A stretch of DNA of 52,838 nt, taken from assembly GCA_019058365.1 (NCBI GenBank), contig JAHPZE010000030.1, forward strand, positions 1 to 52,838, read 5' to 3'. This DNA comes from Promethearchaeota archaeon (GTDB lineage Archaea; Asgardarchaeota; Lokiarchaeia; Sigyniarchaeales; SOKP01). Numbering within the stretch: position 1 is the stretch's first letter; the number at the start of each line of letters is the position of its first letter. A program made the translations under genes and the position numbers. The notes beneath the pieces were generated by a model. The model was not told the DNA's origin. It did not search any database and saw only the letters and a list, made by a program, of their open reading frames with translations. This document shows positions 1 to 52,838 of this stretch, piece by piece.

Positions 1-147
1 GCAAATAATTAGAAAAAAATAAAAAAGATTAAGAGTAAAATTTACTCAATTACTTAATTATCTTTTTTTTTTATTTTTACAGAAATCTCGAATTATCAAA
101 TTAATTTTATAAGAGTTTAATTTATTGCTGTATTTAACTAACTATAA

Positions 148-756
148 ATGAAGATAATAGACTTTTTTCGAAGTAGAATAATATTATTTCTAATTCAAAT
201 ACTACTTTTAAGTCTTTTAATTTATAGCATCGATTATAATTTTAATATTATTTTTGATACTGGTATTTTAAAAGAGCGAGAAGTGATTATACAATTCTTA
301 GCGAATTATATCTTGTTTGATACCTTATCAGGGATATATTTTATATATATAAGTTGGATTTTAGTATCATTGATTCCAATTTTCGTTTACAATAATTTCA
401 AAAAAGCATATTCGATGAATCTGATGACATTTTTCGTTCCTAATTTCTTTCTTTATGTATTTTTATGGAATTATTCTCCAAATTATTTTGATGCTAAATT
501 TCTCTTTCATTTCTTACATACCATTTTACTTGGGTTTATAATCATCAGTTTTTCAATAGGATTGTCATTATTGTTAAAAAAAATGATGAAATTAAAAATT
601 GAGGCTCAAATTGAAGATTTGCACGATATTGCTAATCAAAATAGAATAATATGTCCCAATTGTGGAATTGAATTCAATTCAATCCCACGATTCTGTTATA
701 ATTGCAATGCAGATTTAACAATAAGAACTGAGGATCAAGATGGAAAGGAAAATTAA
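148..756 (+). CDS. Multi-pass membrane protein with C-terminal zinc ribbon
   Basis: About four hydrophobic segments, then CPNCG...CYNC; overlaps the start of the next gene. Confidence 0.7.
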   Translation: MKIIDFFRSRIILFLIQILLLSLLIYSIDYNFNIIFDTGILKEREVIIQFLANYILFDTLSGIYFIYISWILVSLIPIFVYNNFKKAYSMNLMTFFVPNFFLYVFLWNYSPNYFDAKFLFHFLHTILLGFIIISFSIGLSLLLKKMMKLKIEAQIEDLHDIANQNRIICPNCGIEFNSIPRFCYNCNADLTIRTEDQDGKEN

Positions 757-2200
757 CAACTTTGCATTAGACATACTGTTTAACCCAAAGAATGCTGTGA
801 TTTATAAAATGAATCAAAAAATTTCTTTTTTTGTAGAAGGTTTTATAAGACAAGGTTTTGATTTAGAAAAGTTATTTTTAATTTCAACAGAAGAGAAAGA
901 GATTTTAGGTGTAAGATGCTATAATGCGATTGAGGACATTCCAGAAGATAAAATTGATCTATTAATTTTATCAATAAGGAGGGAATTGCTTATAGAATCA
1001 TTGAAACATATCTTATCGAAAAAGAAAGTACGATTTGTCCATATCTTTACTGCAGGGACTGGGGAATTCGATGATTTAGGAATAGATATTGAACGAAAGT
1101 TAAAAATGTTATTAGATAATTACAAATTTACTCGAGCAATAGGTCCTAATTGTATGGGATTATATAGTCCTCGCGGAAAAATAGCTTACTATTCCTCTTT
1201 TCCTATTGAAAGAGGAAATATTGGTTTAATTTTCCAATCAGGAGATTTGCATTCAAAAATGATTAAATTTAGTTCAAAAAAATATGATCTTAGATTTTCA
1301 ATAGGGATAAGTATTGGAAATTGCATTGATATTCAGATCTCAGAAATCTTAGAATATTTAAGTAACGATATTGAAACAGATGTTATTTGTGTTTATTTTG
1401 AAGGTATTTCACCACTCCATATAAATGAAGGGAAAAAGCTATTCAATGTCTTGAAAAAAATGAAAAAACCCGTATTATTTATGCGAGGAGGAAAAACACC
1501 AAGAGGACAAAAAGCAGTATTGACCCATACAGGGGCTTTAACAACTAAAAGTGATATTTGGCAAGCGATTTATAAACAAACTCCCATTATTGAAGTCCCC
1601 TCTTCCTTAGAAGAATTAATTGATTATTCGTATCTTTTTTCAAGATATATATCACGATTTCGTAAATTAAATATAGAAATATCTTTCCCTAAAAACAAAA
1701 GAGCATTGGTTATACTTTGGTCTGGTGGTTTTGGTATATTAGCTACGGATACTTTAACAGAATTGGGAATAGAATTACCCCTTTTTGAAGGGGATGCTTT
1801 AGAAAAATTAAAAAGGATATTTCCAATAAGAATTGGGAGTTTATCGAATCCTTTTGACATTCCATGGATTACTCATAAAAAAGAAGTTATTGATATTTGT
1901 AAATCTGCTATTGATAAGAATATTGAATTAGTAATAATCGAAACTGATACCTGGAGAGATATGGAAAACAACCGATTTAAAGGGTATTATAAAAATTTGC
2001 TAGAACTGAGAGAATATGTTGAATCATTAAATAAAATTTTCATTATTATTCTACACCAATATCCGAGTGTATCTCTAGAAAAATTTCACCAAAAATTAAT
2101 GAATGATAAATTTATTGTTTATTCTACTATTGAAGCTGCTGCTAAAGCATTTTTAAAGCTATTTGAATTTGGTGAAAAACTAAAAAGGCAACAGTGTTAA
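740..2200 (+). CDS. CoA-binding protein, NDP-forming acyl-CoA synthetase alpha-subunit-like
   Basis: IGPNCMG, FQSG, SIGNCIDI, YFEG, GGKT and THTGAL (phospho-His site), SGGFG, NPFD motifs. Confidence 0.8.
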   Translation: MERKINNFALDILFNPKNAVIYKMNQKISFFVEGFIRQGFDLEKLFLISTEEKEILGVRCYNAIEDIPEDKIDLLILSIRRELLIESLKHILSKKKVRFVHIFTAGTGEFDDLGIDIERKLKMLLDNYKFTRAIGPNCMGLYSPRGKIAYYSSFPIERGNIGLIFQSGDLHSKMIKFSSKKYDLRFSIGISIGNCIDIQISEILEYLSNDIETDVICVYFEGISPLHINEGKKLFNVLKKMKKPVLFMRGGKTPRGQKAVLTHTGALTTKSDIWQAIYKQTPIIEVPSSLEELIDYSYLFSRYISRFRKLNIEISFPKNKRALVILWSGGFGILATDTLTELGIELPLFEGDALEKLKRIFPIRIGSLSNPFDIPWITHKKEVIDICKSAIDKNIELVIIETDTWRDMENNRFKGYYKNLLELREYVESLNKIFIIILHQYPSVSLEKFHQKLMNDKFIVYSTIEAAAKAFLKLFEFGEKLKRQQC

Positions 2201-2277
2201 ATCTTTTAAATTAATTTTCAAATTTAAGGGAAATTATAATACATAACAATTTATGTATCCTTTAATTTTCATAAACA

Positions 2278-3255
2278 ATGCTAGGTGAATTAATTGCAAT
2301 ATTAGCCGTCCTAACGTTTGTTGGGTCAAATGCAATTTTTCGAAAAACAGAACATGAAGCTAGCCCGACTTTTATCAATTTCTTTCGAACAGGTATAGGG
2401 ACTTTAACATTCATTTTGGTTGTTTTATTTCTAAACAAATTAAATCTTATATTTTTAATACCATGGGAATTATGGTTTATTTTAATTTTGAGTTTCGTTT
2501 TTGGTCAAGTAATCGGTGATACAGCTTACTTTACTGCCCAAAAGGAACTTGGTACCACCATTGCTCTCGCTATTTCAATGACATTTCCTCTCTTTACTTT
2601 CATATTATCTCTAATCTTTCTTAATCAGCCGTTTAAAATTAATTTGTTTTTATCTCTAATTTTGATTGGAATTGGAATTACAATTATTGGAAAATCTAAA
2701 ATAAACTCTGATAATTCAAAGTTAGAAAAAGGTACGACCTTACGAATACCAATAAAAATCAAATTTCAGGAAGCTTTTAAAAAGGATTTTGTGAAGGCTT
2801 TAGGGTTTTGTTTTACTGCAGCTATTGGGTGGGCTATCGGAGCTGTTATAATTGAATATGCAACCATTCGAATAGACCAAATTATACTTATTAAAGAACT
2901 TAGTTCTACTATAGGAAACGTAATTAGATTTCCATTTGCATTGTTGATTTTAGGTTCAATGGTGTTTAGAGAAAATCATTTAAAGAATAAAAAAGATAAT
3001 TCGCTAAATCAAAAGATATCTCTTCATTCATGGATATTCCTATTAATTGCTTCTATAATAGGTACTTCAATAGGCGCATATCTATATACTGAATCCGTGC
3101 ATATAGCTGGGGCAAATATAGTGTCCTTAATTGCAAGTGCCGCCCCATTGTTTGCTCTTCCATTAACTTATTTTATTAATAAGGAAAAAATAACGAAATT
3201 GGGCGTATTAGGAGTAATTTTAACTATTTCAGGAGTAATTATGGTTCTATTCTAA
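2278..3255 (+). CDS. DMT/EamA family transporter
   Basis: About 10 TM helices in two repeats; PLFT/PLFA...FINKEKIT. Confidence 0.85.
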   Translation: MLGELIAILAVLTFVGSNAIFRKTEHEASPTFINFFRTGIGTLTFILVVLFLNKLNLIFLIPWELWFILILSFVFGQVIGDTAYFTAQKELGTTIALAISMTFPLFTFILSLIFLNQPFKINLFLSLILIGIGITIIGKSKINSDNSKLEKGTTLRIPIKIKFQEAFKKDFVKALGFCFTAAIGWAIGAVIIEYATIRIDQIILIKELSSTIGNVIRFPFALLILGSMVFRENHLKNKKDNSLNQKISLHSWIFLLIASIIGTSIGAYLYTESVHIAGANIVSLIASAAPLFALPLTYFINKEKITKLGVLGVILTISGVIMVLF

Positions 3256-3269
3256 ATATTACTTTAACC

Positions 3270-4349
3270 TTATTCATAATATTGTTCAAATAATTTTATT
3301 TCATCTGAGATATTTTTTAATTTAGCTATCTCCTCTTTTGAGGGTGGTTCTTCCTCATAGATATTATAAAGTTTTAATTTAAGATTTTTTCTTACTTCCT
3401 TTTCTAATTTATTAATCTTCTGTTTTGTAGCAAAGTATTTTATTAACTTAAATTTTAGCTTTGTAAGGCTCTTTTCCCACTCCTTGGTAAAGACTCCATC
3501 TTGAATTTCTTTTAGTATCTGTTCCATCTTATCCCTAAGAGGTAATTTTCTGAATCGTATACCTCTGCTCATAGCTCCATATTGACTTGTTTGAGAATGA
3601 AAGTCTACTTGTTTTATCAACCCTATATCTGCCATCTTCTTATATGTATAAGACATCTCATTACTCATGTACATTTCAATTAATACTGCTTCAGGAGGGT
3701 AACCCGCATCAATTAAAGTGTAAATACTTGATAATAAAACCCTTCCAAAAGCGGGTCCAAATCCTTGTTCATTAAATAAATCTAATTCAGCTTCTTGTTT
3801 GAAGGATAGCATTATTGCACCTTTTTTTAACGTACCAATTCCTTTAGCTAAAGCAAGCAAGATTTCTTTTGCGCGTCCAGAAGCATCTTGTTCAATTGCG
3901 ATGAAACTGAAAAATCCTTCATTTTTGAGAAAATTCTCTCTCACACCAACACCGATCATTCTAGGAGCAATCAGCAATACATCCACATTCTCAGGAGGTT
4001 TTAATAGATTAAAACCAATATTATATCCACTCGCAAAAACAATAACCGAATTAACTCTTAAATGGGGTTTAATGCTCTTTTCAAAAATCTCATTCATAAT
4101 CTCATCGGGGAGGAGTATAAAGACTATATCTGATTTTTTCGTAGCTTCTTCGATTGTGACAACTGAAAAATTATCATTTAAAGCAAAATTTTTGTATTTA
4201 TCCTCAATATTACCCACAATTATGTTTAAACCCGAGTCCCTTAAGTTAAGAGCTTGAGCTCTCCCTTGATTTCCATACCCTATAATACTTATAGTCTTAT
4301 TTTTGATATTTAAAAGATCTCCATTTGTTTCATGAAAAATTTTTACCAT
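3270..4349 (-). CDS. ilvC: Ketol-acid reductoisomerase (class I)
   Basis: IIGYGNQGRAQALNLRDSG, LLPDE, FASGYN, EAELDLFNEQ, SQTSQYG. Confidence 0.9.
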   Translation of the reverse strand: MVKIFHETNGDLLNIKNKTISIIGYGNQGRAQALNLRDSGLNIIVGNIEDKYKNFALNDNFSVVTIEEATKKSDIVFILLPDEIMNEIFEKSIKPHLRVNSVIVFASGYNIGFNLLKPPENVDVLLIAPRMIGVGVRENFLKNEGFFSFIAIEQDASGRAKEILLALAKGIGTLKKGAIMLSFKQEAELDLFNEQGFGPAFGRVLLSSIYTLIDAGYPPEAVLIEMYMSNEMSYTYKKMADIGLIKQVDFHSQTSQYGAMSRGIRFRKLPLRDKMEQILKEIQDGVFTKEWEKSLTKLKFKLIKYFATKQKINKLEKEVRKNLKLKLYNIYEEEPPSKEEIAKLKNISDEIKLFEQYYE

Positions 4350-4411
4350 ACCGATACTACCTCAAAAAAAAGGATTAAATCATAATCTGTAAATATATAA
4401 ATTATATCTCT

Positions 4412-5020
4412 TTAAGTAAGCTTATCATAATCTAATCTATTTTTTTCTAATATTTTAATGACAAGTTCTTTAAAGATCGATTCAATATTATAGTTTTCTT
4501 TTGAAGACGTTTTATAAAAATCAACTTCCGCATGCCTTTTCATAAACCTATCGATTACTAAACTGTCAACCCTCGCCTTTTCTTCCGCGGTTTTTACAAG
4601 ATCACTTTTAGCTCCAATAACCATCCTTGGAGTATTTGCTTGATTATACTCACCAAGTCTTTCATACCACCAGTCTAATCTTAGTAACGTTTGAATATCC
4701 ACAAGATTAAATACCATAAAAATTCCATTAGCCCCATTGATATAATATGGAAACAATTTTTTGAATTGTTCACGTCCACCAAAATCCCATATACTGATTC
4801 GAACAAAAGTATTGCCACCATTGGCAACAACAGGAATATCTTTTGTGTAGAATTCAATTCCTAGTGTTTCTTTTGTATTTACATCAAATGTGTTAAAACA
4901 CAATCTCTTAGCGATACACGTTTTACCGACTCTTTCCTGACCTAAAATGCAAATCTTGAAAATATAAATTGGCTTTTCATTGTCTTCCATCTCAGAAAGT
5001 GGTTTTATTTGATTTTTCAT
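4412..5020 (-). CDS. Rab-like small GTPase (Ras superfamily)
   Basis: G1 GQERVGKT, G2 TLGIEF, G3 WDFGG, G4 AKSD, G5 TSSK. Confidence 0.9.
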   Translation of the reverse strand: MKNQIKPLSEMEDNEKPIYIFKICILGQERVGKTCIAKRLCFNTFDVNTKETLGIEFYTKDIPVVANGGNTFVRISIWDFGGREQFKKLFPYYINGANGIFMVFNLVDIQTLLRLDWWYERLGEYNQANTPRMVIGAKSDLVKTAEEKARVDSLVIDRFMKRHAEVDFYKTSSKENYNIESIFKELVIKILEKNRLDYDKLT

Positions 5021-5131
5021 GAGTATATTTGTATATTTTCAAATTTAAAAAATCTAAATCTAATAATTAAAGATAAAAGTTGGGATTTATAAATTTTGAC
5101 GATATAAATATAAATCGGTGTTAAATAAGTT

Positions 5132-5593
5132 TTGAATGAAAAAGATTTATTTCCTGATTATGAATTAAAAACAACTCCAGATACCATCTATGACTATTTA
5201 AGAAAGCCAGATTCATTTATTTTTAAGATTCTTGAGGAAATTGGCCAACCTAGTCTTAAGAACTTAAAACTTATTTTAGAATATTTTAATAAATACAAGG
5301 TAGTAGCAGAAATAAATCCTGGTAGATATCGAAATGGCAATTTAGTATTAGGCGCCGACCCACATCAGTATTACCCCTCAGAAGAGGAGATACTGGTTTC
5401 TGAATTAGGGAAAATGATAACCGAGATTATAAGCTCTAACTCAAAAAAGGAAATTAATACTTTTAAAACAAAGGAAGGAATTCCATCTCTAAAAGTAGTA
5501 TTCACTGAAATTTTTTTCCGGCATATAGATGTAATGGGCTCTGGTCGATTTTTCTATGCTGAAAAGAAATCTGAAATAGAAATAAGATTATAA
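5132..5593 (+). CDS. Hypothetical protein
   Basis: 153-aa ORF filling the gap, protein-like composition, no motif recognised. Confidence 0.6.
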   Translation: MNEKDLFPDYELKTTPDTIYDYLRKPDSFIFKILEEIGQPSLKNLKLILEYFNKYKVVAEINPGRYRNGNLVLGADPHQYYPSEEEILVSELGKMITEIISSNSKKEINTFKTKEGIPSLKVVFTEIFFRHIDVMGSGRFFYAEKKSEIEIRL

Positions 5594-5612
5594 CTAGTAA
5601 TACTGTTCTTAA

Positions 5613-6698
5613 CTACCTTCTTATTGAATTTATATTAATCGCTACAGTTTTTAAATATATTTTCCCCTTATTACAAATTTCTACGTAAGAAGGTTGTATA
5701 TGTTGCCACGAACCATCATTGATTACTTTTACTTGTAGGTTATTAATAGTTGCCAAAGATATGTCCTTAATATGAGAATGACCATATATTAGGTGATTAA
5801 TTTTGGAAAAATCATATTTATCATCCTCTAAAAACTCTTTTATTTCATCTAAATAGTAATCAGGTTTACTCACATGTTGCCACTTTTTCATTATCCGCAT
5901 ATTTGCTTTAATTAAATTAAATTCCAAAATATTCAATTCCGAAAAAACGGCGTCCACAGATTCGATTGACTTATTTTTTAACTTAGCTAATTCTTCTTTC
6001 ATGAATTTAAATGTAATAGGCTTAATTTTTCTTCCATTCTTAATTATTTCATTCCAGAAATAATCATAAGTTTCTTTTACTTCAAACTTATTATTCGAGA
6101 TTAATGATTTCCATAATTGCCCTACAAAAAATCGATGTATCTCACTATCAAATTGATAACCATGAGCCATAAAACATCTATAATCGCTATCTAAATCAAG
6201 GCCTTCAATTTTCACTTGATCAATGGGATTTTTTTCAAGTTGCTCTCGTGTATTATACATTAAGAGCATATCCTCATTGTTCCATTTTTTTAATAACATA
6301 AATTGATAGTATAATTCGTCATTAAACAATTCCTTGAAATTAGTATTTCTAAACTTGGTTAAAAATTTCTCTTTTCGACTTTCAAATTTCTTATCATAGT
6401 CTCCTGTAACGGGAATTTCATGATTTCCTAATAAAAATACAAGGTTCATTTTCTTTTTAATCTCAAGCAAAAGTGTAAAAATTGCTTGAACTTTTTCCCT
6501 ATTCAAAAGAGTTCTAGGAAGATCAGTACATAAATCAATGAAATCCCCTAATATTATAAACGCTTGTAATTCATTTCCAAATTCTCCATTAATAATACGC
6601 TTTAAAAATTGAATAAATAAGTCTCTTTCACAATCTAATGAACCTAAATGTACATCTGAAACCACTAAAATTTTTGGTTTATTTTCACCCATTTTCAA
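5613..6698 (-). CDS. Calcineurin-like metallophosphoesterase
   Basis: SDVHLG, LGDFID, GNHE, AHG, GHSH motifs. Confidence 0.85.
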   Translation of the reverse strand: MKMGENKPKILVVSDVHLGSLDCERDLFIQFLKRIINGEFGNELQAFIILGDFIDLCTDLPRTLLNREKVQAIFTLLLEIKKKMNLVFLLGNHEIPVTGDYDKKFESRKEKFLTKFRNTNFKELFNDELYYQFMLLKKWNNEDMLLMYNTREQLEKNPIDQVKIEGLDLDSDYRCFMAHGYQFDSEIHRFFVGQLWKSLISNNKFEVKETYDYFWNEIIKNGRKIKPITFKFMKEELAKLKNKSIESVDAVFSELNILEFNLIKANMRIMKKWQHVSKPDYYLDEIKEFLEDDKYDFSKINHLIYGHSHIKDISLATINNLQVKVINDGSWQHIQPSYVEICNKGKIYLKTVAININSIRR

Positions 6699-6872
6699 TT
6701 ATTCCTTTTATACATAAATTGTCAATATCTATCTATAATAGAATACGGTAGAATTATTAAAGAGAATTGTCTAAATATAAAATAAAAAATTTATTTTAAT
6801 GGTTTTCTTGATTCAATAATAAAACAAAAAATGATTGAACTTGTGCATATAAAAAGAAAATATTAATCGAGA

Positions 6873-8147
6873 GTGAAGATAATGTCTTCTGAATTTGAGA
6901 AAAATTTGGACAAATATGCCGAAGTAATCATTAAAGTTGGGCTAAATTTACAACCTGGGCAACGTTTACTAATCGGGGCACCCATATTTTCAGTTAATTA
7001 TGCACCAATTGAATTAGCTCCATTAGTAAGATTAATTGTAGCTAAAGCTTATAAATTAGGCGCTAGATTTGTGGATGTCATGTGGGTTGACTATCAATTA
7101 CAGCTATTAAGATATAAATATGCCCCTAAGGATTCATTTGATGAATTTCCTTCATGGAGAACCAATTTAGTAGTTGATATGGGTAATTCTGGAGATGCAA
7201 TACTCGTTATATACGCAGAAAACCCTGATTTACTAATTAATGAAGATTCTGAATTAGTAAATATAACACAACAGACATTTTTCAAGCATATGGCACCTAT
7301 CATGGATTTAGTTGTACAAAACAAAACGAACTGGGCAGTCATCACTGCTCCTATAGATGGATGGATAGATAAAGTTTTTCCTGATATCTCACCAGATAAG
7401 CGGAAAGATAAATTTTGGAATACAATCTTTCATATTTGCCGTATAAAACATAAAGATCCTGTTTCTGCTTGGCAAGATCATGTAAATCAACTTGCTTCTA
7501 GATGTAATTATCTTAACCAAAAGGAATATAAATCATTGAAATTTACTGCAACTGGAACTAATTTAACAATTGGTTTACCAAAAGAGCATATATGGCATAG
7601 TGGTTTTATGACAAGTCAAAATGGTATCAATTTTGCAGCAAATATACCAACTGAAGAAGTTTTTACAATACCTCATAAAGATAAAACTGAAGGTGTTGTA
7701 AAAGGTACAAAACCAATCTACTATAGTGGAAGCTTAGTAGAGGATTATACACTCACATTTTCTGAAGGGAAGATTATAGAAGCAGTTGCTAAAAAGGGTG
7801 AAGATTTACTACATAATTTAATTGAAACAGATGAAGGTGCGGGTTATTTAGGGGAAATTGCGCTTGTTCCACATAGCTCACCTATTTCACAATCAGGATT
7901 ACTCTTCTATAATATTCTTATTGATGAAAATGCTTCAAACCATATTGCTTTAGGTCGAGGGTATAAATTTAGCTTTAAAGGAGGCGAAACTTTATCTGAT
8001 GAAGAATTTACAGCACTAGGGGGAAATACTAGCTTTATTCATATTGATTGTATGTTTGGCTCGAATGAGATGAATGTAGATGGTATATTGAAAGATGGAA
8101 CCATTGAGCCAATTATGCGTGAGGGAGAATGGGTTTTTGAGGTATAA
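6873..8147 (+). CDS. Aminopeptidase, M29 (AmpS/AmpT) family; probable true start ATG 6882
   Basis: ANIPTEEVF, LGEIALV, LIDENASNHIALG, SFIHID. Confidence 0.9.
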   Translation: MKIMSSEFEKNLDKYAEVIIKVGLNLQPGQRLLIGAPIFSVNYAPIELAPLVRLIVAKAYKLGARFVDVMWVDYQLQLLRYKYAPKDSFDEFPSWRTNLVVDMGNSGDAILVIYAENPDLLINEDSELVNITQQTFFKHMAPIMDLVVQNKTNWAVITAPIDGWIDKVFPDISPDKRKDKFWNTIFHICRIKHKDPVSAWQDHVNQLASRCNYLNQKEYKSLKFTATGTNLTIGLPKEHIWHSGFMTSQNGINFAANIPTEEVFTIPHKDKTEGVVKGTKPIYYSGSLVEDYTLTFSEGKIIEAVAKKGEDLLHNLIETDEGAGYLGEIALVPHSSPISQSGLLFYNILIDENASNHIALGRGYKFSFKGGETLSDEEFTALGGNTSFIHIDCMFGSNEMNVDGILKDGTIEPIMREGEWVFEV

Positions 8148-8499
8148 AAAGATAAGTAATAATTCAAGTTTTTTTTTGAAATATAAAATTTATAATTAAG
8201 AAAAATATTTTATATCTGATTTTAAAGCTTAAATGTATTTTTATATTAAATTTTGGTTCATTACCTTATTCCAAAATTTATCTCATACACGATTTATGAT
8301 AAATTGAATAATAGATTTGATAGTATTAATATAGATTACTAATCAGTAGTTACATGATCTAGTTATCTGAAATCAAAAATTGATCAATTCTAATTAACTG
8401 AATTCACTAGTAAAAAATTTGTTAATTTTTTCCATGAATTTTTTTTGTCGACTGAATTTGATTGATCACATTTATCGGATTCATGATGATCAACCAACA

Positions 8500-8585
8500 C
8501 ATTTAAATATAAGAAATACTAATTAAAATGTAAATACCTTTAAATAAAATTAATAGAATTTAATAAAAAATTAGTGGAGGAATAA
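8500..8585 (+). promoter_or_regulatory. Candidate TATA box (TTTAAATA) and GGAGG Shine-Dalgarno upstream of the histone gene
   Basis: catttaaatataag near 8500; gtggagg at about 8574-8580, 8 nt before the ATG. Confidence 0.5.
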
Positions 8586-8588
8586 AAA

Positions 8589-8795
8589 ATGGCTGCATTT
8601 GCATGGAGTCCACTACGGGCTCTAATGAAGAAAGCTGGAGCTGAAATCGTAAGTCGAGCCGCAGTTGATAAATTAATGGATTATTTAGAAGAATATGCAA
8701 AAACCTTAACTGGCTGTGCGCTTGATATTGCCAAACACTCCGGCAGAAAGAAAGTTACTGCTGCAGATATGAAAATCGCTATCGGTTTAATTTAA
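8589..8795 (+). CDS. Archaeal histone (HMf-like, tail-less)
   Basis: 68-aa histone fold: KKAGAEIVS...AKHSGRKKVTAADM. Confidence 0.92.
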   Translation: MAAFAWSPLRALMKKAGAEIVSRAAVDKLMDYLEEYAKTLTGCALDIAKHSGRKKVTAADMKIAIGLI

Positions 8796-8813
8796 GCCGT
8801 TAATTGCGATTTC
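8771..8813 (+). other. RNA stem-loop spanning the histone stop codon
   Basis: Outer stem AAATCGC(8773-79)/GCGATTT(8806-12); inner stem CGGTTTA(8783-89)/TAAGCCG(8793-99); compensatory changes in the repeat copy at 12571-12616. Confidence 0.7.
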
Positions 8814-8827
8814 AATATTTCAAGCAA

Positions 8828-8845
8828 TTTTTTTATTTTTTTTTT
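8828..8845 (+). terminator. Oligo-T terminator candidate after the histone gene
   Basis: tttttttattttttttt run about 30 nt after the stop. Confidence 0.55.
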
Positions 8846-8965
8846 AATTACTTTAAACCTGAATCTTTACTTTTACTATTTATATGAATGTATACTGTTA
8901 GTTTTATATATTAGTTTAACAGAATAAATTCATATGGTATTTTTTAAACAAGGTGAAAATTAAAG

Positions 8966-9082
8966 TTGTTCTTAGACAAATTTAAAGAATCTCCTAAGGA
9001 TAAACTTGTTATATTAATAACGATAATTGGTTTAGCAATAGTTTTATTGACTTAAATACTAATATTCATACCTATTGAAGCT
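8966..9082 (+). pseudogene. Truncated copy of the 185-aa membrane protein gene at 12770
   Basis: MFLDKFKESPKDKLVILITIIGLAIVLLT* ; TAA at 9053-9055 where the intact copy has TAC; homology stops at 9082. Confidence 0.9.
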
Positions 9083-9123
9083 TCAATTCTATTGATGCAA
9101 GTAATCTTGTCGTCTTTTTTGGT

Positions 9124-10545
9124 TTATTGATTGATAAATGGAGGTTTGAATCCTTCTGGAAATGGTGAGATATAAGGATTATCTTTAATTTTTTCTTCAA
9201 ATTCGCGTTTTGCCTTATTAATTATTTCAGGATTGTTCATAAATTCTATAGCGGATAACGCTAATATTTTCGCTGCAGTTAGCATTCCTTTATGACCTAT
9301 ACTCATACCAGACGTGCATACATTTTGCCAAGAATGTCCTGGAGACCCCATAATTTGACAAGTTGTAGCAATTTCACCTAAAGGTGTAACTCTTGAGACA
9401 TCAGAGACATCTGAAGAACCTGGCACAATTTTTCCTTTTCCAATTCCGGGAAGTATCATCCGATTTAATGGTTGTTCAAGAATTTGCTTAGCCATATCAC
9501 GTAAATTAGGAGGAATAAAGCGAGAAAAGGCTTCCATTGAACCGGGTGGCAAAGTTTTTTTGAGTTTTTCTGCAAATTCCCGATCTTCTTTATTAAACCT
9601 AGGGGCCCCCACCAATCTCATTTTAGAAAGAAGAACATTCCCAATTACATCATTATGTAAAGGATTATACATTCCCCCTAAAAAATTTATTACCATTTTA
9701 GTTTCTGTCATCAATGCTGCCCCTTCAGCTATTTTAATAACACGTTTATAAAGTTCCTCCACTGAAGAACGCTCAGGAGCTCTAATAAAGTAATATACTT
9801 CAGCTTTATCTGGAACAACATTAGGTGCCTCTCCACCATTTGTAATTACATAATGGATCCTAGCATCAGGAATAATGTGTTCTCTCAAATAATTCACTCC
9901 TACATTCATTAATTCTACAGCATCTAATGCACTTCGTCCATTCTGTGGATCAAAAGCAGCATGAGCAGTACGACCAAGAAATCTGAATTTTACAGAATTA
10001 ATCGCTAATAATGAAACATCATTTATTGCATTCATAAAAGCAGGATGCCATGATAAAGTAATATCGACATCTTTAAATGCCCCTGCATTAATCATATAGC
10101 CCTTACTATTGAATTTTTCCTCAGCAGGGCAACCGTAATATCTTATTGTACCATTAGCATCTCCTGAAAGAATAGCTTCTTTGACCGCAAGAACAGCTCC
10201 TAGTGCCCCTGTACCTAATAAATTGTGTCCACAGCCATGACCTGATGCTCCTTCTTTTAGAGGTCTTTTTATTGGTTCACTAATTTGACTTAAACCGGGT
10301 AATGCGTCATATTCACCTAATATAGCAATTACAGGTTTATTATTACCATAACTAGCATAAAATGCTGTTGGTATGCCTGCAACATTTTTTTCAACGAAAA
10401 ATTCAGCCTTCTCTAATGTTTCTGCTAATAGAGTTGATGATTTATACTCTTCAAAGCCAACTTCTGCAAATTCCCATATTTTATCACTAATTTCAATTAA
10501 TTCTTGCTGATTTTCATTAATCCAATTAGCATATTTTTTTGACAA
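9124..10545 (-). CDS. M20 amidohydrolase, AbgB-like (p-aminobenzoyl-glutamate hydrolase B family)
   Basis: LGEYDALPG, GHGCGHNLLG, GCPAEE, WHP, GSSDVSDVS, PGHSWQ. Confidence 0.88.
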   Translation of the reverse strand: MSKKYANWINENQQELIEISDKIWEFAEVGFEEYKSSTLLAETLEKAEFFVEKNVAGIPTAFYASYGNNKPVIAILGEYDALPGLSQISEPIKRPLKEGASGHGCGHNLLGTGALGAVLAVKEAILSGDANGTIRYYGCPAEEKFNSKGYMINAGAFKDVDITLSWHPAFMNAINDVSLLAINSVKFRFLGRTAHAAFDPQNGRSALDAVELMNVGVNYLREHIIPDARIHYVITNGGEAPNVVPDKAEVYYFIRAPERSSVEELYKRVIKIAEGAALMTETKMVINFLGGMYNPLHNDVIGNVLLSKMRLVGAPRFNKEDREFAEKLKKTLPPGSMEAFSRFIPPNLRDMAKQILEQPLNRMILPGIGKGKIVPGSSDVSDVSRVTPLGEIATTCQIMGSPGHSWQNVCTSGMSIGHKGMLTAAKILALSAIEFMNNPEIINKAKREFEEKIKDNPYISPFPEGFKPPFINQ

Positions 10546-10632
10546 ACTTATTCCCTTTTTTTAATAGGTGCGTTTCCAATAATATAAATAATTAAAAAAA
10601 ATATATATGTTTTATATTATAATTAAATTTTA

Positions 10633-11946
10633 CTATTGTTTCTTAGTTTTATGCTCATATATTTTTGAATCGAGTGTCAAAAACGCTATTATGCCTACAT
10701 TTGAAAGAATTGCCATAAATATAAAAACAACAGAATAAATAAGATATGTATCTGAAGTAATTTCTGACATTAATTCAAATATTATTCCAGTGAGAGTCAA
10801 TCCTAACATCGTCCCAAAATTAACAAATGAAGCACTTAGAGCAAAATAAGAACTCCGAACCTCATGATATTCTCTTGCATATCCACTAGCAATAGCACCA
10901 AAACTCGAGTGACTCCAACCACTCGCAGATCCTACTATGATTACAAAAATTAATAATATTACTACAGAAACAGGAATTAGTAATAAAAGTAAAGAACCTG
11001 TTATAAGAACTAGTGACAAATAATAAGCAAATCTTCTTGATTTTAAATCTGCAACATAACCTCCGAGAAGAGCACCTAATATTATTCCTCCTCCTACTAT
11101 TGATGATATAAAAGCTATTGGGTAATATAAATTAATTTCTGTTTCCGTCATTTCAAGAGTAGCACCTTCAGCCGCAATTATACCTGCACGGATCAAAATG
11201 TAAAGAGAAATAACTGAAAAAATGACTCCATCAATAATCGCAGTAAAAAAAGAAAAAATGAATAGTTTCCAGTTTTTACCTTTGCTGATTATTAATTTAA
11301 GATTACTGAAGTAATTTACTTTTCTTGGTTCTTCAATATCTTTAATATAAAGAATAAATATCGCAAAAACTATAGTTAAGATTCCTAACATAATAAATAT
11401 TAAATCTAATGGCATTATATACATAAAAAGTAAAATTGCCGGACCACCAAGCACAATTCCTACAGATCTAAATCCCCATGTTGCCCCTTGAATACGACCT
11501 AATTGATTTTTAGGAGTAATATCGAGAATAAACCCATCTATCACAGTATCTGACATAGCAATTCCGAACATAGAAAAGAAACCCACTAAAATAATAATTG
11601 CAATAACTGCACTAGGATTTGCACTAACTAGAATAGGTAAAAACATCACAACTAATCCACTAAAAAATAATGCTCCAAGAATCCACGGTTTTCTTCTTCC
11701 TAGTTTTTTAATACCATACTTATCACTTAAAGCACCAAAAATTATTTTAATTATGAAGGGGATCATAATTATTGATCCTAAGAAGGCAATAGTAGAAGCT
11801 TCTATCGAACCTAGTATTTCAAGTAAATAAATTGGTATAATAACCATAAACATACTTTGGGTTATTCCTTGTATTAAATAAAGCAGCGAGAAAATTAGAA
11901 TATAAATATTTTTAAAGTGATATTCCTTTTCTTCCAAAATATCCAC
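10633..11946 (-). CDS. MFS transporter (AmpG/acetyl-CoA transporter-like)
   Basis: 12 TM helices; LYLIQG, SDKYG...GRRKPWI, DTVIDG. Confidence 0.8.
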   Translation of the reverse strand: MDILEEKEYHFKNIYILIFSLLYLIQGITQSMFMVIIPIYLLEILGSIEASTIAFLGSIIMIPFIIKIIFGALSDKYGIKKLGRRKPWILGALFFSGLVVMFLPILVSANPSAVIAIIILVGFFSMFGIAMSDTVIDGFILDITPKNQLGRIQGATWGFRSVGIVLGGPAILLFMYIMPLDLIFIMLGILTIVFAIFILYIKDIEEPRKVNYFSNLKLIISKGKNWKLFIFSFFTAIIDGVIFSVISLYILIRAGIIAAEGATLEMTETEINLYYPIAFISSIVGGGIILGALLGGYVADLKSRRFAYYLSLVLITGSLLLLLIPVSVVILLIFVIIVGSASGWSHSSFGAIASGYAREYHEVRSSYFALSASFVNFGTMLGLTLTGIIFELMSEITSDTYLIYSVVFIFMAILSNVGIIAFLTLDSKIYEHKTKKQ

Positions 11947-12084
11947 CCAGATATATTAAATACATCTTTTAAATAGTTATTTAAATCTCATTTTTAGTTG
12001 ATTAGTAAATATTTAGGTTATTTATATTAATAAAGATTTAGGTTATTTATTTATTAAAACGCAGAGTTTGAAGTAAGAGAGAGA

Positions 12085-12483
12085 ATGATAAGACACATAA
12101 TCGAAAATTTGAAGTTAGAAATGCCCAGATTTTATAATGATGATGCAATTCAAGAGATTCTTAAAGAAGAATCTAGCTTACGTAATGAATTATATTCAAT
12201 AATAAGCTCTATTTTAAAATATTTTGCTACTTTCGACAATCGTAATTTCGCTAAAATGCTTTTAGAATATTTAAGATTTTATAATATGTTAAGAAGTTTT
12301 GCTATTCTACCTCACATTAAAAATCAAAAAGATTATGAGAGATCATTCACATATCCACCTTTAAGTATTGAAGACTTGAAAATTGCTGAGGTAATAAAAT
12401 TACTTCCGTTAAAGTTAAGTACGTTTGAGAAAAAATTAAAGAATAGAGTGAAAATTCTAAAAGACACCGATTCCAACTTTTGA
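12085..12483 (+). CDS. Hypothetical protein, possibly a truncated or degenerate PIN-domain protein
   Basis: C-terminal LSIEDLKIAE...LSTFEKKL resembles the PIN LSxxD...LxTxDxxL pattern; the N-terminal acidic strand is not evident. Confidence 0.4.
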   Translation: MIRHIIENLKLEMPRFYNDDAIQEILKEESSLRNELYSIISSILKYFATFDNRNFAKMLLEYLRFYNMLRSFAILPHIKNQKDYERSFTYPPLSIEDLKIAEVIKLLPLKLSTFEKKLKNRVKILKDTDSNF

Positions 12484-12553
12484 ATCCTTTCTTACTTATT
12501 GCTAGAATGATAATTAGAATTATCAGTCACTTTTAATTTTCCTTCTTTTTTAG

Positions 12554-12595
12554 ATTGTCAAACACATTCTGAAAATCGCTATTGATTTAGTGTAA
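12554..12595 (+). pseudogene. Remnant of the 3' end of a histone gene
   Basis: attgtcaaacac matches histone attgccaaacac; CTG AAA ATC GCT ATT GAT TTA GTG TAA (LKIAIDLV*) matches MKIAIGLI*. Confidence 0.75.
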
Positions 12596-12886
12596 ATCAT
12601 AAATTTTTTCGATTTCAATATTTCCAGCAATTTTTTTATTTTTTTTTTAAATTACTTTAAACCTGAATCTTTACCTTTACTATTTTTATGAATGTGTGCT
12701 GTTAGTTTTATATATTAGTTTAACAGAATAAATTCATATGATATTTTTTAAACAAGGTGAAAATTAAAGTTGTTCTTAGATAAATTTAAAGAATCTCCTA
12801 AAGATAGACTTATTATTTTATTAACAATAATCGGTTTAGCAATAGTTTTATTAACCTACATACTAATATTCATGCCTATTGAGGCT
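12571..12886 (+). repeat. Direct repeat copy 2
   Basis: Aligns with 8771-9082. Confidence 0.95.
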
Positions 12887-13327
12887 GCTGTTCCAACTTA
12901 TGGAATTCTAGATTATGAATTTGCCTGGACTTCTGATAGAGTGGAATTAATCCTCTCAGTATGGGGTTCAGATGGAATAGTTAGACAGACGTTTGCAATA
13001 TATTGGGATTTTTTGTATATTGTTGGATATGTTTCTTTAGCTCTTGGATTAATTTTGCTTGTATTAAGGAGATCAGAAGGAAAAATTCAAACTCTTGGTC
13101 TTTATTTTACCCTAGCACCTTTTCTGACAGGGATTTTTGATATAATCGAGAATATTAATTTACTTATAATGCTTGGGACTCCTACAGCCATTTTAACTAT
13201 AAATCCACTTATTGCATCAATTAGTGCGTTAATAAAGTTCAGTTTCTTATTTGCATCGATATTTTATTTTGTAACAGCAATGATTATCCTAGCTATAAAT
13301 AGAATTCAGAAGCGTGAGAATAAATAA
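12770..13327 (+). CDS. Hypothetical 4-TM membrane protein
   Basis: TTG start with AAGGTGA Shine-Dalgarno; hydrophobic helices; FDIIEN motif. Confidence 0.8.
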   Translation: MFLDKFKESPKDRLIILLTIIGLAIVLLTYILIFMPIEAAVPTYGILDYEFAWTSDRVELILSVWGSDGIVRQTFAIYWDFLYIVGYVSLALGLILLVLRRSEGKIQTLGLYFTLAPFLTGIFDIIENINLLIMLGTPTAILTINPLIASISALIKFSFLFASIFYFVTAMIILAINRIQKRENK

Positions 13328-13401
13328 TCTTATTTTTTTTAATTTATTACTAAATCTACTTACTTTCTTTTTTTAAATTCACAAGAAATTTTATACTATT
13401 T

Positions 13402-13584
13402 ATGGTATTAAATGCTTGTTGTAATAAATGTGGAAGTACCATGATAAATAATGACATAGTACGTTCGGATGGTGGTAATTCAACTCAATATCAATGTTCT
13501 CAATGTGGATATTGTTATGAATCAGGATTTCGGTATAACACATTAATTAAACAATTCGTAAAATATGTACGATTTAGTCCATAA
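13402..13584 (+). CDS. Small zinc-ribbon protein
   Basis: CNKCGS...YQCSQCGY, two CxxC knuckles in 60 aa. Confidence 0.7.
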   Translation: MVLNACCNKCGSTMINNDIVRSDGGNSTQYQCSQCGYCYESGFRYNTLIKQFVKYVRFSP

Positions 13585-13682
13585 AGGTCTTGTAATAATT
13601 AATTTCTTTATTTTATTTGCTAGGATATGTACTAGGGTGTAATCTTATAAAACTCAAATTATATATTTGAATTTAACTTAAT

Positions 13683-13796
13683 ACTCTACATCAATTGGCA
13701 AGAACAAATGATTTAGTAAAACTCGAGGAAATGAAATTTTCCTGCAGAGAAAGATAAATCTACTAGAACAATAAAAAACATTAGAGAGTGTTTTTT
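13683..13796 (+). ncRNA. Candidate structured RNA or leader
   Basis: Nested stems ACTCT/AGAGT, GATTTA/TAAATC, CTC/GAG, AGGAAA/TTTCCT; TATA-like CTTATAAA upstream; T-run after. Confidence 0.35.
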
Positions 13797-13997
13797 AATT
13801 CAGAGAGTGAATGTCTTCATATACAACGGTTATCAAACAAATGTTGTGGAGCACAATGTGGATTTTATAAATCAAAAAATCCAATTAGAAAGAGAATTAA
13901 TAATGAATAATTTACTAACAAAATATAGGATAAATTTTCAAAATTTAATTCCTGTAAAAAATAAAAAGAAAGAAAATCCTAAAGCCGTGACAAAGCT

Positions 13998-14036
13998 GTC
14001 TTTGAGTATCTCGTTTTTTTCATACTCATTTCATTC
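13998..14036 (-). promoter_or_regulatory. Eukaryote-type SECIS candidate in the 3' UTR of the selenoprotein
   Basis: Minus strand AUGA-AAUGAGUAUG-AAAAAAA-CGAG-AUACUCA-AA-GA: AUGA-N10-AA-N18-GA with stem UGAGUAU/AUACUCA. Confidence 0.6.
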
Positions 14037-14582
14037 TTAATTAGGATTTATTAGATATTTATCAATTATTTCTATCATCATTTCAATTGAAGGTCTATCA
14101 GTTTTATCTTTTCCTATATATTTCCAGATAATTTCACTTTTATTATCGATGAGAAACTTACTTGGTACTGCTTGTTTTGTTTTATAATTTTTTCCTCCCC
14201 CAGATGCAAACCAGTAAACGCCATATTCTTTCGCAATTTTAGCACCTCTATCAGAAATAATATCTATTTTAAAACCATTCTCTTCTTTAAATTTTCTCAA
14301 AAGTCTGACGCTATCACTTGCAATAGAGATAATCTTAATCTTTCGATTTTCAAATTCAGAAATATGCTCAGTTAACAGTTTTAAATGCTTTTTACAATGA
14401 CTTCACCAATTACCGCGAAAAAAATCTATTAAAACGCCATCGTAAGTTTGAAGAAGATCATTTAGATTCATTGGATTCTCGTAAATATCTACAGTATTTA
14501 TCATTGGCGCTTTGGTCTTTATTTGAATCCCCTTTGGTCTTGGAGGTTCTTTATTGTTAATAACCGTTATTAAACACACCAT
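14037..14582 (-). CDS. Peroxiredoxin-like (AhpC/TSA, thioredoxin fold) selenoprotein with a UxxC motif
   Basis: One continuous frame except TGA at 14403-14405: ...VLIDFFRGNW-U-SHCKKHL...IISIASD...IISDRGAKIAKEYGV...AVPSKFLID; the ORF track shows only the C-terminal 87 aa. Confidence 0.88.
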
Positions 14583-14674
14583 TCTAAAGTAAATTTTATA
14601 AATATAAATTAAGATGGAAAATTTAAATTTTACTTAAATTTATAACTAAAAAAATTAGATGATCCTTCTCATTC

Positions 14675-15199
14675 TTAACTTGAATACTTTTCGAAAAGAA
14701 TTTCTGTAATAACATTGAAAGCTTTTTCTACGTTCTCCCCTGTTTTAGATGATAATTCCACGAAAGAAGCAAGATTATATTTTTTTGCTGCTAAAATTCC
14801 ATCATCGCGAGTTACTGCTCGAAATTCATTTAAGTCTACTTTTGATCCAATTAACATTATCGGTATATCTCCTGCATGCTCTCTAATTACTTGTGTCCAA
14901 TCTGGTAAATGATCTAACGATGTTTGATTAGTAATGTCATATAAAAAAAATGCTCCATTTGCACCTTTGCTATATTGAGAGAGTAGAAATCGAAATCGTT
15001 CTTCCCCACCAAAATCCCAAATTTGTAATTTTACTTTTTTATTTTTAAAGGAGGTTGTCTTACTATAAAAATCTACACCAATAGTTAATTTAAGGTCCTC
15101 CATGAAGAATCCAGAAATATATCTCATCGTTAATGAAGTTTTCCCTACAGATGCATCTCCTAGCATCATAATTTTAAAAGTATAATCGTAATCAGTCAT
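14675..15199 (-). CDS. Rab-like small GTPase
   Basis: GDASVGKT, TIGVDF, LQIWDFGGEERF, SKVD, LSSKTG. Confidence 0.93.
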   Translation of the reverse strand: MTDYDYTFKIMMLGDASVGKTSLTMRYISGFFMEDLKLTIGVDFYSKTTSFKNKKVKLQIWDFGGEERFRFLLSQYSKGANGAFFLYDITNQTSLDHLPDWTQVIREHAGDIPIMLIGSKVDLNEFRAVTRDDGILAAKKYNLASFVELSSKTGENVEKAFNVITEILFEKYSS

Positions 15200-15334
15200 A
15201 ATTTTTGATGATTCGGATATTTTGAGGGCTTTTCTCGAATTTCAATAAATACATTTGAAATTATAATAGTAATATACCTAATATTAATTAATTTTTGTCT
15301 AATTTAAAATTAATAATTTCACCAATCGTAAAAT

Positions 15335-15976
15335 TCATATTAACAAAATAAGAACATTAAAAAAAGAATGAGCGATTGAACAAGGAATTAGGGAATAATT
15401 AAAATACACATAAATAAGAGATAACATCAATCCAAATGTGAAATAATAACCGAAAAATGTTATGCTTGTAGTTAATGGTACTAAAAAAGGAGGTATATGA
15501 TATATTGTAAAAAAAATTGATGATATGATAAGTGAATAGGTTAATTTCAATTTAGTTTTCAATTTCTGTATTAGAAAACCTCTGAAAAAAGCTTCTTCGC
15601 AAGGACCAATAATTATTATTTGCAAGATTACTAGGATTATTAGTTGAATATAATTGGGTTGAATAGGAGATGTATTAATAGTTCCTTCTTGCCCAAGTTC
15701 GACAAATTCAGTGCTAAAAATATTTCCTATAATAAAATCCCGGAAAAAAATTATGATGTAATTGCCAAAAAAAAAGAAAATGATTCCAAAACTTAAGCCT
15801 GATACTATTTTAATAAAGATATCTTCATTTTTTTGAAATCCCATTCCTTTTATAGCATCCTTAAAAGGAATTTTTTCCAATTTGCTAGATAGTAGAGCAG
15901 GAACAACAATAAAAAAAATTTCAAAGAGCATTAACCCTATCAAGATCCAAGGGTTTTCTCCCAAATTTATTGCCAT
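15335..15976 (-). CDS. CPBP (Rce1/Abi, CAAX-type) intramembrane glutamic protease
   Basis: EEAFFRG, FTIYH and AHSFFN motifs intact. Confidence 0.88.
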   Translation of the reverse strand: MAINLGENPWILIGLMLFEIFFIVVPALLSSKLEKIPFKDAIKGMGFQKNEDIFIKIVSGLSFGIIFFFFGNYIIIFFRDFIIGNIFSTEFVELGQEGTINTSPIQPNYIQLIILVILQIIIIGPCEEAFFRGFLIQKLKTKLKLTYSLIISSIFFTIYHIPPFLVPLTTSITFFGYYFTFGLMLSLIYVYFNYSLIPCSIAHSFFNVLILLI

Positions 15977-16069
15977 TTTTCTTATAATTATGTTTTCAAA
16001 TAATCCTCATAAATCAAAAAATTAAATATCTCATTATTATTATTATTAATTCTACTTTTTGTACTTTTA

Positions 16070-17347
16070 ATGATTAGGGATAAGTTCATAAACACAGAAT
16101 TAAAATCTTCTGATCTCTATAGTCATAGTAAAGAGATTAATAAAAATCATGGACTAACGAAAGAACAACTTTTATTAAAGGATCTTAAAGCTATTGCAAA
16201 TGAGTATTTAGCACTTGAAAAATTAAAACAAAATTTCATTGGTATAATTTTGAAAAATCTTGATTCTTTAGATTTCTCAAAATTCATTGATTATCCCAGA
16301 TTTTACATAAAAGAAGATTTTTTAAAACGAGAAGTATCTTCCGCTAATATTAGGGGTTTAAATGTAGTGAGTGTTGATGGAAGTTCGGTGACTAAAAAAT
16401 TTATGAACGTTGACTTTTCATTTTTAAAAGCAATCGCTACAAAATATTATTTTCAAAAAAATTATGTTGCAAAAATTGTATATTATCCCGATCTAAATGG
16501 TTTTAATAATTATTATGTACAAGCAAATTTCCTTAATCAAGATGAAACTACGGTAGAAACTAAAATTTCGATTGACATGAATTTCATGGAGATCAATCTT
16601 CTGAATAATATGATAAGAAAAACTCCTGAGATTGATATGATAATAATTGATGGATCGATTGTTATTATGCCAATCAACTTATTATTTTCTAAAGATCCAG
16701 AAATATCGAGAAAGTATGACAAGCTTCTAAAAGAATATCATAATTTGTATTCATATTGTAAGGAAAATGGAATATTGTTAATTGGCTCAATTAAAGATAC
16801 CAGAACTTCTGCTTTAACGCATCTTTTACAAGAATCTATCCAATTATTGAAACCCAGCTATTCAAATCTAACTGATTTTCTTAAAATAAATTATCGAAAA
16901 GTAATGGAATTTTTCTCAGATCTAGACTTGTTTAACCGTGTATTGAAGAAGAATGAGAGATCTTGTATTTTTAACTGTAAAAGAGAAATTGATAAAATTA
17001 GAGATACTGGAATCAAAAAAGAAATACCATATTATTTTCCCCTATCATTTTATGCATTTTACTTAAAGACTACACGATTTGATACACCTTGTAGGATAGA
17101 ATTTTTTATGGATGAAAAACATTTATTTAAAAAAGCTTCTGAGAAAGCAGATTTAATATCTTCAATATTAATGCCAATATCAAGCTTGAATGAACATTAT
17201 GGTTTACCAATCCCTCAAATTGAAGCTCATAAAAGGGCTGTATTTAAACCAAAAGAAGTTGATTTATTACTCAATAATTTAATTAGGACGTTAAATACCC
17301 ATGGTGTTTCTTTATTAGAAAAAAGAAGAGATCGAAGACCTTTCTAA
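16070..17347 (+). CDS. nurA: NurA-family nuclease
   Basis: VSVDGS, IIIDGS, GSIKDT, YGLPIPQIEAHKRA. Confidence 0.8.
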   Translation: MIRDKFINTELKSSDLYSHSKEINKNHGLTKEQLLLKDLKAIANEYLALEKLKQNFIGIILKNLDSLDFSKFIDYPRFYIKEDFLKREVSSANIRGLNVVSVDGSSVTKKFMNVDFSFLKAIATKYYFQKNYVAKIVYYPDLNGFNNYYVQANFLNQDETTVETKISIDMNFMEINLLNNMIRKTPEIDMIIIDGSIVIMPINLLFSKDPEISRKYDKLLKEYHNLYSYCKENGILLIGSIKDTRTSALTHLLQESIQLLKPSYSNLTDFLKINYRKVMEFFSDLDLFNRVLKKNERSCIFNCKREIDKIRDTGIKKEIPYYFPLSFYAFYLKTTRFDTPCRIEFFMDEKHLFKKASEKADLISSILMPISSLNEHYGLPIPQIEAHKRAVFKPKEVDLLLNNLIRTLNTHGVSLLEKRRDRRPF

Positions 17348-18039
17348 TGAGTTTTATATTGTAGCTTGTTTAAAAAAATATCCTCGAAAAATATATGTTG
17401 TTTTTCCACTATTTCATTTTCATAATTTAAATTTTTAATTTTTTTATTTAATTTTAGTAAGTCAGTCCTACTTGATGTTATGCAATAAATACTGTGATCT
17501 TTCTTCAAGTTTAGAAAAAGTTTGGCATTTTCAAGAAAATTGATTAAAGTTTCATATCCTTTTAATCCACCATCCCAACTATAATCCATAATTTTGTTAT
17601 TATAATTTTTGTTTATTAATTGTGAGGATGGCAAGTAGGGAGGATTAAAAACAATAATATTAAAAGAATGTTTTAAACGTTCTGGAAAGGATAGAAATAA
17701 ATCAGATTGGAAAAAAATGATTTCTTTATTGACATTATTCGCTCCTTCATTTATTTTAGCACACTCTATTGCTTCTTTTAAAATATCTGAAGCATATATT
17801 TTAGGATTAAAATTTAGGTATTGTACTTTAATTAATTGAAAAAAAATAGCAATTATCCCTGTTCCAGTACCTAAATCTAAAACATTTTCAATCTCACTAA
17901 TAGGTATACCATCAAAATTATTTTCATCAATATTACGTTTGAAATAATCAATTAATAAAAAACTGTCATCAGAAGGGGTATAAACATTTTTATAATCACA
18001 ATTAATTATTGGATCGGGTATGAAAGGAATGGGTATCAC
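17344..18039 (-). CDS. HemK2/PrmC-like protein N5-glutamine methyltransferase
   Basis: VYTPSDDSFLL, VLDLGTGTG, FNPPY, WDGG; usual position after rsmA. Confidence 0.88.
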   Translation of the reverse strand: MIPIPFIPDPIINCDYKNVYTPSDDSFLLIDYFKRNIDENNFDGIPISEIENVLDLGTGTGIIAIFFQLIKVQYLNFNPKIYASDILKEAIECAKINEGANNVNKEIIFFQSDLFLSFPERLKHSFNIIVFNPPYLPSSQLINKNYNNKIMDYSWDGGLKGYETLINFLENAKLFLNLKKDHSIYCITSSRTDLLKLNKKIKNLNYENEIVEKQHIFFEDIFLNKLQYKTH

Positions 18040-18056
18040 TTATTCTTAATTTTCTT

Positions 18057-18902
18057 TTAACAATAAAACAATTTGCTAATCTCAATAAGCTCTTCTATAT
18101 TAAAACTAAAAACCTTTTTATTCTCAAAGTTATTTTCATATAAAATTTTAACAATTTTTTCTCTTGTATATTCAGTATTGTTTAGATTTTTTAAAAAATA
18201 TCCTATAGCATTTACAATATTTTTGTTCTTATAGGGCATTATTCCAGCAACAAATTTTAAAAAAAAGTTAATTGAACCCTTTTCTGAGAGGAATGGATGA
18301 ATATCATCTCGAGGTATAATTTTAATAAGTGATAACGCAATTTTTGGAATAGGGTAAAAGCTTTTTCTTGAAATATCTGATATTAAAATGGGGTTCATAA
18401 ACGCGTTAACACCAATACTGATCCGTGAGTATTCTTTATAATTTCCTGATAGAAAAATTCGATTAGCAATATTTTTTTCTAAAAGTAATATACCTTTAGG
18501 TGAATTAATATTAAAAAAAATCTTATCTATAAGTGGTCCAGTAATAGTATAAGGAATATTAGAAATAACTTTGTTGTGTTTTGGTAATTCTATTTCAAGT
18601 ACATCTCCATGGATAATCTCAATATTATCATAAATAGATAGCTTTTCTTTCAAATATGAACAGAGACGATTATCAATCTCAATACCATAGATTTTTTTAC
18701 TTAAATCTGCTAATTCTTCTGTTAACGTTCCTAAGCCGGGTCCAATTTCCAAAATAACATCATTCTGAGAGACATCAGAACATTTGATAATCTTCTTTAC
18801 AATATTTGTATCAGTTAAAAAATTTTGACCCAGTTTTTTGTTTGGAATAATTTCCAATTGCTTTAAAATGAGTTGTATTTCTTTTATATTCATAAAACTC
18901 AT
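18057..18902 (-). CDS. rsmA: 16S rRNA adenine dimethyltransferase (KsgA/Dim1)
   Basis: KKLGQNFL, LEIGPGLGTLT, IEID, SNIPY. Confidence 0.95.
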   Translation of the reverse strand: MSFMNIKEIQLILKQLEIIPNKKLGQNFLTDTNIVKKIIKCSDVSQNDVILEIGPGLGTLTEELADLSKKIYGIEIDNRLCSYLKEKLSIYDNIEIIHGDVLEIELPKHNKVISNIPYTITGPLIDKIFFNINSPKGILLLEKNIANRIFLSGNYKEYSRISIGVNAFMNPILISDISRKSFYPIPKIALSLIKIIPRDDIHPFLSEKGSINFFLKFVAGIMPYKNKNIVNAIGYFLKNLNNTEYTREKIVKILYENNFENKKVFSFNIEELIEISKLFYC

Positions 18903-19543
18903 TCGTATTTTTGAGTCTTGCTAAAAATGTAATATTTTACATCTCGTTGAAGTTCTTTGATAATTCTCTGTGCAATCAATTTGGCGGGATGAGAAATACT
19001 AGTTCTATCAGCTATATCTTGAAATGTTCCGAATTTTTGCATCTCTCTAGCATTAAGTATTTCCCACATGTGTTTCTGTCCAATTCCTGGTAATAATTTT
19101 AAAGCATGCATTCTTGGTGTAATCGAAGTAGAATTATTAAAGAAATTAATAAATTCTTCTTCATATTTCACCACTTCTTTTTCGAGTATTGGTTGAATTA
19201 ACGCTTTTGATGTACTAGTTAAATCGTCATAATCAATTTTTTTTAAGACATCATTTAATTTTTCTTCGTTTACGAACTCTTCATAGGTTCTTTGTTCTTG
19301 GACTTGGATATTAGAGCTTTTATTAGCTTTAACTTCATATAGAACAAAATCCGGAAAAGTAAGAACTTGCGCAATTGGTGTTTTAGCCCAACTAGGTCTA
19401 TCCTCTTCGGGATGTCCATGTATTAATAGATCTAAAATAACAACTTCCCGAAATTTCTTTATAAATTGTTTTTTCTTTTTCGGACCGCTTCGATAACTTC
19501 TTCTCTGTGGAGGACCTTTGTATCGCTCTCTTCTTTCCATCAT
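18899..19543 (-). CDS. DUF655 HhH nucleic-acid-binding protein
   Basis: FFN...ITPRMHALKLLPGIGQK; conserved position between rpo4 and rsmA. Confidence 0.88.
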   Translation of the reverse strand: MMERRERYKGPPQRRSYRSGPKKKKQFIKKFREVVILDLLIHGHPEEDRPSWAKTPIAQVLTFPDFVLYEVKANKSSNIQVQEQRTYEEFVNEEKLNDVLKKIDYDDLTSTSKALIQPILEKEVVKYEEEFINFFNNSTSITPRMHALKLLPGIGQKHMWEILNAREMQKFGTFQDIADRTSISHPAKLIAQRIIKELQRDVKYYIFSKTQKYE

Positions 19544-19707
19544 TACTACTTGTTTTTTTTACTTTTCCGATTACCATTTCAAAATTTTTATTGTAATGAA
19601 CTACATAATTAGATGGGATTGTTCATTAGAAATATAGAGATTGAGACTTATAAATTCTTCGAATTTTAAAATCAAGAGTCTAAATTTTATAATTGGGATA
19701 AGACAGT

Positions 19708-20073
19708 TTAAGATGTTTTTATATCTTCTATTTTATATAATAACTCTTGGAGTTGTTCATCTGTTAAAGTCTTCCCAGTGAAACTTTTTTCTAAAATCAC
19801 CCGTAATTCTGGAACTGTTTGGGGATCAATATTAAGAATATTAATAGAATAAATTTCTTCAATCTCATACTTTTCCATCAATAGTTTCTTTACTTTTTTC
19901 GCTATTTTTGCGTCATATTTCGCAAATTTATTCACATAGTTATATGTGATTTCTTGAAAATGAGACATTCCCTCATCAGAATCAATTTCTGATAGTTGAT
20001 CTTTTACAGTTTCCATTATTTCTTTAACTTCAGGTATAGAAACAGTTTTTTCATCTTTTTTTCTTCCAGACAT
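19708..20073 (-). CDS. rpoF: RNA polymerase subunit Rpo4 (RpoF)
   Basis: SIPEVKEIM, QEITYNYVNKFAK, NIDPQTVPELRVIL; synteny. Confidence 0.88.
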   Translation of the reverse strand: MSGRKKDEKTVSIPEVKEIMETVKDQLSEIDSDEGMSHFQEITYNYVNKFAKYDAKIAKKVKKLLMEKYEIEEIYSINILNIDPQTVPELRVILEKSFTGKTLTDEQLQELLYKIEDIKTS

Positions 20074-20091
20074 AATTTTTCCTTTATATTT

Positions 20092-20403
20092 TTAGTTTTC
20101 TTTAATTGAAACTGCGTTTAATCTTAGATGTTCTTTTCCAATTATTAAAGTTTTTTTAGAATCTCCCAATTTTACCTCAACTAAATAACAACGGCCTCTT
20201 TGACCAACTACAGTACCTGTTCTACCATGAAATCTTGAGTGGGGCATCCCCCGTTTATGTTGGGAAGGATCTGTAATAATATCTACTTTATCATCAACAT
20301 TATAATCTATTAAATACTTTTCTACAGAACCTAAACCTGTTTTACGTACATTTTTTCTGTGTTTATGCCTTGTTTTCTTACGGAATCCATGGTGTTTTAC
20401 TAT
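20092..20403 (-). CDS. rpl21e: 50S ribosomal protein L21e (absent from the ORF track; inferred ATA start)
   Basis: Own translation (M)VKHHGFRKKTRHK...DKVDIITDPSQHKRGMPHSRFHGRTGTVVGQRGRCYLVEV...KEHLRL, 103 aa; lies between pus10 and rpoF. Confidence 0.95.
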   Translation of the reverse strand: MVKHHGFRKKTRHKHRKNVRKTGLGSVEKYLIDYNVDDKVDIITDPSQHKRGMPHSRFHGRTGTVVGQRGRCYLVEVKLGDSKKTLIIGKEHLRLNAVSIKEN

Positions 20404-20515
20404 CGTGACACACCTTTTAGATTATTATTATAATAATAAATTAATTTAGTAGGATTATGAATGATAATTTATTTATTTTTTGATTTTAAACAAAGAAAAA
20501 TTGATAATGTCAGCT

Positions 20516-21874
20516 TTAAAGAGAAATTTCTAGTACATCTAGACTTTTACAAATTAATTTGGTTTTAAAAATCTCTGAAAAAGAGGGTGTTGTCCGCCCT
20601 TCGTCACCGCTAATAAGTTCTTTTATATATGTTCCCCCTTGAGTTTCTATAATAAATTCGAAAAGATTAGGCTTAATATATTTACCATTAATCTGGTAAA
20701 TCATTTTTTTTCTTATTTTATCAGCACGACGATGAGATACTCTATTTGGCGTTCTTTGATGAATTTCTTGATTTTCAAAAGAATCCTTCAATTTTAAAAT
20801 AATATATCCAAATTTTTCTTTATCAATCTTACTTTCAGCTTTTACAATTGCTTTATAGACTTTTTTTGTATCTTTTGCACTTGATTTTAGTTCGATTACT
20901 TCTTTCTTACTAGTGTATCTTAAATTATTAATTCTGATTCTTTTTCTATTTTTTTTATTAACAAACCTTTCTATTTTAATTAAATCTAAATTTCTAATTT
21001 TTGGATTTCTTAATTCAAGAATAAAAGGTCTTCCCGAGCCTAACATTCTTACATCTATGTCTTCTCTTCCCGCTCCATGGAATTTTGAATCGTTTGCTTT
21101 TGAAGCTATAATAAATTCTGGGCTTATTAGATCTTCAACAGTGGTAAGGTATTGCTTTCCAGTATAATTACATAGTTCACAACCATTTCCCATGCATTTC
21201 TTACAAAGCCAGTGGGTTTGGGGAATTCCTCTTATTGATTTATTATATCTCCCATAAATATAAATGGACTTTAGCTTTAATTCAACATTAAAATTTTCAA
21301 AATCTAAAGATATAATTAATAATACTTCAGGCGAGTTAAATTCAGGAGGTTTATTGAGATGTTTCATTAGTTCTTTTCCTACTACGCGATTAAAATGACT
21401 TTTAAAGGATTCAGCTTCTAAAAGATTAAATTCTGTCTTAAATTTATCCTCTTGATTAATAATCTGAGCTTTGGGCCTTGAACCAATTAAAAAATTATTA
21501 AATTCGATTTCTTCAAGTATTTGTGTTGATTTTTTTATGTATTTTTGAATATCTGAAAAAATATTATGACATAAATAGCAGACTTCATTTGAATCGTTCT
21601 TCACAAAATTTAACCCTTCATCCGATAAAACTTTTTGACTGGGATAATAATGAGCATTTTCAGCTAATAGTTTCAAATTAATAATTGATTCTTTATGGAG
21701 AACAGAATCTCCAGATAGATAATTACTATGATTTTCCATTGTTAGCGAGAGTAATAATGAATTTCCTCTTTCATAGTTTGTCGTATATGATCCTAAAAGA
21801 GAAAACATTCTACCAAGACAGTGAATGCATATATAGTATTTCTGATAGATTTCTAGTACTTTGTCAAAAATCAT
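20516..21874 (-). CDS. pus10: tRNA pseudouridine(54/55) synthase Pus10
   Basis: CIHCLGR, GRYNK...GIPQT, FHGAGREDIDVRMLG, QRTPNRVSHRR, GGTYIKE. Confidence 0.95.
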   Translation of the reverse strand: MIFDKVLEIYQKYYICIHCLGRMFSLLGSYTTNYERGNSLLLSLTMENHSNYLSGDSVLHKESIINLKLLAENAHYYPSQKVLSDEGLNFVKNDSNEVCYLCHNIFSDIQKYIKKSTQILEEIEFNNFLIGSRPKAQIINQEDKFKTEFNLLEAESFKSHFNRVVGKELMKHLNKPPEFNSPEVLLIISLDFENFNVELKLKSIYIYGRYNKSIRGIPQTHWLCKKCMGNGCELCNYTGKQYLTTVEDLISPEFIIASKANDSKFHGAGREDIDVRMLGSGRPFILELRNPKIRNLDLIKIERFVNKKNRKRIRINNLRYTSKKEVIELKSSAKDTKKVYKAIVKAESKIDKEKFGYIILKLKDSFENQEIHQRTPNRVSHRRADKIRKKMIYQINGKYIKPNLFEFIIETQGGTYIKELISGDEGRTTPSFSEIFKTKLICKSLDVLEISL

Positions 21875-22050
21875 GCTTACATGAATTAAGTAAATGATTA
21901 TTTATTGCTTTTATCAAGAAAAGAAAGAGTAGTAAAAAAATTTTAAAATAAAAATTTATTTTTTTATATAATTTTAATAAATATTACAGTTAATAAAACA
22001 AGAGTATTTGTGTTGTATTTATTTTTAAATTAAAAACAAGAGAGATTCGA

Positions 22051-22287
22051 ATGGCAAAGAAGAAGAATCAAGGGATTGTTAAGTGGTTTGATGCGAAAAA
22101 AGGATTTGGTTTCATCAGTGTTGCTGAGCAAGATGATATCTTTGTCCATTTTTCAAATATAGATATGGATGGATTTAGGAAACTTGATATGGGGGATGAG
22201 GTAGTATTTGAGCTAAAAGTGTCTAATGAAGGAAAGGATCCTGAAGCATTAAAAGTAAAGATTGTTTCAAAAAACAGAAGATATTAA
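22051..22287 (+). CDS. Cold-shock domain protein
   Basis: GIVKWFDAKKGFGFI, DIFVHFS (RNP1/RNP2). Confidence 0.93.
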   Translation: MAKKKNQGIVKWFDAKKGFGFISVAEQDDIFVHFSNIDMDGFRKLDMGDEVVFELKVSNEGKDPEALKVKIVSKNRRY

Positions 22288-22473
22288 TTATTTAACTGAA
22301 ATCGCTATTTCTCTTACTTTTTCTCTTTTTCTTTTATCATAAAATGAAGTAGTTGAAAATATCAACGATTTATAAGTCGTTTTTATTTTATTTCATGAAA
22401 ATATTGTATATAAAACCTGCTGAAATATCTTAATTTAAGAATAATAATTAGAAAAAAAAAAATTTATTTATAA

Positions 22474-23835
22474 TTATCTCTTCTCCCAATCAAAATCCAG
22501 TTTAACATATTTTTTTGTATAGAAGTAAGATATGAGTAAAACGACAGAAACGATCGGACCAAATAGAACTAAACCCATAGAATAGGAAAAAGTTCCTGTA
22601 GGAGAAATATCTGGCAATGACAAAATAGATCCGATGAAGAATGCACCTGCAGCTTGAAAGATATTAAGTATAATCGAGGGAAATCCAGCATATATTCCTG
22701 CTTTTAATTCCCCTGTAGATTTTTCATCATCTTCAGCAATATCAGCATAAACAATATAAGGAAATAAGAACCACCCTCCTAGAATTCCGCCTATCCCCAT
22801 TATAAAAATTATTCCCAAAATTAAATATGATGACATTGGAATTAAACCTAATAAAGAGATTGGCATAAAAATCACTGCAGCAATAAAAACATATAATAGA
22901 ATCTGTTTCTTTCCCTTTTTTTGTATTAATCTTCTCCATAGATAAAGAAATATGAAAATACTTAGAAGAAGGACTACAGCAGAAATGATATAATCCGTCG
23001 TGCCCATATCTAACGCATCTACAAGATATTTTAACATAGCTGTGGATACCATAGACCAACCTAAACCCGAGATGCCGATCATAAGAACGATCAACATAAA
23101 ATTCTTATTCTTCACAATAGTCTTTAAATTGTCAATTAATTTAGATTTAATCTCATATTTAGGTTCAGTAGGCATCTTAAAAGCAATGATATAAAATAAA
23201 GCAATTGTTAAAATACCAAAAGTAACGATAGAAATAGTTATAGTTGATGGAATTGGAATATTAGGATTTCCCGCATCTTTCATAGCTGTAATATAACTCC
23301 CAAGAACAATCATTGAGAAAAGAGCCATTATCCCATTTCCGATATAATTAAAGGTATTTTGAAATTGAGAGACTTTGGGTCGTTCCTCTACAGGGAATTC
23401 TTCTGCCATCCAAGCTTGATAAGGAGTCGTTACCGCATAACTAGCTCTAAAAAGTATCTCCCATATTAACATCCATATAAATAGTGTTCCTGTATCGTTT
23501 AGATCAAGTACTAATCCGGGTAATATTAGGAAAATAATTGAAATTCCTAATAGAGGGGCAAAAACTATTATCCAAGGTTTTCTTCTTCCCCATTTCGTAT
23601 ATTTTGCATCACTGAGCCATCCTAATAAAAATTGGGAGAGCGCGATAGTTAAATAACCCATGGCAATGACAAAACCAGCGAGAAACGGGCGTAATCCATA
23701 CCCACTTGTATAAAGCGTAAACATAGCCCATCCTTCTATTCCTAATACAATAGATGTACCTAATCTTGGGGCGCTAAAAAGTACTTTCGTTGAACTACTT
23801 GTTTGACCTCTTATAATTTGTTCAGATTCACTCAT
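22474..23835 (-). CDS. MFS transporter, GPH (MelB-like) family
   Basis: GWLSD...TKWGRRKPW, PYQAWMAE, ADIAEDDE...TG. Confidence 0.85.
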   Translation of the reverse strand: MSESEQIIRGQTSSSTKVLFSAPRLGTSIVLGIEGWAMFTLYTSGYGLRPFLAGFVIAMGYLTIALSQFLLGWLSDAKYTKWGRRKPWIIVFAPLLGISIIFLILPGLVLDLNDTGTLFIWMLIWEILFRASYAVTTPYQAWMAEEFPVEERPKVSQFQNTFNYIGNGIMALFSMIVLGSYITAMKDAGNPNIPIPSTITISIVTFGILTIALFYIIAFKMPTEPKYEIKSKLIDNLKTIVKNKNFMLIVLMIGISGLGWSMVSTAMLKYLVDALDMGTTDYIISAVVLLLSIFIFLYLWRRLIQKKGKKQILLYVFIAAVIFMPISLLGLIPMSSYLILGIIFIMGIGGILGGWFLFPYIVYADIAEDDEKSTGELKAGIYAGFPSIILNIFQAAGAFFIGSILSLPDISPTGTFSYSMGLVLFGPIVSVVLLISYFYTKKYVKLDFDWEKR

Positions 23836-24027
23836 TTAATTTCACATATATTTATGATTTTTTTATTTTTATGTAAAAATTTTATCAAGTATAGATTAGA
23901 GAAGACTTTATTTAAAATTTTATTAAATTTTTAAGGGATTTTTTAAGATTAAATAAAAAAAAACGAAAAAGATTTTAAATACATAAAGAAAAGTATTAAT
24001 TACTCTAAATTAAAGTTGAAAAGCTAA

Positions 24028-25011
24028 TTAATCTTCTTCTTCCCATCCAAGGTTGCGTAGTACAGATCCTAGAGCTTCTGATTCTTCTTCTAAAACAAAT
24101 TCTGTATCATATTCAGAAGCAGAGAGTTCAGAGTCGAAATCTGGGGGTGCTAACTCTTCAAAGGAGGGTAATTCATCAAGACGGGGTAATTCTTCTCTCG
24201 TTTTCGCTTTTTCTAAAATAAGTACTGGCTCTTCTGAAATAGGTTCATCCTCCATTTCCATTGGAGTATAGTCATCAAGAGGAATTGGTGGAACTTCATC
24301 ATCATACACTTTAAACTGGGAACTGGGAGTAACACCTTTAGCTTCATGGGGTGTTTTAAATTCAACAGCTTCCTTTACTTCTTTCTCAATCCTAAAACCC
24401 ATCGATTTAGGGATCGATACTATATTGTTTTCATTTGTAGCTTCAAGTTCTCCAAATTCTTCGCCTTCTTTCTCCCAATCGTCTAAAAATCCTAACAGAT
24501 CATCTAAAGCAGCTTTATCTTTTGCAAGTGATGGTTTTACTATAGTTTTAACTTCTTCTTCTACTTTCTGCTGCTCAATTTTCTCTATTTCGGACTCCTC
24601 AAGAGAGAGCATCATCTCCGTTTCTTGATCCCCAGAAATTAATCTATTCAACTTCTTTGCTAGTTCTCTTAAGTAACCTAGATAGAATCCAATTCGATAA
24701 ATCGCTCTTAAACCCCCAAATACTATATATTCGTCATCAATTGCCATTAAAATGCTATAACCCGAAGTATTGTGCAAGATTATTTCTGTCAACGCTCCGT
24801 GAACAGTTGCTTGATTTAATCTTAAACCTAAATCTATTAAGGCAGTACTTGATGCAGAAGTTGCATCAGCATCTAATTCTGAAGATGTTGAGCATGCTAC
24901 TTTCATTCCTACTCGAGATAAAACTGCTAGATCTTCTAAATCAGTTCTATTTTCTTCATCTTTTAAAACAAACATCATTTTTTTACGGATATCTTCCGCA
25001 ATTGTGGACAT
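24028..25011 (-). CDS. Roadblock/LC7-like domain with a long acidic low-complexity tail
   Basis: N-terminal 125 aa AVLSRVGMKVACS...SASSTALIDLG...GALTEIILHNTSGYSILM matches the roadblock pattern; E/D/P-rich remainder. Confidence 0.75.
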   Translation of the reverse strand: MSTIAEDIRKKMMFVLKDEENRTDLEDLAVLSRVGMKVACSTSSELDADATSASSTALIDLGLRLNQATVHGALTEIILHNTSGYSILMAIDDEYIVFGGLRAIYRIGFYLGYLRELAKKLNRLISGDQETEMMLSLEESEIEKIEQQKVEEEVKTIVKPSLAKDKAALDDLLGFLDDWEKEGEEFGELEATNENNIVSIPKSMGFRIEKEVKEAVEFKTPHEAKGVTPSSQFKVYDDEVPPIPLDDYTPMEMEDEPISEEPVLILEKAKTREELPRLDELPSFEELAPPDFDSELSASEYDTEFVLEEESEALGSVLRNLGWEEED

Positions 25012-25111
25012 TTACTTTCTCTCCTTGATATAATTTAGGATTGAACACGATTTTTTTAACATCGACTTATGTATAAATATAAAGACTATTTTAATATATT
25101 TTATCATCACT

Positions 25112-25822
25112 TTATTCTAAAAATTTCAGTAAATTCATTTGGGTTGAAAAAGATTTTTCAAGCTTCTCGAAAGTGTAACCCGATAATTGTGTTATTTTAT
25201 TTACCATATCATTTACTACATCTTCAGGTGTTAATTTTTCTGTATTAATCATGTAAACTCCTTCTTTATTTGAAAGAAATTGTTTGTAATACGAAAGAAT
25301 TGTTAACAAATACTCTTTATCTTCTTCATTCCATTCTTTCCTGTTGTTTTCTAATGAGCCTCTTTGAATTATACGCTTCATGATTGTATTTGGTTCTGCA
25401 TACAAATAAAAGATATAATCCTCTTTCCATTGGATAGAATTACATGTGTCTAAAATAAGATTATAATCTTTCTCTTTTAAGTTCAGACTCTTGGAATAAA
25501 TTAAAACACATAAAGGTGTTCTATCTAAAATTATTATCCGTCCATTGTATTTAATATCAAAATTTACAATATTTTGATTACGCTTGATAAGTTGTTGAAG
25601 AAAATGGATTTCACTTCTAAATCCGATTTGTTTGTTTGAAGAACCGAAGGGAAAGGGGGGTTTTTTTACGTATCTCTCGGGAAAAAATTTAAATTTATTA
25701 TTATCTGCAACTTTCGATTTGAGAAGATTGAAGACTGTTGTTTTTCCTACACCATGGACTCCAGCAATAGAAATTACAATGTTATCTTTAGAGCCTTTAT
25801 TTCTATAGATAGTTTTGCTCAA
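25112..25822 (-). CDS. Deoxynucleoside/thymidylate kinase family protein with C-terminal PIP box
   Basis: GVHGVGKTT, ILDR, RIIQRG lid; ends TQMNLLKFLE. Confidence 0.8.
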   Translation of the reverse strand: MSKTIYRNKGSKDNIVISIAGVHGVGKTTVFNLLKSKVADNNKFKFFPERYVKKPPFPFGSSNKQIGFRSEIHFLQQLIKRNQNIVNFDIKYNGRIIILDRTPLCVLIYSKSLNLKEKDYNLILDTCNSIQWKEDYIFYLYAEPNTIMKRIIQRGSLENNRKEWNEEDKEYLLTILSYYKQFLSNKEGVYMINTEKLTPEDVVNDMVNKITQLSGYTFEKLEKSFSTQMNLLKFLE

Positions 25823-25946
25823 TTGATTTTACTCCTAATCACTAAAATTAAATCGTAACAACGAAACTATGCGTTAAAATAAATACTTCTAGACATTATT
25901 GATTTTTCTTGTTATTAAAATTTTATATTTGGGGGATAATGATAAG

Positions 25947-27011
25947 TTAAAAATAAAGATAGATGAGTATAATTAAAACAATATTAAAAAAAATGTTGCT
26001 GAAAATCGTAGTACTAAGATTTCCATTCGTAAGTTCAAAGATTACTCCTAATACCACAAACGATAGGAAATTTACTAGCAAGAAACTCACTCCTATTGGA
26101 AAAGTAAATAACAACATTACAAGTGAGTAAGCTAGTGCTACTAAAAGGATCACATAGAAATCATTTTTAAATTTCTGCTTTAAAGTGTTATGTAGAACTC
26201 CTCTAAAAACAATTTCTGAAGAGAATGCCGCTATACTTAATGTAATCGTTAAAAGTATTATCCACAATAGTCCAGCATTTTGAATTACCAGGTTTTGCTC
26301 CTCTATTATCGATTTAACATCAAAAAAATCCCAACCAATACGTGAAAAGAAATTTATGAGAGAGTCTGAAAAATAATTAAGCATTAGTAACACTATAGCA
26401 CCCAATGCACCAATAAGCATTCCGAATAGAACTTTTTTTGAATTAGAATAAATTCCTATTTTAGTAAAACTATGTTTTTTATTATAAATATACCAAATTG
26501 GATAGATACCAAATAATAATTCGGGTACTTGATTCAATACGATTTGTTCAATAGTAAGGGTTGTTGTATCTAATTGAAATGAAATTAGTGTAAATAACAA
26601 AAAGAAGACAATCACTAATATATAAATACATGTTCCAAAAACATTGATACCTTCTTTTAAGTTCCAAGTTTCTTTCTTTAATATAAATTTTTGTTCAAGC
26701 TCAAGTTTTTTATCTGTAAAAATTAATCCTGGTTTTTTCTGAATTGTTGCTTTTTTAAATTCAGTTATTTTTTCTAATTCAGTATTACATATTGGACACT
26801 GATCTAAAATAGTAGATGTTATTACAGAACCACATCCTGGGCATGTTCTTGAGACTTCTAGTTTTTGTATAGTCTTATGTTGTGGAATTTTTTTACCCGG
26901 TTTAATTTTAATGACTAATTTACCACACTTAGGACAATATGTCTCATTTTCATCTACATTGGATCCGCAATATACGCAATAGTTGATCTTTTTCTTATTA
27001 TCATTTGACAT
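25947..27011 (-). CDS. Double zinc ribbon fused to a degenerate CPBP membrane domain
   Basis: Four CxxC pairs at the N-terminus; SSEIVFRG; no His in motifs 2 and 3. Confidence 0.75.
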   Translation of the reverse strand: MSNDNKKKINYCVYCGSNVDENETYCPKCGKLVIKIKPGKKIPQHKTIQKLEVSRTCPGCGSVITSTILDQCPICNTELEKITEFKKATIQKKPGLIFTDKKLELEQKFILKKETWNLKEGINVFGTCIYILVIVFFLLFTLISFQLDTTTLTIEQIVLNQVPELLFGIYPIWYIYNKKHSFTKIGIYSNSKKVLFGMLIGALGAIVLLMLNYFSDSLINFFSRIGWDFFDVKSIIEEQNLVIQNAGLLWIILLTITLSIAAFSSEIVFRGVLHNTLKQKFKNDFYVILLVALAYSLVMLLFTFPIGVSFLLVNFLSFVVLGVIFELTNGNLSTTIFSNIFFNIVLIILIYLYF

Positions 27012-27433
27012 AACAGTAGGTTTAAACTAAAATCTTTTTCATAGTATTATTTTGTAAATTATATAAACTAGAAATTATATAATTTTTGCTTGCATTTTAT
27101 TCACTTAAATGAATATCAATATTATTTAAAATTCTATGAATAGCGAGGAACATGTAAAAAGAGCTTTCCACTTTAAAAAAGCCCAAGCACATTCCTATGG
27201 CTTGCATGAATCTAAAAATAGATATTCTTCCCTATTTCTCAATTCTCACCAAAAACTTGGCAACTTTATAATTATCCTCCTTATGTACCCTGAGGATTCA
27301 ATTCTTCAGCCAAATTTTTTAATAGAAAAATTGTATCCACTGTTTTAAAGTGGGGAAAGTATAATGAAAAAGGTAATATTGAATGGTTAGCTTAATGAAT
27401 TTATAATTTAGGAAATTAATTGGTGAGTTAGTT

Positions 27434-27820
27434 ATGCTAAAAAAAATTTTTAAGAAGAGAATTAATGAAATATATGAAAATTATAAAGATAAAGATATAT
27501 TAATAGCTGATGACATGTCTAATTTTTTTGGGTTAGAATCCTCGGGAGTATGGAAAGTTCGTGGAAATGGTGTATTATTGCTTACAGAAGAAGAATTATT
27601 TTTTGGAATGTGGAAACCTAAAAAAGATCTATTGATCCCTGTGAAATTTATTATTGAGATCACAAATCCTAAATCACATATGCACAGGTCAGTATTTAGA
27701 CCTCTTTTAAAAATAACATTTAGAAATGAAAATGGAGAAACAGATTCCGCTGCATGGTATGTACAAAAATTAGATGAGTGGAATAACTTTCTTAGACAGC
27801 TATTATCAAAAAATAGATAA
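27434..27820 (+). CDS. Small PH/GRAM-like domain protein
   Basis: RGNGVLLLTEEELFF...LLIPVKFI...LLKI...AAWYV plus terminal helix DEWNNFL. Confidence 0.55.
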   Translation: MLKKIFKKRINEIYENYKDKDILIADDMSNFFGLESSGVWKVRGNGVLLLTEEELFFGMWKPKKDLLIPVKFIIEITNPKSHMHRSVFRPLLKITFRNENGETDSAAWYVQKLDEWNNFLRQLLSKNR

Positions 27821-27823
27821 AAT

Positions 27824-29110
27824 TCATGTTTTTTTATTCTCAGTATATTTTTTTAAATTTCTTTTAGTTATCGTGCTTAATTCCATGAGTAATAATCCAT
27901 GATAATAAGATATGGAATCAAAATACCCTTCTCCTTGATCTGATTTACCTGCATGAACTAATGCCATTTGAGCGTTAAGAGCTGCTCTCATTAGAAGTTC
28001 AATACCTTTATAAATTAAATTTGGACTCCAAGTCCCTTTTTCAGGATTGGACCACCAAACGGGACATGAATAAATACCACGGTCATAAAAATATCGAGCC
28101 GTATTATAATAATTCTCAACCTCCCAATCTGTTGTTAGATCTAAATTATCTGCTAAGTTTATTAAATTATTAAGACTATTCATAAGTTTCCAGTAATATC
28201 TATGTATATTGTTATTAGGATGTTTCCATAATGGATAAGGGATTTCAGCTTGCATATCTTCATAAGTTGTACTCCAGCTCGATTCACGTGGTATGACTTT
28301 TTTATTACTTATTGGAAAATATTGATCCAATTCTGAAATTGAAATGATTTTAATTGTTTCTTCATTGTGAATGAGATCTAATACCTTCTTTAGAAACGTT
28401 TTTTCATAATTTTTTATATGATGTCCAAAAGTTTCTCCATCCATTGCTGTGACTATATATCTGTCGATCTCTTTTGTCGATTTTGTTTTTAGTCTATCTT
28501 TTAGTTGAAAAATTTCCTTAATTGCATTTACAAATTCTTTGGCAGACACATCCTTAAATGAGATTTTATTACTGAGAATGTCATCTCTGAAGAATAACTG
28601 AAGTCCATTTGGAGAGCAATAGATCTGATCATAAGGCCAGTCAACTGGACAAGCAATTCCACTTATTATAACCCATTTGTATCCTAACTGGCGAATGTAT
28701 TTAGCAACAGCTCCAGAAATAGCCATTTCTGGTGGAAAAAATCCTATTCTCTTCCATCGTCCAAATTCTCTTCTGTTTAAATCTTCATTCAACTGGATTT
28801 GATGTTTAGCTTCTTTTTTTGGAATTAACGGAAGAATTGGATGATATTTTGCTGTTCCTACAATTTCAATTTTGTTTTCAGAAACGAGATTTTTCAATTG
28901 ATCCATAGTATCTGATAGATCATACTTATAAAACAATTCAATAAGAACACCGTTGATATTCAAACAAATCTTTATATTTTCGTAATCCTCTAATAAGGAG
29001 AATAATGGTCTATAGCATTCTTTATCGATTTTTTTCAAAATATTAAGATCTTGAGTGGGAGGTTGGTAAATGTGAAGTAATGGTGCCCAATAAGTTGTCA
29101 AATCAATCAC
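27824..29110 (-). CDS. Glycoside hydrolase family 57
   Basis: HIYQPP, YHPILPL, FPPEMA (nucleophile E), MDGETFGHH, SSW. Confidence 0.88.
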   Translation of the reverse strand: MIDLTTYWAPLLHIYQPPTQDLNILKKIDKECYRPLFSLLEDYENIKICLNINGVLIELFYKYDLSDTMDQLKNLVSENKIEIVGTAKYHPILPLIPKKEAKHQIQLNEDLNRREFGRWKRIGFFPPEMAISGAVAKYIRQLGYKWVIISGIACPVDWPYDQIYCSPNGLQLFFRDDILSNKISFKDVSAKEFVNAIKEIFQLKDRLKTKSTKEIDRYIVTAMDGETFGHHIKNYEKTFLKKVLDLIHNEETIKIISISELDQYFPISNKKVIPRESSWSTTYEDMQAEIPYPLWKHPNNNIHRYYWKLMNSLNNLINLADNLDLTTDWEVENYYNTARYFYDRGIYSCPVWWSNPEKGTWSPNLIYKGIELLMRAALNAQMALVHAGKSDQGEGYFDSISYYHGLLLMELSTITKRNLKKYTENKKT

Positions 29111-29173
29111 ATCTGGTTATTTCTCATTTGAAATTAATTTTTAATATGAAATTCAGGCAAAATAATTAATTTT

Positions 29174-30289
29174 TTACTTTTCTATGATATTTTCTTTTAT
29201 TACTGTCCCAAAATGGGTAGCTCCCGGTCCTTTATGAACTAAAACATTATCTCCTATTTTTATATCAACCACAGATTTAGCTTTGCCACTTGTATCAATT
29301 AATCGAACAGTTTCTGCATTTTGGCATATACAACTAATGAGAATTTTTTTATCACCTTCAAAAACTTCCAATTCAAATCTCAACATGGGTCGCGTTTCAA
29401 TTTTAACTCTTCCAATTGATACAATTCTCGCTTCACCTTTACTTGTAACAGCTAACACTCGATCTCCCCCCTTCAATTCACTAAGATATTTTGTGCGATA
29501 AATTCTTTCAGGATTATTATCAGGTACTAATATATAGGACGATATATCCCCCGCATTAACTCTAAATGGTCTTGAAGAAACAAATTGCGTTTCATATGTC
29601 TCAGAATGAATCAAGCAGAAACCTGTGGCTGTTGATCCTACTAAAAATCCCTCTCCGATGTTGAGGAGGGAGGTTGAATCAACACAGACTCTCTCAGCCT
29701 CAGGAATATTTTGAATATTAGTAATTTTAGCTTTAGTCAAGTCAATATGAATTTCGGTTTGGAGCAGTTTCTTTAGCTCATTAATATCATCTACTTCCTC
29801 TGGTTTTATTAAAACTCCATCTACCCCTTTTTCTAGTATTTTTAACATCAATTCAGCTTCTTTAATTGAATCAGCCACAGCTATTAGTTCTGTATCATTT
29901 GAATGTAATTCAGCTATAAGGTTTTCAAAAGGAATTATTTTCCAATCCTTAGCAGAAACAATTATAAAGTCTAAACACTCGGTTTTCGACAATTCAATTA
30001 TTTCCCTTTCATCTTCCTTGCTAGTTAACTCAATAAAAAATCCAGAATTTTTATTACTTAAACTCTCATTAATTAAATTTTTTTCAAATTTTTTTTTATC
30101 ATCATAAATTAAATATTCAGAAGGGATATTAGGGTCTTTTGAATAAAGCATTACCCTTTCAATTTTTTCAAATTCTTTAAATGTCTCTTGAGAAACTAAG
30201 AAATTTAAAATATTTTTATTAAAAGCTTCTTGAACCAGTTCTTTGAAATTGTCACCTTTAGATTCGAAGTCTAATATTATTTTTTTCAT
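29174..30289 (-). CDS. 3-dehydroquinate synthase type II (archaeal AroB')
   Basis: DWKIIPFENLIA, RVCVDS, RPFRVNAG, YLSELKGG, KIETRP, QNAETVRL, THFG. Confidence 0.92.
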   Translation of the reverse strand: MKKIILDFESKGDNFKELVQEAFNKNILNFLVSQETFKEFEKIERVMLYSKDPNIPSEYLIYDDKKKFEKNLINESLSNKNSGFFIELTSKEDEREIIELSKTECLDFIIVSAKDWKIIPFENLIAELHSNDTELIAVADSIKEAELMLKILEKGVDGVLIKPEEVDDINELKKLLQTEIHIDLTKAKITNIQNIPEAERVCVDSTSLLNIGEGFLVGSTATGFCLIHSETYETQFVSSRPFRVNAGDISSYILVPDNNPERIYRTKYLSELKGGDRVLAVTSKGEARIVSIGRVKIETRPMLRFELEVFEGDKKILISCICQNAETVRLIDTSGKAKSVVDIKIGDNVLVHKGPGATHFGTVIKENIIEK

Positions 30290-30433
30290 AGTGCTTAAAA
30301 ATTGGTCTAGGCTAAACTTTTTTGATGAGAATTATTTTATTATATTATAGCAAATAATATTAAATTTTTAAGTTAGAAAAATCATATAATTCATAAATCA
30401 GAAAATAAATAAAACTATGGAGTTGAGCCAATC

Positions 30434-31084
30434 ATCGGGTTAAAGAAAAAGTTATTTCCTAGGAAGGGTAAGGAAAAAGATGATTTAGTCGCTAAGGCTA
30501 AAGGACATATTCATAGATTGAATATGATGAATAAGAATTACAATCAGCGAGCAGAAATAAGTAGAAAAAACGCTAAAATTGCTTTGAAGCGGGGAGAAAA
30601 AGATAGAGCAAAAAGTTATCTTGTACAATATAAAGCATATCAAGCTAAGGTTGATCGATCTAATAATATAAGGTTAAAGATTGAAAGGCAGATTCAAGCG
30701 ATAGAAGAAGGAATGCTCATCTCCCAAACTGGAGATGTGATGGGGGGAATTCGAGATGAACTTGAATATATTGCGACCAAAGCTTCACCCACTAAAGTAG
30801 CAGAAATAGCAGAGGATTCTGAAGCATACGTTTCTGAAATCGAGGAAGCAGCAGAAATTTTAGCCGGTGATCCAGAAATCGATCTTGCTATTGATGTTAC
30901 AGATGAATTAAATCAACTTGAGACTGAAATGCTTCTAGATCAAGGAGGAACAATGCCTGAAATTCCTTCAGATGATTTACAATATATACCTGAATTAGAT
31001 GAGTTAGAAGAGAAAGCTGAAATTAAATCAAAAGATCAATTGAAAGATGAGATTGATAAACTTCGTAAGGAACTACAGGGATAA
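30434..31084 (+). CDS. ESCRT-III subunit, Snf7 family (Vps20/32/60-like); start extended to an inferred ATC
   Basis: Basic N-terminal half and acidic C-terminal half; (M)GLKKKLF helix 0, AKIALKRGEKDRAK, DELNQLE, MPEIPS, terminal LKDEIDKLRKEL. Confidence 0.85.
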   Translation: MGLKKKLFPRKGKEKDDLVAKAKGHIHRLNMMNKNYNQRAEISRKNAKIALKRGEKDRAKSYLVQYKAYQAKVDRSNNIRLKIERQIQAIEEGMLISQTGDVMGGIRDELEYIATKASPTKVAEIAEDSEAYVSEIEEAAEILAGDPEIDLAIDVTDELNQLETEMLLDQGGTMPEIPSDDLQYIPELDELEEKAEIKSKDQLKDEIDKLRKELQG

Positions 31085-31149
31085 GTATTTATTGTAAAAA
31101 TTCTTTACTTTTTACCACTAATCTTTATCAATTTTAAATATAATAGTAC

Positions 31150-32169
31150 TTATTTTAATTCATTTAAGGCAATAACCATATTTTTCACTTTTTTAATTGC
31201 TATTTCATAGCCATCATTTTCTCCAAAAACCTTTAATGGATAGAAGCCACAATCTGGTTTAATAATTAAATTCTCTCTCCCATATTGTTCTATTCCTTTT
31301 TTAATATAATTTTTAAGAAATTCGACTTTTTCAACATATTCATCAATATTTTTATCAGGAATAGGGACAAATTTGGATTCAACAGTTCCTAGTGCTAAAA
31401 GCTTATCAGTTCCTTGGAAATGTTTTTTTTCAAACACTTTAAAGTTCTGTTCATTTGTACTAAATTCATGATCCAAAATCTTCACATTTGTTTTTAAAAG
31501 GATATCTCTTAAATAGGGACTAATCCTTCCACATACATGGATCGATGTTAACCCTTTTATTCCTGATATTGTTTTATTAATAGTATCAATAATAAAATCT
31601 TCTGAATGGAATAAAATTTTCCTTCCTACTAACAATCCTAATATTGGTTCATCACAAGAAACAATATCTATTCCCATATCACTATAGGCGGCTGCTATTT
31701 GCTTTATAATTTCAGCAAACTTATTCACAATCCAATCAACCATCACAGCTCGTGGTTCTTCGAAAATTGTTGGTTTTAAACCCTTAGCGATTTCATTTTT
31801 CAGTATTGTCTCAAATGTTAAAGTGAATGGCCCGGTTAAACAAGCTTTAGTGCCTTTAATTTTTGCCTTAAGGTCGGGATATTCGTTAAAAAAATTAACA
31901 ATAAATTTTCCGTATTCTAGGGCAATTGGTTTTTTTGGTACTTCAAATTCCTCATATAAATAAAATTTTTCATCAACTTCTTTTAATTGAGGAATTATTT
32001 CCGATAAAGGGGATAAGAATTGGTGTGTCATAGATAGGAGTTGAGGGTAGCATGGAAAATCGATACCTATTTGAATTAAATCCGTGAAAACTCTTAACAT
32101 ATTTTTATGATTATTACTTAAGGGCCAGCTTCCGACGACTGTAGTAAATAGTCCATCCTTTTTATCCAT
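31150..32169 (-). CDS. Cobalamin-independent methionine synthase catalytic-domain (core MetE-like) protein
   Basis: TTVVGSWP, LTGPFTL, DEP, IHVCG, PDCGF Zn ligands; start moved to MDKKDG. Confidence 0.8.
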   Translation of the reverse strand: MDKKDGLFTTVVGSWPLSNNHKNMLRVFTDLIQIGIDFPCYPQLLSMTHQFLSPLSEIIPQLKEVDEKFYLYEEFEVPKKPIALEYGKFIVNFFNEYPDLKAKIKGTKACLTGPFTLTFETILKNEIAKGLKPTIFEEPRAVMVDWIVNKFAEIIKQIAAAYSDMGIDIVSCDEPILGLLVGRKILFHSEDFIIDTINKTISGIKGLTSIHVCGRISPYLRDILLKTNVKILDHEFSTNEQNFKVFEKKHFQGTDKLLALGTVESKFVPIPDKNIDEYVEKVEFLKNYIKKGIEQYGRENLIIKPDCGFYPLKVFGENDGYEIAIKKVKNMVIALNELK

Positions 32170-32250
32170 GAAGATGTAGAATAGTGTTAAAAATATAAAT
32201 TTATGATAAATCAAATATGCAAATTTAGCATAAAAATAAAAAATAATATT

Positions 32251-34242
32251 TTATGTATAAAATCGTTTGTTATCAAAACTTCTGCTACTTCTTTTAAGTT
32301 CTTCAACTTCTTCAATATTTTCTTGCAGATTTTGTATTTTTTTTTCAATTAAATAAATTTCTTTTTGGAGGTTCTTAAAAGTCTTAAAATAATCAACCTC
32401 TGAAATAATTCCTTGATCAAATTTTGCATCTAATTTTTTCAGAGTTTCTTTCAAACTATATCTTTCTTTGTTAAGTTCAGTCATCTTTTCATGTTTTTCC
32501 TTATCTAGTTTGAATAGCTTCCGTTTATACCTATAAGATTTATTTGGTTGATTATACTCTGAATCAAACAACTCTGATAAATGATTTCTATTATAATCTT
32601 GGAACATACTATCTTTGTTTAGAAAATAATCATCTTCGTTATATTGGTTATTTATATTGCCACCTTGGTTCGGAATGTATGGATTTAAGTTGTTGAGTAG
32701 TTCATTATCAGAATTTAATCTTTGCGGATTATAATTTTGAACACGATTTTGTTCATAAACATTTTGTAAAAAAAATCGTTCCTTATCGTAGTTAGGGGGA
32801 CGATAGTTGGGCATAGATTGAGGTGCTTGAAATAAGGAGGGTTGGATATTTTGTGGATTTCCCTGAAAATTTACACTATCTGGATATGGTCTATAATGTT
32901 CTTTAAGCCAAGGTTGAGCGACGTTTTGTGGATACCTAAATTGAGGTGATGCTGGAGATGCAATATTATTTATTTGGTTGGGGTAAACATTAAAAGGGTT
33001 AGTTAAATCTTTATTATTAATGTGTATATGTTCATAACTTTTATTATATTGACATTTTATACTAAAAAATGAGTTAATGCTTTCTTCAATGAAGTTGATT
33101 AAGTCGTTTAAATCAATATTTATTTGCTGAAGTTTCTTTGCGGTTTTTTCATCATAAATTGTAGTTTCGTCAAAAGATCTCGCTAAAAGAACGTATTCAA
33201 TTACTCTAGAAATAGCTTTGGGAGGGAGCGTAAACTCATATTTTCCATAAGCAAATTCAATATAGAGCTTTTTGAAAACTCTACCTTTTTCTTTAATTCT
33301 TGTTAAATCTTCAACAGGAGCTTTTAGAATTAATTCTTGTTTTTTTTTGACTACTCCGTGCTCATGGATAAATGATAGATCATAATTAGTGATAAATAAA
33401 ATTCCTTTATCTTTCTTGTACTTTTCCTGAGTATTTAATCCATTAGCTAATTTTGCAAAAATAGCATAAACAGGTTTTTCTCCTTCTGCGAGTCTTATTA
33501 ATTTCTTGTATAAATTAAAATAATAACTAATCTTCGCGATAAACTGTAGATTCTTCTCAAAAGTTTTAAAACTATCATTGAATGTTTGGATATTTGTAGT
33601 TATAAATTCATCAATTGCATTATAACTTCGGAATAAATTTTCAAAAATTCCTTCTATTATTGTTATGTTTGAATTAGGTTGAGAGTAAATATCAAAAAAA
33701 TATTCCTTATTTTGATTTAATTGATGAAAATGAATATTAGTTTTTTCCAATAAAGTATTCTGGATATAAAGAAATAGTTTGAATAGAGCTAATAAATCAG
33801 ATTCCATTTTAGGAAAGTGATAACATTTATTTGGAGGATCTCTTACCTCTCTGATTTTTGATTGAAATAAATATAGTTTTTCAATAATTTCTTTTAAAGG
33901 ATTAATAAATGAGCGTGTATTTTTGATTAATTCTAAAAAATCCTTTTCTAATTCTTCTTTTTTTTCATAAATGTTAATTATTTGGTGAGAATCGCATTTT
34001 GGGCAAGCTTTTAAACGCTGATTAATTTTTACAATATTTTCTCCTCCACAGTCCTTACAGACTTTCTCATTTTCAGATTTTAAAATTTTTATATTTTTAG
34101 ATTTGCAATCTTGACAAATGAAAAAATCAACTTTTTTTTCATGGAGACAATCAGAACAAAAACTAGAGCCGCATTCTTCACAATAATAAGCTAATTTAAC
34201 GTGTACACTATGACAAAAACGACACACTTGTTCTGATGACAT
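32251..34242 (-). CDS. Multidomain protein: B-box-like and Zn-ribbon N-terminus, coiled coil, PH/GRAM-like domain, N/Q/P-rich linker, steadiness-box-like C-terminus
   Basis: Six CxxC pairs; GILFITNYDLSF...KLYIEF; Pro/Gln/Asn-rich stretch; SLKETLKKLDAKFDQGIISEVDYFKTFKNLQKEIYLIE. Confidence 0.6.
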   Translation of the reverse strand: MSSEQVCRFCHSVHVKLAYYCEECGSSFCSDCLHEKKVDFFICQDCKSKNIKILKSENEKVCKDCGGENIVKINQRLKACPKCDSHQIINIYEKKEELEKDFLELIKNTRSFINPLKEIIEKLYLFQSKIREVRDPPNKCYHFPKMESDLLALFKLFLYIQNTLLEKTNIHFHQLNQNKEYFFDIYSQPNSNITIIEGIFENLFRSYNAIDEFITTNIQTFNDSFKTFEKNLQFIAKISYYFNLYKKLIRLAEGEKPVYAIFAKLANGLNTQEKYKKDKGILFITNYDLSFIHEHGVVKKKQELILKAPVEDLTRIKEKGRVFKKLYIEFAYGKYEFTLPPKAISRVIEYVLLARSFDETTIYDEKTAKKLQQINIDLNDLINFIEESINSFFSIKCQYNKSYEHIHINNKDLTNPFNVYPNQINNIASPASPQFRYPQNVAQPWLKEHYRPYPDSVNFQGNPQNIQPSLFQAPQSMPNYRPPNYDKERFFLQNVYEQNRVQNYNPQRLNSDNELLNNLNPYIPNQGGNINNQYNEDDYFLNKDSMFQDYNRNHLSELFDSEYNQPNKSYRYKRKLFKLDKEKHEKMTELNKERYSLKETLKKLDAKFDQGIISEVDYFKTFKNLQKEIYLIEKKIQNLQENIEEVEELKRSSRSFDNKRFYT

Positions 34243-34404
34243 TAATACTTAAACCCAACCTAATAAAGTAAAAATTTCGTTTAAAATCGCTTTATCAGAA
34301 GAATAAGAAATTCTGAGATATAAAAAAAGATTATAATATGGGTGTATCATGTATTATTCCTTCAGATAAAACTGGGAAGAAAAACTAGAATAGATTGAAA
34401 AGGG

Positions 34405-34698
34405 TTATTTAATAATTTTTACTTTTTTTCCAAGTGCTTGACCCGGAACTCCTGCTTTCTTGAAATGAGCTCTTACAGCTCCATTATTACCATGAGATCG
34501 AGATATAACTCCCTTTAATTCTTTACCAGTAGGAGTAATCCAGACCACAGTTCTCCCTATAAGCTTATTAGCATCATTTCTTGTTTTTATATTTGGGAAA
34601 ACTAAGACACAGTGTTTCTGATGTATTGTATGACGCCCACGTTTATAATTTGAAATAACTCCTTCCATACCCAGGATGTCTAATTTATTTAATGTCAT
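34405..34698 (-). CDS. rpl35ae: 50S ribosomal protein L35Ae
   Basis: NYKRGRHT, LIGRTVVW, GVISRSHGNNGAVRAHF, PGQALG. Confidence 0.93.
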   Translation of the reverse strand: MTLNKLDILGMEGVISNYKRGRHTIHQKHCVLVFPNIKTRNDANKLIGRTVVWITPTGKELKGVISRSHGNNGAVRAHFKKAGVPGQALGKKVKIIK

Positions 34699-34853
34699 AG
34701 ATGACTACTAAAAAGCATTTTAATCTTAAAAAATTAATAGAAAAAATACTCCAAAACTATTAAGTTTTTTTAAATGTTATTCCATACTTAAATTTTAATT
34801 TCATTTCCATAAAAAAAAAGATTTTTGTTTTAACTCACTTTAAATATAACTCG

Positions 34854-36263
34854 ATGAGAGTTTCTTTCAGTAAAATTATAATTACACCTAAAGATTTTTT
34901 TGGTAGACCTATAGCGGGTTATGCCCGAAAAAATCCTTGTATGGGCAAATTAGATGATATATATGCATATGGAGTTTTGATTGAAGGAAAAAGTGAAGAA
35001 AGAGGGAAAAATAAACTTTTGCTCATCTCATTAGATTTATTGAAGAGCCCAATAGCACTCTGTAATTACATTAAGATAAAAATTAAAAAGAACCATCCAT
35101 CTCTTGAAACTGACCAAATTTTAATTCATTGTACTCATACTCATTCTGCACCCGATCTTACTGGTGAATATCATTGGCCAGGAGGGCTTTTAAACGTAGT
35201 GAAGGGGATAATGTTCGGTCGTAATCGTAGTGATGATTATATTGTATGGTTTGTAAATCAGATAGTCAAAATGGTTGAAGATTTAATTAGCAATTTAAAG
35301 CCATGTAAAATGGCATGGTTGAAAAAAAAATTTAATCCAGATATTGTTATAAATAGAAAACACCCAACTCGTCAATCAATTCCAGAATTAGGTGTAATTA
35401 GTTTCATTAATGCAGACGATAATGGCTTAATTGGATTTATTGTTAATTACTCATGCCACCCAACAACATTGTCTTTTCAAAACAACAAGCTATCGGCAGA
35501 TTATCCTGGCAAAATTATAGAAAAGGTTTCCCAACTTACCAATTGCAATGTTGGGGTTGTTTTTTTTAATGGTGCTGCAGGGGATATAAACCCTATTACA
35601 ACCTGTGGAACAAATTATCAAAAATTAGAACTTGATAAATCTTTGATTTATGATCAGTTGGGTACATACAATCACACAAAAAAAATAGGATTCGGGATTG
35701 CTGATGAAGCTTTAAATTTAACAAAATCGATAGCTAAAACAGATTATTATAATGATTTAGAATTTCAATTCTATTTAAATTCCTTCTGGATCCCTATGAA
35801 AGATTTTAAATATTTCTCGAAAACTTGGTTTAGGAATAAACTTATATATTCACTTAAAAAATATCTTCTACTGAAAGTTACAAAAATAACTTTAGAAAAA
35901 GCCAATTTTCCTTCTTTTACTATAAAACGAAAAAATTTTAAATTATGTGCAAAAACAGTAATACAATTTATCAAATTCAATTTCGAATATGAATCAAATT
36001 CAAAATCAATTGGTATTATGACCGTACCAGGGGAACTTTTCGAAGATTATGGTAATTTTTTGCTTAAAGAATCACCTACCGGAAGAGAAAATTCCTTTAT
36101 ATTTCAAAATTCTAATGATTGGATATCGTATTTATTTCCTGCTAAAGATTATATTGAAGAAGGTGGATATGAACCACTTGCTAGTTTTAGTCCCATATGT
36201 GGGTATTTTACAGAAAAAAAGATGTTAAAACTCTTTAAAGAAATTAAAAGTCAAAATAATTAG
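34854..36263 (+). CDS. Neutral/alkaline ceramidase-like amidohydrolase
   Basis: CTHTHSAP, NYSCHPT, SADYPG, NGAAGDINP, PGELF, GGYE. Confidence 0.8.
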   Translation: MRVSFSKIIITPKDFFGRPIAGYARKNPCMGKLDDIYAYGVLIEGKSEERGKNKLLLISLDLLKSPIALCNYIKIKIKKNHPSLETDQILIHCTHTHSAPDLTGEYHWPGGLLNVVKGIMFGRNRSDDYIVWFVNQIVKMVEDLISNLKPCKMAWLKKKFNPDIVINRKHPTRQSIPELGVISFINADDNGLIGFIVNYSCHPTTLSFQNNKLSADYPGKIIEKVSQLTNCNVGVVFFNGAAGDINPITTCGTNYQKLELDKSLIYDQLGTYNHTKKIGFGIADEALNLTKSIAKTDYYNDLEFQFYLNSFWIPMKDFKYFSKTWFRNKLIYSLKKYLLLKVTKITLEKANFPSFTIKRKNFKLCAKTVIQFIKFNFEYESNSKSIGIMTVPGELFEDYGNFLLKESPTGRENSFIFQNSNDWISYLFPAKDYIEEGGYEPLASFSPICGYFTEKKMLKLFKEIKSQNN

Positions 36264-36269
36264 AGAAAT

Positions 36270-37436
36270 TTAATTAATCATCTCATAGGATTTATTCCAT
36301 GCTTCTAAATTTAGCATTTTTATATTTTGTAGGAAATCTTCTTCAGAAGTTTTATCTTCTTGAATTATAAGTTCATCTACTTTTAAGATAATTGAATTTT
36401 CAATGTTTCTTAGTTCAAGTTTTCTATTTACAGGTTTAGATCTTGCATGTTTTACCCAAAACCAATCAGAATCAATGTTTGAATATGGTCCAGGATTGTA
36501 ATATTTTTGCCCTTCTATGGGAAAAGCATAAGGTTTATAGATACTAGTACATGGGAGAGTTGTTCCTGTAAACCAGTGAATTGATTTTTTATTATTCCTT
36601 AAATAAGAAACTTGAGAACCTGTTGACTCAAAACCTCCATGCATACAAATTCCTGCTTGATGTTCTCTCAGAAATTCCATCATTAATTTAGGAGTTATTT
36701 TTCCTATATACTCGTTCAATAATATTGAAGATTTTCCTCCTCTTGAATAGGGTGAAGGAATAGTAGAAATTGGAGATCCAGAAAAAGTTTCAGCAAAATC
36801 GAATTCTTCTTCAATTTTGCAATACTGTTTTTCAATAGCATAATCAATTATTCCCGTTTTTCTGAAATCTCCCTTACCTCTAATAGTAATACCATTTGAA
36901 ATTGATCGAACATCTTTAATCTTTTCTACAATCCACCATTTATCAGCAGTCTCTAAGACATAAGCTTCTTTGGGATCGGCAATTATAAATGAATTGTGGT
37001 ACATCCAACTCGGATCGTCAAATGCACAACCACCTCCTTGTCCAAATTTTTCTAATAAATCGATCATTATCTCCATTGCTTCTTTTGCAGTTTTACCTCT
37101 CTCAAGACCTAACCTTAATAAATCCATTCCTAATAGTCCAATATTTCTTAGAGGCTCATGTGTATATACTGCTTCATTTCCAATTACCACTCCATGCTCA
37201 TTAGTACCCATTTCTGCCCCCCATATCCAAAAGGGTTGGCTTAATAAAATTGCATAAGTTTCAGAAACTTGAGGTATTTCTATATAAGTACATTTTAAAG
37301 TATCACCCTTTTCAAATCTCATTTTGGGGCAATATGTTATTAATTGTACTTCATTAAATGGGCGATCTGAGTTCTTACCAAAAATTACACTTCCATCTTC
37401 AGTGGAATTTCCTAATGCTACTAGAGTGTCACACAT
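36270..37436 (-). CDS. Peptidase C69/secernin family Ntn hydrolase
   Basis: MCDTLVA (N-terminal Cys nucleophile), GKNSDR, WGAEMGTNEHGV, GMDLLRLGLER. Confidence 0.9.
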   Translation of the reverse strand: MCDTLVALGNSTEDGSVIFGKNSDRPFNEVQLITYCPKMRFEKGDTLKCTYIEIPQVSETYAILLSQPFWIWGAEMGTNEHGVVIGNEAVYTHEPLRNIGLLGMDLLRLGLERGKTAKEAMEIMIDLLEKFGQGGGCAFDDPSWMYHNSFIIADPKEAYVLETADKWWIVEKIKDVRSISNGITIRGKGDFRKTGIIDYAIEKQYCKIEEEFDFAETFSGSPISTIPSPYSRGGKSSILLNEYIGKITPKLMMEFLREHQAGICMHGGFESTGSQVSYLRNNKKSIHWFTGTTLPCTSIYKPYAFPIEGQKYYNPGPYSNIDSDWFWVKHARSKPVNRKLELRNIENSIILKVDELIIQEDKTSEEDFLQNIKMLNLEAWNKSYEMIN

Positions 37437-37480
37437 TATTCATCATTTTATTACAATTAATAGAATAAATAGGTGTAGAA

Positions 37481-38716
37481 TCAGGATTTTTTAAGATAAT
37501 TAAAAGCAGTTATTGCAAAGATTTTAGTTACATTAATTACATCATTGATATAGACAAACTCATCTTGGGCATGATAATTATTATCTCCCCGAAGAGGTCC
37601 AATTAAAATAGTTTCTATTCCATTTTCCTGAAATAATTGAGCATCTGTAGTTGGTAAAAAAGTCTTAAAATCTCTTTCTTCTTTAAATACAGTTTTGAAT
37701 GCTTTTTTTACTGCAAGGGCGAAGGTAGATTTTGTATCTGCTATTTGTGGTTTAATATAAGCTCCTATTTGAGCAGTAATATTTAAGTTAGGATCTTCTT
37801 TCTTAAGAGATTCTACAAAATTAAAAATTCTTACCTTAATACTCTCGATATCCATTTCTGGAATGACCGTAATCATACATTGCAAAACACAATTATCTGG
37901 AATTGTGTTCACTGAATTTCCTCCATTTATCAATGTAAAATTTACTGAACTTACTTTCGATGGAAGATCAGGAGGGAGAGGGTATTTAGTTTCCAATTGT
38001 TTGAATTCTTCTTGTAGTTCCATTAGGAAATTCATAATCTTTACCATCTTTGCAATGGCGTTTATTCCTGAATATTTATTTCGATTGGGCGGAGCTAAAT
38101 CTGGATAGGCTTGCGCATGTCGTCGTATTCCTTGAATGATAAAACTCATCTGCAGTGCCCCCCCAAGATAGGCAATTGGATAATTAGAACAAACATCACC
38201 TAATAAACAAGCATCTCCAGTAATGATTTTATCCTTAACAAGATATTCAGAACCAAGTAATCCACCTATTTCCTCGTTAATTACAGCAGTTAAGATTAAT
38301 TTTCCATTTAAGTTTATTGCGAGATCTAATAAAGCTTTTGTTGCGAAGATTTCTGCAGCTACGCATGCCTTATCATCAGCAGCTCCACGTCCATAGATTT
38401 TATTTCCAACAATCTCTCCTCCATGTGGATCTTTAGTCCAACCATCAAGCGAGGCAACTGTGTCAATATGAGCATTGAATATTAGAGATGGTCCATTCTC
38501 ATTTCCTATTTCTCCGATAATGTTCTTCCTTTTAACTTTTGTATTTATTCGAAATTCAATCATCTTAGATTCAACAAATTTCGATATATCTTTATACTTT
38601 CCCGGTGGTACTTCAGAAGGAATCTTAACCAAATCTTGAAGAAATTGGATTATTTCATCTTTCATGGTATCTATTTTTTCCATAATTGCCTTTTCCATAT
38701 CATCCATTATTTTCAC
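37481..38716 (-). CDS. M20 ArgE/DapE-family deacylase or peptidase
   Basis: NAHIDTV, YGRGAADDK, NEEIGG, HAQDE. Confidence 0.88.
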   Translation of the reverse strand: MKIMDDMEKAIMEKIDTMKDEIIQFLQDLVKIPSEVPPGKYKDISKFVESKMIEFRINTKVKRKNIIGEIGNENGPSLIFNAHIDTVASLDGWTKDPHGGEIVGNKIYGRGAADDKACVAAEIFATKALLDLAINLNGKLILTAVINEEIGGLLGSEYLVKDKIITGDACLLGDVCSNYPIAYLGGALQMSFIIQGIRRHAQAYPDLAPPNRNKYSGINAIAKMVKIMNFLMELQEEFKQLETKYPLPPDLPSKVSSVNFTLINGGNSVNTIPDNCVLQCMITVIPEMDIESIKVRIFNFVESLKKEDPNLNITAQIGAYIKPQIADTKSTFALAVKKAFKTVFKEERDFKTFLPTTDAQLFQENGIETILIGPLRGDNNYHAQDEFVYINDVINVTKIFAITAFNYLKKS

Positions 38717-38834
38717 GAGTTATTTTATAATTTTTAATAAAAATAAAAATGTTATTATCTATATAAAGTATTTTCTGATGGAACTATAAGCTTATAGAGA
38801 AAATAAATTATAAAGAAAATTGTAAGAATTTAGA

Positions 38835-39209
38835 TTATAATATTGCTATTGCATCAATTTCAATTAATCCGTATGGGAGAGGACATGTTGCCTCAATTGT
38901 AGTTCTTGTAGGAAATTTTTCAGATACACCATTTTGCTCAAAAAATTCTTTATAGGCATTATTCATCTCATTGAAATCAGTTATATTTTTTAAAAATACA
39001 GTTACCTTCACTAAGTTGGAAACTTTTGCTCCCGCGGCTTCTAATATTTTTTTGATTTTTTCAAAAGCAGCAAATGTTTGACTCTTTATATCTCTCGCTT
39101 CTGGAGTTGCAACTTGTCCTGATATAAAAATAAGATTATTAGTCTTTATACCAAGATTATAGGGTCCAGCTTTAGGCGCTCCAGTATCAATTACTTCAAA
39201 ATTAACCAT
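38835..39209 (-). CDS. ridA: RidA-family enamine/imine deaminase
   Basis: GPY, ISGQ, VKVTVFL, MNNAY, PTRTT (catalytic Arg), IEIDAIA; start moved to MVNFE behind a GGTGA SD. Confidence 0.85.
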   Translation of the reverse strand: MVNFEVIDTGAPKAGPYNLGIKTNNLIFISGQVATPEARDIKSQTFAAFEKIKKILEAAGAKVSNLVKVTVFLKNITDFNEMNNAYKEFFEQNGVSEKFPTRTTIEATCPLPYGLIEIDAIAIL

Positions 39210-39447
39210 TTTGATTATCACCAAGAAAGTTTTTAATAATTTTTTATTTAATTGTTTGATATTGATAATTACGATTAACCCATAATAATAAAATTTATTT
39301 ATTGTCGTATATGAGTCAAACAAATCCAAATTTAATTAAGTTTTAATAAAATTCTTTTTTTAATGAATTAAACTTAATTATAATTAAAGTTGTACACACT
39401 TTTTTGGTTTTAAACCAGTAAATGCGTTCTATAAAGATTGAAATATC

Positions 39448-41247
39448 TTGAAAGCAAATAAAGATAATATTTGGATATTTACTTTTGAATACGCTGGAAT
39501 TGTGAAAGTAGGTGGTCTTGGAGAAGTACCTGCAAATCAAGCTAAGCATCTAGCTAATGATTATAACATTACAGTATTTATTCCTTCACATGGTCAATTA
39601 CAGAATCTAGATAAAACTCTTGTATGGGAAAAATTGCCATTTAATTGTGTTGGACAAATAAATCCTTCTCAATTTGGTGTTATTGAACCAGAAGCTACAT
39701 ACAATATTTCATTTTACAAATCGAAAATAAACAATGTAAATATTATTTTATTACACGGGGAAAATCCATTTACTATTAGATTTTTAGATGATAAAATTGT
39801 ATATAATCCAGATACGCTGAGTGGAAAAATTTCTCTCTTTGCTATAGGAATGCGTTGTTTTGTTGATTTTTTAATTGATTATCGAAAAGAAGAATTACCT
39901 GATATAATTCATATTCATGATTATCATGCTGTCATACCATTTATTGGAATAAAACAAATAATGGCGAAAAATGGCTTAGATGTAGCCTCATTGATTACAA
40001 TTCATTTGTTAACTTGGCCTAGATACGGAATTGATTTTTATAGAACGTGTGAAATTGATGATACTCCTATTTCTATTCATTTAAAAGAAGGGCTTAAACC
40101 ATTAAATCTAAATGAAATTTTCTCAATCTGTGAAAAAATTAGTGGAAAGTATCAGCCACCATCTGTAGAGCAAGTTGGAGCTTTTGTTAGTGATTTGGTG
40201 ACAACAGTAAGTCAATCCTATTTGAAATCAGATATAATCCCTAACTGCGGCAAAGAATTAATTGAATTCAAATCTAATTTTGTCTGGGATGGATGTGATT
40301 GGGATTATAATGAAATCTATCAGAATGTATTAAAAAATAATGAACATGAAATAAGGGATATTTTGCTTGTATCAGATGAAAAAGATTTAACCTTATCTGA
40401 TATGAAACAGTATTTATTGACCTATAAATTATCGCATTTAGATAGAAGTCCATTAATTCAATCAGAAAAAGTATTGAATATAATTAATGAGATTTCAAAT
40501 GGAAATGAATTTGTTAGAAATGGATATATTAAAGCTTTTGAAGAATCAGGGCCTTTAATAATTACTACTGGAAGAATATCACCACAAAAAGGTTTTGAAA
40601 CAATTCTTGAGGCGATACCTGAAGTATTAAAAGTAATTCCTAATGCTAAATTCTTATTTCTCATATTACCGACCGATTATAGTATAAATGAAATAAAGAT
40701 CTATGCTCAATATGTCAAAAAGTATCCTAACAATCTAAGGATCATATTTGGAGTAGCTATAGATATATTTTATCTAGCGCATATTTCATCGGATGTTTAT
40801 TGTGCTTTATCCCGGTGGGAACCATTTGGTATCATCGCTTTAGAAGCAATGTCTGCTAAATTACCAGTAATTGCAACAAAAGTGGGGGGATTTCAAGAAT
40901 CTATAATAGATATTAGAAATTTTCCTGAAATAGGTACAGGTATTTTAATTGATAAAGATAATCCAGCTCAATTTGCAGATGCACTTATCTCTCTTTTTAA
41001 ATTAAAGGAAATTTCTGAGAAAGTAAAAGAAAAGGAAGCTATTTATGAAACTGAAAATTTTCAATTAGTTAATCAGATTCCTGATAAAATACTTGAATCC
41101 TTAGTATTATTAGATCCAAATTATTACAATAAGATTAAAGAAAATTGCTATAAAAGAGTAGAACATAACTTTAGATGGAAAACTGTTTCTATGAAATTAA
41201 TCGAGTTGTATACTTTGATAAAGAATCTTCGCTCATCATACACTTAA
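39448..41247 (+). CDS. glgA: Glycogen synthase (GT-B)
   Basis: KVGGLG, HIHDYH, TTVSQSY, GRISPQKG, SRWEPFG, VGGFQE. Confidence 0.85.
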   Translation: MKANKDNIWIFTFEYAGIVKVGGLGEVPANQAKHLANDYNITVFIPSHGQLQNLDKTLVWEKLPFNCVGQINPSQFGVIEPEATYNISFYKSKINNVNIILLHGENPFTIRFLDDKIVYNPDTLSGKISLFAIGMRCFVDFLIDYRKEELPDIIHIHDYHAVIPFIGIKQIMAKNGLDVASLITIHLLTWPRYGIDFYRTCEIDDTPISIHLKEGLKPLNLNEIFSICEKISGKYQPPSVEQVGAFVSDLVTTVSQSYLKSDIIPNCGKELIEFKSNFVWDGCDWDYNEIYQNVLKNNEHEIRDILLVSDEKDLTLSDMKQYLLTYKLSHLDRSPLIQSEKVLNIINEISNGNEFVRNGYIKAFEESGPLIITTGRISPQKGFETILEAIPEVLKVIPNAKFLFLILPTDYSINEIKIYAQYVKKYPNNLRIIFGVAIDIFYLAHISSDVYCALSRWEPFGIIALEAMSAKLPVIATKVGGFQESIIDIRNFPEIGTGILIDKDNPAQFADALISLFKLKEISEKVKEKEAIYETENFQLVNQIPDKILESLVLLDPNYYNKIKENCYKRVEHNFRWKTVSMKLIELYTLIKNLRSSYT

Positions 41248-41259
41248 GGAGCTAGACTT

Positions 41260-42450
41260 TTGATTATTTTAAAAAGATCTGTTATGTTTATTTTAGGAAC
41301 TGTTTTCTTCATAAATCTTACTATTATGATGTTGTATACTTATTTACCTCAATATTTATTATTTATAGGTACAGAATCTCCAATTATTACTTTAGCGATG
41401 ACTTTTGCAATGTCTACTTTTTTTATTTTCCCACCACTATTAGGTATGTATTCAGATAAACTCCAGAATAGAATTTATTTTATTTTTATTAGTCCTAGCG
41501 GAATGCTTATTACTTTAATTTTACTTCTTTTTACCAGAAACATAATTGTATTAAATGTACTAATATTTGTTTTTGGTTTTTTTACTTCATTTATAACTAT
41601 TTATTTTACTCTTTTTAGTGAATTAGTACAGAATGATAAAAAATGGATATCTTATTATAATTCGGTATGCGCAATGGGAAGTTTTATAGGTGTAATGATA
41701 GGTGGTATTTTGATCACCAATTTTAGAATTGAAAATTTATTCCTATTTACATTAGTCACTTTCATATCGAGTATCATTTTAAATATGTTTATTAGAGAAA
41801 AAAGGCAATTAATTTTGGATAATAATCTAGAAATATCTGAGAATATTGATAAAAAAGTAACAAAAGATATTCTCGAGGAAGTTAATATCTCTAAATCAAT
41901 ATATTATAGCCTATTTTTTAGGAATTTTGCCGTTATTCCAATCGTGAATATTATTGTAATTCTCATGGGTTTTTCCATACCTAACAATATTGAAATCGCA
42001 TTTTTAGTCGGAATAAATCCCTTATTTCAATTTTTCATAATGCCATTTATAGGAAAGAAATTAAATCAGAAAAATATTAAGGCTGTTATGATTTTAGGAT
42101 ATAGTTTATCATTTATAGTTATAATTGGGTATATTATATCCGTCGATTTTTGGAGCTTTTTAGTTTTTCAAGTTTTAGTCTCTTTAAGTTATTCAATGTT
42201 TTGGATCGCAACGACAGTCTATATTGCTCAAAATTCAACTCCTAATAATAAAGGACGCTTTATGGGATATGCTACTTCTAGTATTTTTGCTGGTACGACA
42301 ATAGGAGGATTATTTTTCAGTCTATTATTAGCAGTTTTCAACTCGAATTATTATATATCCATGTCATTTATGATTATTTTTCCGATTATTTCTACGTTAA
42401 TTATATCTTTAAAATTTAAAAACCAATTATATTTTTACGAGGAAAATTAA
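41260..42450 (+). CDS. MFS transporter (tandem paralog 1)
   Basis: 12 TM helices; GMYSDKLQNR; TTG start with AGGAG SD. Confidence 0.85.
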   Translation: MIILKRSVMFILGTVFFINLTIMMLYTYLPQYLLFIGTESPIITLAMTFAMSTFFIFPPLLGMYSDKLQNRIYFIFISPSGMLITLILLLFTRNIIVLNVLIFVFGFFTSFITIYFTLFSELVQNDKKWISYYNSVCAMGSFIGVMIGGILITNFRIENLFLFTLVTFISSIILNMFIREKRQLILDNNLEISENIDKKVTKDILEEVNISKSIYYSLFFRNFAVIPIVNIIVILMGFSIPNNIEIAFLVGINPLFQFFIMPFIGKKLNQKNIKAVMILGYSLSFIVIIGYIISVDFWSFLVFQVLVSLSYSMFWIATTVYIAQNSTPNNKGRFMGYATSSIFAGTTIGGLFFSLLLAVFNSNYYISMSFMIIFPIISTLIISLKFKNQLYFYEEN

Positions 42451-42546
42451 CTCTACCGCTGCAAAAAAGGCTCTTAATTCACAAATTATTTAATAAAGTA
42501 ATTATTGTTAACTTTTTTAATATATTTACTAAATTGGGATAATAAT

Positions 42547-43719
42547 TTGATCTTATCAAAAAAGTCAATTATTTTAATTTTATTATCTGTTTTTATTATT
42601 AATACAGCCGCAATTATAGCTTATACTTATGTGCCTAAATATTTATTATTTTTAGGTATAGAAAAACCATTAATGCAGCTTATAATTACAATTTTTCCTT
42701 TAACTGCTTTTGTTTTTCCACCTTTCTTTGGTTTTTATTCAGATAAAATTCAAAATAGGTACATTTTTATTTTATTGGGGACTATTGGTATAACTTTTGC
42801 TTATTTTTTTTTGTTTCTTACCAAGAATTTGATATTAATAGTTATTTTGTTATTTATTTTTGGTTTTTTTATGGCATCAACTACCTTATTGATGACGTTA
42901 TTTGCGGAATTAGTAGAAAATGATAAAACACTCATTTCTTACTTTAATGCTTCGGTTGTAGCTGGCTGGTTTGTTGGAGCTCAATCTGGTGGCATTTATA
43001 TTGATTTGTATACAATCGAGCATATTTTTTTATTAATTTTACTAATTTCTTTACCAAACATAATTTTAGTTGTTTTTATTAAGGAAAAGAGATCTTTGAT
43101 TTTAGAAAGGTATAACAGAAATGAAGAGAAAAATACCTATAACCTTGTTTTAAATAATATCGAAGAAGAGATCTCAATTTCTAAATCAATTTATTATGGC
43201 TTATTTTTTAGAAATTTTAGCATTAAACCAATTATGCCAATCCTAGTAATTATCATGAGTTTTTATTTAAACAATGATATAGAGATTGGATTTTTGATTG
43301 GAATAAATTTTTTATTACAATTTTTCCAGATGTTATTAATAGGTAAGATAATTAACAATAAAAATCTTAAACCTTTTATGATTATTGGGTATATTTTGAG
43401 CTCGATTGCTGTTTTCGGATATATTATATCATCTAATTTTTGGAGTTATTTACTTTTTCAATTTTTTGTTTCTTTTAGTTATTCTATGCATTGGGCAGCT
43501 ACTATAACTTATATTGCTCAGAAGACTTCACCCAAAAATAAAGGAAAGTATATGGGCTATGCTAACACTAGTGTTTTTTCAGGAAGTTTTGTAGGAGGTC
43601 TTTTATTCAGTCTATTATTATCTGCTTTTAACTCAGATTATTATATTGTTATGTATTTTATGATAATATTCCCCGCAATTTCTGCTTTTATCATTTTTGC
43701 GAAATTTAAACCAAATTAA
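42547..43719 (+). CDS. MFS transporter (tandem paralog 2)
   Basis: GFYSDKIQNR and ISKSIYYGLFFRNF shared with paralog 1; start set at TTG 42547 by alignment. Confidence 0.85.
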   Translation: MILSKKSIILILLSVFIINTAAIIAYTYVPKYLLFLGIEKPLMQLIITIFPLTAFVFPPFFGFYSDKIQNRYIFILLGTIGITFAYFFLFLTKNLILIVILLFIFGFFMASTTLLMTLFAELVENDKTLISYFNASVVAGWFVGAQSGGIYIDLYTIEHIFLLILLISLPNIILVVFIKEKRSLILERYNRNEEKNTYNLVLNNIEEEISISKSIYYGLFFRNFSIKPIMPILVIIMSFYLNNDIEIGFLIGINFLLQFFQMLLIGKIINNKNLKPFMIIGYILSSIAVFGYIISSNFWSYLLFQFFVSFSYSMHWAATITYIAQKTSPKNKGKYMGYANTSVFSGSFVGGLLFSLLLSAFNSDYYIVMYFMIIFPAISAFIIFAKFKPN

Positions 43720-43723
43720 AAAT

Positions 43724-45691
43724 TCACACCCTCTGCCAAAAAGGTGAGAGATGTTGAATTATTGCAGTAGGTTTATCAGGAATTATTGCTAATTCTTTTC
43801 TTATCCATTCTGAAATCCATTTATATTTTGCCTTAAATCTGCTATCCATGAAAATTATTGCTCCTTTATCAGAAATCTTTCTTATTGGCCTTCCTGAAGC
43901 CTGATTTGCTCTCTGAACGGCGGGGTATAAATAAGCGAAATTCCACCCTTGTCTTTTAAACACTTTATCATAATATTTTATTTTTGCTTCTACTCTAGGG
44001 GTCGGTAAATGATAAGGAAATCCAGCAATTATTACAGAATTCATAAAATCTCCTGGATAATCTTCTCCTTCTGAGTTTCTCCCCCCACATACTCCTAATA
44101 AGACAGCCCCACTATTTGAAGCCATGCTTTTAAAATCATCCACCAATATTGCATTTTCAGAGGCGGATAATCCAGGTTCCTCAATGAATAATTTTTTATT
44201 ATTCTTTTTTGCTACAATCTCTATTCCATTACCTAATAATCCTTTAAGAATTTTATATGATGCACAAAAAATACCAACATTTGCGGGGGTACAAGTTAAA
44301 ACTTCATTTATTTTTCCAATCATTTTTTTATACATATCAGGGTGTCTATTATCTCTTTTTGTATCTACTCCGTCAATAATAATAGCTTTGATATTTTTCT
44401 TACTAAATGGTGAATCAGCAATAATTCCTTTATAACTCTTGCCACACTCATTTAATCCCATTAAATTATTATAAACATAAGGGTTCACAGTTCCAGAGAG
44501 ATTTAAGCATGTATATCCTTTTTTCAAAATAGGAATAGCAATTTCTCTAGGATCTAATGCTACAATTTCAAGTGAGATTGACCGCTTTCCTTTAATTTCT
44601 TTAATATTATAACAAAAAAAATAATTATCTAATGTGTATGTTTTCAACCATTTTAACCAAAATTCTGCTAAAGAGCCAATAAAATCTCGTGAAATTTCTC
44701 CATTTGCAAGTTTTTCCTCATGAATAGATACACTGAAATCATGCAGATCTTCAACAAAATTTTTAAATCCATTAAGATCTTGAAATCCTAACTTTTTATA
44801 GATTGATTGTAACTGTTTATCTGGTTGGACTGCTTTTTCTTTAAAACGTAGATTAATTTTTTTCTCATTTAACTGATCTAACAATATTTTAACAAAACTC
44901 TGCATTAAAATGGGGGATCGATACATTTCAAGATCTTTTAAACAGAGTCTTAATGAATATGGTGTGATTTTTTGTGAATTTACTTCTGTTGCAACATCTA
45001 ATATATTATGACATTCATCTATTACTAAAATACAATTTTGAAGCTCTTGACCAATGAATTCTAAGAACGAATCTCGTATAAATGGGTTAAAAATCCATTG
45101 ATAATTGCATATGATTACTTTCATTGATTCCAGTAAAAATTTACTTAAGAAATATGGACAAAATCTTTTTTCCTTACAAAATAATATAAGATCGTCTGCA
45201 TCAATAGGTTTATTAAACAATTCTGGAGCAATTGATATTGAATTTTCGGCTTGTCCCCTTTTTTTTAACAAGTTTAAAAAATAAATACAATTTCTATTTT
45301 TCCTTAAATCTCTACAGACTGACATTGCTTCTGTTGGATTTAACTTGAGAGATAATAATGTTTCATTTAGACACATTTCATTTCTACCTCTTATCGAAAG
45401 GCCATTAAGATTTACTCCCAGTTTGTCATTTATTACTTTTTGCGAGATTTTTATCAATTCTTTGATGATTCGTCGATTTTGAGAATGTGTCCTACACATA
45501 TAAATAATTTTTAAATTCTTTTCAAAAGCTAAAGGGAGTACACTAGATAAGGCAATAATGGTTTTGCCTGTTCCGTTAGGTGCTGATAATAAAGAAATCT
45601 TTTTTGATTTTGAACTTAATTCAATCTGCTTAATAATATTTTCTTGATTTTCTCTGAATTGCTCGTAAGGAAAAAAAGATAAATAGTTTAT
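43724..45691 (-). CDS. xpd: XPD/Rad3 Fe-S helicase; start extended to an inferred ATA
   Basis: Extension adds FFPYEQFRENQ (Q motif) and APNGTGKT (Walker A); RGRNEMC, CPYF, DECHN, LSGT, SEGED, QASGRPIR. Confidence 0.92.
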   Translation of the reverse strand: MNYLSFFPYEQFRENQENIIKQIELSSKSKKISLLSAPNGTGKTIIALSSVLPLAFEKNLKIIYMCRTHSQNRRIIKELIKISQKVINDKLGVNLNGLSIRGRNEMCLNETLLSLKLNPTEAMSVCRDLRKNRNCIYFLNLLKKRGQAENSISIAPELFNKPIDADDLILFCKEKRFCPYFLSKFLLESMKVIICNYQWIFNPFIRDSFLEFIGQELQNCILVIDECHNILDVATEVNSQKITPYSLRLCLKDLEMYRSPILMQSFVKILLDQLNEKKINLRFKEKAVQPDKQLQSIYKKLGFQDLNGFKNFVEDLHDFSVSIHEEKLANGEISRDFIGSLAEFWLKWLKTYTLDNYFFCYNIKEIKGKRSISLEIVALDPREIAIPILKKGYTCLNLSGTVNPYVYNNLMGLNECGKSYKGIIADSPFSKKNIKAIIIDGVDTKRDNRHPDMYKKMIGKINEVLTCTPANVGIFCASYKILKGLLGNGIEIVAKKNNKKLFIEEPGLSASENAILVDDFKSMASNSGAVLLGVCGGRNSEGEDYPGDFMNSVIIAGFPYHLPTPRVEAKIKYYDKVFKRQGWNFAYLYPAVQRANQASGRPIRKISDKGAIIFMDSRFKAKYKWISEWIRKELAIIPDKPTAIIQHLSPFWQRV

Positions 45692-45883
45692 TTTTGTACA
45701 CCAAAATCTAATTTATGTATTTCATACTATCTAAAACCTTATATTGCTATAGACTATAAAAATTTACTTATTCCTAAATAAACATGCCTAAAATTGCATA
45801 TACTGTAGAAATTTGTTTATTATATTTACAGTCAAAAATTAATTTAAACAATATTTATATAGAAATTTGTTCAATTTACTTTT

Positions 45884-46717
45884 ATGAAATTCGAACAATT
45901 AATTTATGAAGAGAATGAGCAGATAGCAAGAATTACCCTAAATCGTCCAAAAGTTTTGAATGCCTTAAGCATGCAACTCTCTGATGAACTTGTAGCCGCT
46001 ATAGGATTGGTACGCAAATCTAGTAAATTAAATTTTCTAATAATCAGAGGAGCTGGTAATAATTTTAGTGTGGGTGATGATATCACAGAAATGCTAAAAT
46101 GGGGTGACGCGAATGGAATAACAAGGCGAGTAAGATATTATCAAAATATGGCAAATCAAATTGAAGAGTTAGATAAAATTACAATTGCAGCGGTAGATGG
46201 CTTTGCAGTTGGGGGAGGATTAGAGATTACAATGGTATGCGATTTTGTTATTGCAACAGAAAGAGCAAAGTGGGGCATGCCAGAAGTGGATGTCGGAATA
46301 ACACCTGGATGGGGCGGAACAACTAGACTATCACGCCTAATTGGAAGAAGGAGAGCAAAGGAAATTAATTTAATAGGAGCTCTTCACACTGCACAGCGAG
46401 CAGTAGATTGGAATTTATGGAATCGAGTGGTACCTAATAATCAGCTTGATATTGAAGTAGAAAAATTACTTGAGGTACTCAAATCTAAAAATCAACAAGG
46501 CTTACGACAACTAAAATTTATAATAAATAAAGGTGTTGAGTGCGATCTATACACAGCACAGGGTTTTGAAGTATTATCAGGTGCTTTAACAGGAGCAGTT
46601 AGCGGAATGTGGAAAATAAAGGATGCAGATAAAGGTGCTGGAGTAATGGGATTTTCTCAAAAAAATGAGCTTTGGAAAAAGAGAAGAAGTTTAGCTAAAA
46701 ATTTCTGGACAAGTTAG
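45884..46717 (+). CDS. Enoyl-CoA hydratase/isomerase family protein
   Basis: LNRPKVLNAL, FSVGDDI, AVGGGLE, GMPEVDVGITPGWGG. Confidence 0.9.
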   Translation: MKFEQLIYEENEQIARITLNRPKVLNALSMQLSDELVAAIGLVRKSSKLNFLIIRGAGNNFSVGDDITEMLKWGDANGITRRVRYYQNMANQIEELDKITIAAVDGFAVGGGLEITMVCDFVIATERAKWGMPEVDVGITPGWGGTTRLSRLIGRRRAKEINLIGALHTAQRAVDWNLWNRVVPNNQLDIEVEKLLEVLKSKNQQGLRQLKFIINKGVECDLYTAQGFEVLSGALTGAVSGMWKIKDADKGAGVMGFSQKNELWKKRRSLAKNFWTS

Positions 46718-46750
46718 TTTAAAAATAAAAAAATTAATTGACTTAAAAAA

Positions 46751-48187
46751 TTAATCATGTAGAATAGGTTTTCTTGCTGCTAGGACCGCATCAAGTCGTT
46801 TAACTGGAGTATTATGAGGCGCATTTTTTAGAAGTTCGGGATTCTTTTTTGCTTCTTCAAATATTTTATTCATTACCTCAACAAAATAATCTAAAGAAGA
46901 TTTTGGTTCTGTTTCAGTAGGCTCAATCATTAAAGCTCCTGGAACTATTAATGGAAAATAGATTGTTGGTGCATATATTCCATAATCAAGAATACGTTTC
47001 GCAATATCTTCTGTTGAAACGTCGTTGGGTAATCCTTGATCTGAAAGAACAAACTCATGCTGACAGATTCGATTATAGGGAAGAAAATAGTTTTGTTGTA
47101 AAAGAATTCGTAAATAATTAGCATTTAAAACTGCAATCTGACCAACTCTTTTTAATCCTTCAGCACCTAACGCTAAAATATAGGCATATGCCCTAATAAT
47201 CACTCCAAAGTTTCCCCAAAATGCTCTAATTCTTCCAATTGATTTATCATCATCATTTTTACATATTAGTCCTTTTTTAGTTGAAATTAAACATGGTTTT
47301 GGGAGGAAAGGAATCAATTCATTTACAACTCCTATTGGTCCTGATCCCGGTCCACCTCCACCATGCGGAGTTGAAAATGTTTTATGTAAATTTAAGTGCA
47401 CAATGTCAAATCCCATGTCCCGCGGACGGCATATTCCTAACATTGGATTTAAATTCGCCCCGTCATAATAACATAAACCTTCATTCTCATGCACAATTCG
47501 TGTTATTTCCTTTATTTGTTTATCAAAAACTCCTAATGTATTAGGATTAGTGAGCATAATCCCTGCAACATCACCTTCTTGCATAGCAAATTCTAATTCA
47601 TCTAAGGGAACCTCTCCAAACTCATTTGATTTTAATTCTATAATTGAAAATCCTGCCATTTTTGCTGATGCGGGATTAGTTCCGTGGGCAGAATCCGGAA
47701 CAATAATTTTTCGTTTTTTAATACCTTTACTCTCAAAAAACTTTTTTACGATTAATAAACCTGCTAATTCTCCATGGGCTCCAGCTGCAGGTTGTAAAGT
47801 AAATCCATCCATTCCAGTTATTTCTCCTAATAATTTTGAAATATGATAAAGTAGTTCAAGACAACCTTGATTTTCTTCTTGTAATGGATGAATATTGGCG
47901 AAGCCAGGTAATTTTACTATGGTTTCATTTACTTTAGGGTTATATTTCATTGTGCAAGAACCTAATGGATAAATTCCAGTATCAACTCCATAAGTTCTAT
48001 TACTTAATTTAATAAAATGACGAATAATTTCGATTTCTGGAATATTTGGAAGGGGTAACTCTTTTCTTAGTAAATTTTCTGGTAAAATTTCATTAATTTC
48101 TGTTATGTCTATATCCATTTTAGGTACAAAGTTTTGCTGGATATTTTCATTTTCTTTATCAAAAATTAAATGAATATTAAAACTCAC
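46751..48187 (-). CDS. gcvPB: Glycine dehydrogenase subunit 2
   Basis: PLGSCTMKYNP, SAHGTNPAS, HLNLHKTFSTPHGGGGPG, EPTETE. Confidence 0.95.
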   Translation of the reverse strand: MSFNIHLIFDKENENIQQNFVPKMDIDITEINEILPENLLRKELPLPNIPEIEIIRHFIKLSNRTYGVDTGIYPLGSCTMKYNPKVNETIVKLPGFANIHPLQEENQGCLELLYHISKLLGEITGMDGFTLQPAAGAHGELAGLLIVKKFFESKGIKKRKIIVPDSAHGTNPASAKMAGFSIIELKSNEFGEVPLDELEFAMQEGDVAGIMLTNPNTLGVFDKQIKEITRIVHENEGLCYYDGANLNPMLGICRPRDMGFDIVHLNLHKTFSTPHGGGGPGSGPIGVVNELIPFLPKPCLISTKKGLICKNDDDKSIGRIRAFWGNFGVIIRAYAYILALGAEGLKRVGQIAVLNANYLRILLQQNYFLPYNRICQHEFVLSDQGLPNDVSTEDIAKRILDYGIYAPTIYFPLIVPGALMIEPTETEPKSSLDYFVEVMNKIFEEAKKNPELLKNAPHNTPVKRLDAVLAARKPILHD

Positions 48188-48189
48188 TA

Positions 48190-49530
48190 TTAGATCTCCT
48201 CCGCTTCATTATTTGAAGCTAAAGTAGCAGCTTCTATAAATGAGTTAATTGAATCTTTTGAATTCATTTCAGTTACACACACTAATGCTATATTTTTCAT
48301 TTCAGGAAAATAACTTGATATTTTTAGAGGAGGTTGAAGATCCCGTTGTTTGCATAGGTTACTTAGAGCATCAATATTGGGACATTTGACTAAAAACTCA
48401 TTATAAGTTGGTTTTTTATTTATTATTTCATAACCAGGAATTTTACTTAATCTCATTTTTACATAGTGAGCTTTCTGAACATTTTGAGATGCAATTTCTT
48501 TTAAACCAGTTCTTCCTAGAGATAAAAGGTATATTAATGCAGCTAATGAACATAATGCTTGATTAGTGCATATATTAGAACTTGCTTTTTCTCTACGAAT
48601 ATGTTGTTCGCGTGCTTGTAGAGTTAATATAAATCCATATTGATCTCCATTAATTTCTTTTGTTTTTCCAATCAGTCTTCCAGGGATCTTCCTTAAGTAT
48701 TTTTGTTTAGCAGTAAAGATTCCTAATCCAGGCCCCCCAAAAGAGGGGTTTAAACCAAAAGGTTGTCCTTCAGCAACAAAAATATCTATATCAGTTGATC
48801 CAGGGGGATTCAAGATACCTAAACATGTTGGATCAGTCATAACTTGAATAATCATACAATTAGAATTCTTTTCTCTTAGATTTTTGACAATTTTCAAGGT
48901 ATCTTCAATATCACCAAAAAAATTTGGACTTTGAAACAATACAGCTGCTACATCACTATTTAATTTTTCTTTTAAAATTTCTTCACTGGCAGTTTCCACA
49001 CAGATATTTTGGCCCCAACAATAAGTTCTAACTACGTCTTCATATTCTGGGTGAATACCCTTAAGTAATATAACGGTTTTTTTGCCTGTAATAATTGTTG
49101 ACATAATAGCCGCTTCAGCTAGGGCAGTTGATCCATCATACATACTAGCATTAGCGACATCCATCTGTGTAAGTCGAGAAATAATTGTTTGATATTCATA
49201 GATAGCTTGTAAGTAACCCTGACTTGCCTCAGCTTGATAGGGTGTATAGGAAGTATAAAACTCTGATCTCGATGTTATAAAATCAACTAAAGAGGGAATA
49301 TAATGATAATAACATCCTGCTCCTAAGAAAGAACTCGAATATATTTTATTCTTTTGAGAAATTTTCTTAATTTGCTGTATAAGATCTGGTTCAGATAAAC
49401 CAGAAGGTAGATTTAATTTATCGAAACGTAGATCGTTAGAGATATCTTGAAAGAGTTCTTGTAAAGATTTCACACCAATTACATTTAACATTTCCGCAAC
49501 TGTTTTATTATCATGAGGAATAAAATCCAA
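48190..49530 (-). CDS. gcvPA: Glycine dehydrogenase subunit 1
   Basis: YTPYQAEASQG, NASMYDG, REQHIRREKASSNICTNQAL. Confidence 0.95.
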   Translation of the reverse strand: MDFIPHDNKTVAEMLNVIGVKSLQELFQDISNDLRFDKLNLPSGLSEPDLIQQIKKISQKNKIYSSSFLGAGCYYHYIPSLVDFITSRSEFYTSYTPYQAEASQGYLQAIYEYQTIISRLTQMDVANASMYDGSTALAEAAIMSTIITGKKTVILLKGIHPEYEDVVRTYCWGQNICVETASEEILKEKLNSDVAAVLFQSPNFFGDIEDTLKIVKNLREKNSNCMIIQVMTDPTCLGILNPPGSTDIDIFVAEGQPFGLNPSFGGPGLGIFTAKQKYLRKIPGRLIGKTKEINGDQYGFILTLQAREQHIRREKASSNICTNQALCSLAALIYLLSLGRTGLKEIASQNVQKAHYVKMRLSKIPGYEIINKKPTYNEFLVKCPNIDALSNLCKQRDLQPPLKISSYFPEMKNIALVCVTEMNSKDSINSFIEAATLASNNEAEEI

Positions 49531-49588
49531 ACTATCTCTCCTTTTAAGAGTTTATTACAAATTAATTAAAACAATAAAGAAAAAAATA

Positions 49589-49993
49589 TTAATTTTCTTC
49601 GTTTTGGATTATTTGTTTATATTTATCAGCAGATAAAAGCTCATCTATTTCATTCTCATCAGAATATTCAATCTTTATCATCCATCCCTCTGCAAATGGA
49701 GAAGAATTCACAAACCCCGGATTATCAGCAAGTTTTTGGTTAACCGCAATAATTTCTCCTGATAATGGCATAATTAAATCACCCACAGCTTTTACTGATT
49801 CAATTTCGGCGGCATTGCTTCCCTTTTCGAATACCACACCAACTTCAGGGAGTTCTACAAATACAATATCACCTAATTGATGTTGGGCATAATCAGTAAT
49901 TCCGACTGTTGCGATTGAATTTTCAATTCTTATCCATTCATGAGTTGATGCATATTTTAAACCGTCAGGAAATTTATAATCCATAATTTTCAC
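49589..49993 (-). CDS. gcvH: Glycine cleavage system H protein
   Basis: HEW, GITDYAQ..LGD, ESVKA lipoyl-Lys. Confidence 0.95.
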   Translation of the reverse strand: MKIMDYKFPDGLKYASTHEWIRIENSIATVGITDYAQHQLGDIVFVELPEVGVVFEKGSNAAEIESVKAVGDLIMPLSGEIIAVNQKLADNPGFVNSSPFAEGWMIKIEYSDENEIDELLSADKYKQIIQNEEN

Positions 49994-50009
49994 ATCTTAA
50001 TATTGATTT

Positions 50010-51107
50010 TTATACATTTCTATAAAAGGGTGTAGAAACAATCTTTCCTCTTAAGAATTTATTTCGAATTTCTATTTTAATTTCAGTTCCTATTTCTTTA
50101 TATCGTTTATTCACAATTCCTAAACCAATAGTTTTTTTTAGAGTAGGAGAATATCCGCCAGAAGTGACAAATCCAATTTGATTCCCATTTTTAAAGATTT
50201 TATAATTCTCTCTAATAATTCCCTTATCTATTAAATTAAGACCGACGATAATTCTTTGAGTTCCTTCAGATTTTTGTTTCATCAATACCTCTTTGCCTAT
50301 ATAATTAATTCCTTCTTTAGGTTTTACTAACCAACTAAGTCCCGCTTCCACCGGAGTAATAGCATCACTTATCTCATGCTCATATAATGAATAACAAGCT
50401 TCTAATCTCAATGAATCTCTCGCTCCTAAACCAGCGGGACTAGCTCCAGTATTTAATAGGTCATTCCATATCTTCTCTGCAAATTCATTTTCAAAGGAGA
50501 TTTCAAATCCACGCTCACCTGTGTATCCTGTTCGGGCTATGAAGATAGAATTACCTTTAATCTTGCAATGGGCAAAATAAAACCTATTAATTTGAGGAAG
50601 ATCAACATCTACAAGTGGTTGAAGAATTTCATCTACCTTTGGACCTTGAAATGCTATTCGCGATCTTTGCGCTGAAAGATCTGTGATTTGAACATCAAAT
50701 TCTCCTTTATGTGCATTAAGCCATTGCAAGTCTTTTTCAATATTACCCGCATTAACAATCATTCTAAAACGCTCAGGAGTTTCCTCATAATATACAAGAT
50801 CATCTACAACTGTTCCATTTTCATAACACATACAGGAATATTGACCTTTAGATGGTTCCAATAAATTTAAATCATTTATCATAACATATTGGAGGAATTC
50901 AATGACATCTTTACCTTCGAGAAGAAATTCACCCATATGTGAGATATCAAATACACCAGCGTAAGAACGTACTGCGTTATGTTCCTTGATAATACTTTCA
51001 TATTGAACGGGCATCTTCCATCCGGCAAAGCTAACCATCCGTGCACCATGTTTTATATGAATGTCGTATAGTGCAGTTTTTCTAATATCATTAGGATTAT
51101 CACTCAA
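50010..51107 (-). CDS. gcvT: Aminomethyltransferase (T protein)
   Basis: FAGWKMPVQY, FDISHMG, RTGYTGERGFE, GLGARDSLRLEA. Confidence 0.95.
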   Translation of the reverse strand: MSDNPNDIRKTALYDIHIKHGARMVSFAGWKMPVQYESIIKEHNAVRSYAGVFDISHMGEFLLEGKDVIEFLQYVMINDLNLLEPSKGQYSCMCYENGTVVDDLVYYEETPERFRMIVNAGNIEKDLQWLNAHKGEFDVQITDLSAQRSRIAFQGPKVDEILQPLVDVDLPQINRFYFAHCKIKGNSIFIARTGYTGERGFEISFENEFAEKIWNDLLNTGASPAGLGARDSLRLEACYSLYEHEISDAITPVEAGLSWLVKPKEGINYIGKEVLMKQKSEGTQRIIVGLNLIDKGIIRENYKIFKNGNQIGFVTSGGYSPTLKKTIGLGIVNKRYKEIGTEIKIEIRNKFLRGKIVSTPFYRNV

Positions 51108-51182
51108 AATTTCTACACAACTTACGGTATTAATGTTTTGGAGATATATAGTGAAATAAAATAGTATGGATAATTAAAATTT

Positions 51183-51206
51183 TTTGGCTTTTAGATATGA
51201 GCCAAA
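51183..51206. promoter_or_regulatory. Inverted repeat, operator candidate in the divergent gcv promoter region
   Basis: TTTGGCT-N10-AGCCAAA. Confidence 0.35.
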
Positions 51207-51281
51207 GGCTTACATTCTTTATGATAATGTTCTAGATTAAAACCGTAAAAATTTATTTGTTACGTATATTTTAATAAAAAA

Positions 51282-52157
51282 ATGACTGAAAAAAATAACG
51301 ATGAACATTATTTATCATTAAAAGATTTAATATCCGAAAGTTTTTTGTGTGATTTGATTTTATTTACTTTCCTTTTTATCTTAATCATTACGCAAACATG
51401 GGATAATATCTTATTTTTACTTTTCCCATTGATTACATTTACATTTTCACTATTTTTTAGGCTTCTCAGTTCTAATAAGAAGAGAACTGAATTTGAAAAA
51501 AGTTATGTTGTTTATAATCCTTTCGGCTCCGAAGGAAAAAATGCAAATCGGTTGTTTTATTTAGCACAATTTCAATTGATCTTAATTTTCTGGCTAGGTG
51601 CGGAGTCATTATACAATCCTCATTTAGTCGAGAATTATTACTTCTATTTTACAGGTATTCTTATCTTTTTATACACATTTGCATTTTTTTGGATTTTTAT
51701 TGATTTATGGAAGTATTCACGGTTTGAAATTATAACCAGCGAGATTGAGGGTAAATTAGATCCTCATCTTTCAATTGATTCGAGAAATATAATCTCTTTT
51801 TTAAAATTGAAGACTTTAAAGATGATCTCTGTCATTAACCTCTTAGTTTTTATACTTTTAAACATTACTAATTTGATTTTTTTACTTCTAATAAGCAATA
51901 ATCCAATTTTAGGTATACAGGTTTATCTCCCAGGCTCACAATTAATACCTTTCTCATATATTTTATATGGAATCCTGTTTATCTCGCCTATTTTGACAAT
52001 TATTATTCTCATGTTAAATTATAGAACTATTAACGATTTCAATAAAGAAAAGTTAGACAAACTTATCGAACCACTACCGAGAAATATACAAATTAATATA
52101 ATTGAGAATCTTAAATCCTTGAACAATAAAATAAAAGAACAATTGAAAAGTGAATAA
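51282..52157 (+). CDS. Hypothetical multi-pass membrane protein
   Basis: About six TM helices; no motif recognised. Confidence 0.7.
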   Translation: MTEKNNDEHYLSLKDLISESFLCDLILFTFLFILIITQTWDNILFLLFPLITFTFSLFFRLLSSNKKRTEFEKSYVVYNPFGSEGKNANRLFYLAQFQLILIFWLGAESLYNPHLVENYYFYFTGILIFLYTFAFFWIFIDLWKYSRFEIITSEIEGKLDPHLSIDSRNIISFLKLKTLKMISVINLLVFILLNITNLIFLLLISNNPILGIQVYLPGSQLIPFSYILYGILFISPILTIIILMLNYRTINDFNKEKLDKLIEPLPRNIQINIIENLKSLNNKIKEQLKSE

Positions 52158-52221
52158 AAATTTATTAAATCATCATTTATATTATTATTAATTATCTCTC
52201 AAAAAAAGTAGGGTCTGGATC

Positions 52222-52758
52222 ATGTGCGCGGCGCGAAAAATGTTGTTCAAAATCGTTGTTGTAGGGGATGGAGGGGTAGGTAAAAGTACTATGGTTCAGA
52301 GATTAATCACTGACCAGTTTATCCCAATGAAAATTACGATAGGTACAGATTTGGCTACATATGATGTTCAAATTGATGAGACTTTCGATATAAGACTCCA
52401 GATATGGGATTTTGCTGGAGAAAGACGTTTTAGGCTTTTTTTACCCAATTATTCTAGGGGAGCGACTGGTTGTCTTCTATGCTATGATATTACTCGTAGA
52501 ACAAGTTTTGATTCTTTAGAAGAATGGTATAAAATTGTAAACAATAATGCAGATAATCCTATTTTCATTTTAGTGGGGGAAAAGCTTGATTTAGCAGATA
52601 TAAGAAGAAGTGTAGAATATGAACATGCTGAAGAATTTAAAGAAAAATACAATATTGCCTATTTATTTGAAACTTCTTCAAAGAGTGGAGAAAACAATAA
52701 AATGATTTTTAAAACATTAACTCGCTCGATTTTGAGAAAAAAGGAATTTATCAGGTAA
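52222..52758 (+). CDS. Rab-like small GTPase
   Basis: GDGGVGKS, TIGTD, LQIWDFAGERRF, EKLD, ETSSK. Confidence 0.93.
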   Translation: MCAARKMLFKIVVVGDGGVGKSTMVQRLITDQFIPMKITIGTDLATYDVQIDETFDIRLQIWDFAGERRFRLFLPNYSRGATGCLLCYDITRRTSFDSLEEWYKIVNNNADNPIFILVGEKLDLADIRRSVEYEHAEEFKEKYNIAYLFETSSKSGENNKMIFKTLTRSILRKKEFIR

Positions 52759-52838
52759 ATTATTCAATTTTAAAAGAAAAATACAACAGTTCCAAAGGAT
52801 TTTGAAGAATGAATCCTAATAAACTATGATTTATTCTA

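Follow-up and report, generated by a model that had tools for sequence, protein, structure and literature searches.

The analysis of a 52,838-nt stretch of DNA from an Asgard archaeon of the Lokiarchaeia (the window) and of orthologous gene ends supports a selected RNA fold that overlies the stop codon of a histone gene and has a U-run next to it. It had been claimed in a first-pass annotation that a structure across this stop codon is under selection; the fold is indeed stable compared with chance, and compensatory changes are found in orthologues. It is proposed, with a probability of roughly 0.6, that the fold is a gene-specific 3'-end hairpin that serves transcription termination, protection of the mRNA from 3' decay, or both. 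Since the structure is selected and gene-specific, a 3'-end or post-transcriptional role would be its natural reading, in agreement with what the annotation had suggested for the histone mRNA.

A hairpin that is kept by compensatory evolution on one gene, and that is not generic, implies that some archaeal mRNAs carry gene-specific 3' structure. As the gene is a histone gene in an Asgard archaeon, it becomes testable whether histone-specific control of mRNA 3' ends existed before eukaryotes; the evidence argues against homology with the eukaryotic element. Moreover, the element provides a concrete, mutable test case for the effects of hairpins on archaeal termination and on exosome-mediated decay.

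Layout, stability and specificity of the fold

The 68-aa product of the histone gene matches PF00808 with an E-value of 2.9e-10, which exceeds the curated cut-off of Pfam. The 5' strand of the stem consists of the last 12 codons, and the structure reaches approx. 31 nt past the stop codon (Table 1). The stem is composed of three AU-rich helices, H1, H2, and H3, which are set apart by 2x2 internal loops and together comprise approx. 17-18 pairs; with the apical hairpin H0 the total comes to approx. 24 pairs. The inner hairpin at 8783-8799, the outer stem and the U-run, all of which had been pointed out in the first-pass annotation, were found in place, and the T7/T10 runs are located at +33 past the stop. 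In particular, the 43 nt at 8771-8813 have a minimum free energy (MFE) of -13.4 kcal/mol and a z-score of -3.76, and none of 200 dinucleotide shuffles equals this energy. The 81-nt context of the hairpin folds at -16.9 kcal/mol (z -2.82), and the segment from -36 to +48 around the histone stop, which includes H1-H3 and H0, has an MFE of -23.1 kcal/mol.

Table 1. Positions of the histone gene, of the parts of its 3' fold and of the related remnant, numbered from the first letter of the window.
Feature	Position	Strand	Description and basis
Histone CDS, 68-aa archaeal histone	8589-8795	+	stop TAA 8793-8795; ORF list, Pfam PF00808
H3 5' strand TGCT	8759-8762	+	within codons Thr57-Ala58; partner 8823-8826; MFE fold, RNAalifold
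H2 5' strand AGATAT	8765-8770	+	codons Ala59-Asp60-Met61; partner 8815-8820; MFE fold, RNAalifold
H1 5' strand AAATCGC	8773-8779	+	codons Lys62-Ile63-Ala64; partner 8806-8812; covarying core
H0 apical hairpin CGGTTTA-att-TAAGCCG	8783-8799	+	stop codon in 3' arm; sequence and fold
H1 3' strand GCGATTT	8806-8812	+	locatable via GCNATT, independent of the tested base
H2 3' strand ATATTT	8815-8820	+	MFE fold, own-clade alignment, RNAalifold
H3 3' strand AGCA	8823-8826	+	MFE fold, own-clade alignment, RNAalifold
U-tract T7-A-T10	8828-8845	+	T-runs 8828-8834 and 8836-8845; begins 2 nt past stem base 8826
Remnant of histone 3' end	12571-12616	+	AAATCG/CGATTT and TGATTTA-gtg-TAAATCA (12583-12599); without H2/H3 5' strands; T-runs 12631-12648

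The specificity of the fold was assessed over the whole 4.74-Mb genome (29.5% G+C), in which 4106 ORFs were called; 4078 of them had enough flanking sequence and were folded at -36 to +48 around the stop. As a control, each CDS end was joined to the downstream region of another gene, and the energy distributions of real and chimeric ends coincide (mean -8.07, sd 3.42, vs. -8.20). By energy, the histone gene ranks third of 4078, and the two ends ahead of it, with 0 and 4 spanning pairs, have no fold across the stop. No other ORF end reaches that energy with at least 24 stop-spanning pairs, a combination found in none of the chimeric controls, and no such fold is present at the genome's other five histone paralogues (ranks 869-3772 of 4078). 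In the extreme tail of the distribution (MFE <= -18, at least 12 spanning pairs), 18 real ends stand against 8 controls; the tail genes that were examined are unrelated and include those for an aspartokinase, an M29 peptidase and a PUA protein, among others. Hairpins past most genes, which the annotation had named as an observation that would speak against its proposal, were therefore not seen over the 4078 ORF ends, and the element is not generic. Runs of T7 or longer are themselves generic past ORFs, being present at 19% of ORF ends vs. 2% inside CDS, and the window shows no clear excess of hairpins resembling terminators (10, compared with 5.7 +/- 2.8 after shuffling). A genome-wide RNAduplex screen of CDS ends against downstream sequence was dominated by pairings of A-runs with U-runs and gave an equally heavy control tail; it was replaced by the windowed MFE together with the count of stop-spanning pairs. 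Behind the count of 18 real ends vs. 8 controls at this strictest threshold, a handful of unrelated genes on G000 contigs have near-perfect hairpins around their stop codon, for example at C45:17409-18824 (-), C14:13707-14969 (+), C16:106850-107344 (-), and C34:223223-223441 (+), where the genes are those of an aspartokinase, an M29 peptidase, an acetone carboxylase gamma-like protein and a small ORF; one such hairpin reads TTGAAGGTC-caaatTAA-GACCTTCAA.

Conservation and covariation among orthologues

Histone 3' ends were collected from the genomes of the genus and family, which yielded 132 loci with 79 distinct sequences at a protein identity of at least 85%. The orthologues belong to four genera (g1, g12, g13, and g14) of family f1 and are 85-100% identical. 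At least six stop-spanning pairs between the last approx. 12 codons and the sequence past the stop are predicted in 78 of the 79, and three arrangements can be distinguished. In the clade of the window's gene (the own clade), 13-30 nt separate the stop from the 3' strand, and the inner hairpin is located in between; in other clades it begins right at the stop codon; and in still others the register is shifted, with pairings such as CTATCGGC/GTCGATAG, CAATCAA/TTGATTG, and AGCAATTG/CAATTGCT. The median MFE of the 79 orthologues is -15.1, and 45 of them fall under the 5th percentile of the genome-wide background and 26 under the 1st. Compared with shuffled downstream sequence, the median z-score is -2.3, with values below -2 in 48 of the 79 and above 0 in six. 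The orthologues of genus g12 show no such fold and occupy background percentiles 12-83. Of ten related histone genes from other families of the order, five show a 3' fold in the lowest approx. 5% of the background, which is that of the genome studied here and not their own; three of these five folds enclose the stop, and their sequences are unrelated. In 34 of 73 orthologues, no more than 5 nt separate the start of the U-tract from the base of the predicted stem, whereas in about half the tract is found 10-50 nt further on. At loci L032 and L035 (family f2), the closest histone homologues are arranged as tandem pairs 40-45 nt apart; the gene in the window is solitary.

The part of the structure that is widely conserved and covaries across the 79 gene ends is the outer stem, not the inner hairpin. 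The annotation had noted that the outer stem is kept but had treated it as secondary; its upkeep proved to go further than that, as the stem comprises approx. 17 pairs and covaries across the family. The 5' strand of H1 encodes Lys-Ile-Ala (AAA ATH GCN), so that only synonymous sites can vary, and the Ile codons ATC, ATT, and ATA are matched by G, A, and U in the 3' strand. In CM alignment A4 (77 matches), which was fitted to the structure and in which misplaced rows inflate the counts of unpaired cells, 85.8% of H1 cells pair vs. 22-56% with slid partners. The covariation score of A4 is 0.159 vs. 0.104 +/- 0.006 in shuffled alignments, with none of 500 shuffles attaining it, and the pair at the Ile third position is CG in 36 rows, UA in 24, AU in three, and UG in one. 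Among the misplaced rows, L003, L009, and L039 have their 3' arm on AGCAATTTT and not on GCGATTT, and L010, L023, and L025 were placed on the inner repeat.

Because A4 is structure-fitted and contains such rows, the test was repeated without the tested base. In this non-circular version, the 3' strand was located via GCNATT and the free base N was read off; in 41 of 48 sequences, N is complementary to the third base of the Ile codon (C-G 27, T-A 11, A-T 2, T.G 1), and the preceding base follows the Ala third position (T-A 24, C-G 3, G-C 1). The anchor was used instead of a search for the longest ungapped complement, which was confused by ATGAAAAT/ATTTTTAT matches; a MAFFT alignment of mixed clades (A2), in which 3' arms were off by one column, was likewise unusable for pair counts. 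A tree was built from other columns, namely sequence upstream of the gene together with the 156 nt at the start of the CDS; on this tree, the Ile third position changes approx. 14 times, and three contrasts on well-supported branches agree. Approximately seven compensated switches can be made out by eye: L072 within a C-G clade, L070 vs. L012/L069, L110 vs. its sisters, L055 plus its relatives L020 and L054 in the own clade, L026/L059 (A-U), L155, and L060. Compensatory substitutions in independent lineages are thus found for H1, and for H0 within the own clade.

For H2, the Asp third position pairs as U-A in 25, U.G in six and C-G in six of 43 sequences (CM alignment A6, sense rows only). The CM seeded with the own clade (R2) also matched antisense sequence and put several of the distant sequences wrongly into T-rich DNA; the counts were therefore restricted to sense rows, and support for H3 beyond the seed clade is weak and was not relied upon. 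Within the own clade, 95.8% of H1-H3 cells pair (18 pairs) vs. 36-45% with slid partners, the pairs being invariant, and RNAalifold recovers H1-H3 as well as H0 from an unfitted MAFFT alignment of this clade (A5). Covariation falls mainly on one or two pairs, since most of the 5' strand is constrained by the protein sequence. Among the cells of the six internal pairs of H1, 22 are G.U and 14 are A.C, which only weakly marks the folded strand.

The first-pass annotation had laid its emphasis on the 7-bp inner hairpin and on compensation within it. This emphasis does not hold for the family, since all seven H0 pairs are present, at fixed positions, in only 10 of the 79 orthologues. Compensation stands within the own clade (16 distinct sequences), where 91% of H0 cells pair vs. 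28-50% with slid partners, RNAalifold predicts H0, and the covariation score is 0.225 vs. 0.160 in shuffled alignments, a value attained by two of 500 shuffles in a measure that is inflated by relatedness. Two pairs show double changes there, with pair types that include CG/UA/UG and UA/UG/AU/CG, and several own-clade sequences can instead form TAAATCGT-n5-ACGATTTA from the same bases. Across the 79 orthologues compensation does not stand, as 191 of 316 cells are paired at the four informative H0 pairs vs. 186 +/- 4 with shuffled partners (272 of 2000 shuffles reach this value). Taken together, the own-clade support and the family-wide null result indicate that H0 is real but clade-restricted.

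Possible roles and rival explanations

In the proposed mechanism, the last 12 codons and approx. 31 nt past the stop would fold into one interrupted hairpin, with U7-A-U10 following 2 nt later. The stem might promote the release of RNA polymerase at the U-tract, its geometry being that of a hairpin-plus-U intrinsic terminator, or it might block 3'-to-5' exonucleolytic decay, so that the histone mRNA would end at the base of the stem; both effects could apply. As the 5' strand is coding, the stem would form only when the last approx. 12 codons are free of ribosomes, and its effect is thus probably coupled to translation status. Contigs from sediment and wetland metatranscriptomes that are 88-95% identical to the histone CDS (8584-8786) indicate that relatives of the gene are present in RNA libraries; they cover only the CDS of these relatives, and one of them extends 31 nt beyond position 8786.

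The arrangement resembles a bacterial intrinsic terminator in that the gene ends with a hairpin and, no more than 2 nt later, a long U-tract, and a stable stem-loop stands directly before the U-tract at the window's gene. In compact bacterial genomes, the 5' arm of a terminator can overlap the coding end, as it does here. However, the host is archaeal, and for archaeal RNA polymerase a U-tract is normally sufficient; moreover, the bacterial stem is GC-rich, uninterrupted and approx. 7-8 pairs long, whereas the present one is AU-rich, with approx. 17 pairs plus an apical hairpin and internal loops. In half of the orthologues the U-tract stands apart from the stem, hairpins of this type are no general feature of the genome, and a consensus terminator scan of the window did not list the histone site. 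Given the distance of 10-50 nt in about half of the orthologues, the conserved role cannot strictly be the bacterial mechanism of a hairpin adjacent to U, and the upkeep of the stem despite this distance favours a stabilising or processing role over termination of a strictly bacterial type. In chloroplasts and bacteria, inverted repeats at mRNA 3' ends serve processing and stability and do not function as terminators. By analogy, the stem-loop could stop 3'-to-5' exonucleases and define the mature end, and such a block would account for the upkeep of the stem in orthologues with a distant U-tract.

With T7 and T10, the gene also has at least five U residues shortly past the ORF, which is the form of archaeal U-tract terminators. 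In four archaeal species, Term-seq has revealed U-tracts as the terminators, for the most part with no hairpin, and U-tracts are also what lokiarchaeial aCPSF1 uses (PMC8716108). The histone gene hpyA1 of Pyrococcus furiosus contains a 5-bp palindrome inside the ORF, 6 nt before an oligo-T, which had no effect on termination in vitro, while hairpins raised termination efficiency in a Methanothermobacter in vitro system (PMC2253867). Like the present gene, hpyA1 is a histone gene with a palindrome near its end that precedes an oligo-T, and in both the U-tract is the generic archaeal signal. In contrast to the 5-bp stem of hpyA1, the fold described here has approx. 17-24 pairs, is the most stable stop-spanning fold of its genome and shows compensatory upkeep in approx. 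79 orthologues. No paper on such an element in Asgard archaea was found in a literature search.

Translation-linked control is a rather unlikely alternative, in which the fold modulates termination or ribosome recycling or else reports translation status, with untranslated mRNA folding and then being terminated, degraded or protected differently. It would fit with the position of the stop inside the structure in every clade (in a stem arm, the closing pair or the loop), with the persistence of this enclosure while registers shift between clades, and with a 5' strand that is always coding and that ribosomes must melt. However, neither a ribosome-binding site nor the start of a downstream ORF is sequestered, the frame past the stop gives, by eye, only non-conserved sequence encoded by the U-run, and enclosure of the stop may merely reflect a very short 3' UTR. 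That the fold is gene-specific, is the strongest stop-spanning one in the genome and is missing from the paralogues would also suit an operator RNA for a specific protein, be it the histone itself in autoregulation or another RNA-binding protein, which would act like SLBP while being unrelated to it; within the own clade there is hardly any variation in the internal loops or in the 3'-strand sequence (GCGATTTTAATATTTCCAGC). Nevertheless, helix sequences and registers turn over across the family, which would be expected of a generic structural role rather than of a site read by a sequence-specific protein, and a search of the genome for SLBP, made without a positive control, gave no match, so that an operator is unlikely. 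It is distinctly unlikely that the fold has no selected function and represents an inverted repeat that was made and repaired by template switching at quasi-palindromes, by slippage between the AAATCG/CGATTT words or as a side effect of rearrangement of the locus. The arms do hold repeated words (AAATCG twice and CGATTT twice in several orthologues), the region is a duplication or rearrangement breakpoint in several genomes, and the structure is weak or lost in some lineages; on the other hand, the stem persists over four genera with its approx. seven compensated switches and three Watson-Crick states at one pair, its stability is extreme among the 4078 ORF ends, and the chimeric controls reveal no general tendency of this kind.

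The first-pass annotation had raised kinship with the 3' stem-loop of eukaryotic replication-dependent histone mRNAs. The analogy is limited to a stem-loop at the mRNA 3' end of an Asgard histone gene, gene-specific here and possibly setting the position or stability of that end, as with the Histone3/SLBP system. The comparison with the Rfam model that the annotation had called for gave no match to Histone3 (RF00032) in a cmscan of 8500-13000 at E<=10. The eukaryotic element has a 6-bp GGYYYU/ARRRCC stem, a 4-nt loop and ACCCA-like flanks, whereas H0 has seven pairs and a 3-nt loop; the former sits in the 3' UTR, whereas here the 5' arms are coding, the hairpin overlaps the CDS, and the stop lies inside the structure. 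In addition, the stems are AU-rich and change register between clades, the hairpin is clade-restricted, and the fold is not common to the histone genes of the organism, being missing from the five paralogues as well as from genus g12, and it turns over within a family. The SLBP RNA-binding domain (PF15247) has no match in the 100%-complete genome, in a search whose control genomes hold no positive either. Kinship is contradicted on every feature that could be tested, and true homology is extremely unlikely. It is also decidedly unlikely that the main histone mRNA of these Lokiarchaeia has in this fold an element dedicated to post-transcriptional control, read by a specific factor that couples 3'-end formation or half-life to the state of the cell, and analogous to the stem-loop/SLBP pair by convergence or as a distant precursor. 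If this were true, a functional analogue of that pair would exist in the archaeal lineage closest to eukaryotes.

Several further readings of the region were considered and set aside. A bulge-helix-bulge splicing motif does not fit by eye, as the loops are 2x2 and not 3-nt bulges 4 bp apart, and a K-turn would have tandem G.A pairs, none of which are seen by eye. Stop-codon readthrough would, by eye, yield only a non-conserved sequence encoded by the U-run, and reading GCGATTTTAATATTT as a BRE/TATA promoter would leave the covariation unexplained.

The second copy and rearrangement of the locus

The sequence at 12583-12599 that the annotation had described as a diverged second copy is present as given, together with the outer AAATCG/CGATTT, but it does not belong to a second histone gene. 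It is part of a segmental duplicate of approx. 325 nt, in which 8770-9095 and 12570-12895 are approx. 90% identical and which occurs only twice in the genome. The duplicate runs from the final approx. 25 nt of the histone CDS across the intergenic region into the first approx. 125 nt of a membrane-protein gene. The fold of copy 2 is weak (-6.0 kcal/mol, z -1.2 and -0.6), and copy 2 is a remnant of the histone 3' end rather than the independent functional copy that had been assumed. Another species of the genus (G021, locus L080) has an orthologous remnant with an identical upstream junction, which indicates that the duplication predates the split of the two species. In the L080 remnant the stop codon is gone and three of seven inner pairs are left (by eye), with AAAATCGC/GCGATTTT retained. 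The TGATTTA-gtg-TAAATCA of copy 2 is one G-to-A change from the TGGTTTA-gta-TAAATCA found at the intact gene of L019, L022, and L041. On the simplest reading of these sequences, copy 2 would keep the older state, and the active copy in the sub-clade of the window would have shifted to CGG...CCG via compensated changes.

The two direct repeat copies flank an insert of 3.5 kb that encodes an M20-type peptidase, a transporter-like membrane protein and a 132-aa ORF. The membrane-protein gene is represented in copy 1 by a dead 5' fragment, and the histone 3' remnant is in copy 2, a layout that would fit single-crossover integration of circular DNA. At L081 (G046, contig C57, approx. 361-458), the 3' half of the module (ACGATTTA...AGCGATTTTAATATTTCCAGCAATTTTTTT) is found with the downstream intergenic sequence and with no histone gene there; the region has served as a rearrangement breakpoint more than once. 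At L075 (G042), a second partial histone 3' end (GCAGCAGACATGAAAATCGCTATTAACTTAATAT...) lies at 117-172 on the minus strand, approx. 260 nt downstream of the intact gene, and is matched by the CM. At L074 (G069) and L182 (G164), approx. 30 nt of extra sequence before the last eight codons lead to an earlier TGA, and the shortened ORF has ATGAAAATTGCT...TAA with its stem just downstream; either the C-terminus is altered or the gene may be disrupted.

Follow-up and report, generated by a model that had tools for sequence, protein, structure and literature searches.

How does a plain metabolic cassette come to stand between a histone gene and its neighbour, bracketed by a diverged duplication of its own target, when it carries no mobility gene? 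The question is raised by a 3.5-kb islet of accessory genes in a Lokiarchaeial genome (G000), a 4.74-Mb metagenome assembly with an estimated contamination of 6.6%, which we analysed in a window of 52,838 nucleotides, the whole stretch of DNA to which the coordinates below refer. The bracket is a direct repeat of 317 columns and about 90% identity, and the whole 4.74-Mb genome holds exactly two copies of it. The left copy, L, contains the last eight histone codons with the stop, then a spacer, then a dead 5′ fragment of a membrane-protein gene, and the right copy, R, contains a histone 3′ remnant, spacer and the start of the live membrane-protein gene (Table 1). In the empty site of G027, the closest relative at about 92% identity, the segment that is duplicated here occupies positions 182-498. 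The histone is very conserved, with 95-98.5% amino acid identity across the genus and 206 of 207 nucleotides (99.5%) shared with G027, and the membrane-protein gene, whose 185-aa product matched no Pfam or NCBIfam family, occurs in related genomes (42 of 61). The duplication has its left edge at the base of a hairpin spanning the histone stop codon, whose counterpart in R has a weak fold (-6.6 kcal/mol, z = -0.96). Diverged repeats around an M20 amidohydrolase, an MFS transporter and a 132-aa ORF at the histone 3′ end are what the initial annotation had described, correctly in every detail.

Table 1. Features of the islet and its flanks, in window coordinates.
Feature	Position	Strand	Remarks
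Histone gene, intact, 68 aa, left conserved flank	8589-8795	+	Pfam CBFD_NFYB_HMF PF00808, 2.9e-10; NCBIfam archaea_histone NF043032
Left repeat copy L: histone 3′ end, spacer, dead membrane-gene 5′ fragment	8770-9082	+	weak homology on to 9088 (codon 41 of the membrane gene)
Hairpin spanning the histone stop codon	8771-8813	+	RNA fold -14.4 kcal/mol, z = -4.2
Dead membrane-gene 5′ fragment in L, 41 codons	8966-9088	+	TAA at codon 30 (9053-9055)
Core M20-MFS cassette, also at other loci in metagenome contigs	9105-12040	-	blastn homology to L081, L084
M20-family amidohydrolase, 473 aa	9124-10545	-	TIGR01891, 1.3e-75; PF07687, PF01546
MFS transporter, 437 aa	10633-11946	-	MFS_1 PF07690, 1.2e-27
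Orphan ORF orf132, 132 aa	12085-12483	+	no family (Pfam, NCBIfam)
Spacer with the right junction at its end	12484-12569		motif GATTGTCAAACACATTC, then TGAAAATCGC
Right repeat copy R: histone 3′ remnant, spacer, start of live membrane gene	12570-12886	+	weak homology on to 12892 (codon 41 of the membrane gene)
Histone 3′ remnant in R	12570-12595	+
Membrane-protein gene, intact, 185 aa, right conserved flank	12770-13327	+

Pfam and NCBIfam scans of the three cargo ORFs and the flanks found the M20, MFS, histone and M29 families only and no recombinase or transposase domain, which bears out the earlier description of the cargo as lacking an integrase. There is no tRNA within 20 kb (positions 1-20000 of the window), and no inverted repeats lie at the cargo ends among the 28 repeat pairs listed. 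By blastn, metagenome contigs L081 and L084 match the core cassette at 86-88% identity, from 9105 up to 12030-12041. Within the genus the M20 gene occurs at more than 85% identity in only three of 54 genomes. G000 itself has a second, gene-sized M20 copy on contig C43 with 98.65% nucleotide identity; the flanks of this copy match G027, as does the rest of G000, and its insertion there is accompanied by no target duplication. The orphan orf132 is truncated in G021 and absent in G031. It gave no pointer to a source locus, the truncated G021 copy being its only homologue in G000 and 53 genomes of the genus, and an ORF at the equivalent position in L084 is unrelated to it.

A metagenome assembly with 6.6% estimated contamination could in principle have joined two strains, and the doubled read depth over the M20 region seemed to point the same way; such a chimera is one of the two refuters that the initial annotation had named. 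The second M20 copy on C43 accounts for the doubled depth, and as to the junctions the chimera is already refuted. In run X1, the likely source run, independent contigs bridge 8947-9181 and 10459-12728 with zero mismatches and an even depth of 81-109, so that both junctions are spanned. The left junction is also bridged at 97% identity in run X4, from a different study, and is present in G031 as well. A single 5.3-kb contig of G021 (C196) has the identical architecture, in the order histone, spacer, M20, MFS, truncated orf132, histone remnant, spacer and membrane gene. We regard the probability of an assembly artefact as practically negligible. The exact pattern of the right junction had no match in JGI metagenome contigs. 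The four runs yielded neither a circle nor an excision joint nor a contig of the empty site; their short contigs break inside the repeat and cannot phase L and R. Two apparent skips (9204 to 13001 and 8849 to 13326), with at most 25 letters on one side, were treated as noise, and neither corresponds to a deletion between L and R.

The relatives of G000 supply both of the comparisons that the initial annotation had proposed. An empty site, in which the membrane gene follows the histone after 150-200 nt, was found in G027 and five other species (G003, G020, G017, G009 and G014). Three further species hold other cargoes in the spacer, namely a 289-aa membrane protein in G011, its homologue in inverted orientation in G016 and a 199-aa ORF in G008, all of them without flanking repeats. 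The histone-membrane gene pair is thus found in at least 12 species, and its spacer has four states: it is empty, or it holds M20-MFS, the 199-aa ORF, or the 289-aa protein in one or the other orientation. Syntenic core genes form the flanks and stay the same while the content between them differs, as in a recombination hotspot or minimal mobile element. In all genomes with the empty site the cargo is missing from the neighbourhood, which is not the picture of a tandem segmental duplication. The islet is present in the more distant G031 and G021, yet the site is empty in the closest relative, G027.

The cargo is also at odds with its flanks in divergence. Between G000 and G031 the dS is 0.068 for M20 and 0.033 for MFS, with nine of ten flanking genes at 0.25-0.40; between G000 and G021 the values are 0.40 and 0.14, with flanking genes at 0.69-1.3. 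The cargo dS thus lies about 3-10 times below that of the flanks in both comparisons, and by this measure the cargo has evidently crossed species boundaries within this Lokiarchaeial genus. G000 and G021 have identical right junctions, and the left end of the cargo, at 9085, is common to G000, G021 and G031, which suggests that the bracketed structure was formed once. Left junctions otherwise differ between genomes through deletions in dead DNA, and in G021 the dead fragment is nearly gone, with L and R only 65% identical.

In G000 the histone remnant in R is of the G021/G003 type, and L and G027 share another type. The membrane fragment of L is identical to the G031 fragment over codons 1-23, its states K13, I18, I35, GAA38 and S40 occur in live alleles of other species, and only TAA30, ATT41 and AAG11 are derived in L alone. 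Against the G027 empty site L is 93% identical overall (93.5% in the spacer, 88.6% in the gene fragment). L and R have common derived spacer states relative to G027, which would call for a very close donor or for gene conversion between the copies. The left part of L and the right part of R look native and the right part of L and the left part of R look foreign, a pattern that would equally result if there had been a double crossover or if the dead parts had decayed. Taken together, these comparisons support the view that L and R probably do not share one history. The initial annotation had proposed that the copies diverged as functional alleles and were joined by recombination, on the strength of 13 differences in 39 codons (8 synonymous, 4 conservative, 1 nonsense). 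That tally is exact and the conclusion of differing ancestry was largely right, but the codon count alone is no proof. Although neutral simulations under several mutation spectra gave at least 8 synonymous of 13 changes with P = 0.001-0.02, the 8:4:1 pattern alone does not suffice to exclude a duplication that then decayed, because R is a live gene and about half of the path between L and R was under selection anyway.

The same architecture recurs elsewhere. Local two-copy repeats in G000 are direct in 57 cases and inverted in 6, with a mode at 250-350 bp; this bin holds 16 direct pairs, several of which are small paralogous genes or permutations, and no inverted pair. Three further islets, with repeats of 278 bp (C12), 315 bp (C24) and 294 bp (C52), have single-copy empty sites in relatives, and in the C24 cargo a domain scan found no integrase domain. 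Together with the histone locus this makes four islets with unrelated repeat sequences of 278-317 bp. At C12 the identity with the G031 sequence is 96% for the dead fragment in L and 86% for R; it is 96%, too, over L together with at least 1.8 kb of left flank, compared with 87-89% in the background. In metagenome contig L084, at a locus with synteny to contig C40 of G000 by tblastn, the same M20-MFS cassette stands between 296-bp repeats of a parvulin gene. The suggestion that the conserved histone locus acts as a special landing site, as tRNA 3′ ends do, does not agree with this recurrence at unrelated loci or with the other spacer cargoes that have no repeats.

Several candidates were set aside. 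Relatives give no clean empty site for C41:15164, C41:23922, C24:82694 and C17:8350, which were left out of the verified islets. The pair at C44:7294 and 11004 is a permutation with respect to G008 (B-repeat-A versus repeat-A-B-repeat), better read as a tandem-duplication remnant. The L084 neighbour gene belongs to a large paralogous family and was uninformative across the genus as an empty-site query. At C52 the states matching an outgroup (11 of 25 unique to L, 7 of 14 unique to R) are near chance, the outgroups being AT-rich and 60-78% identical, and this test of foreign origin was dropped. Two mutually unrelated conserved elements of 138 nt each near the C24 islets are neither tRNAs nor members of an Rfam family, and no link between them and the islets was found.

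We consider it probable that the bracketed islet was formed a single time, in the variable spacer between the very conserved histone and the membrane-protein gene, and that, lacking a mobility gene, it is now passed between species of the genus through homologous recombination by the host. Homology would be supplied by the conserved flanks and the duplicated target. The outer, live parts of L and R would be native, and the inner, dead parts (in L the 5′ fragment of the membrane gene, in R the 3′ remnant of the histone) would travel along with the cargo; transfer of this kind would lead to the mixed ancestry of L and R. Recombination between L and R would remove the islet precisely, and such a deletion fits the empty site in G027. 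As to how the duplication first arose, the likeliest origin within this explanation, at somewhat less than an even chance, is single-crossover (Campbell or ends-in) integration of a circular piece with about 300 bp of target homology, a Campbell-type circle being one of several recombination routes with the same product. The initial annotation had preferred a Campbell-like structure to duplication with decay; the direct duplication of a homologous segment on both sides of the insert agrees with this, but the codon pattern adduced for it does not decide the matter.

The near-uniform repeat lengths of 278-317 bp at four loci count against transfer by recombination alone, which does not predict them, and the target duplication around the same cassette at the unrelated L084 locus suggests that the insertion process itself may create the duplication, with homologous recombination then only spreading the product. 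This could occur by template switching in replication or repair, which would copy the target to a point p2, then cargo elsewhere, and return to a point p1 about 300 bp upstream, or through a factor acting in trans that fills in two nicks some 300 bp from each other. The excess of direct over inverted pairs, the unrelated sequences of the four repeats and the gene-sized M20 copy at C43, which fits copy-and-paste, speak for such a process. We nevertheless consider it unlikely. The copies are 8-16% diverged though the closest relatives are without the islets, the C12 dead fragment, being closest to another species' allele, is not its partner's decayed copy, neither the C43 M20 nor the other histone-spacer cargoes have a duplication, several of the 16 pairs are of the paralogue or permutation kind, and we know of no candidate enzyme for a target duplication of about 300 bp. 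We think it quite unlikely, too, that one chance illegitimate event was followed by movement as linear DNA only, by double crossover in the long conserved flanks or by homology-facilitated illegitimate recombination, with a homologous anchor at one end and an illegitimate joint at the other, and with no circle. Among hotspots without mobile elements the established route is double crossover at flanking core genes (PMC5635113, PMC3787668), the C12 flank shared with G031 amounts to a long imported tract, and the near-identity of the histone with that of G027 fits as well. This would leave a duplication of about 300 bp at four or more unrelated islets unexplained, however, and the tract shared with G031 has its boundary within L, close to where the membrane fragment starts, and not out in the longer flank.

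An old duplication in place, inherited vertically with neutral decay of its dead parts and lost from the empty relatives by recombination between L and R, is already disfavoured and appears very improbable. Ancestral states could simply persist in dead copies, and the 65% identity of L and R in G021, with its eroded fragment, and the deletions that distinguish the left junctions are in keeping with age. Against this stand the low dS of the cargo in both comparisons, the distribution of the islet with the closest relative empty and more distant ones filled, and the divergence of L from G027, which at 7-11% is far too small to predate the split from G021.

Published work on gene movement in Asgard archaea concerns viruses, integrase-borne elements and giant transposons, and to our knowledge almost nothing is known of their routes of gene exchange. 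Our findings point to a plain metabolic cassette that moves between species without a mobility gene and to a recurrent scar, the diverged target duplication of about 300 bp. In annotation, small gene fragments beside such islets are scars and should not be called genes. If the scar is general, it would provide a computational handle to count and date recombination-mediated gene gain, and would make it testable whether sex-like homologous recombination between diverged genomes shapes gene content. We offer only tentatively, as a rather doubtful extension, that Lokiarchaeia have a general, integrase-independent route of islet gain that makes or requires a target duplication of about 300 bp, with the histone islet as one example. 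Candidate routes are templated duplicative insertion and the integration of circularised chromosomal DNA through a RadA-mediated single crossover. In that case the diverged repeat pairs would record interspecies gene flow genome-wide, in the closest prokaryotic relatives of eukaryotes.

Among known systems, integrase islands at tRNA 3′ ends share with the histone islet a single-copy empty site and a gene that is intact at one end, with its displaced 3′ remnant at the other. Unlike their attL and attR, the repeat here is 317 bp long and only 90% identical, with no identical core such as the short att cores in tRNA or tmRNA genes, no site-specific recombinase and no tRNA, and the duplication also takes in the 5′ end of the next gene. 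Transposons and insertion sequences do not fit, given a duplication of 317 bp rather than 2-15 bp, no transposase domain and no terminal inverted repeats among those listed. Campbell-type pop-in/pop-out integration of circular DNA is familiar from suicide vectors and from the F plasmid, which integrates via shared IS copies. Here too the insert is flanked by a direct duplication of the homology, each copy can be part resident and part incoming sequence, recombination between the copies can remove the insert precisely and no dedicated recombinase is needed. In contrast to the IS-mediated cases, the homology is unique chromosomal sequence and the short-contig data show no circle, and the model does not account for the way in which the cargo first gained about 300 bp of a new target. 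Homology-facilitated illegitimate recombination (PMC3240628) likewise permits entry by one-sided homology with host functions alone, but it is described only in bacteria and usually deletes recipient DNA, which is duplicated here. Like the histone spacer, recombination hotspots without mobile elements and the minimal mobile elements of Neisseria (PMC5635113; PMC3787668) combine conserved flanks and variable content with no integrase or transposase, and their cargo is more similar between species than their flanks are. Those systems are bacterial and have no target duplication, whereas the islet described here belongs to an Asgard archaeon and stands between the diverged copies of a duplicated target of about 300 bp.

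The genome that carries the window (G000) is a 4.74-Mb, AT-rich metagenome-assembled genome of 54 contigs, and a domain scan of the window found Ras-family GTPases and archaeal histones. The islet lies between two copies of a direct repeat (317 columns, 90% identity) that occurs exactly twice in the genome. The initial annotation had named reads showing a chimeric assembly of two strains among the findings that would refute its reading, and the islet proved not to be an artefact. Contigs of an independent build from run X1, which is probably the source sample of G000, span 8487-8924, 8947-9181, 10459-12728 and 12751 onward with zero mismatches, so that both cargo junctions are bridged by the second and third of these, and X1 depth is 81-109 throughout except over the M20 gene, which has a second copy on contig C43. 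The left junction is also bridged, at 97% identity, in X4, a run from another study, and the whole architecture is present on a single 5.3-kb contig in G021, a different species with about 78% background DNA identity to G000. The read-level check covered the histone-locus islet only, and all genomes compared are metagenome-assembled.

Table. Coordinates of the histone-locus islet and related features (window positions unless another sequence is named; G numbers, related genomes; C numbers, contigs within a genome; L numbers, sequence pieces or JGI contigs)
Feature	Location	Content	Empty site
M29 aminopeptidase gene	6873-8147	between neighbour gene 5613-6698 and histone; G000 only
Histone gene	8589-8795
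Left repeat copy	8770-9082	end of intact histone gene, spacer, 41 membrane-gene codons with TAA at codon 30
Right repeat copy	12570-12886	8 histone codons and stop, spacer, intact 185-aa membrane gene
M20-MFS pair	9105-12040	M20 amidohydrolase (TIGR01891, 1.3e-75) and MFS transporter
Orphan 132-aa ORF	12085-12483 (+)	rest of cargo
Second M20 copy	G000:C43:21744-23162 (L048 9745-11163)		G027
C24 islet	106753-111111; repeats at 106753 / 110797	315 bp, 92%; 4 genes incl. SMC-like ATPase	G027
C52 islet	38593-44530; repeats at 38593 / 44237	294 bp, 86%; cargo 5.3 kb	G031, G027, G003
C12 islet	89420-93089; repeats at 89420 / 92810	278 bp, 84%; cargo 3.1 kb	G031, G008, G021
C44 repeat pair	7294-11311	two 570-aa genes
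138-nt element	C24:81414-81551
Parvulin segment copies	L084 (Ga0315553_10000431) 3739-4033 / 7462-7757	direct repeats, 296 nt, 73% identical
tRNA-Gln	L084 3662-3734
Single parvulin gene	G000:C40:10325-10579	locus matching L084, no cassette
G011 spacer	L053 8372-9238	multi-pass membrane protein, 289 aa, weak DUF2298 match
G016 spacer	L054	homologue of G011 protein (280-289 aa), reversed orientation
G008 spacer		199-aa ORF, unrelated
G014 histone gene	L052 (G014:C38) 8251-8483 (-)	29-nt insertion after codon 45
G031 ORF in histone's place	L049 (G031:C57) 10301-11101	267 aa

The initial annotation had suggested looking in relatives for the empty site and for other cargoes, and both were found. 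The closest relative is G027, at 91-93% DNA identity to G000; its membrane gene follows the histone gene after 178 nt, the duplicated segment corresponding to positions 182-498 of this empty site; five other species (G003, G020, G017, G009 and G014) have the same arrangement with gaps of 150-200 nt. Other genes occupy the spacer in G011, G016 and G008, and flanking repeats are absent around these three cargoes. Since empty, M20-MFS and other-gene versions occur across species, the histone-membrane spacer is a hotspot, for which about a dozen species show four different states. On the other side of the histone gene G000 has the M29 aminopeptidase gene, around which no flanking repeat was seen; the neighbour gene beyond it sits 500-1290 nt from the histone in G003, G020, G011, G016 and G017, and both histone sides are therefore indel sites. 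The orthologous histone gene of G014, whose start codon is ATC, has an insertion with a CTAGA direct repeat at both sides and a small hairpin inside; its removal restores the frame, and the candidate readings are a mini-intron, a MITE-like scar and a pseudogene.

The right junction is base-for-base the same in G000 and G021 (GATTGTCAAA(C/T)ACATTC then TGAAAATCGC), and the left end of the cargo, at 9085, is common to G000, G021 and G031. To the left of that point 41 membrane codons remain in G000, 23 codons plus 157 nt of other sequence in G031, and about four codons plus 85 nt of the same extra sequence in G021, differences that are best read as independent deletions in non-functional DNA. The approximately 85 nt common to G031 and G021 (L049 / L036) and missing from G000 encode, with the cargo end, what is left on the minus strand of another gene that lies downstream of M20, namely a C-terminal part that ends ...IRVVSGISKSPYQKRRKD. 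The G031 locus is without the histone, the 132-aa ORF, the right repeat copy, the membrane gene and the next small ORF, the cargo being joined directly from window position 12087 to 13793, and the full membrane gene was not found in the G031 genome (97% complete). The ORF that stands in the histone's place there, upstream of the spacer and the dead membrane fragment, gave no family match.

Identity between the two repeat copies is lowest in the histone end (78%), and reaches 89% in the membrane fragment and 96% in the spacer. A hairpin over the histone stop folds well in the left copy (z = -4.2) and not in the right (z = -0.96); its base in the left copy is the left edge of the duplication, a coincidence that may be due to chance. 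From the codon changes between the copies, the initial annotation had argued that diverged functional alleles were joined by recombination. Its tally is exact on recount, and eight synonymous changes out of 13 are significant against full neutrality (P = 0.001-0.02), but the argument is weaker than it looks, because the right copy is a live gene and much of the path between the copies is under selection in any model; with selection on the right copy about 38% synonymous changes are expected, and P becomes roughly 0.07 by our own estimate. The joining of diverged alleles is nevertheless supported by the mixed ancestry of the copies. The histone remnant of the right copy and the next 30 nt are of the type found in G021, G003 and G020; the left copy and G027 have another type, with a different last histone codon and a deletion. 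The membrane fragment of the left copy is that of G031 across codons 1-23, and its states K13, I18, I35, GAA38 and S40 are present in the live genes of other species, R13 and Leu18 being common to the membrane genes of the right copy and G027. Peculiar to the left copy are only AAG11 (which G031 also has), TAA30 and ATT41. Because of these matches, we take the inner parts of both copies to represent a travelling haplotype and the outer parts to be native. The spacers of the two copies agree with each other against G027 at some states, a pattern that needs gene conversion from one copy to the other, or else a donor very near G000.

To judge from sequence divergence, the cargo passes between species. 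Synonymous divergence (dS) between G000 and G031 is 0.068 for M20 and 0.033 for MFS, against 0.25-0.40 for nine of ten flanking genes, and between G000 and G021 it is 0.40 and 0.14, against 0.69-1.3. Identity along the cargo is a mosaic, from 84 to 99% per 100 nt. Vertical descent with loss would not produce this pattern, in which the cargo dS lies below that of the flanks and M20 is absent from G027, though G027 is nearer to G000 than G031 or G021 is. The histone gene has 206 of 207 nt in common with G027 (dS 0; neighbouring genes 0.09-0.49) and a dS of 0.43 against G021 (neighbours 0.7-1.3), values that point to strong constraint on its codons or else to a recent recombination event.

The M20-MFS pair is also found among quite different neighbours in JGI contigs L081, L082/L083, L084 and L092, at 82-88% nucleotide identity, and M20 alone at further loci, including C43 of G000. 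The C43 copy is 98.65% identical over 1409 nt, its homology stopping at the gene ends; the site is empty in G027 (346 nt versus 1655 nt), and no duplication was seen around this copy. In L084 the cassette and an unrelated small ORF lie between two copies of a parvulin-gene segment, of which the outer is intact and the inner, which abuts the tRNA-Gln gene, has decayed through a frameshift and two stops.

A self-comparison of G000 for local two-copy repeats 0.3-15 kb apart yielded 57 direct and 6 inverted pairs. The lengths of the direct pairs show a second mode at 250-350 bp (n = 16), where there are no inverted pairs, and the repeat sequences of different pairs are mutually unrelated. For the islets on C12, C24 and C52, relatives show a clean empty site with a single copy of the repeat; other pairs that were compared with relatives gave no clean answer, and one is a permutation. 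A domain scan, carried out among these three for C24 only, found no integrase domain in its four cargo ORFs. At the histone locus (contig C2), C12 and C52 both neighbours are intact because the repeat spans the intergenic region and the ends of both neighbour genes; the C24 repeat lies wholly inside the intergenic region. Identity to G031 at C12 is 96% for the left flank and for the left copy with its dead gene fragment, and 86% for the right copy; the fragment was therefore copied recently from the allele of another lineage, and these same values rule it out as a decayed copy of its partner. At C44 the order is repeat-A-B-repeat in G000 and B-repeat-A, around a single repeat copy, in G008, a difference that points either to a circular permutation or to a tandem duplication that was resolved in two different ways. 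The 138-nt element on C24, relatively GC-rich and with long terminal complementarity, has about five copies in G000 and copies 86-91% identical in relatives; it gave no tRNA (ARAGORN) and no Rfam family.

The lack of a mobility gene, the conserved flanks, the exchange of cargo, the mixed ancestry of the copies and the precise empty sites point to host homologous recombination as the engine of islet movement. As the route to the duplication we rank a single crossover first: a circular piece with about 300 bp of target homology would on integration give exactly the observed product and would leave both neighbour genes intact. The crossover could come after a first, disruptive arrival of the cargo, and the repeat-less arrangement in G031 may be that state or a later deletion. 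Linear import through the flanks is also on the table as a route to the bracketed structure, in agreement with the long G031-like stretch seen at C12. So is an insertion process that itself creates the duplication, by template switching or staggered nicks; it would account best for why the repeats are alike in length and why the cassette is again bracketed by a duplication in L084, but it fits poorly with copies that were already diverged. We infer that survivorship may account for both the length and the divergence of the repeats. Repeats well under approximately 250 bp would recombine poorly, long or identical ones would lose the islet fast, and the duplicated segment would have to cover the intergenic region for both neighbours to survive.

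Direct repeats, target-site duplications and homologous recombination are unmentioned in the Asgard mobile-element papers PMC8813620 and PMC11529989. In its behaviour the histone-locus site resembles bacterial hotspots that lack an integrase (PMC5635113) and the minimal mobile elements of Neisseria (PMC3787668), the target duplication being the feature added here.

Follow-up and report, generated by a model that had tools for sequence, protein, structure and literature searches.

We are highly confident that a single gene in the 52.8-kb stretch of DNA analyzed here (hereafter, the window) encodes a predicted selenoprotein of ~181 amino acids that belongs to the PrxL (UxxC) family of Loki-type Asgard archaea, with the UGA codon at 14405-14403 read as selenocysteine (Sec) under the direction of a lokiSECIS element. 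In the proposed mechanism, the UGA would be decoded by an archaeal/eukaryal-type tRNA-Sec along with PSTK, SepSecS, SelD and EFSec, and decoding would be directed by a eukaryote-like lokiSECIS that starts 2 nt past the TAA stop codon, ~370 nt downstream of the UGA, with a lower helix that would be formed, in part, by the last codons of the gene itself.

The PrxL family, its Sec codon and its type of SECIS are already known from a publication of 2016 and an Asgard-wide survey of 2024 (PMC4989117, PMC11227280), so that the window gene leaves the current understanding unchanged; Asgard is the one archaeal group for which the family has been published (PMC4989117, PMC11227280). The value of the present case is in the correction of annotations, given that gene callers split or shorten PrxL and that relatives are listed as fragments or with Trp in place of Sec. 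It also adds one more complete example of an Asgard Sec system, in which a eukaryote-like SECIS is combined with a twice-interrupted tRNA-Sec gene.

The reading frame across the UGA codon

The organism is an Asgard archaeon of the Promethearchaeia/Lokiarchaeia type, with a genome of 4.74 Mb (29.5% GC) in 54 contigs; the closest named records come from Promethearchaeia/Promethearchaeota MAGs (76-88% identity) and a Hermodarchaeota MAG (61%). The gene and its surroundings are laid out as follows.

14037..14582, minus strand: PrxL selenoprotein gene, 181 codons plus TAA, with the start at ATG 14582 or GTG 14579 (likely)
14403..14405, minus strand: UGA, the predicted Sec60, which opens the UxxC redox box
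14394-14396, minus strand: TGT codon of Cys63
14594..14608, minus strand: TATA-like box TTTATATTTATAAAA upstream of the start, read from the sequence and kept in close relatives; a putative promoter element
14675-15199, minus strand: Ras-family small GTPase (Pfam Ras, 4.6e-47)
15335-15976, minus strand: Rce1-like CAAX protease

A single frame runs from ATG 14582 to TAA 14039-14037, with the TGA as the sole interruption, being open for 59 codons ahead of the TGA and for 121 codons past it, and read-through yields 181 amino acids. The table 11 list of open reading frames cuts this gene into 14403..14582 and 14037..14300. The earlier note had taken it for a split UxxC peroxiredoxin-like selenoprotein of up to 181 amino acids, with the lone TGA at the first Cys of an FxRGxWCxxC motif, and this description holds: the motif is FFRGNW-U-SHC, with U60 and C63, and in the read-through protein, the Pfam matches to AhpC-TSA (5.7e-21, 75 bits) and Redoxin (1.1e-15, 58 bits) cover residues 22-168 and thus span the TGA, which is conserved and accompanied by a SECIS. 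No Cys is found outside the redox box in residues 5-181; Cys3 is part of the protein only if translation starts at ATG 14582 or GTG 14579.

One of these two codons is the likely start, as judged from the comparison of orthologs. Most orthologs start with ATG or TTG, preceded by a GGTG/GGAG-like element, at the position aligned to ATA 14570-14568 of the window. Four sequences (the window gene, L026, L031_1 and L028_1) have neither ATG nor TTG there, and all of these share a GTG three codons upstream, so that the ATA is not required; in two of the four, an ATG is found four codons upstream. The earlier proposal of ATG 14582 or ATA 14570 as the start stands in its first part, ATG being available, as is GTG 14579; the ATA, although present behind GGTG as described, is unnecessary with these two codons at hand.

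The neighbors of PrxL are a Ras-family small GTPase, an Rce1-like protease and NurA. The genes for Ras and the Rce1-like protease lie directly upstream of PrxL, and the order Rce1-like, Ras, PrxL is found in nearly all orthologous loci, with Ras, 82-99% identical, adjoining PrxL in 27 of the 29. The Ras protein of the window has no obvious C-terminal CAAX box.

When the read-through protein was used to search 151 genomes from the class of the organism, a homolog was found in 84, and nearly all of the full-length matches, ~110 in total and reaching down to 29% identity, contain one or two in-frame TGAs. For codon comparison, 36 genes, orthologs and paralogs, were extracted from 30 loci in ~30 independent assemblies. 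The earlier note had suggested examining orthologs for TGA or TGY at the Sec position, and the codon is TGA in 36 of the 36; Cys at this position was found neither among the class-wide matches in the 151 genomes nor among the best 120 database matches. The second redox position is occupied by TGT or TGC in 30 of the genes (UxxC) and by TGA in the remaining 6 (UxxU). The possibility that the TGA reflects a nonsense mutation or an error in sequencing, and the gene is accordingly a pseudogene or an artifact, has nothing in its favor beyond the stop codon itself, and its probability is close to nil: the same codon recurs throughout the independent assemblies and in-frame TGAs throughout the class-wide matches, and these comparative data refute a private mutation or error.

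Furthermore, in pairwise comparisons with the window gene, dN/dS is 0.06-0.20 upstream of the TGA and 0.03-0.17 downstream, with synonymous sites saturated in the more distant pairs. These values, well below 1, argue against a pseudogene and point to purifying selection on either side of the TGA, across which the reading frame is kept in all orthologs.

The same observations bear on the view that translation ends at the UGA and the C-terminal part alone is made from an internal start. This view fits the separate table 11 frame 14037..14300 and the public annotations, in which C-terminal 'redoxin' or 'peroxiredoxin family' proteins of 108-119 amino acids appear; C-terminal fragments of 100-119 amino acids account for 79 of the 120 best database matches, under the names 'redoxin domain-containing protein' and 'peroxiredoxin family protein', in MAGs of Lokiarchaeota, Promethearchaeota and Thorarchaeota. 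However, neither the redox box nor the first beta-strands of the fold would be present in such a fragment, the 59 N-terminal codons evolve under apparent purifying selection in a frame that is kept across the TGA, and the SECIS behind the gene also argues against a C-terminal product alone. We therefore consider this view very unlikely, and the fragments in the databases are best explained as gene-caller artifacts.

Some databases show W at the Sec position, as would be expected if the UGA were read as Trp, Cys or Gly, whether because the code had changed throughout the genome or by near-cognate read-through. In a collection of 5.8 billion proteins, all full-length relatives have W at this position (30 WxxC and 11 WxxW), but these entries come from short contigs and reflect TGA translated under code 4. 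The remainder of the window is tightly filled with long table 11 frames, so that TGA is an ordinary stop genome-wide and the case of PrxL is local. Reassignment of TGA throughout the genome (code 4 or 25) is ruled out by this dense coding. Given, in addition, that the genome encodes a dedicated tRNA-Sec(UCA), SepSecS, SelD and a SECIS, and that the position in question is the redox-active one, reading of the UGA as any of these three amino acids is extremely improbable, and Sec is the preferred assignment.

Apart from the UxxC copy of PrxL, the genome encodes no UxxU form, and the only paralog is a distant, stop-free redoxin (C16:65397-65711, 28% identity). In six loci of relatives (L028, L031, L035, L042, L046 and L048), the UxxC gene is followed, ~200 nt downstream, by a UxxU paralog with two Sec codons, and each of the tandem copies has its own SECIS behind it.

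The lokiSECIS element

The earlier note had named a SECIS, next to a UGA aligned with a redox Cys, as a hallmark of Sec, and a lokiSECIS with a type I eSECIS-like core was found right behind the stop codon, with support from covariation, folding and a covariance model. Its parts and the adjacent tract are listed below.

13999..14034, minus strand: lokiSECIS, type I eSECIS-like core
14034-14031, minus strand: AUGA of the core, 2 nt past the stop codon
14030-14022, minus strand: 5' arm, 9 nt
14021-14010, minus strand: apical loop, 12 nt, GAAAAAAACGAG, A-rich and ending in AG
14009-14001, minus strand: 3' arm, 9 nt
14000-13999, minus strand: GA behind the 3' arm
14041..14048, minus strand: 5' strand of the lower helix, AAUCCUAA, within the last three sense codons (Asn-Pro-Asn), with 1 nt between it and the stop codon
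13975..13982, minus strand: 3' strand of the lower helix, UUAGGAUU, paired with 14041-14048 in the minimum free energy (MFE) fold
13983..13997, minus strand: conserved mini-hairpin that separates the 3' GA from the lower helix, AGCU/GGCU, 4 bp with a 7-nt loop
13961..13974, minus strand: T-rich tract right behind the SECIS, read from the sequence, with a similar tract in orthologs; likely, an archaeal terminator

The published lokiSECIS consists of AUGA ahead of a 9-bp stem, an 11-nt apical loop and GA behind the stem, and in the loop, the initial nucleotides are adenines and the last one is an ultraconserved G with an A before it (Mariotti et al., PMC4989117). The window copy differs from this description: its loop is 12 nt long rather than 11, and the arms, in place of the 9 bp, have A-A mismatches in their two basal positions. 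Both the 12-nt loop and the outer A-A positions recur in L049, L031_2 and L028_2, and the 12-nt loop also in L034.

In the alignment of 35 orthologous 3' ends, compensatory double changes were detected in eight of the nine pairs of the upper stem and in 14 of the 21 pairs of the whole three-helix structure, where 87.8% of the cells pair compared with 30-52% when the partners are slid, and the covariation score was reached by none of the 500 shuffles. The lower helix shows double changes in four of its eight pairs across the orthologs, most of which have AUCCCAA/UUGGGAU at this place, with a compensated change of C-G to U-A in this genome. In the mini-hairpin (helix 3), 94% of the cells are paired and two of the four pairs show double changes; the MFE fold of the single sequence has a slightly different small hairpin at this site. 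The window SECIS alone folds into the same shape, with an MFE of -14.9 kcal/mol (z = -2.8).

A covariance model (R1) made without the window copy assigned 51.5 bits to the window SECIS and, when applied to the whole genome, with 150 of the ~7700 candidates scored, returned the window SECIS alone. A regular-expression descriptor of the strict lokiSECIS motif matched four sites in the 4.74 Mb of the genome, all four located directly behind open reading frames with in-frame TGA, namely PrxL, two MvhD/VhuD-like genes with two UGA each, and one gene with a tandem UGA-UGA. The three motifs outside the window are:

C16:433517-433551, minus strand: strict lokiSECIS motif
C21:106824-106858, minus strand: strict lokiSECIS motif
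C34:292516-292550, plus strand: strict lokiSECIS motif

The Rfam search with a permissive E-value, which covered the surroundings of the Sec genes and the whole window, gave no match to a SECIS or tRNA-Sec family; Rfam holds no model that matches lokiSECIS.

The connection between the SECIS and the end of the coding sequence goes further in some of the relatives. In 7 of the 36 orthologs (L029, L037, L045, the first gene of L048, L050, L053 and L054), the UGA within the AUGA core serves as the stop codon, and the coding sequence is extended, by one codon in L048 and by two or three codons in the others. The PrxL SECIS might, accordingly, be a family-specific three-part element that reaches beyond the published core hairpin and includes the coding lower helix and the mini-hairpin. 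We offer this interpretation tentatively and regard it as rather doubtful. As a part of it, the lower helix, being made of the last codons, may fix the C-terminal Asn-Pro-Asn/Lys. Should function depend on the lower helix and the mini-hairpin, termination would be coupled to the folding of the SECIS in the PrxL gene. Family-specific lower stems are mentioned for frhA and selD only (Huang 2024, PMC11227280).

On the strand opposite to the SECIS and overlapping both this element and the 3' end of PrxL, there is an open reading frame of 77 amino acids (window 13807-14040, plus strand). The weak 'conservation' that this frame shows among relatives falls on the SECIS region, so that it is probably not a gene.

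The selenocysteine machinery of the genome

The earlier note had called for the Sec machinery to be confirmed in the genome, and genes for tRNA-Sec, SepSecS and SelD are found, together with PSTK-like and EFSec-like genes that score below the curated cut-offs.

C34:23029-23185 (= L022:15030-15186), plus strand: tRNA-Sec gene, directly upstream of SepSecS
C34:23408-24565: SepSecS, 381.5 bits
C30:28235-29104, minus strand: SelD, one in-frame TGA, above the cut-off
C30:31024-31818, minus strand: SelD, ~2 kb from the other copy, one in-frame TGA, above the cut-off
C37:58890-59639: PSTK-like gene, 150.7 bits compared with a cut-off of 290.5, full-length and the clear best match
C34:17562-18599: SelB/EFSec-like gene, 240.9 bits compared with a cut-off of 242.25, ~4.4 kb from tRNA-Sec, the clear best match

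The cut-offs for PSTK and EFSec are those of the curated NCBIfam models, which were built on other lineages.

In the genomic DNA, tRNA-Sec was missed both by the Rfam model RF01852 and by ARAGORN, with and without introns, because two introns split the gene, one of 34 nt in the D-loop and the other of 30 nt in the T-loop. A hand-written scan for the 9/4 fold, which assumed an unbroken 5' half, produced false matches only, having failed because of the D-loop intron. In 31 of the 54 congeneric genomes, an intronless tRNA-Sec of 89 nt scores above the Rfam cut-off, and BLAST of these intronless genes against the genome located the interrupted one. The spliced sequence is called tRNA-SeC(tca) by ARAGORN and has a 9-bp acceptor stem and a 4-bp T stem (the 9/4 fold); its D stem is 7 bp long and its D loop 4 nt, and both G73 and an encoded CCA are present. 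The tRNA-Sec of Lokiarchaeum has a single intron, of 31 nt, in the T-loop (Mariotti et al., PMC4989117).

Three further observations were made in the vicinity of these genes. Positions 4-23 of the relatives' tRNA-Sec recur as an exact copy of 20 nt ~400 nt upstream of the real gene, at C34:22634-22653, plus strand (= L022:14635-14654), possibly left behind by a duplication or an integration. The locus C34:25450-25700, minus strand (= L022:17510-17695), looks like a tRNA gene with two or more introns and an acceptor stem GGGCCAU...AUGGCCC; its only Rfam match is an 18-nt tmRNA-like one, and ARAGORN does not list it. Just upstream of the second SelD region, at C30:32280-32335, minus strand (= L023:12281-12336), the fluoride riboswitch gives a match below the threshold (27.3 bits compared with a gathering threshold of 34, E = 0.0012).

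Predicted fold and chemistry, and comparison with known systems

The AF2 model of the protein (pLDDT 88.6) shows a thioredoxin-type fold in which the active-site helix begins at residue 61, which places Sec60 at the helix N-cap and Cys63 in the first turn. The top PDB neighbors of the model in the Foldseek search are Bcp4, PrxQ and AhpE (for 3hjp, TM 0.79/0.90 and rmsd 2.1 A), and the best PDB matches by sequence are ResA 4nmu (3e-10) and PrxQ 2cx3 (4.6e-10). Sec60 aligns to the first Cys of the WCxxC of ResA and, in Prx, to the Thr/Ser. Aligned with PrxQ 2cx3, PrxL lacks the signature of canonical peroxiredoxins, PxxxT/SxxC with a catalytic Arg: Pro is replaced by Arg56 and Ser by Sec60, the peroxidatic Cys corresponds to Cys63, the Arg of K-R-A-V is replaced by Gln137, and Pro-Ser-Lys is inserted behind Gln137. 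These replacements, together with the family-wide invariance of R56, W59, Q137 and P140, indicate that the predicted PrxL protein is not a canonical peroxiredoxin.

With the catalytic Pro, Thr and Arg of Prx missing, peroxidase activity should not be assumed, and for the same reason, we can only infer a function as peroxide or disulfide reductase. The likeliest chemistry would be that of a selenol/thiol redox-box oxidoreductase. On a BCP/PrxQ-like thioredoxin fold in which Sec60 is predicted to cap the N-terminus of the active-site helix, with Cys63 a turn further on, the selenolate of Sec60 would attack an oxidized substrate, either a disulfide or a peroxide; Cys63 would then resolve the intermediate, giving an intramolecular selenenylsulfide, which a thioredoxin-type reductant would reduce again. 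The PrxL family has never been characterized enzymatically (PMC4989117).

Among the known systems, the window gene is an ortholog of PrxL.2 of Lokiarchaeota (UxxC; Mariotti et al. 2016, PMC4989117). In that report, PrxL.2 has a CxxC redox box with Sec as the first Cys and PrxL.1 has Sec in both positions, with no other Cys and with a lokiSECIS behind the gene (PMC4989117). Like PrxL.2, the window protein combines an AhpC/TSA-Redoxin fold with Sec for the first Cys of CxxC, has no Cys outside the redox box in its conserved part, and is followed by a type I lokiSECIS close to the stop codon; as for the published PrxL, relatives carry the UxxU form (PrxL.1), often in tandem. The differences from PrxL.2, namely the 12-nt rather than 11-nt SECIS loop and, with an ATG or GTG start, Cys3 in a short and poorly conserved N-terminal extension, involve nothing essential. 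Of the Asgard archaea that use Sec, 43.2% have Prx-like selenoproteins, in most cases accompanied by type I eSECIS-like elements (Huang 2024, PMC11227280).

BCP/PrxQ and AhpE proteins (Bcp4 of S. solfataricus, 3hjp; PrxQ of A. pernix, 2cx3/4gqf) are the closest structural neighbors, but their PxxxT/SxxC and Arg signature is absent from PrxL. In thiol-disulfide oxidoreductases of the ResA/TlpA type (4nmu), WCxxC aligns with W-U-S-H-C of PrxL, and as in thioredoxin-like reductases, the invariant P140 precedes the F-L-I strand, presumably in the cis-Pro role. In contrast to PrxL, whose N-terminus shows no evident signal or anchor, ResA/TlpA proteins are membrane-anchored and extracytoplasmic, and the fold search puts Prx proteins, rather than these, first for PrxL. 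Finally, Prx-like selenoproteins have been described in bacteria and in some eukaryotes (Zhang and Gladyshev 2008, Jiang 2012 and Mariotti 2013, cited in PMC4989117), and by description, these share with PrxL the idea of UxxC on a Prx-like scaffold; unlike PrxL, the bacterial ones use a SECIS within the coding sequence and the eukaryotic ones use a eukaryotic SECIS.

Follow-up and report, generated by a model that had tools for sequence, protein, structure and literature searches.

Non-canonical initiation in described systems

The start set of NCBI translation table 11 includes ATA, ATT and ATC (together ATH, or AUH in RNA), and ATH starts are also used by mitochondria and plastids. Initiation in archaea involves eukaryote-type factors: aIF1, aIF1A and aIF2. 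In E. coli, infC (encoding IF3) and pcnB start at AUU behind a Shine-Dalgarno (SD) sequence, and AUU and AUA have been tested in vitro (PMC5499595). The gene described here, rpl21e of a Promethearchaeota archaeon from the Asgard class Lokiarchaeia, resembles these two: a third-position near-cognate codon is placed by an SD, with the normal initiator tRNA as its reader (which for the archaeon is inferred), and the gene for a fidelity factor, aIF1, has an invariant ATT much as infC has its AUU. In E. coli such starts are confined to a few special genes that are down-tuned and kept in check by IF3, whereas the ATH genes here amount to an estimated ~3-10% of the total, include ribosomal proteins, actin and housekeeping enzymes, and belong to an archaeon of the aIF1/aIF2 type. 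Animal mitochondria also use ATH codons as routine starts in an AT-rich genome, but they have no SD and a single tRNA-Met with f5C34, and AUA is read as Met in elongation as well; in the archaeon internal AUH codons are ordinary Ile codons and the starts are SD-dependent.

Near-cognate initiation in eukaryotes is under the control of eIF1 and eIF5 (PMC3326321, PMC4705826), and eIF1 keeps its own production in check by way of a weak start context (PMC3326321). The related aIF1 destabilises non-AUG complexes (PMC6237735). As in eukaryotes, the SUI1 factor family would be expected to police near-cognate starts in the archaeon; eukaryotic near-cognate starts, however, are mostly CUG, GUG or ACG, of low efficiency and selected by scanning, while those described here are AUH, directed by an SD and found on the main ORFs of core genes. 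A further precedent is a “rare ATT start codon” proposed in 2026 for AtubA of a Kariarchaeaceae (Heimdall-group) MAG (PMC13394414). It too concerns an Asgard gene with a deposited protein that was too short and was restored by an ATT at the proper distance from the ribosome binding site, but it was a methods remark on a single gene, called rare, without a frequency, a lineage pattern or a comparative test. A 2026 review of Asgard archaea discusses the rarity of SD sequences in Lokiarchaea but not start codons, and a literature search returned no account of Asgard archaea starting genes at ATH throughout a lineage. SD-directed near-cognate initiation at this frequency, and on this class of genes, is new in that it has not been described for any archaeon, with the reservation that there is no direct evidence of translation.

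The rpl21e gene and its start

The window is the whole stretch of DNA that was analysed, 52,838 nucleotides of contig JAHPZE010000030.1; the features discussed are collected in Table 1. On the minus strand the 5′ end of rpl21e reads TAA TCT AAA AGG TGT GTC ACG ATA GTA AAA CAC CAT GGA. The original prediction, made from the letters of the window, was that this gene, closed upstream by the TAA and lacking any ATG, GTG or TTG until the middle of the protein, begins at an ATA 5 nt behind GGTGTG. The letters match exactly: GGTGTG occupies 20414-20409, the gap to ATA is 5 nt from GGTGTG and 7 nt from GGTG, and the stop-to-stop frame of 109 codons is without any of the three canonical starts before codon 53, the Met of RGMPHSRF. 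The 3′ end of the genome's own 16S rRNA (...GGATCACCTCCT) is the canonical anti-SD and is complementary to the AAGGTG of rpl21e, whose 7-nt spacing falls inside the 5-9 nt asked of such a site. Read from the ATA, eL21 has 103 residues and matches the Pfam family Ribosomal_L21e (PF01157) with 102.5 bits, where the cut-off is 27; the match runs from residue 3 to 94 and covers positions 3-97 of the 101 in the profile.

On this arrangement, AAGGUG would pair with the 3′ end of the 16S rRNA (CACCU) and so position the 30S subunit with AUA in the P site. The normal Met-tRNAi (CAU) could then pair with the A and the U and tolerate the mismatch at the third position, and eL21 would begin with Met, although its N-terminal residue has not been determined.

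Upstream of rpl21e lies a Pus10-like gene with an uncertain start of its own: the best model start is an ATG at codon 31 (posterior 0.34), and a CxxC zinc motif lies upstream of that ATG.

Table 1. Positions of the features discussed. Coordinates refer to the window unless a contig (C) of the archaeon's own genome (G000) or a locus (L) is named.
Feature	Coordinates	Strand	Remarks
In-frame TAA	20422..20424	-	closes the rpl21e frame six codons upstream of ATA
Shine-Dalgarno AAGGTG	20411..20416	-	core GGTG 20414-20411, 7 nt before ATA
ATA initiation codon of rpl21e	20401..20403	-
rpl21e CDS (ribosomal protein eL21)	20095..20403	-	103 codons; stop TAA 20094-20092
First in-frame canonical start of rpl21e	20245..20247	-	ATG, codon 53; start used by gene callers, giving a 51-aa product
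Pus10-like gene	21808-20516	-	upstream of rpl21e
Snf7/ESCRT-III frame	30413..31084	+	possible start ATC 30431-30433 behind GGAG
XPD/Rad3-type helicase	43724..45691	-	ATA 45691-45689; GGTG 45702-45699, 7 nt upstream
uS14	G000:C34:9211-9357; L278:112-258	+	main ribosomal-protein cluster
aIF1/SUI1 gene	G000:C35:130394-130609; L158:1477-1791	-	ATT start
Initiator tRNA	G000:C35, about 107637-107744	+	31-nt intron after position 37/38

The start position among relatives

The rpl21e locus was compared among 30 relatives and 80 species of the GTDB genome collection, which left 89 species once duplicates had been removed (the records are labelled Promethearchaeota or Promethearchaeia MAGs, and some are mislabelled). 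The codon aligned with ATA is ATA in 21 of the 89 species, ATC in 8, ATT in 8, TTG in 28, CTG in 4, GTG in 4 and ATG in 16. Apart from ATG itself, these are exactly its one-mismatch relatives at positions 1 and 3; TTA, CTH and GTH never occur. Where codon 1 would read as Leu it is always TTG or CTG (29/29 in one part of the species set), and where it would read as Val it is GTG (4/4), even though TTG and CTG make up only 14% of the Leu codons of the archaeon's own genome and GTG only 11% of its Val codons. Codon 1 is thus constrained as a start, because at an ordinary hydrophobic position TTA or GTT would be expected in most cases. The codon just upstream of it varies freely among relatives. 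Many species have an in-frame stop 4-7 codons before the start, and no canonical start in the interval.

GGTG is found at the same offset in most relatives, among them seven outgroup species of the sister family (f2), where the gene starts with ATG or TTG; this shared geometry bears out the proposal that the start is SD-directed. That ATA falls where homologues begin was likewise confirmed: the outgroup orthologues have ATG or TTG there, and their M-V-K-H-H-G-Y-R begins at the aligned codon. On a poorly resolved tree (from a 102-column protein alignment) the start codon of rpl21e has undergone at least 29 changes, at least 15 of them switches between ATH and NTG. Over evolutionary time AUH interchanges freely with AUG, UUG, GUG and CUG at the same position.

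The same alignment bears on two other ways of starting the gene. Translation might begin at another non-canonical codon between the TAA and the ATA, such as ACG (20406) or GTC (20409), and the ACG is indeed near-cognate, in frame and just upstream of ATA. Its position is unconstrained in relatives, however, where ACG, GCG, GCA, GAA, ACC, AAA, ACT, ATT and GTT are found; only the ATA position is restricted to near-cognates, and ACG would sit only 4 nt after GGTG. Such a start is very improbable. A canonical start might instead be supplied by recoding or editing. The SD of rpl21e contains two out-of-frame GTG triplets, so that initiation at a GTG of AGGTGTG could be followed by a frameshift, and editing of AUA to AUG or AUI is not excluded in the absence of RNA data. 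Both routes nonetheless seem highly unlikely: the GTG frames of the window close after 3 and 11 codons, and that of one relative (L016) after a single further codon (GTG GCT TAA); ATA, ATC, ATT and CTG could not all be repaired by one editing chemistry; and the same GGTG offset serves outgroup genes that start with ATG.

One relative (G022:C11, locus L024) has an in-frame TAA at codon 18 of rpl21e (RK*VRD), which could be an assembly error, a pseudogene or a case of read-through.

Sequencing error and gene decay

Two findings had been named in advance as fatal to an ATA start: reads with ATG at 20401-20403 and a second intact rpl21e elsewhere in the genome. Neither appeared. Reads of the probable source run cover the rpl21e stretch to a depth of 78 without any difference, none having ATG, and an independent 2-kb contig from a salt-marsh study, at depth 11.5 and 97% identity, has other bases at 20390 and 20406 but the same ones at 20401-20403. 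A sequencing error at the ATA was rejected, as ATH is kept both in this contig and in dozens of species assemblies. The 4.74-Mb genome (54 contigs, rated 100% complete) has a single PF01157 match and no second rpl21e.

Selection on the first half of the gene is informative about its reading frame. Among 23 congeneric species (253 pairs), codons 2-52, which all lie upstream of the first canonical start, have a pS of 0.70, a pN of 0.13 and a pN/pS of 0.19, and are therefore translated in the ATA frame. The alternative is that rpl21e is decaying, or that translation begins at Met53 and yields just the C-terminal 51 residues, exactly the product that gene callers output. This is the least credible of the alternatives considered: the gene is the only source of eL21 in a complete genome, and the codons under purifying selection hold most of the Pfam domain, in an arrangement repeated in dozens of species. 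The premise that a core ribosomal gene should not be a pseudogene was therefore sound for this single-copy gene. The data establish that rpl21e is intact and that AUA is the only codon able to serve as its start. We further conclude, with a probability of roughly 0.85, that this intact, single-copy gene is expressed and starts at AUA (20403), and that such starts are ordinary practice in its clade; proteomic, ribosome-profiling and RNA data are lacking.

ATH starts across the genome

Two approaches were used to estimate how common ATH starts are in the archaeon's own genome. The first is free of any model and counts triplets at fixed distances after GGTG. It was applied to the 5′ ends of frames with 100 codons or more that have no canonical start further upstream in frame; distances of 4, 5, 10, 11, 13 and 14 nt served as off-peak values. 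ATA occurs 27 times at 7 nt versus 2-7 times off peak and ATT 16 times versus 0-9, while the control triplet AAA occurs 9 times versus 4-20. At 7-8 nt after GGTG there are 74 ATH codons against 70 canonical starts, and the on-peak enrichment of ATH relative to four abundant control codons has an odds ratio of 5.4 (p 1e-10).

The second approach is a generative start model fitted by EM, which weighs coding against non-coding codon likelihoods, learns a 20-nt upstream matrix and allows all 61 sense codons as starts. (A first EM without the coding term and a loose 5-mer SD test were too noisy and were left out of the results.) Over 3680 frames of at least 120 codons, the start shares are.693 for ATG,.106 for TTG and.032 for GTG, and.046 for ATT,.040 for ATA and.015 for ATC, which gives a sum of ~10% for ATH; noise codons such as TCA (.009) and AAA (.005) are rarer. 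According to the model, then, ATT and ATA are each commoner as starts than GTG. With a posterior of at least 0.8 required, 63 of 2434 calls are ATH, a floor of ~2.6% (~3%). The figure of ~10% comes from a home-made model in which the noise assigned to “other” codons is 6% for the whole genome and 11-21% for samples of 0.3-1 Mb, and there is some circularity in the stronger SD score of the confident ATH calls, since without a strong SD a rare start type would not attain a high posterior. The confident calls and the model put between ~3% and ~10% of genes at AUA, AUU or AUC, mostly behind a strong SD. TTG accounts for ~10.6% of starts in this genome and 5.1% in that of a sister-family species (G032), so the shift to weak start codons is not limited to ATH.

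Individual ATH genes

Twenty ATH genes were run through Pfam. In 13 of them the domain runs from profile position 1-3 and begins 2-12 residues after the ATH, and the first canonical start, where measured, lies 24-176 codons downstream. Among the genes with a domain at the ATH are eL21, actin, an SDR, two Ras-type GTPases, a GPN-loop GTPase, a response regulator, an NTP-transferase, AFOR, NifU/IscU, a USP and a rubrerythrin, the last with no canonical start in its whole frame; the Pfam domains of uL16 and XPD likewise begin at ATH. The domain of an ABC ATPase runs from residue 22 and would also be lost with a canonical-only start. ATH codons of the archaeon also align with the ATG of orthologues (IRVKDKIVVL with MRVKDKIVVL, and IGLRLASGLA with MGLKLASTLA), and between two congeners the aligned start columns are ATH-ATH in five pairs.

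The original prediction cited two further ATH starts within the window. That of XPD (ATA) holds and is forced, as its first canonical start lies 64 codons downstream, past the Walker A motif. That of the ESCRT-III gene (ATC) is plausible but not forced, since a TTG/ATG at about codon 35 is not excluded as the start. Most genes of the main ribosomal-protein cluster start with ATG. Within it, the frame of the zinc-type uS14 (49 codons) is without any ATG, GTG or TTG and has an ATA 7 nt after GGTGA (its Pfam S14 score, 25.5 bits, is just below the cut-off of 27), and uL15 probably starts at ATT.

Extent of the trait

ATH starts are not evenly spread over the genomes sampled. The model gives an ATH share of.112 in a congener (G006, 400 kb; 9 confident ATH of 208 calls) and.099 in a 0.9-Mb sample of the archaeon's own genome (14/521). 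In three more distant species (G041, G042 and G045; 63-74% eL21 identity, 0.3-0.4 Mb each) the values are noisy, at.048,.054 and.065; the pooled share is.071, with 8 confident ATH among 550 calls. Two equally AT-rich species of the sister family f2 have shares of.011 (G032, GC 0.31, 800 kb; 0/369) and.001 (G030, GC 0.36, 322 kb; 0/171). The sampling did not extend to families f3 and f4 or to other Asgard classes. The ATH habit belongs to a broad clade around the archaeon's own genus, and AT-richness alone was rejected as its cause, because G032 has only ~1% ATH at a GC of 0.31. As for the claim of relaxed, SD-directed ATH initiation in this lineage, the frequency of ATH is supported by the genome statistics and the 20 Pfam-checked genes, while “relaxed” fidelity is only inferred.

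In the G042 sample (G042:C40, L244-L261), and among the sampled genomes only there, the model assigned 3.7% of starts to GTA, with 6 confident calls; they could reflect noise contributed by a repeated gene family, or GTA could be one more codon that is tolerated.

aIF1, the initiator tRNA and possible causes

The SD dependence of ATH starts and their clade-specific frequency are demonstrated statistically; which tRNA is used, what the N-terminal residue is and why fidelity is permissive are inferred. The gene for aIF1 itself has a 107-codon frame with no Met and no in-frame GTG or TTG before the zinc knuckle. Its ATT is invariant in the archaeon, in the 22 congeners whose locus could be read and in G041-G045: in this clade the 5′ end consists of a stop, 1-3 codons (more in G045) and then ATT. 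Among the sister families TTG and GTG predominate at the aligned start; G030 has ATA, and G035 and G029 have ATG. The parallel with bacterial infC (AUU) and with the weak start context of eukaryotic eIF1 (PMC3326321, PMC6237735) suggests that the proofreading factor may limit itself, although the feedback is itself an inference.

Several candidate causes were tried and rejected. First, a weak aIF1 start is not sufficient for genome-wide ATH, because G030 probably starts aIF1 at ATA and yet has ~0.1% ATH. Second, aIF1 has been neither lost nor diverged: it is present, with the basic loop RKWGR, CASGGT and QGDHR as in the outgroup. Third, Tsr3 (PF04034), an enzyme that modifies the P site of small-subunit rRNA, is present in both clades. 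Fourth, an altered or second initiator tRNA was rejected, since a pattern search of the archaeon's genome gave a single canonical gene, with anticodon CAU, A1:U72 and three G-C pairs, and did not find an initiator-like gene with another anticodon (UAU, GAU or AAU). The proposed inspection of aIF1 and the initiator tRNA for fidelity changes was thus carried out and both look intact, and no molecular change accounting for the permissiveness was found in aIF1, the initiator tRNA gene or Tsr3.

Many tRNA genes of this genome are interrupted by introns. ARAGORN found 11 tRNAs, or 30 once introns were allowed, and neither Met nor Ile was among them; Rfam found 25. Both scans are incomplete because of the introns.

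An intact aIF1 and initiator tRNA gene leave room for a modification. AUH could be read by an initiator modified at C34, as in animal mitochondria, where f5C34 reads AUA, AUU and AUC starts, or by an Ile-tRNA, which would give the protein an N-terminal Ile. Against this, the pattern search gave no second initiator-like tRNA gene, and the interchange of CTG and TTG with ATH at the rpl21e start fits a single CAU initiator that tolerates one mismatch. A modified or Ile-carrying reader is unlikely, if somewhat less so than a start at ACG or an edited AUA, and the ordinary Met-tRNAi remains the preferred reader of the AUA of rpl21e.

A broader reading is that initiation follows a shifted rule throughout a large clade of Lokiarchaeia: AUH behind an SD drives core genes, and stringency is set by a self-limiting, AUU-started aIF1. 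This reading is tentative, and its chances fall a little below even. It would require AUH to be efficient enough for highly expressed proteins such as eL21, uL16, uS14 and actin, and its cause would be a change not yet identified, for example in tRNA or rRNA modification or in factor dosage. If true, it would amount to a lineage-specific retuning of start fidelity in close archaeal relatives of eukaryotes. Start-codon stringency could be studied comparatively here, with a lineage in which third-position near-cognate starts are frequent, a sister family that lacks them and an aIF1 that itself starts at AUU.

Consequences for annotation

In this clade up to a few hundred genes per genome are cut short or lost, because Prodigal-type gene callers allow only ATG, GTG and TTG. 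P-loops, Rossmann motifs and the Walker A motif of XPD would vanish by the same 5′ cutting, and cut genes distort inventories of eukaryotic signature proteins, phylogenies and structure predictions from Asgard MAGs. The claim that annotations hide or truncate such genes holds for eL21 in public protein sets: NCBI, JGI/IMG and Logan gene calls on 10 contigs contain exactly the 51-aa protein that starts at Met53, and the full-length eL21 sequence of this genome was not found in any of the three. The closest full-length eL21 proteins in databases are at most 87% identical, though species 92-96% identical exist as DNA. The claim does not hold everywhere, as the NCBI pipeline has already called ATA or ATC as Met for eL21 in some relatives (P0006, P0018); single instances thus stand unremarked in GenBank.
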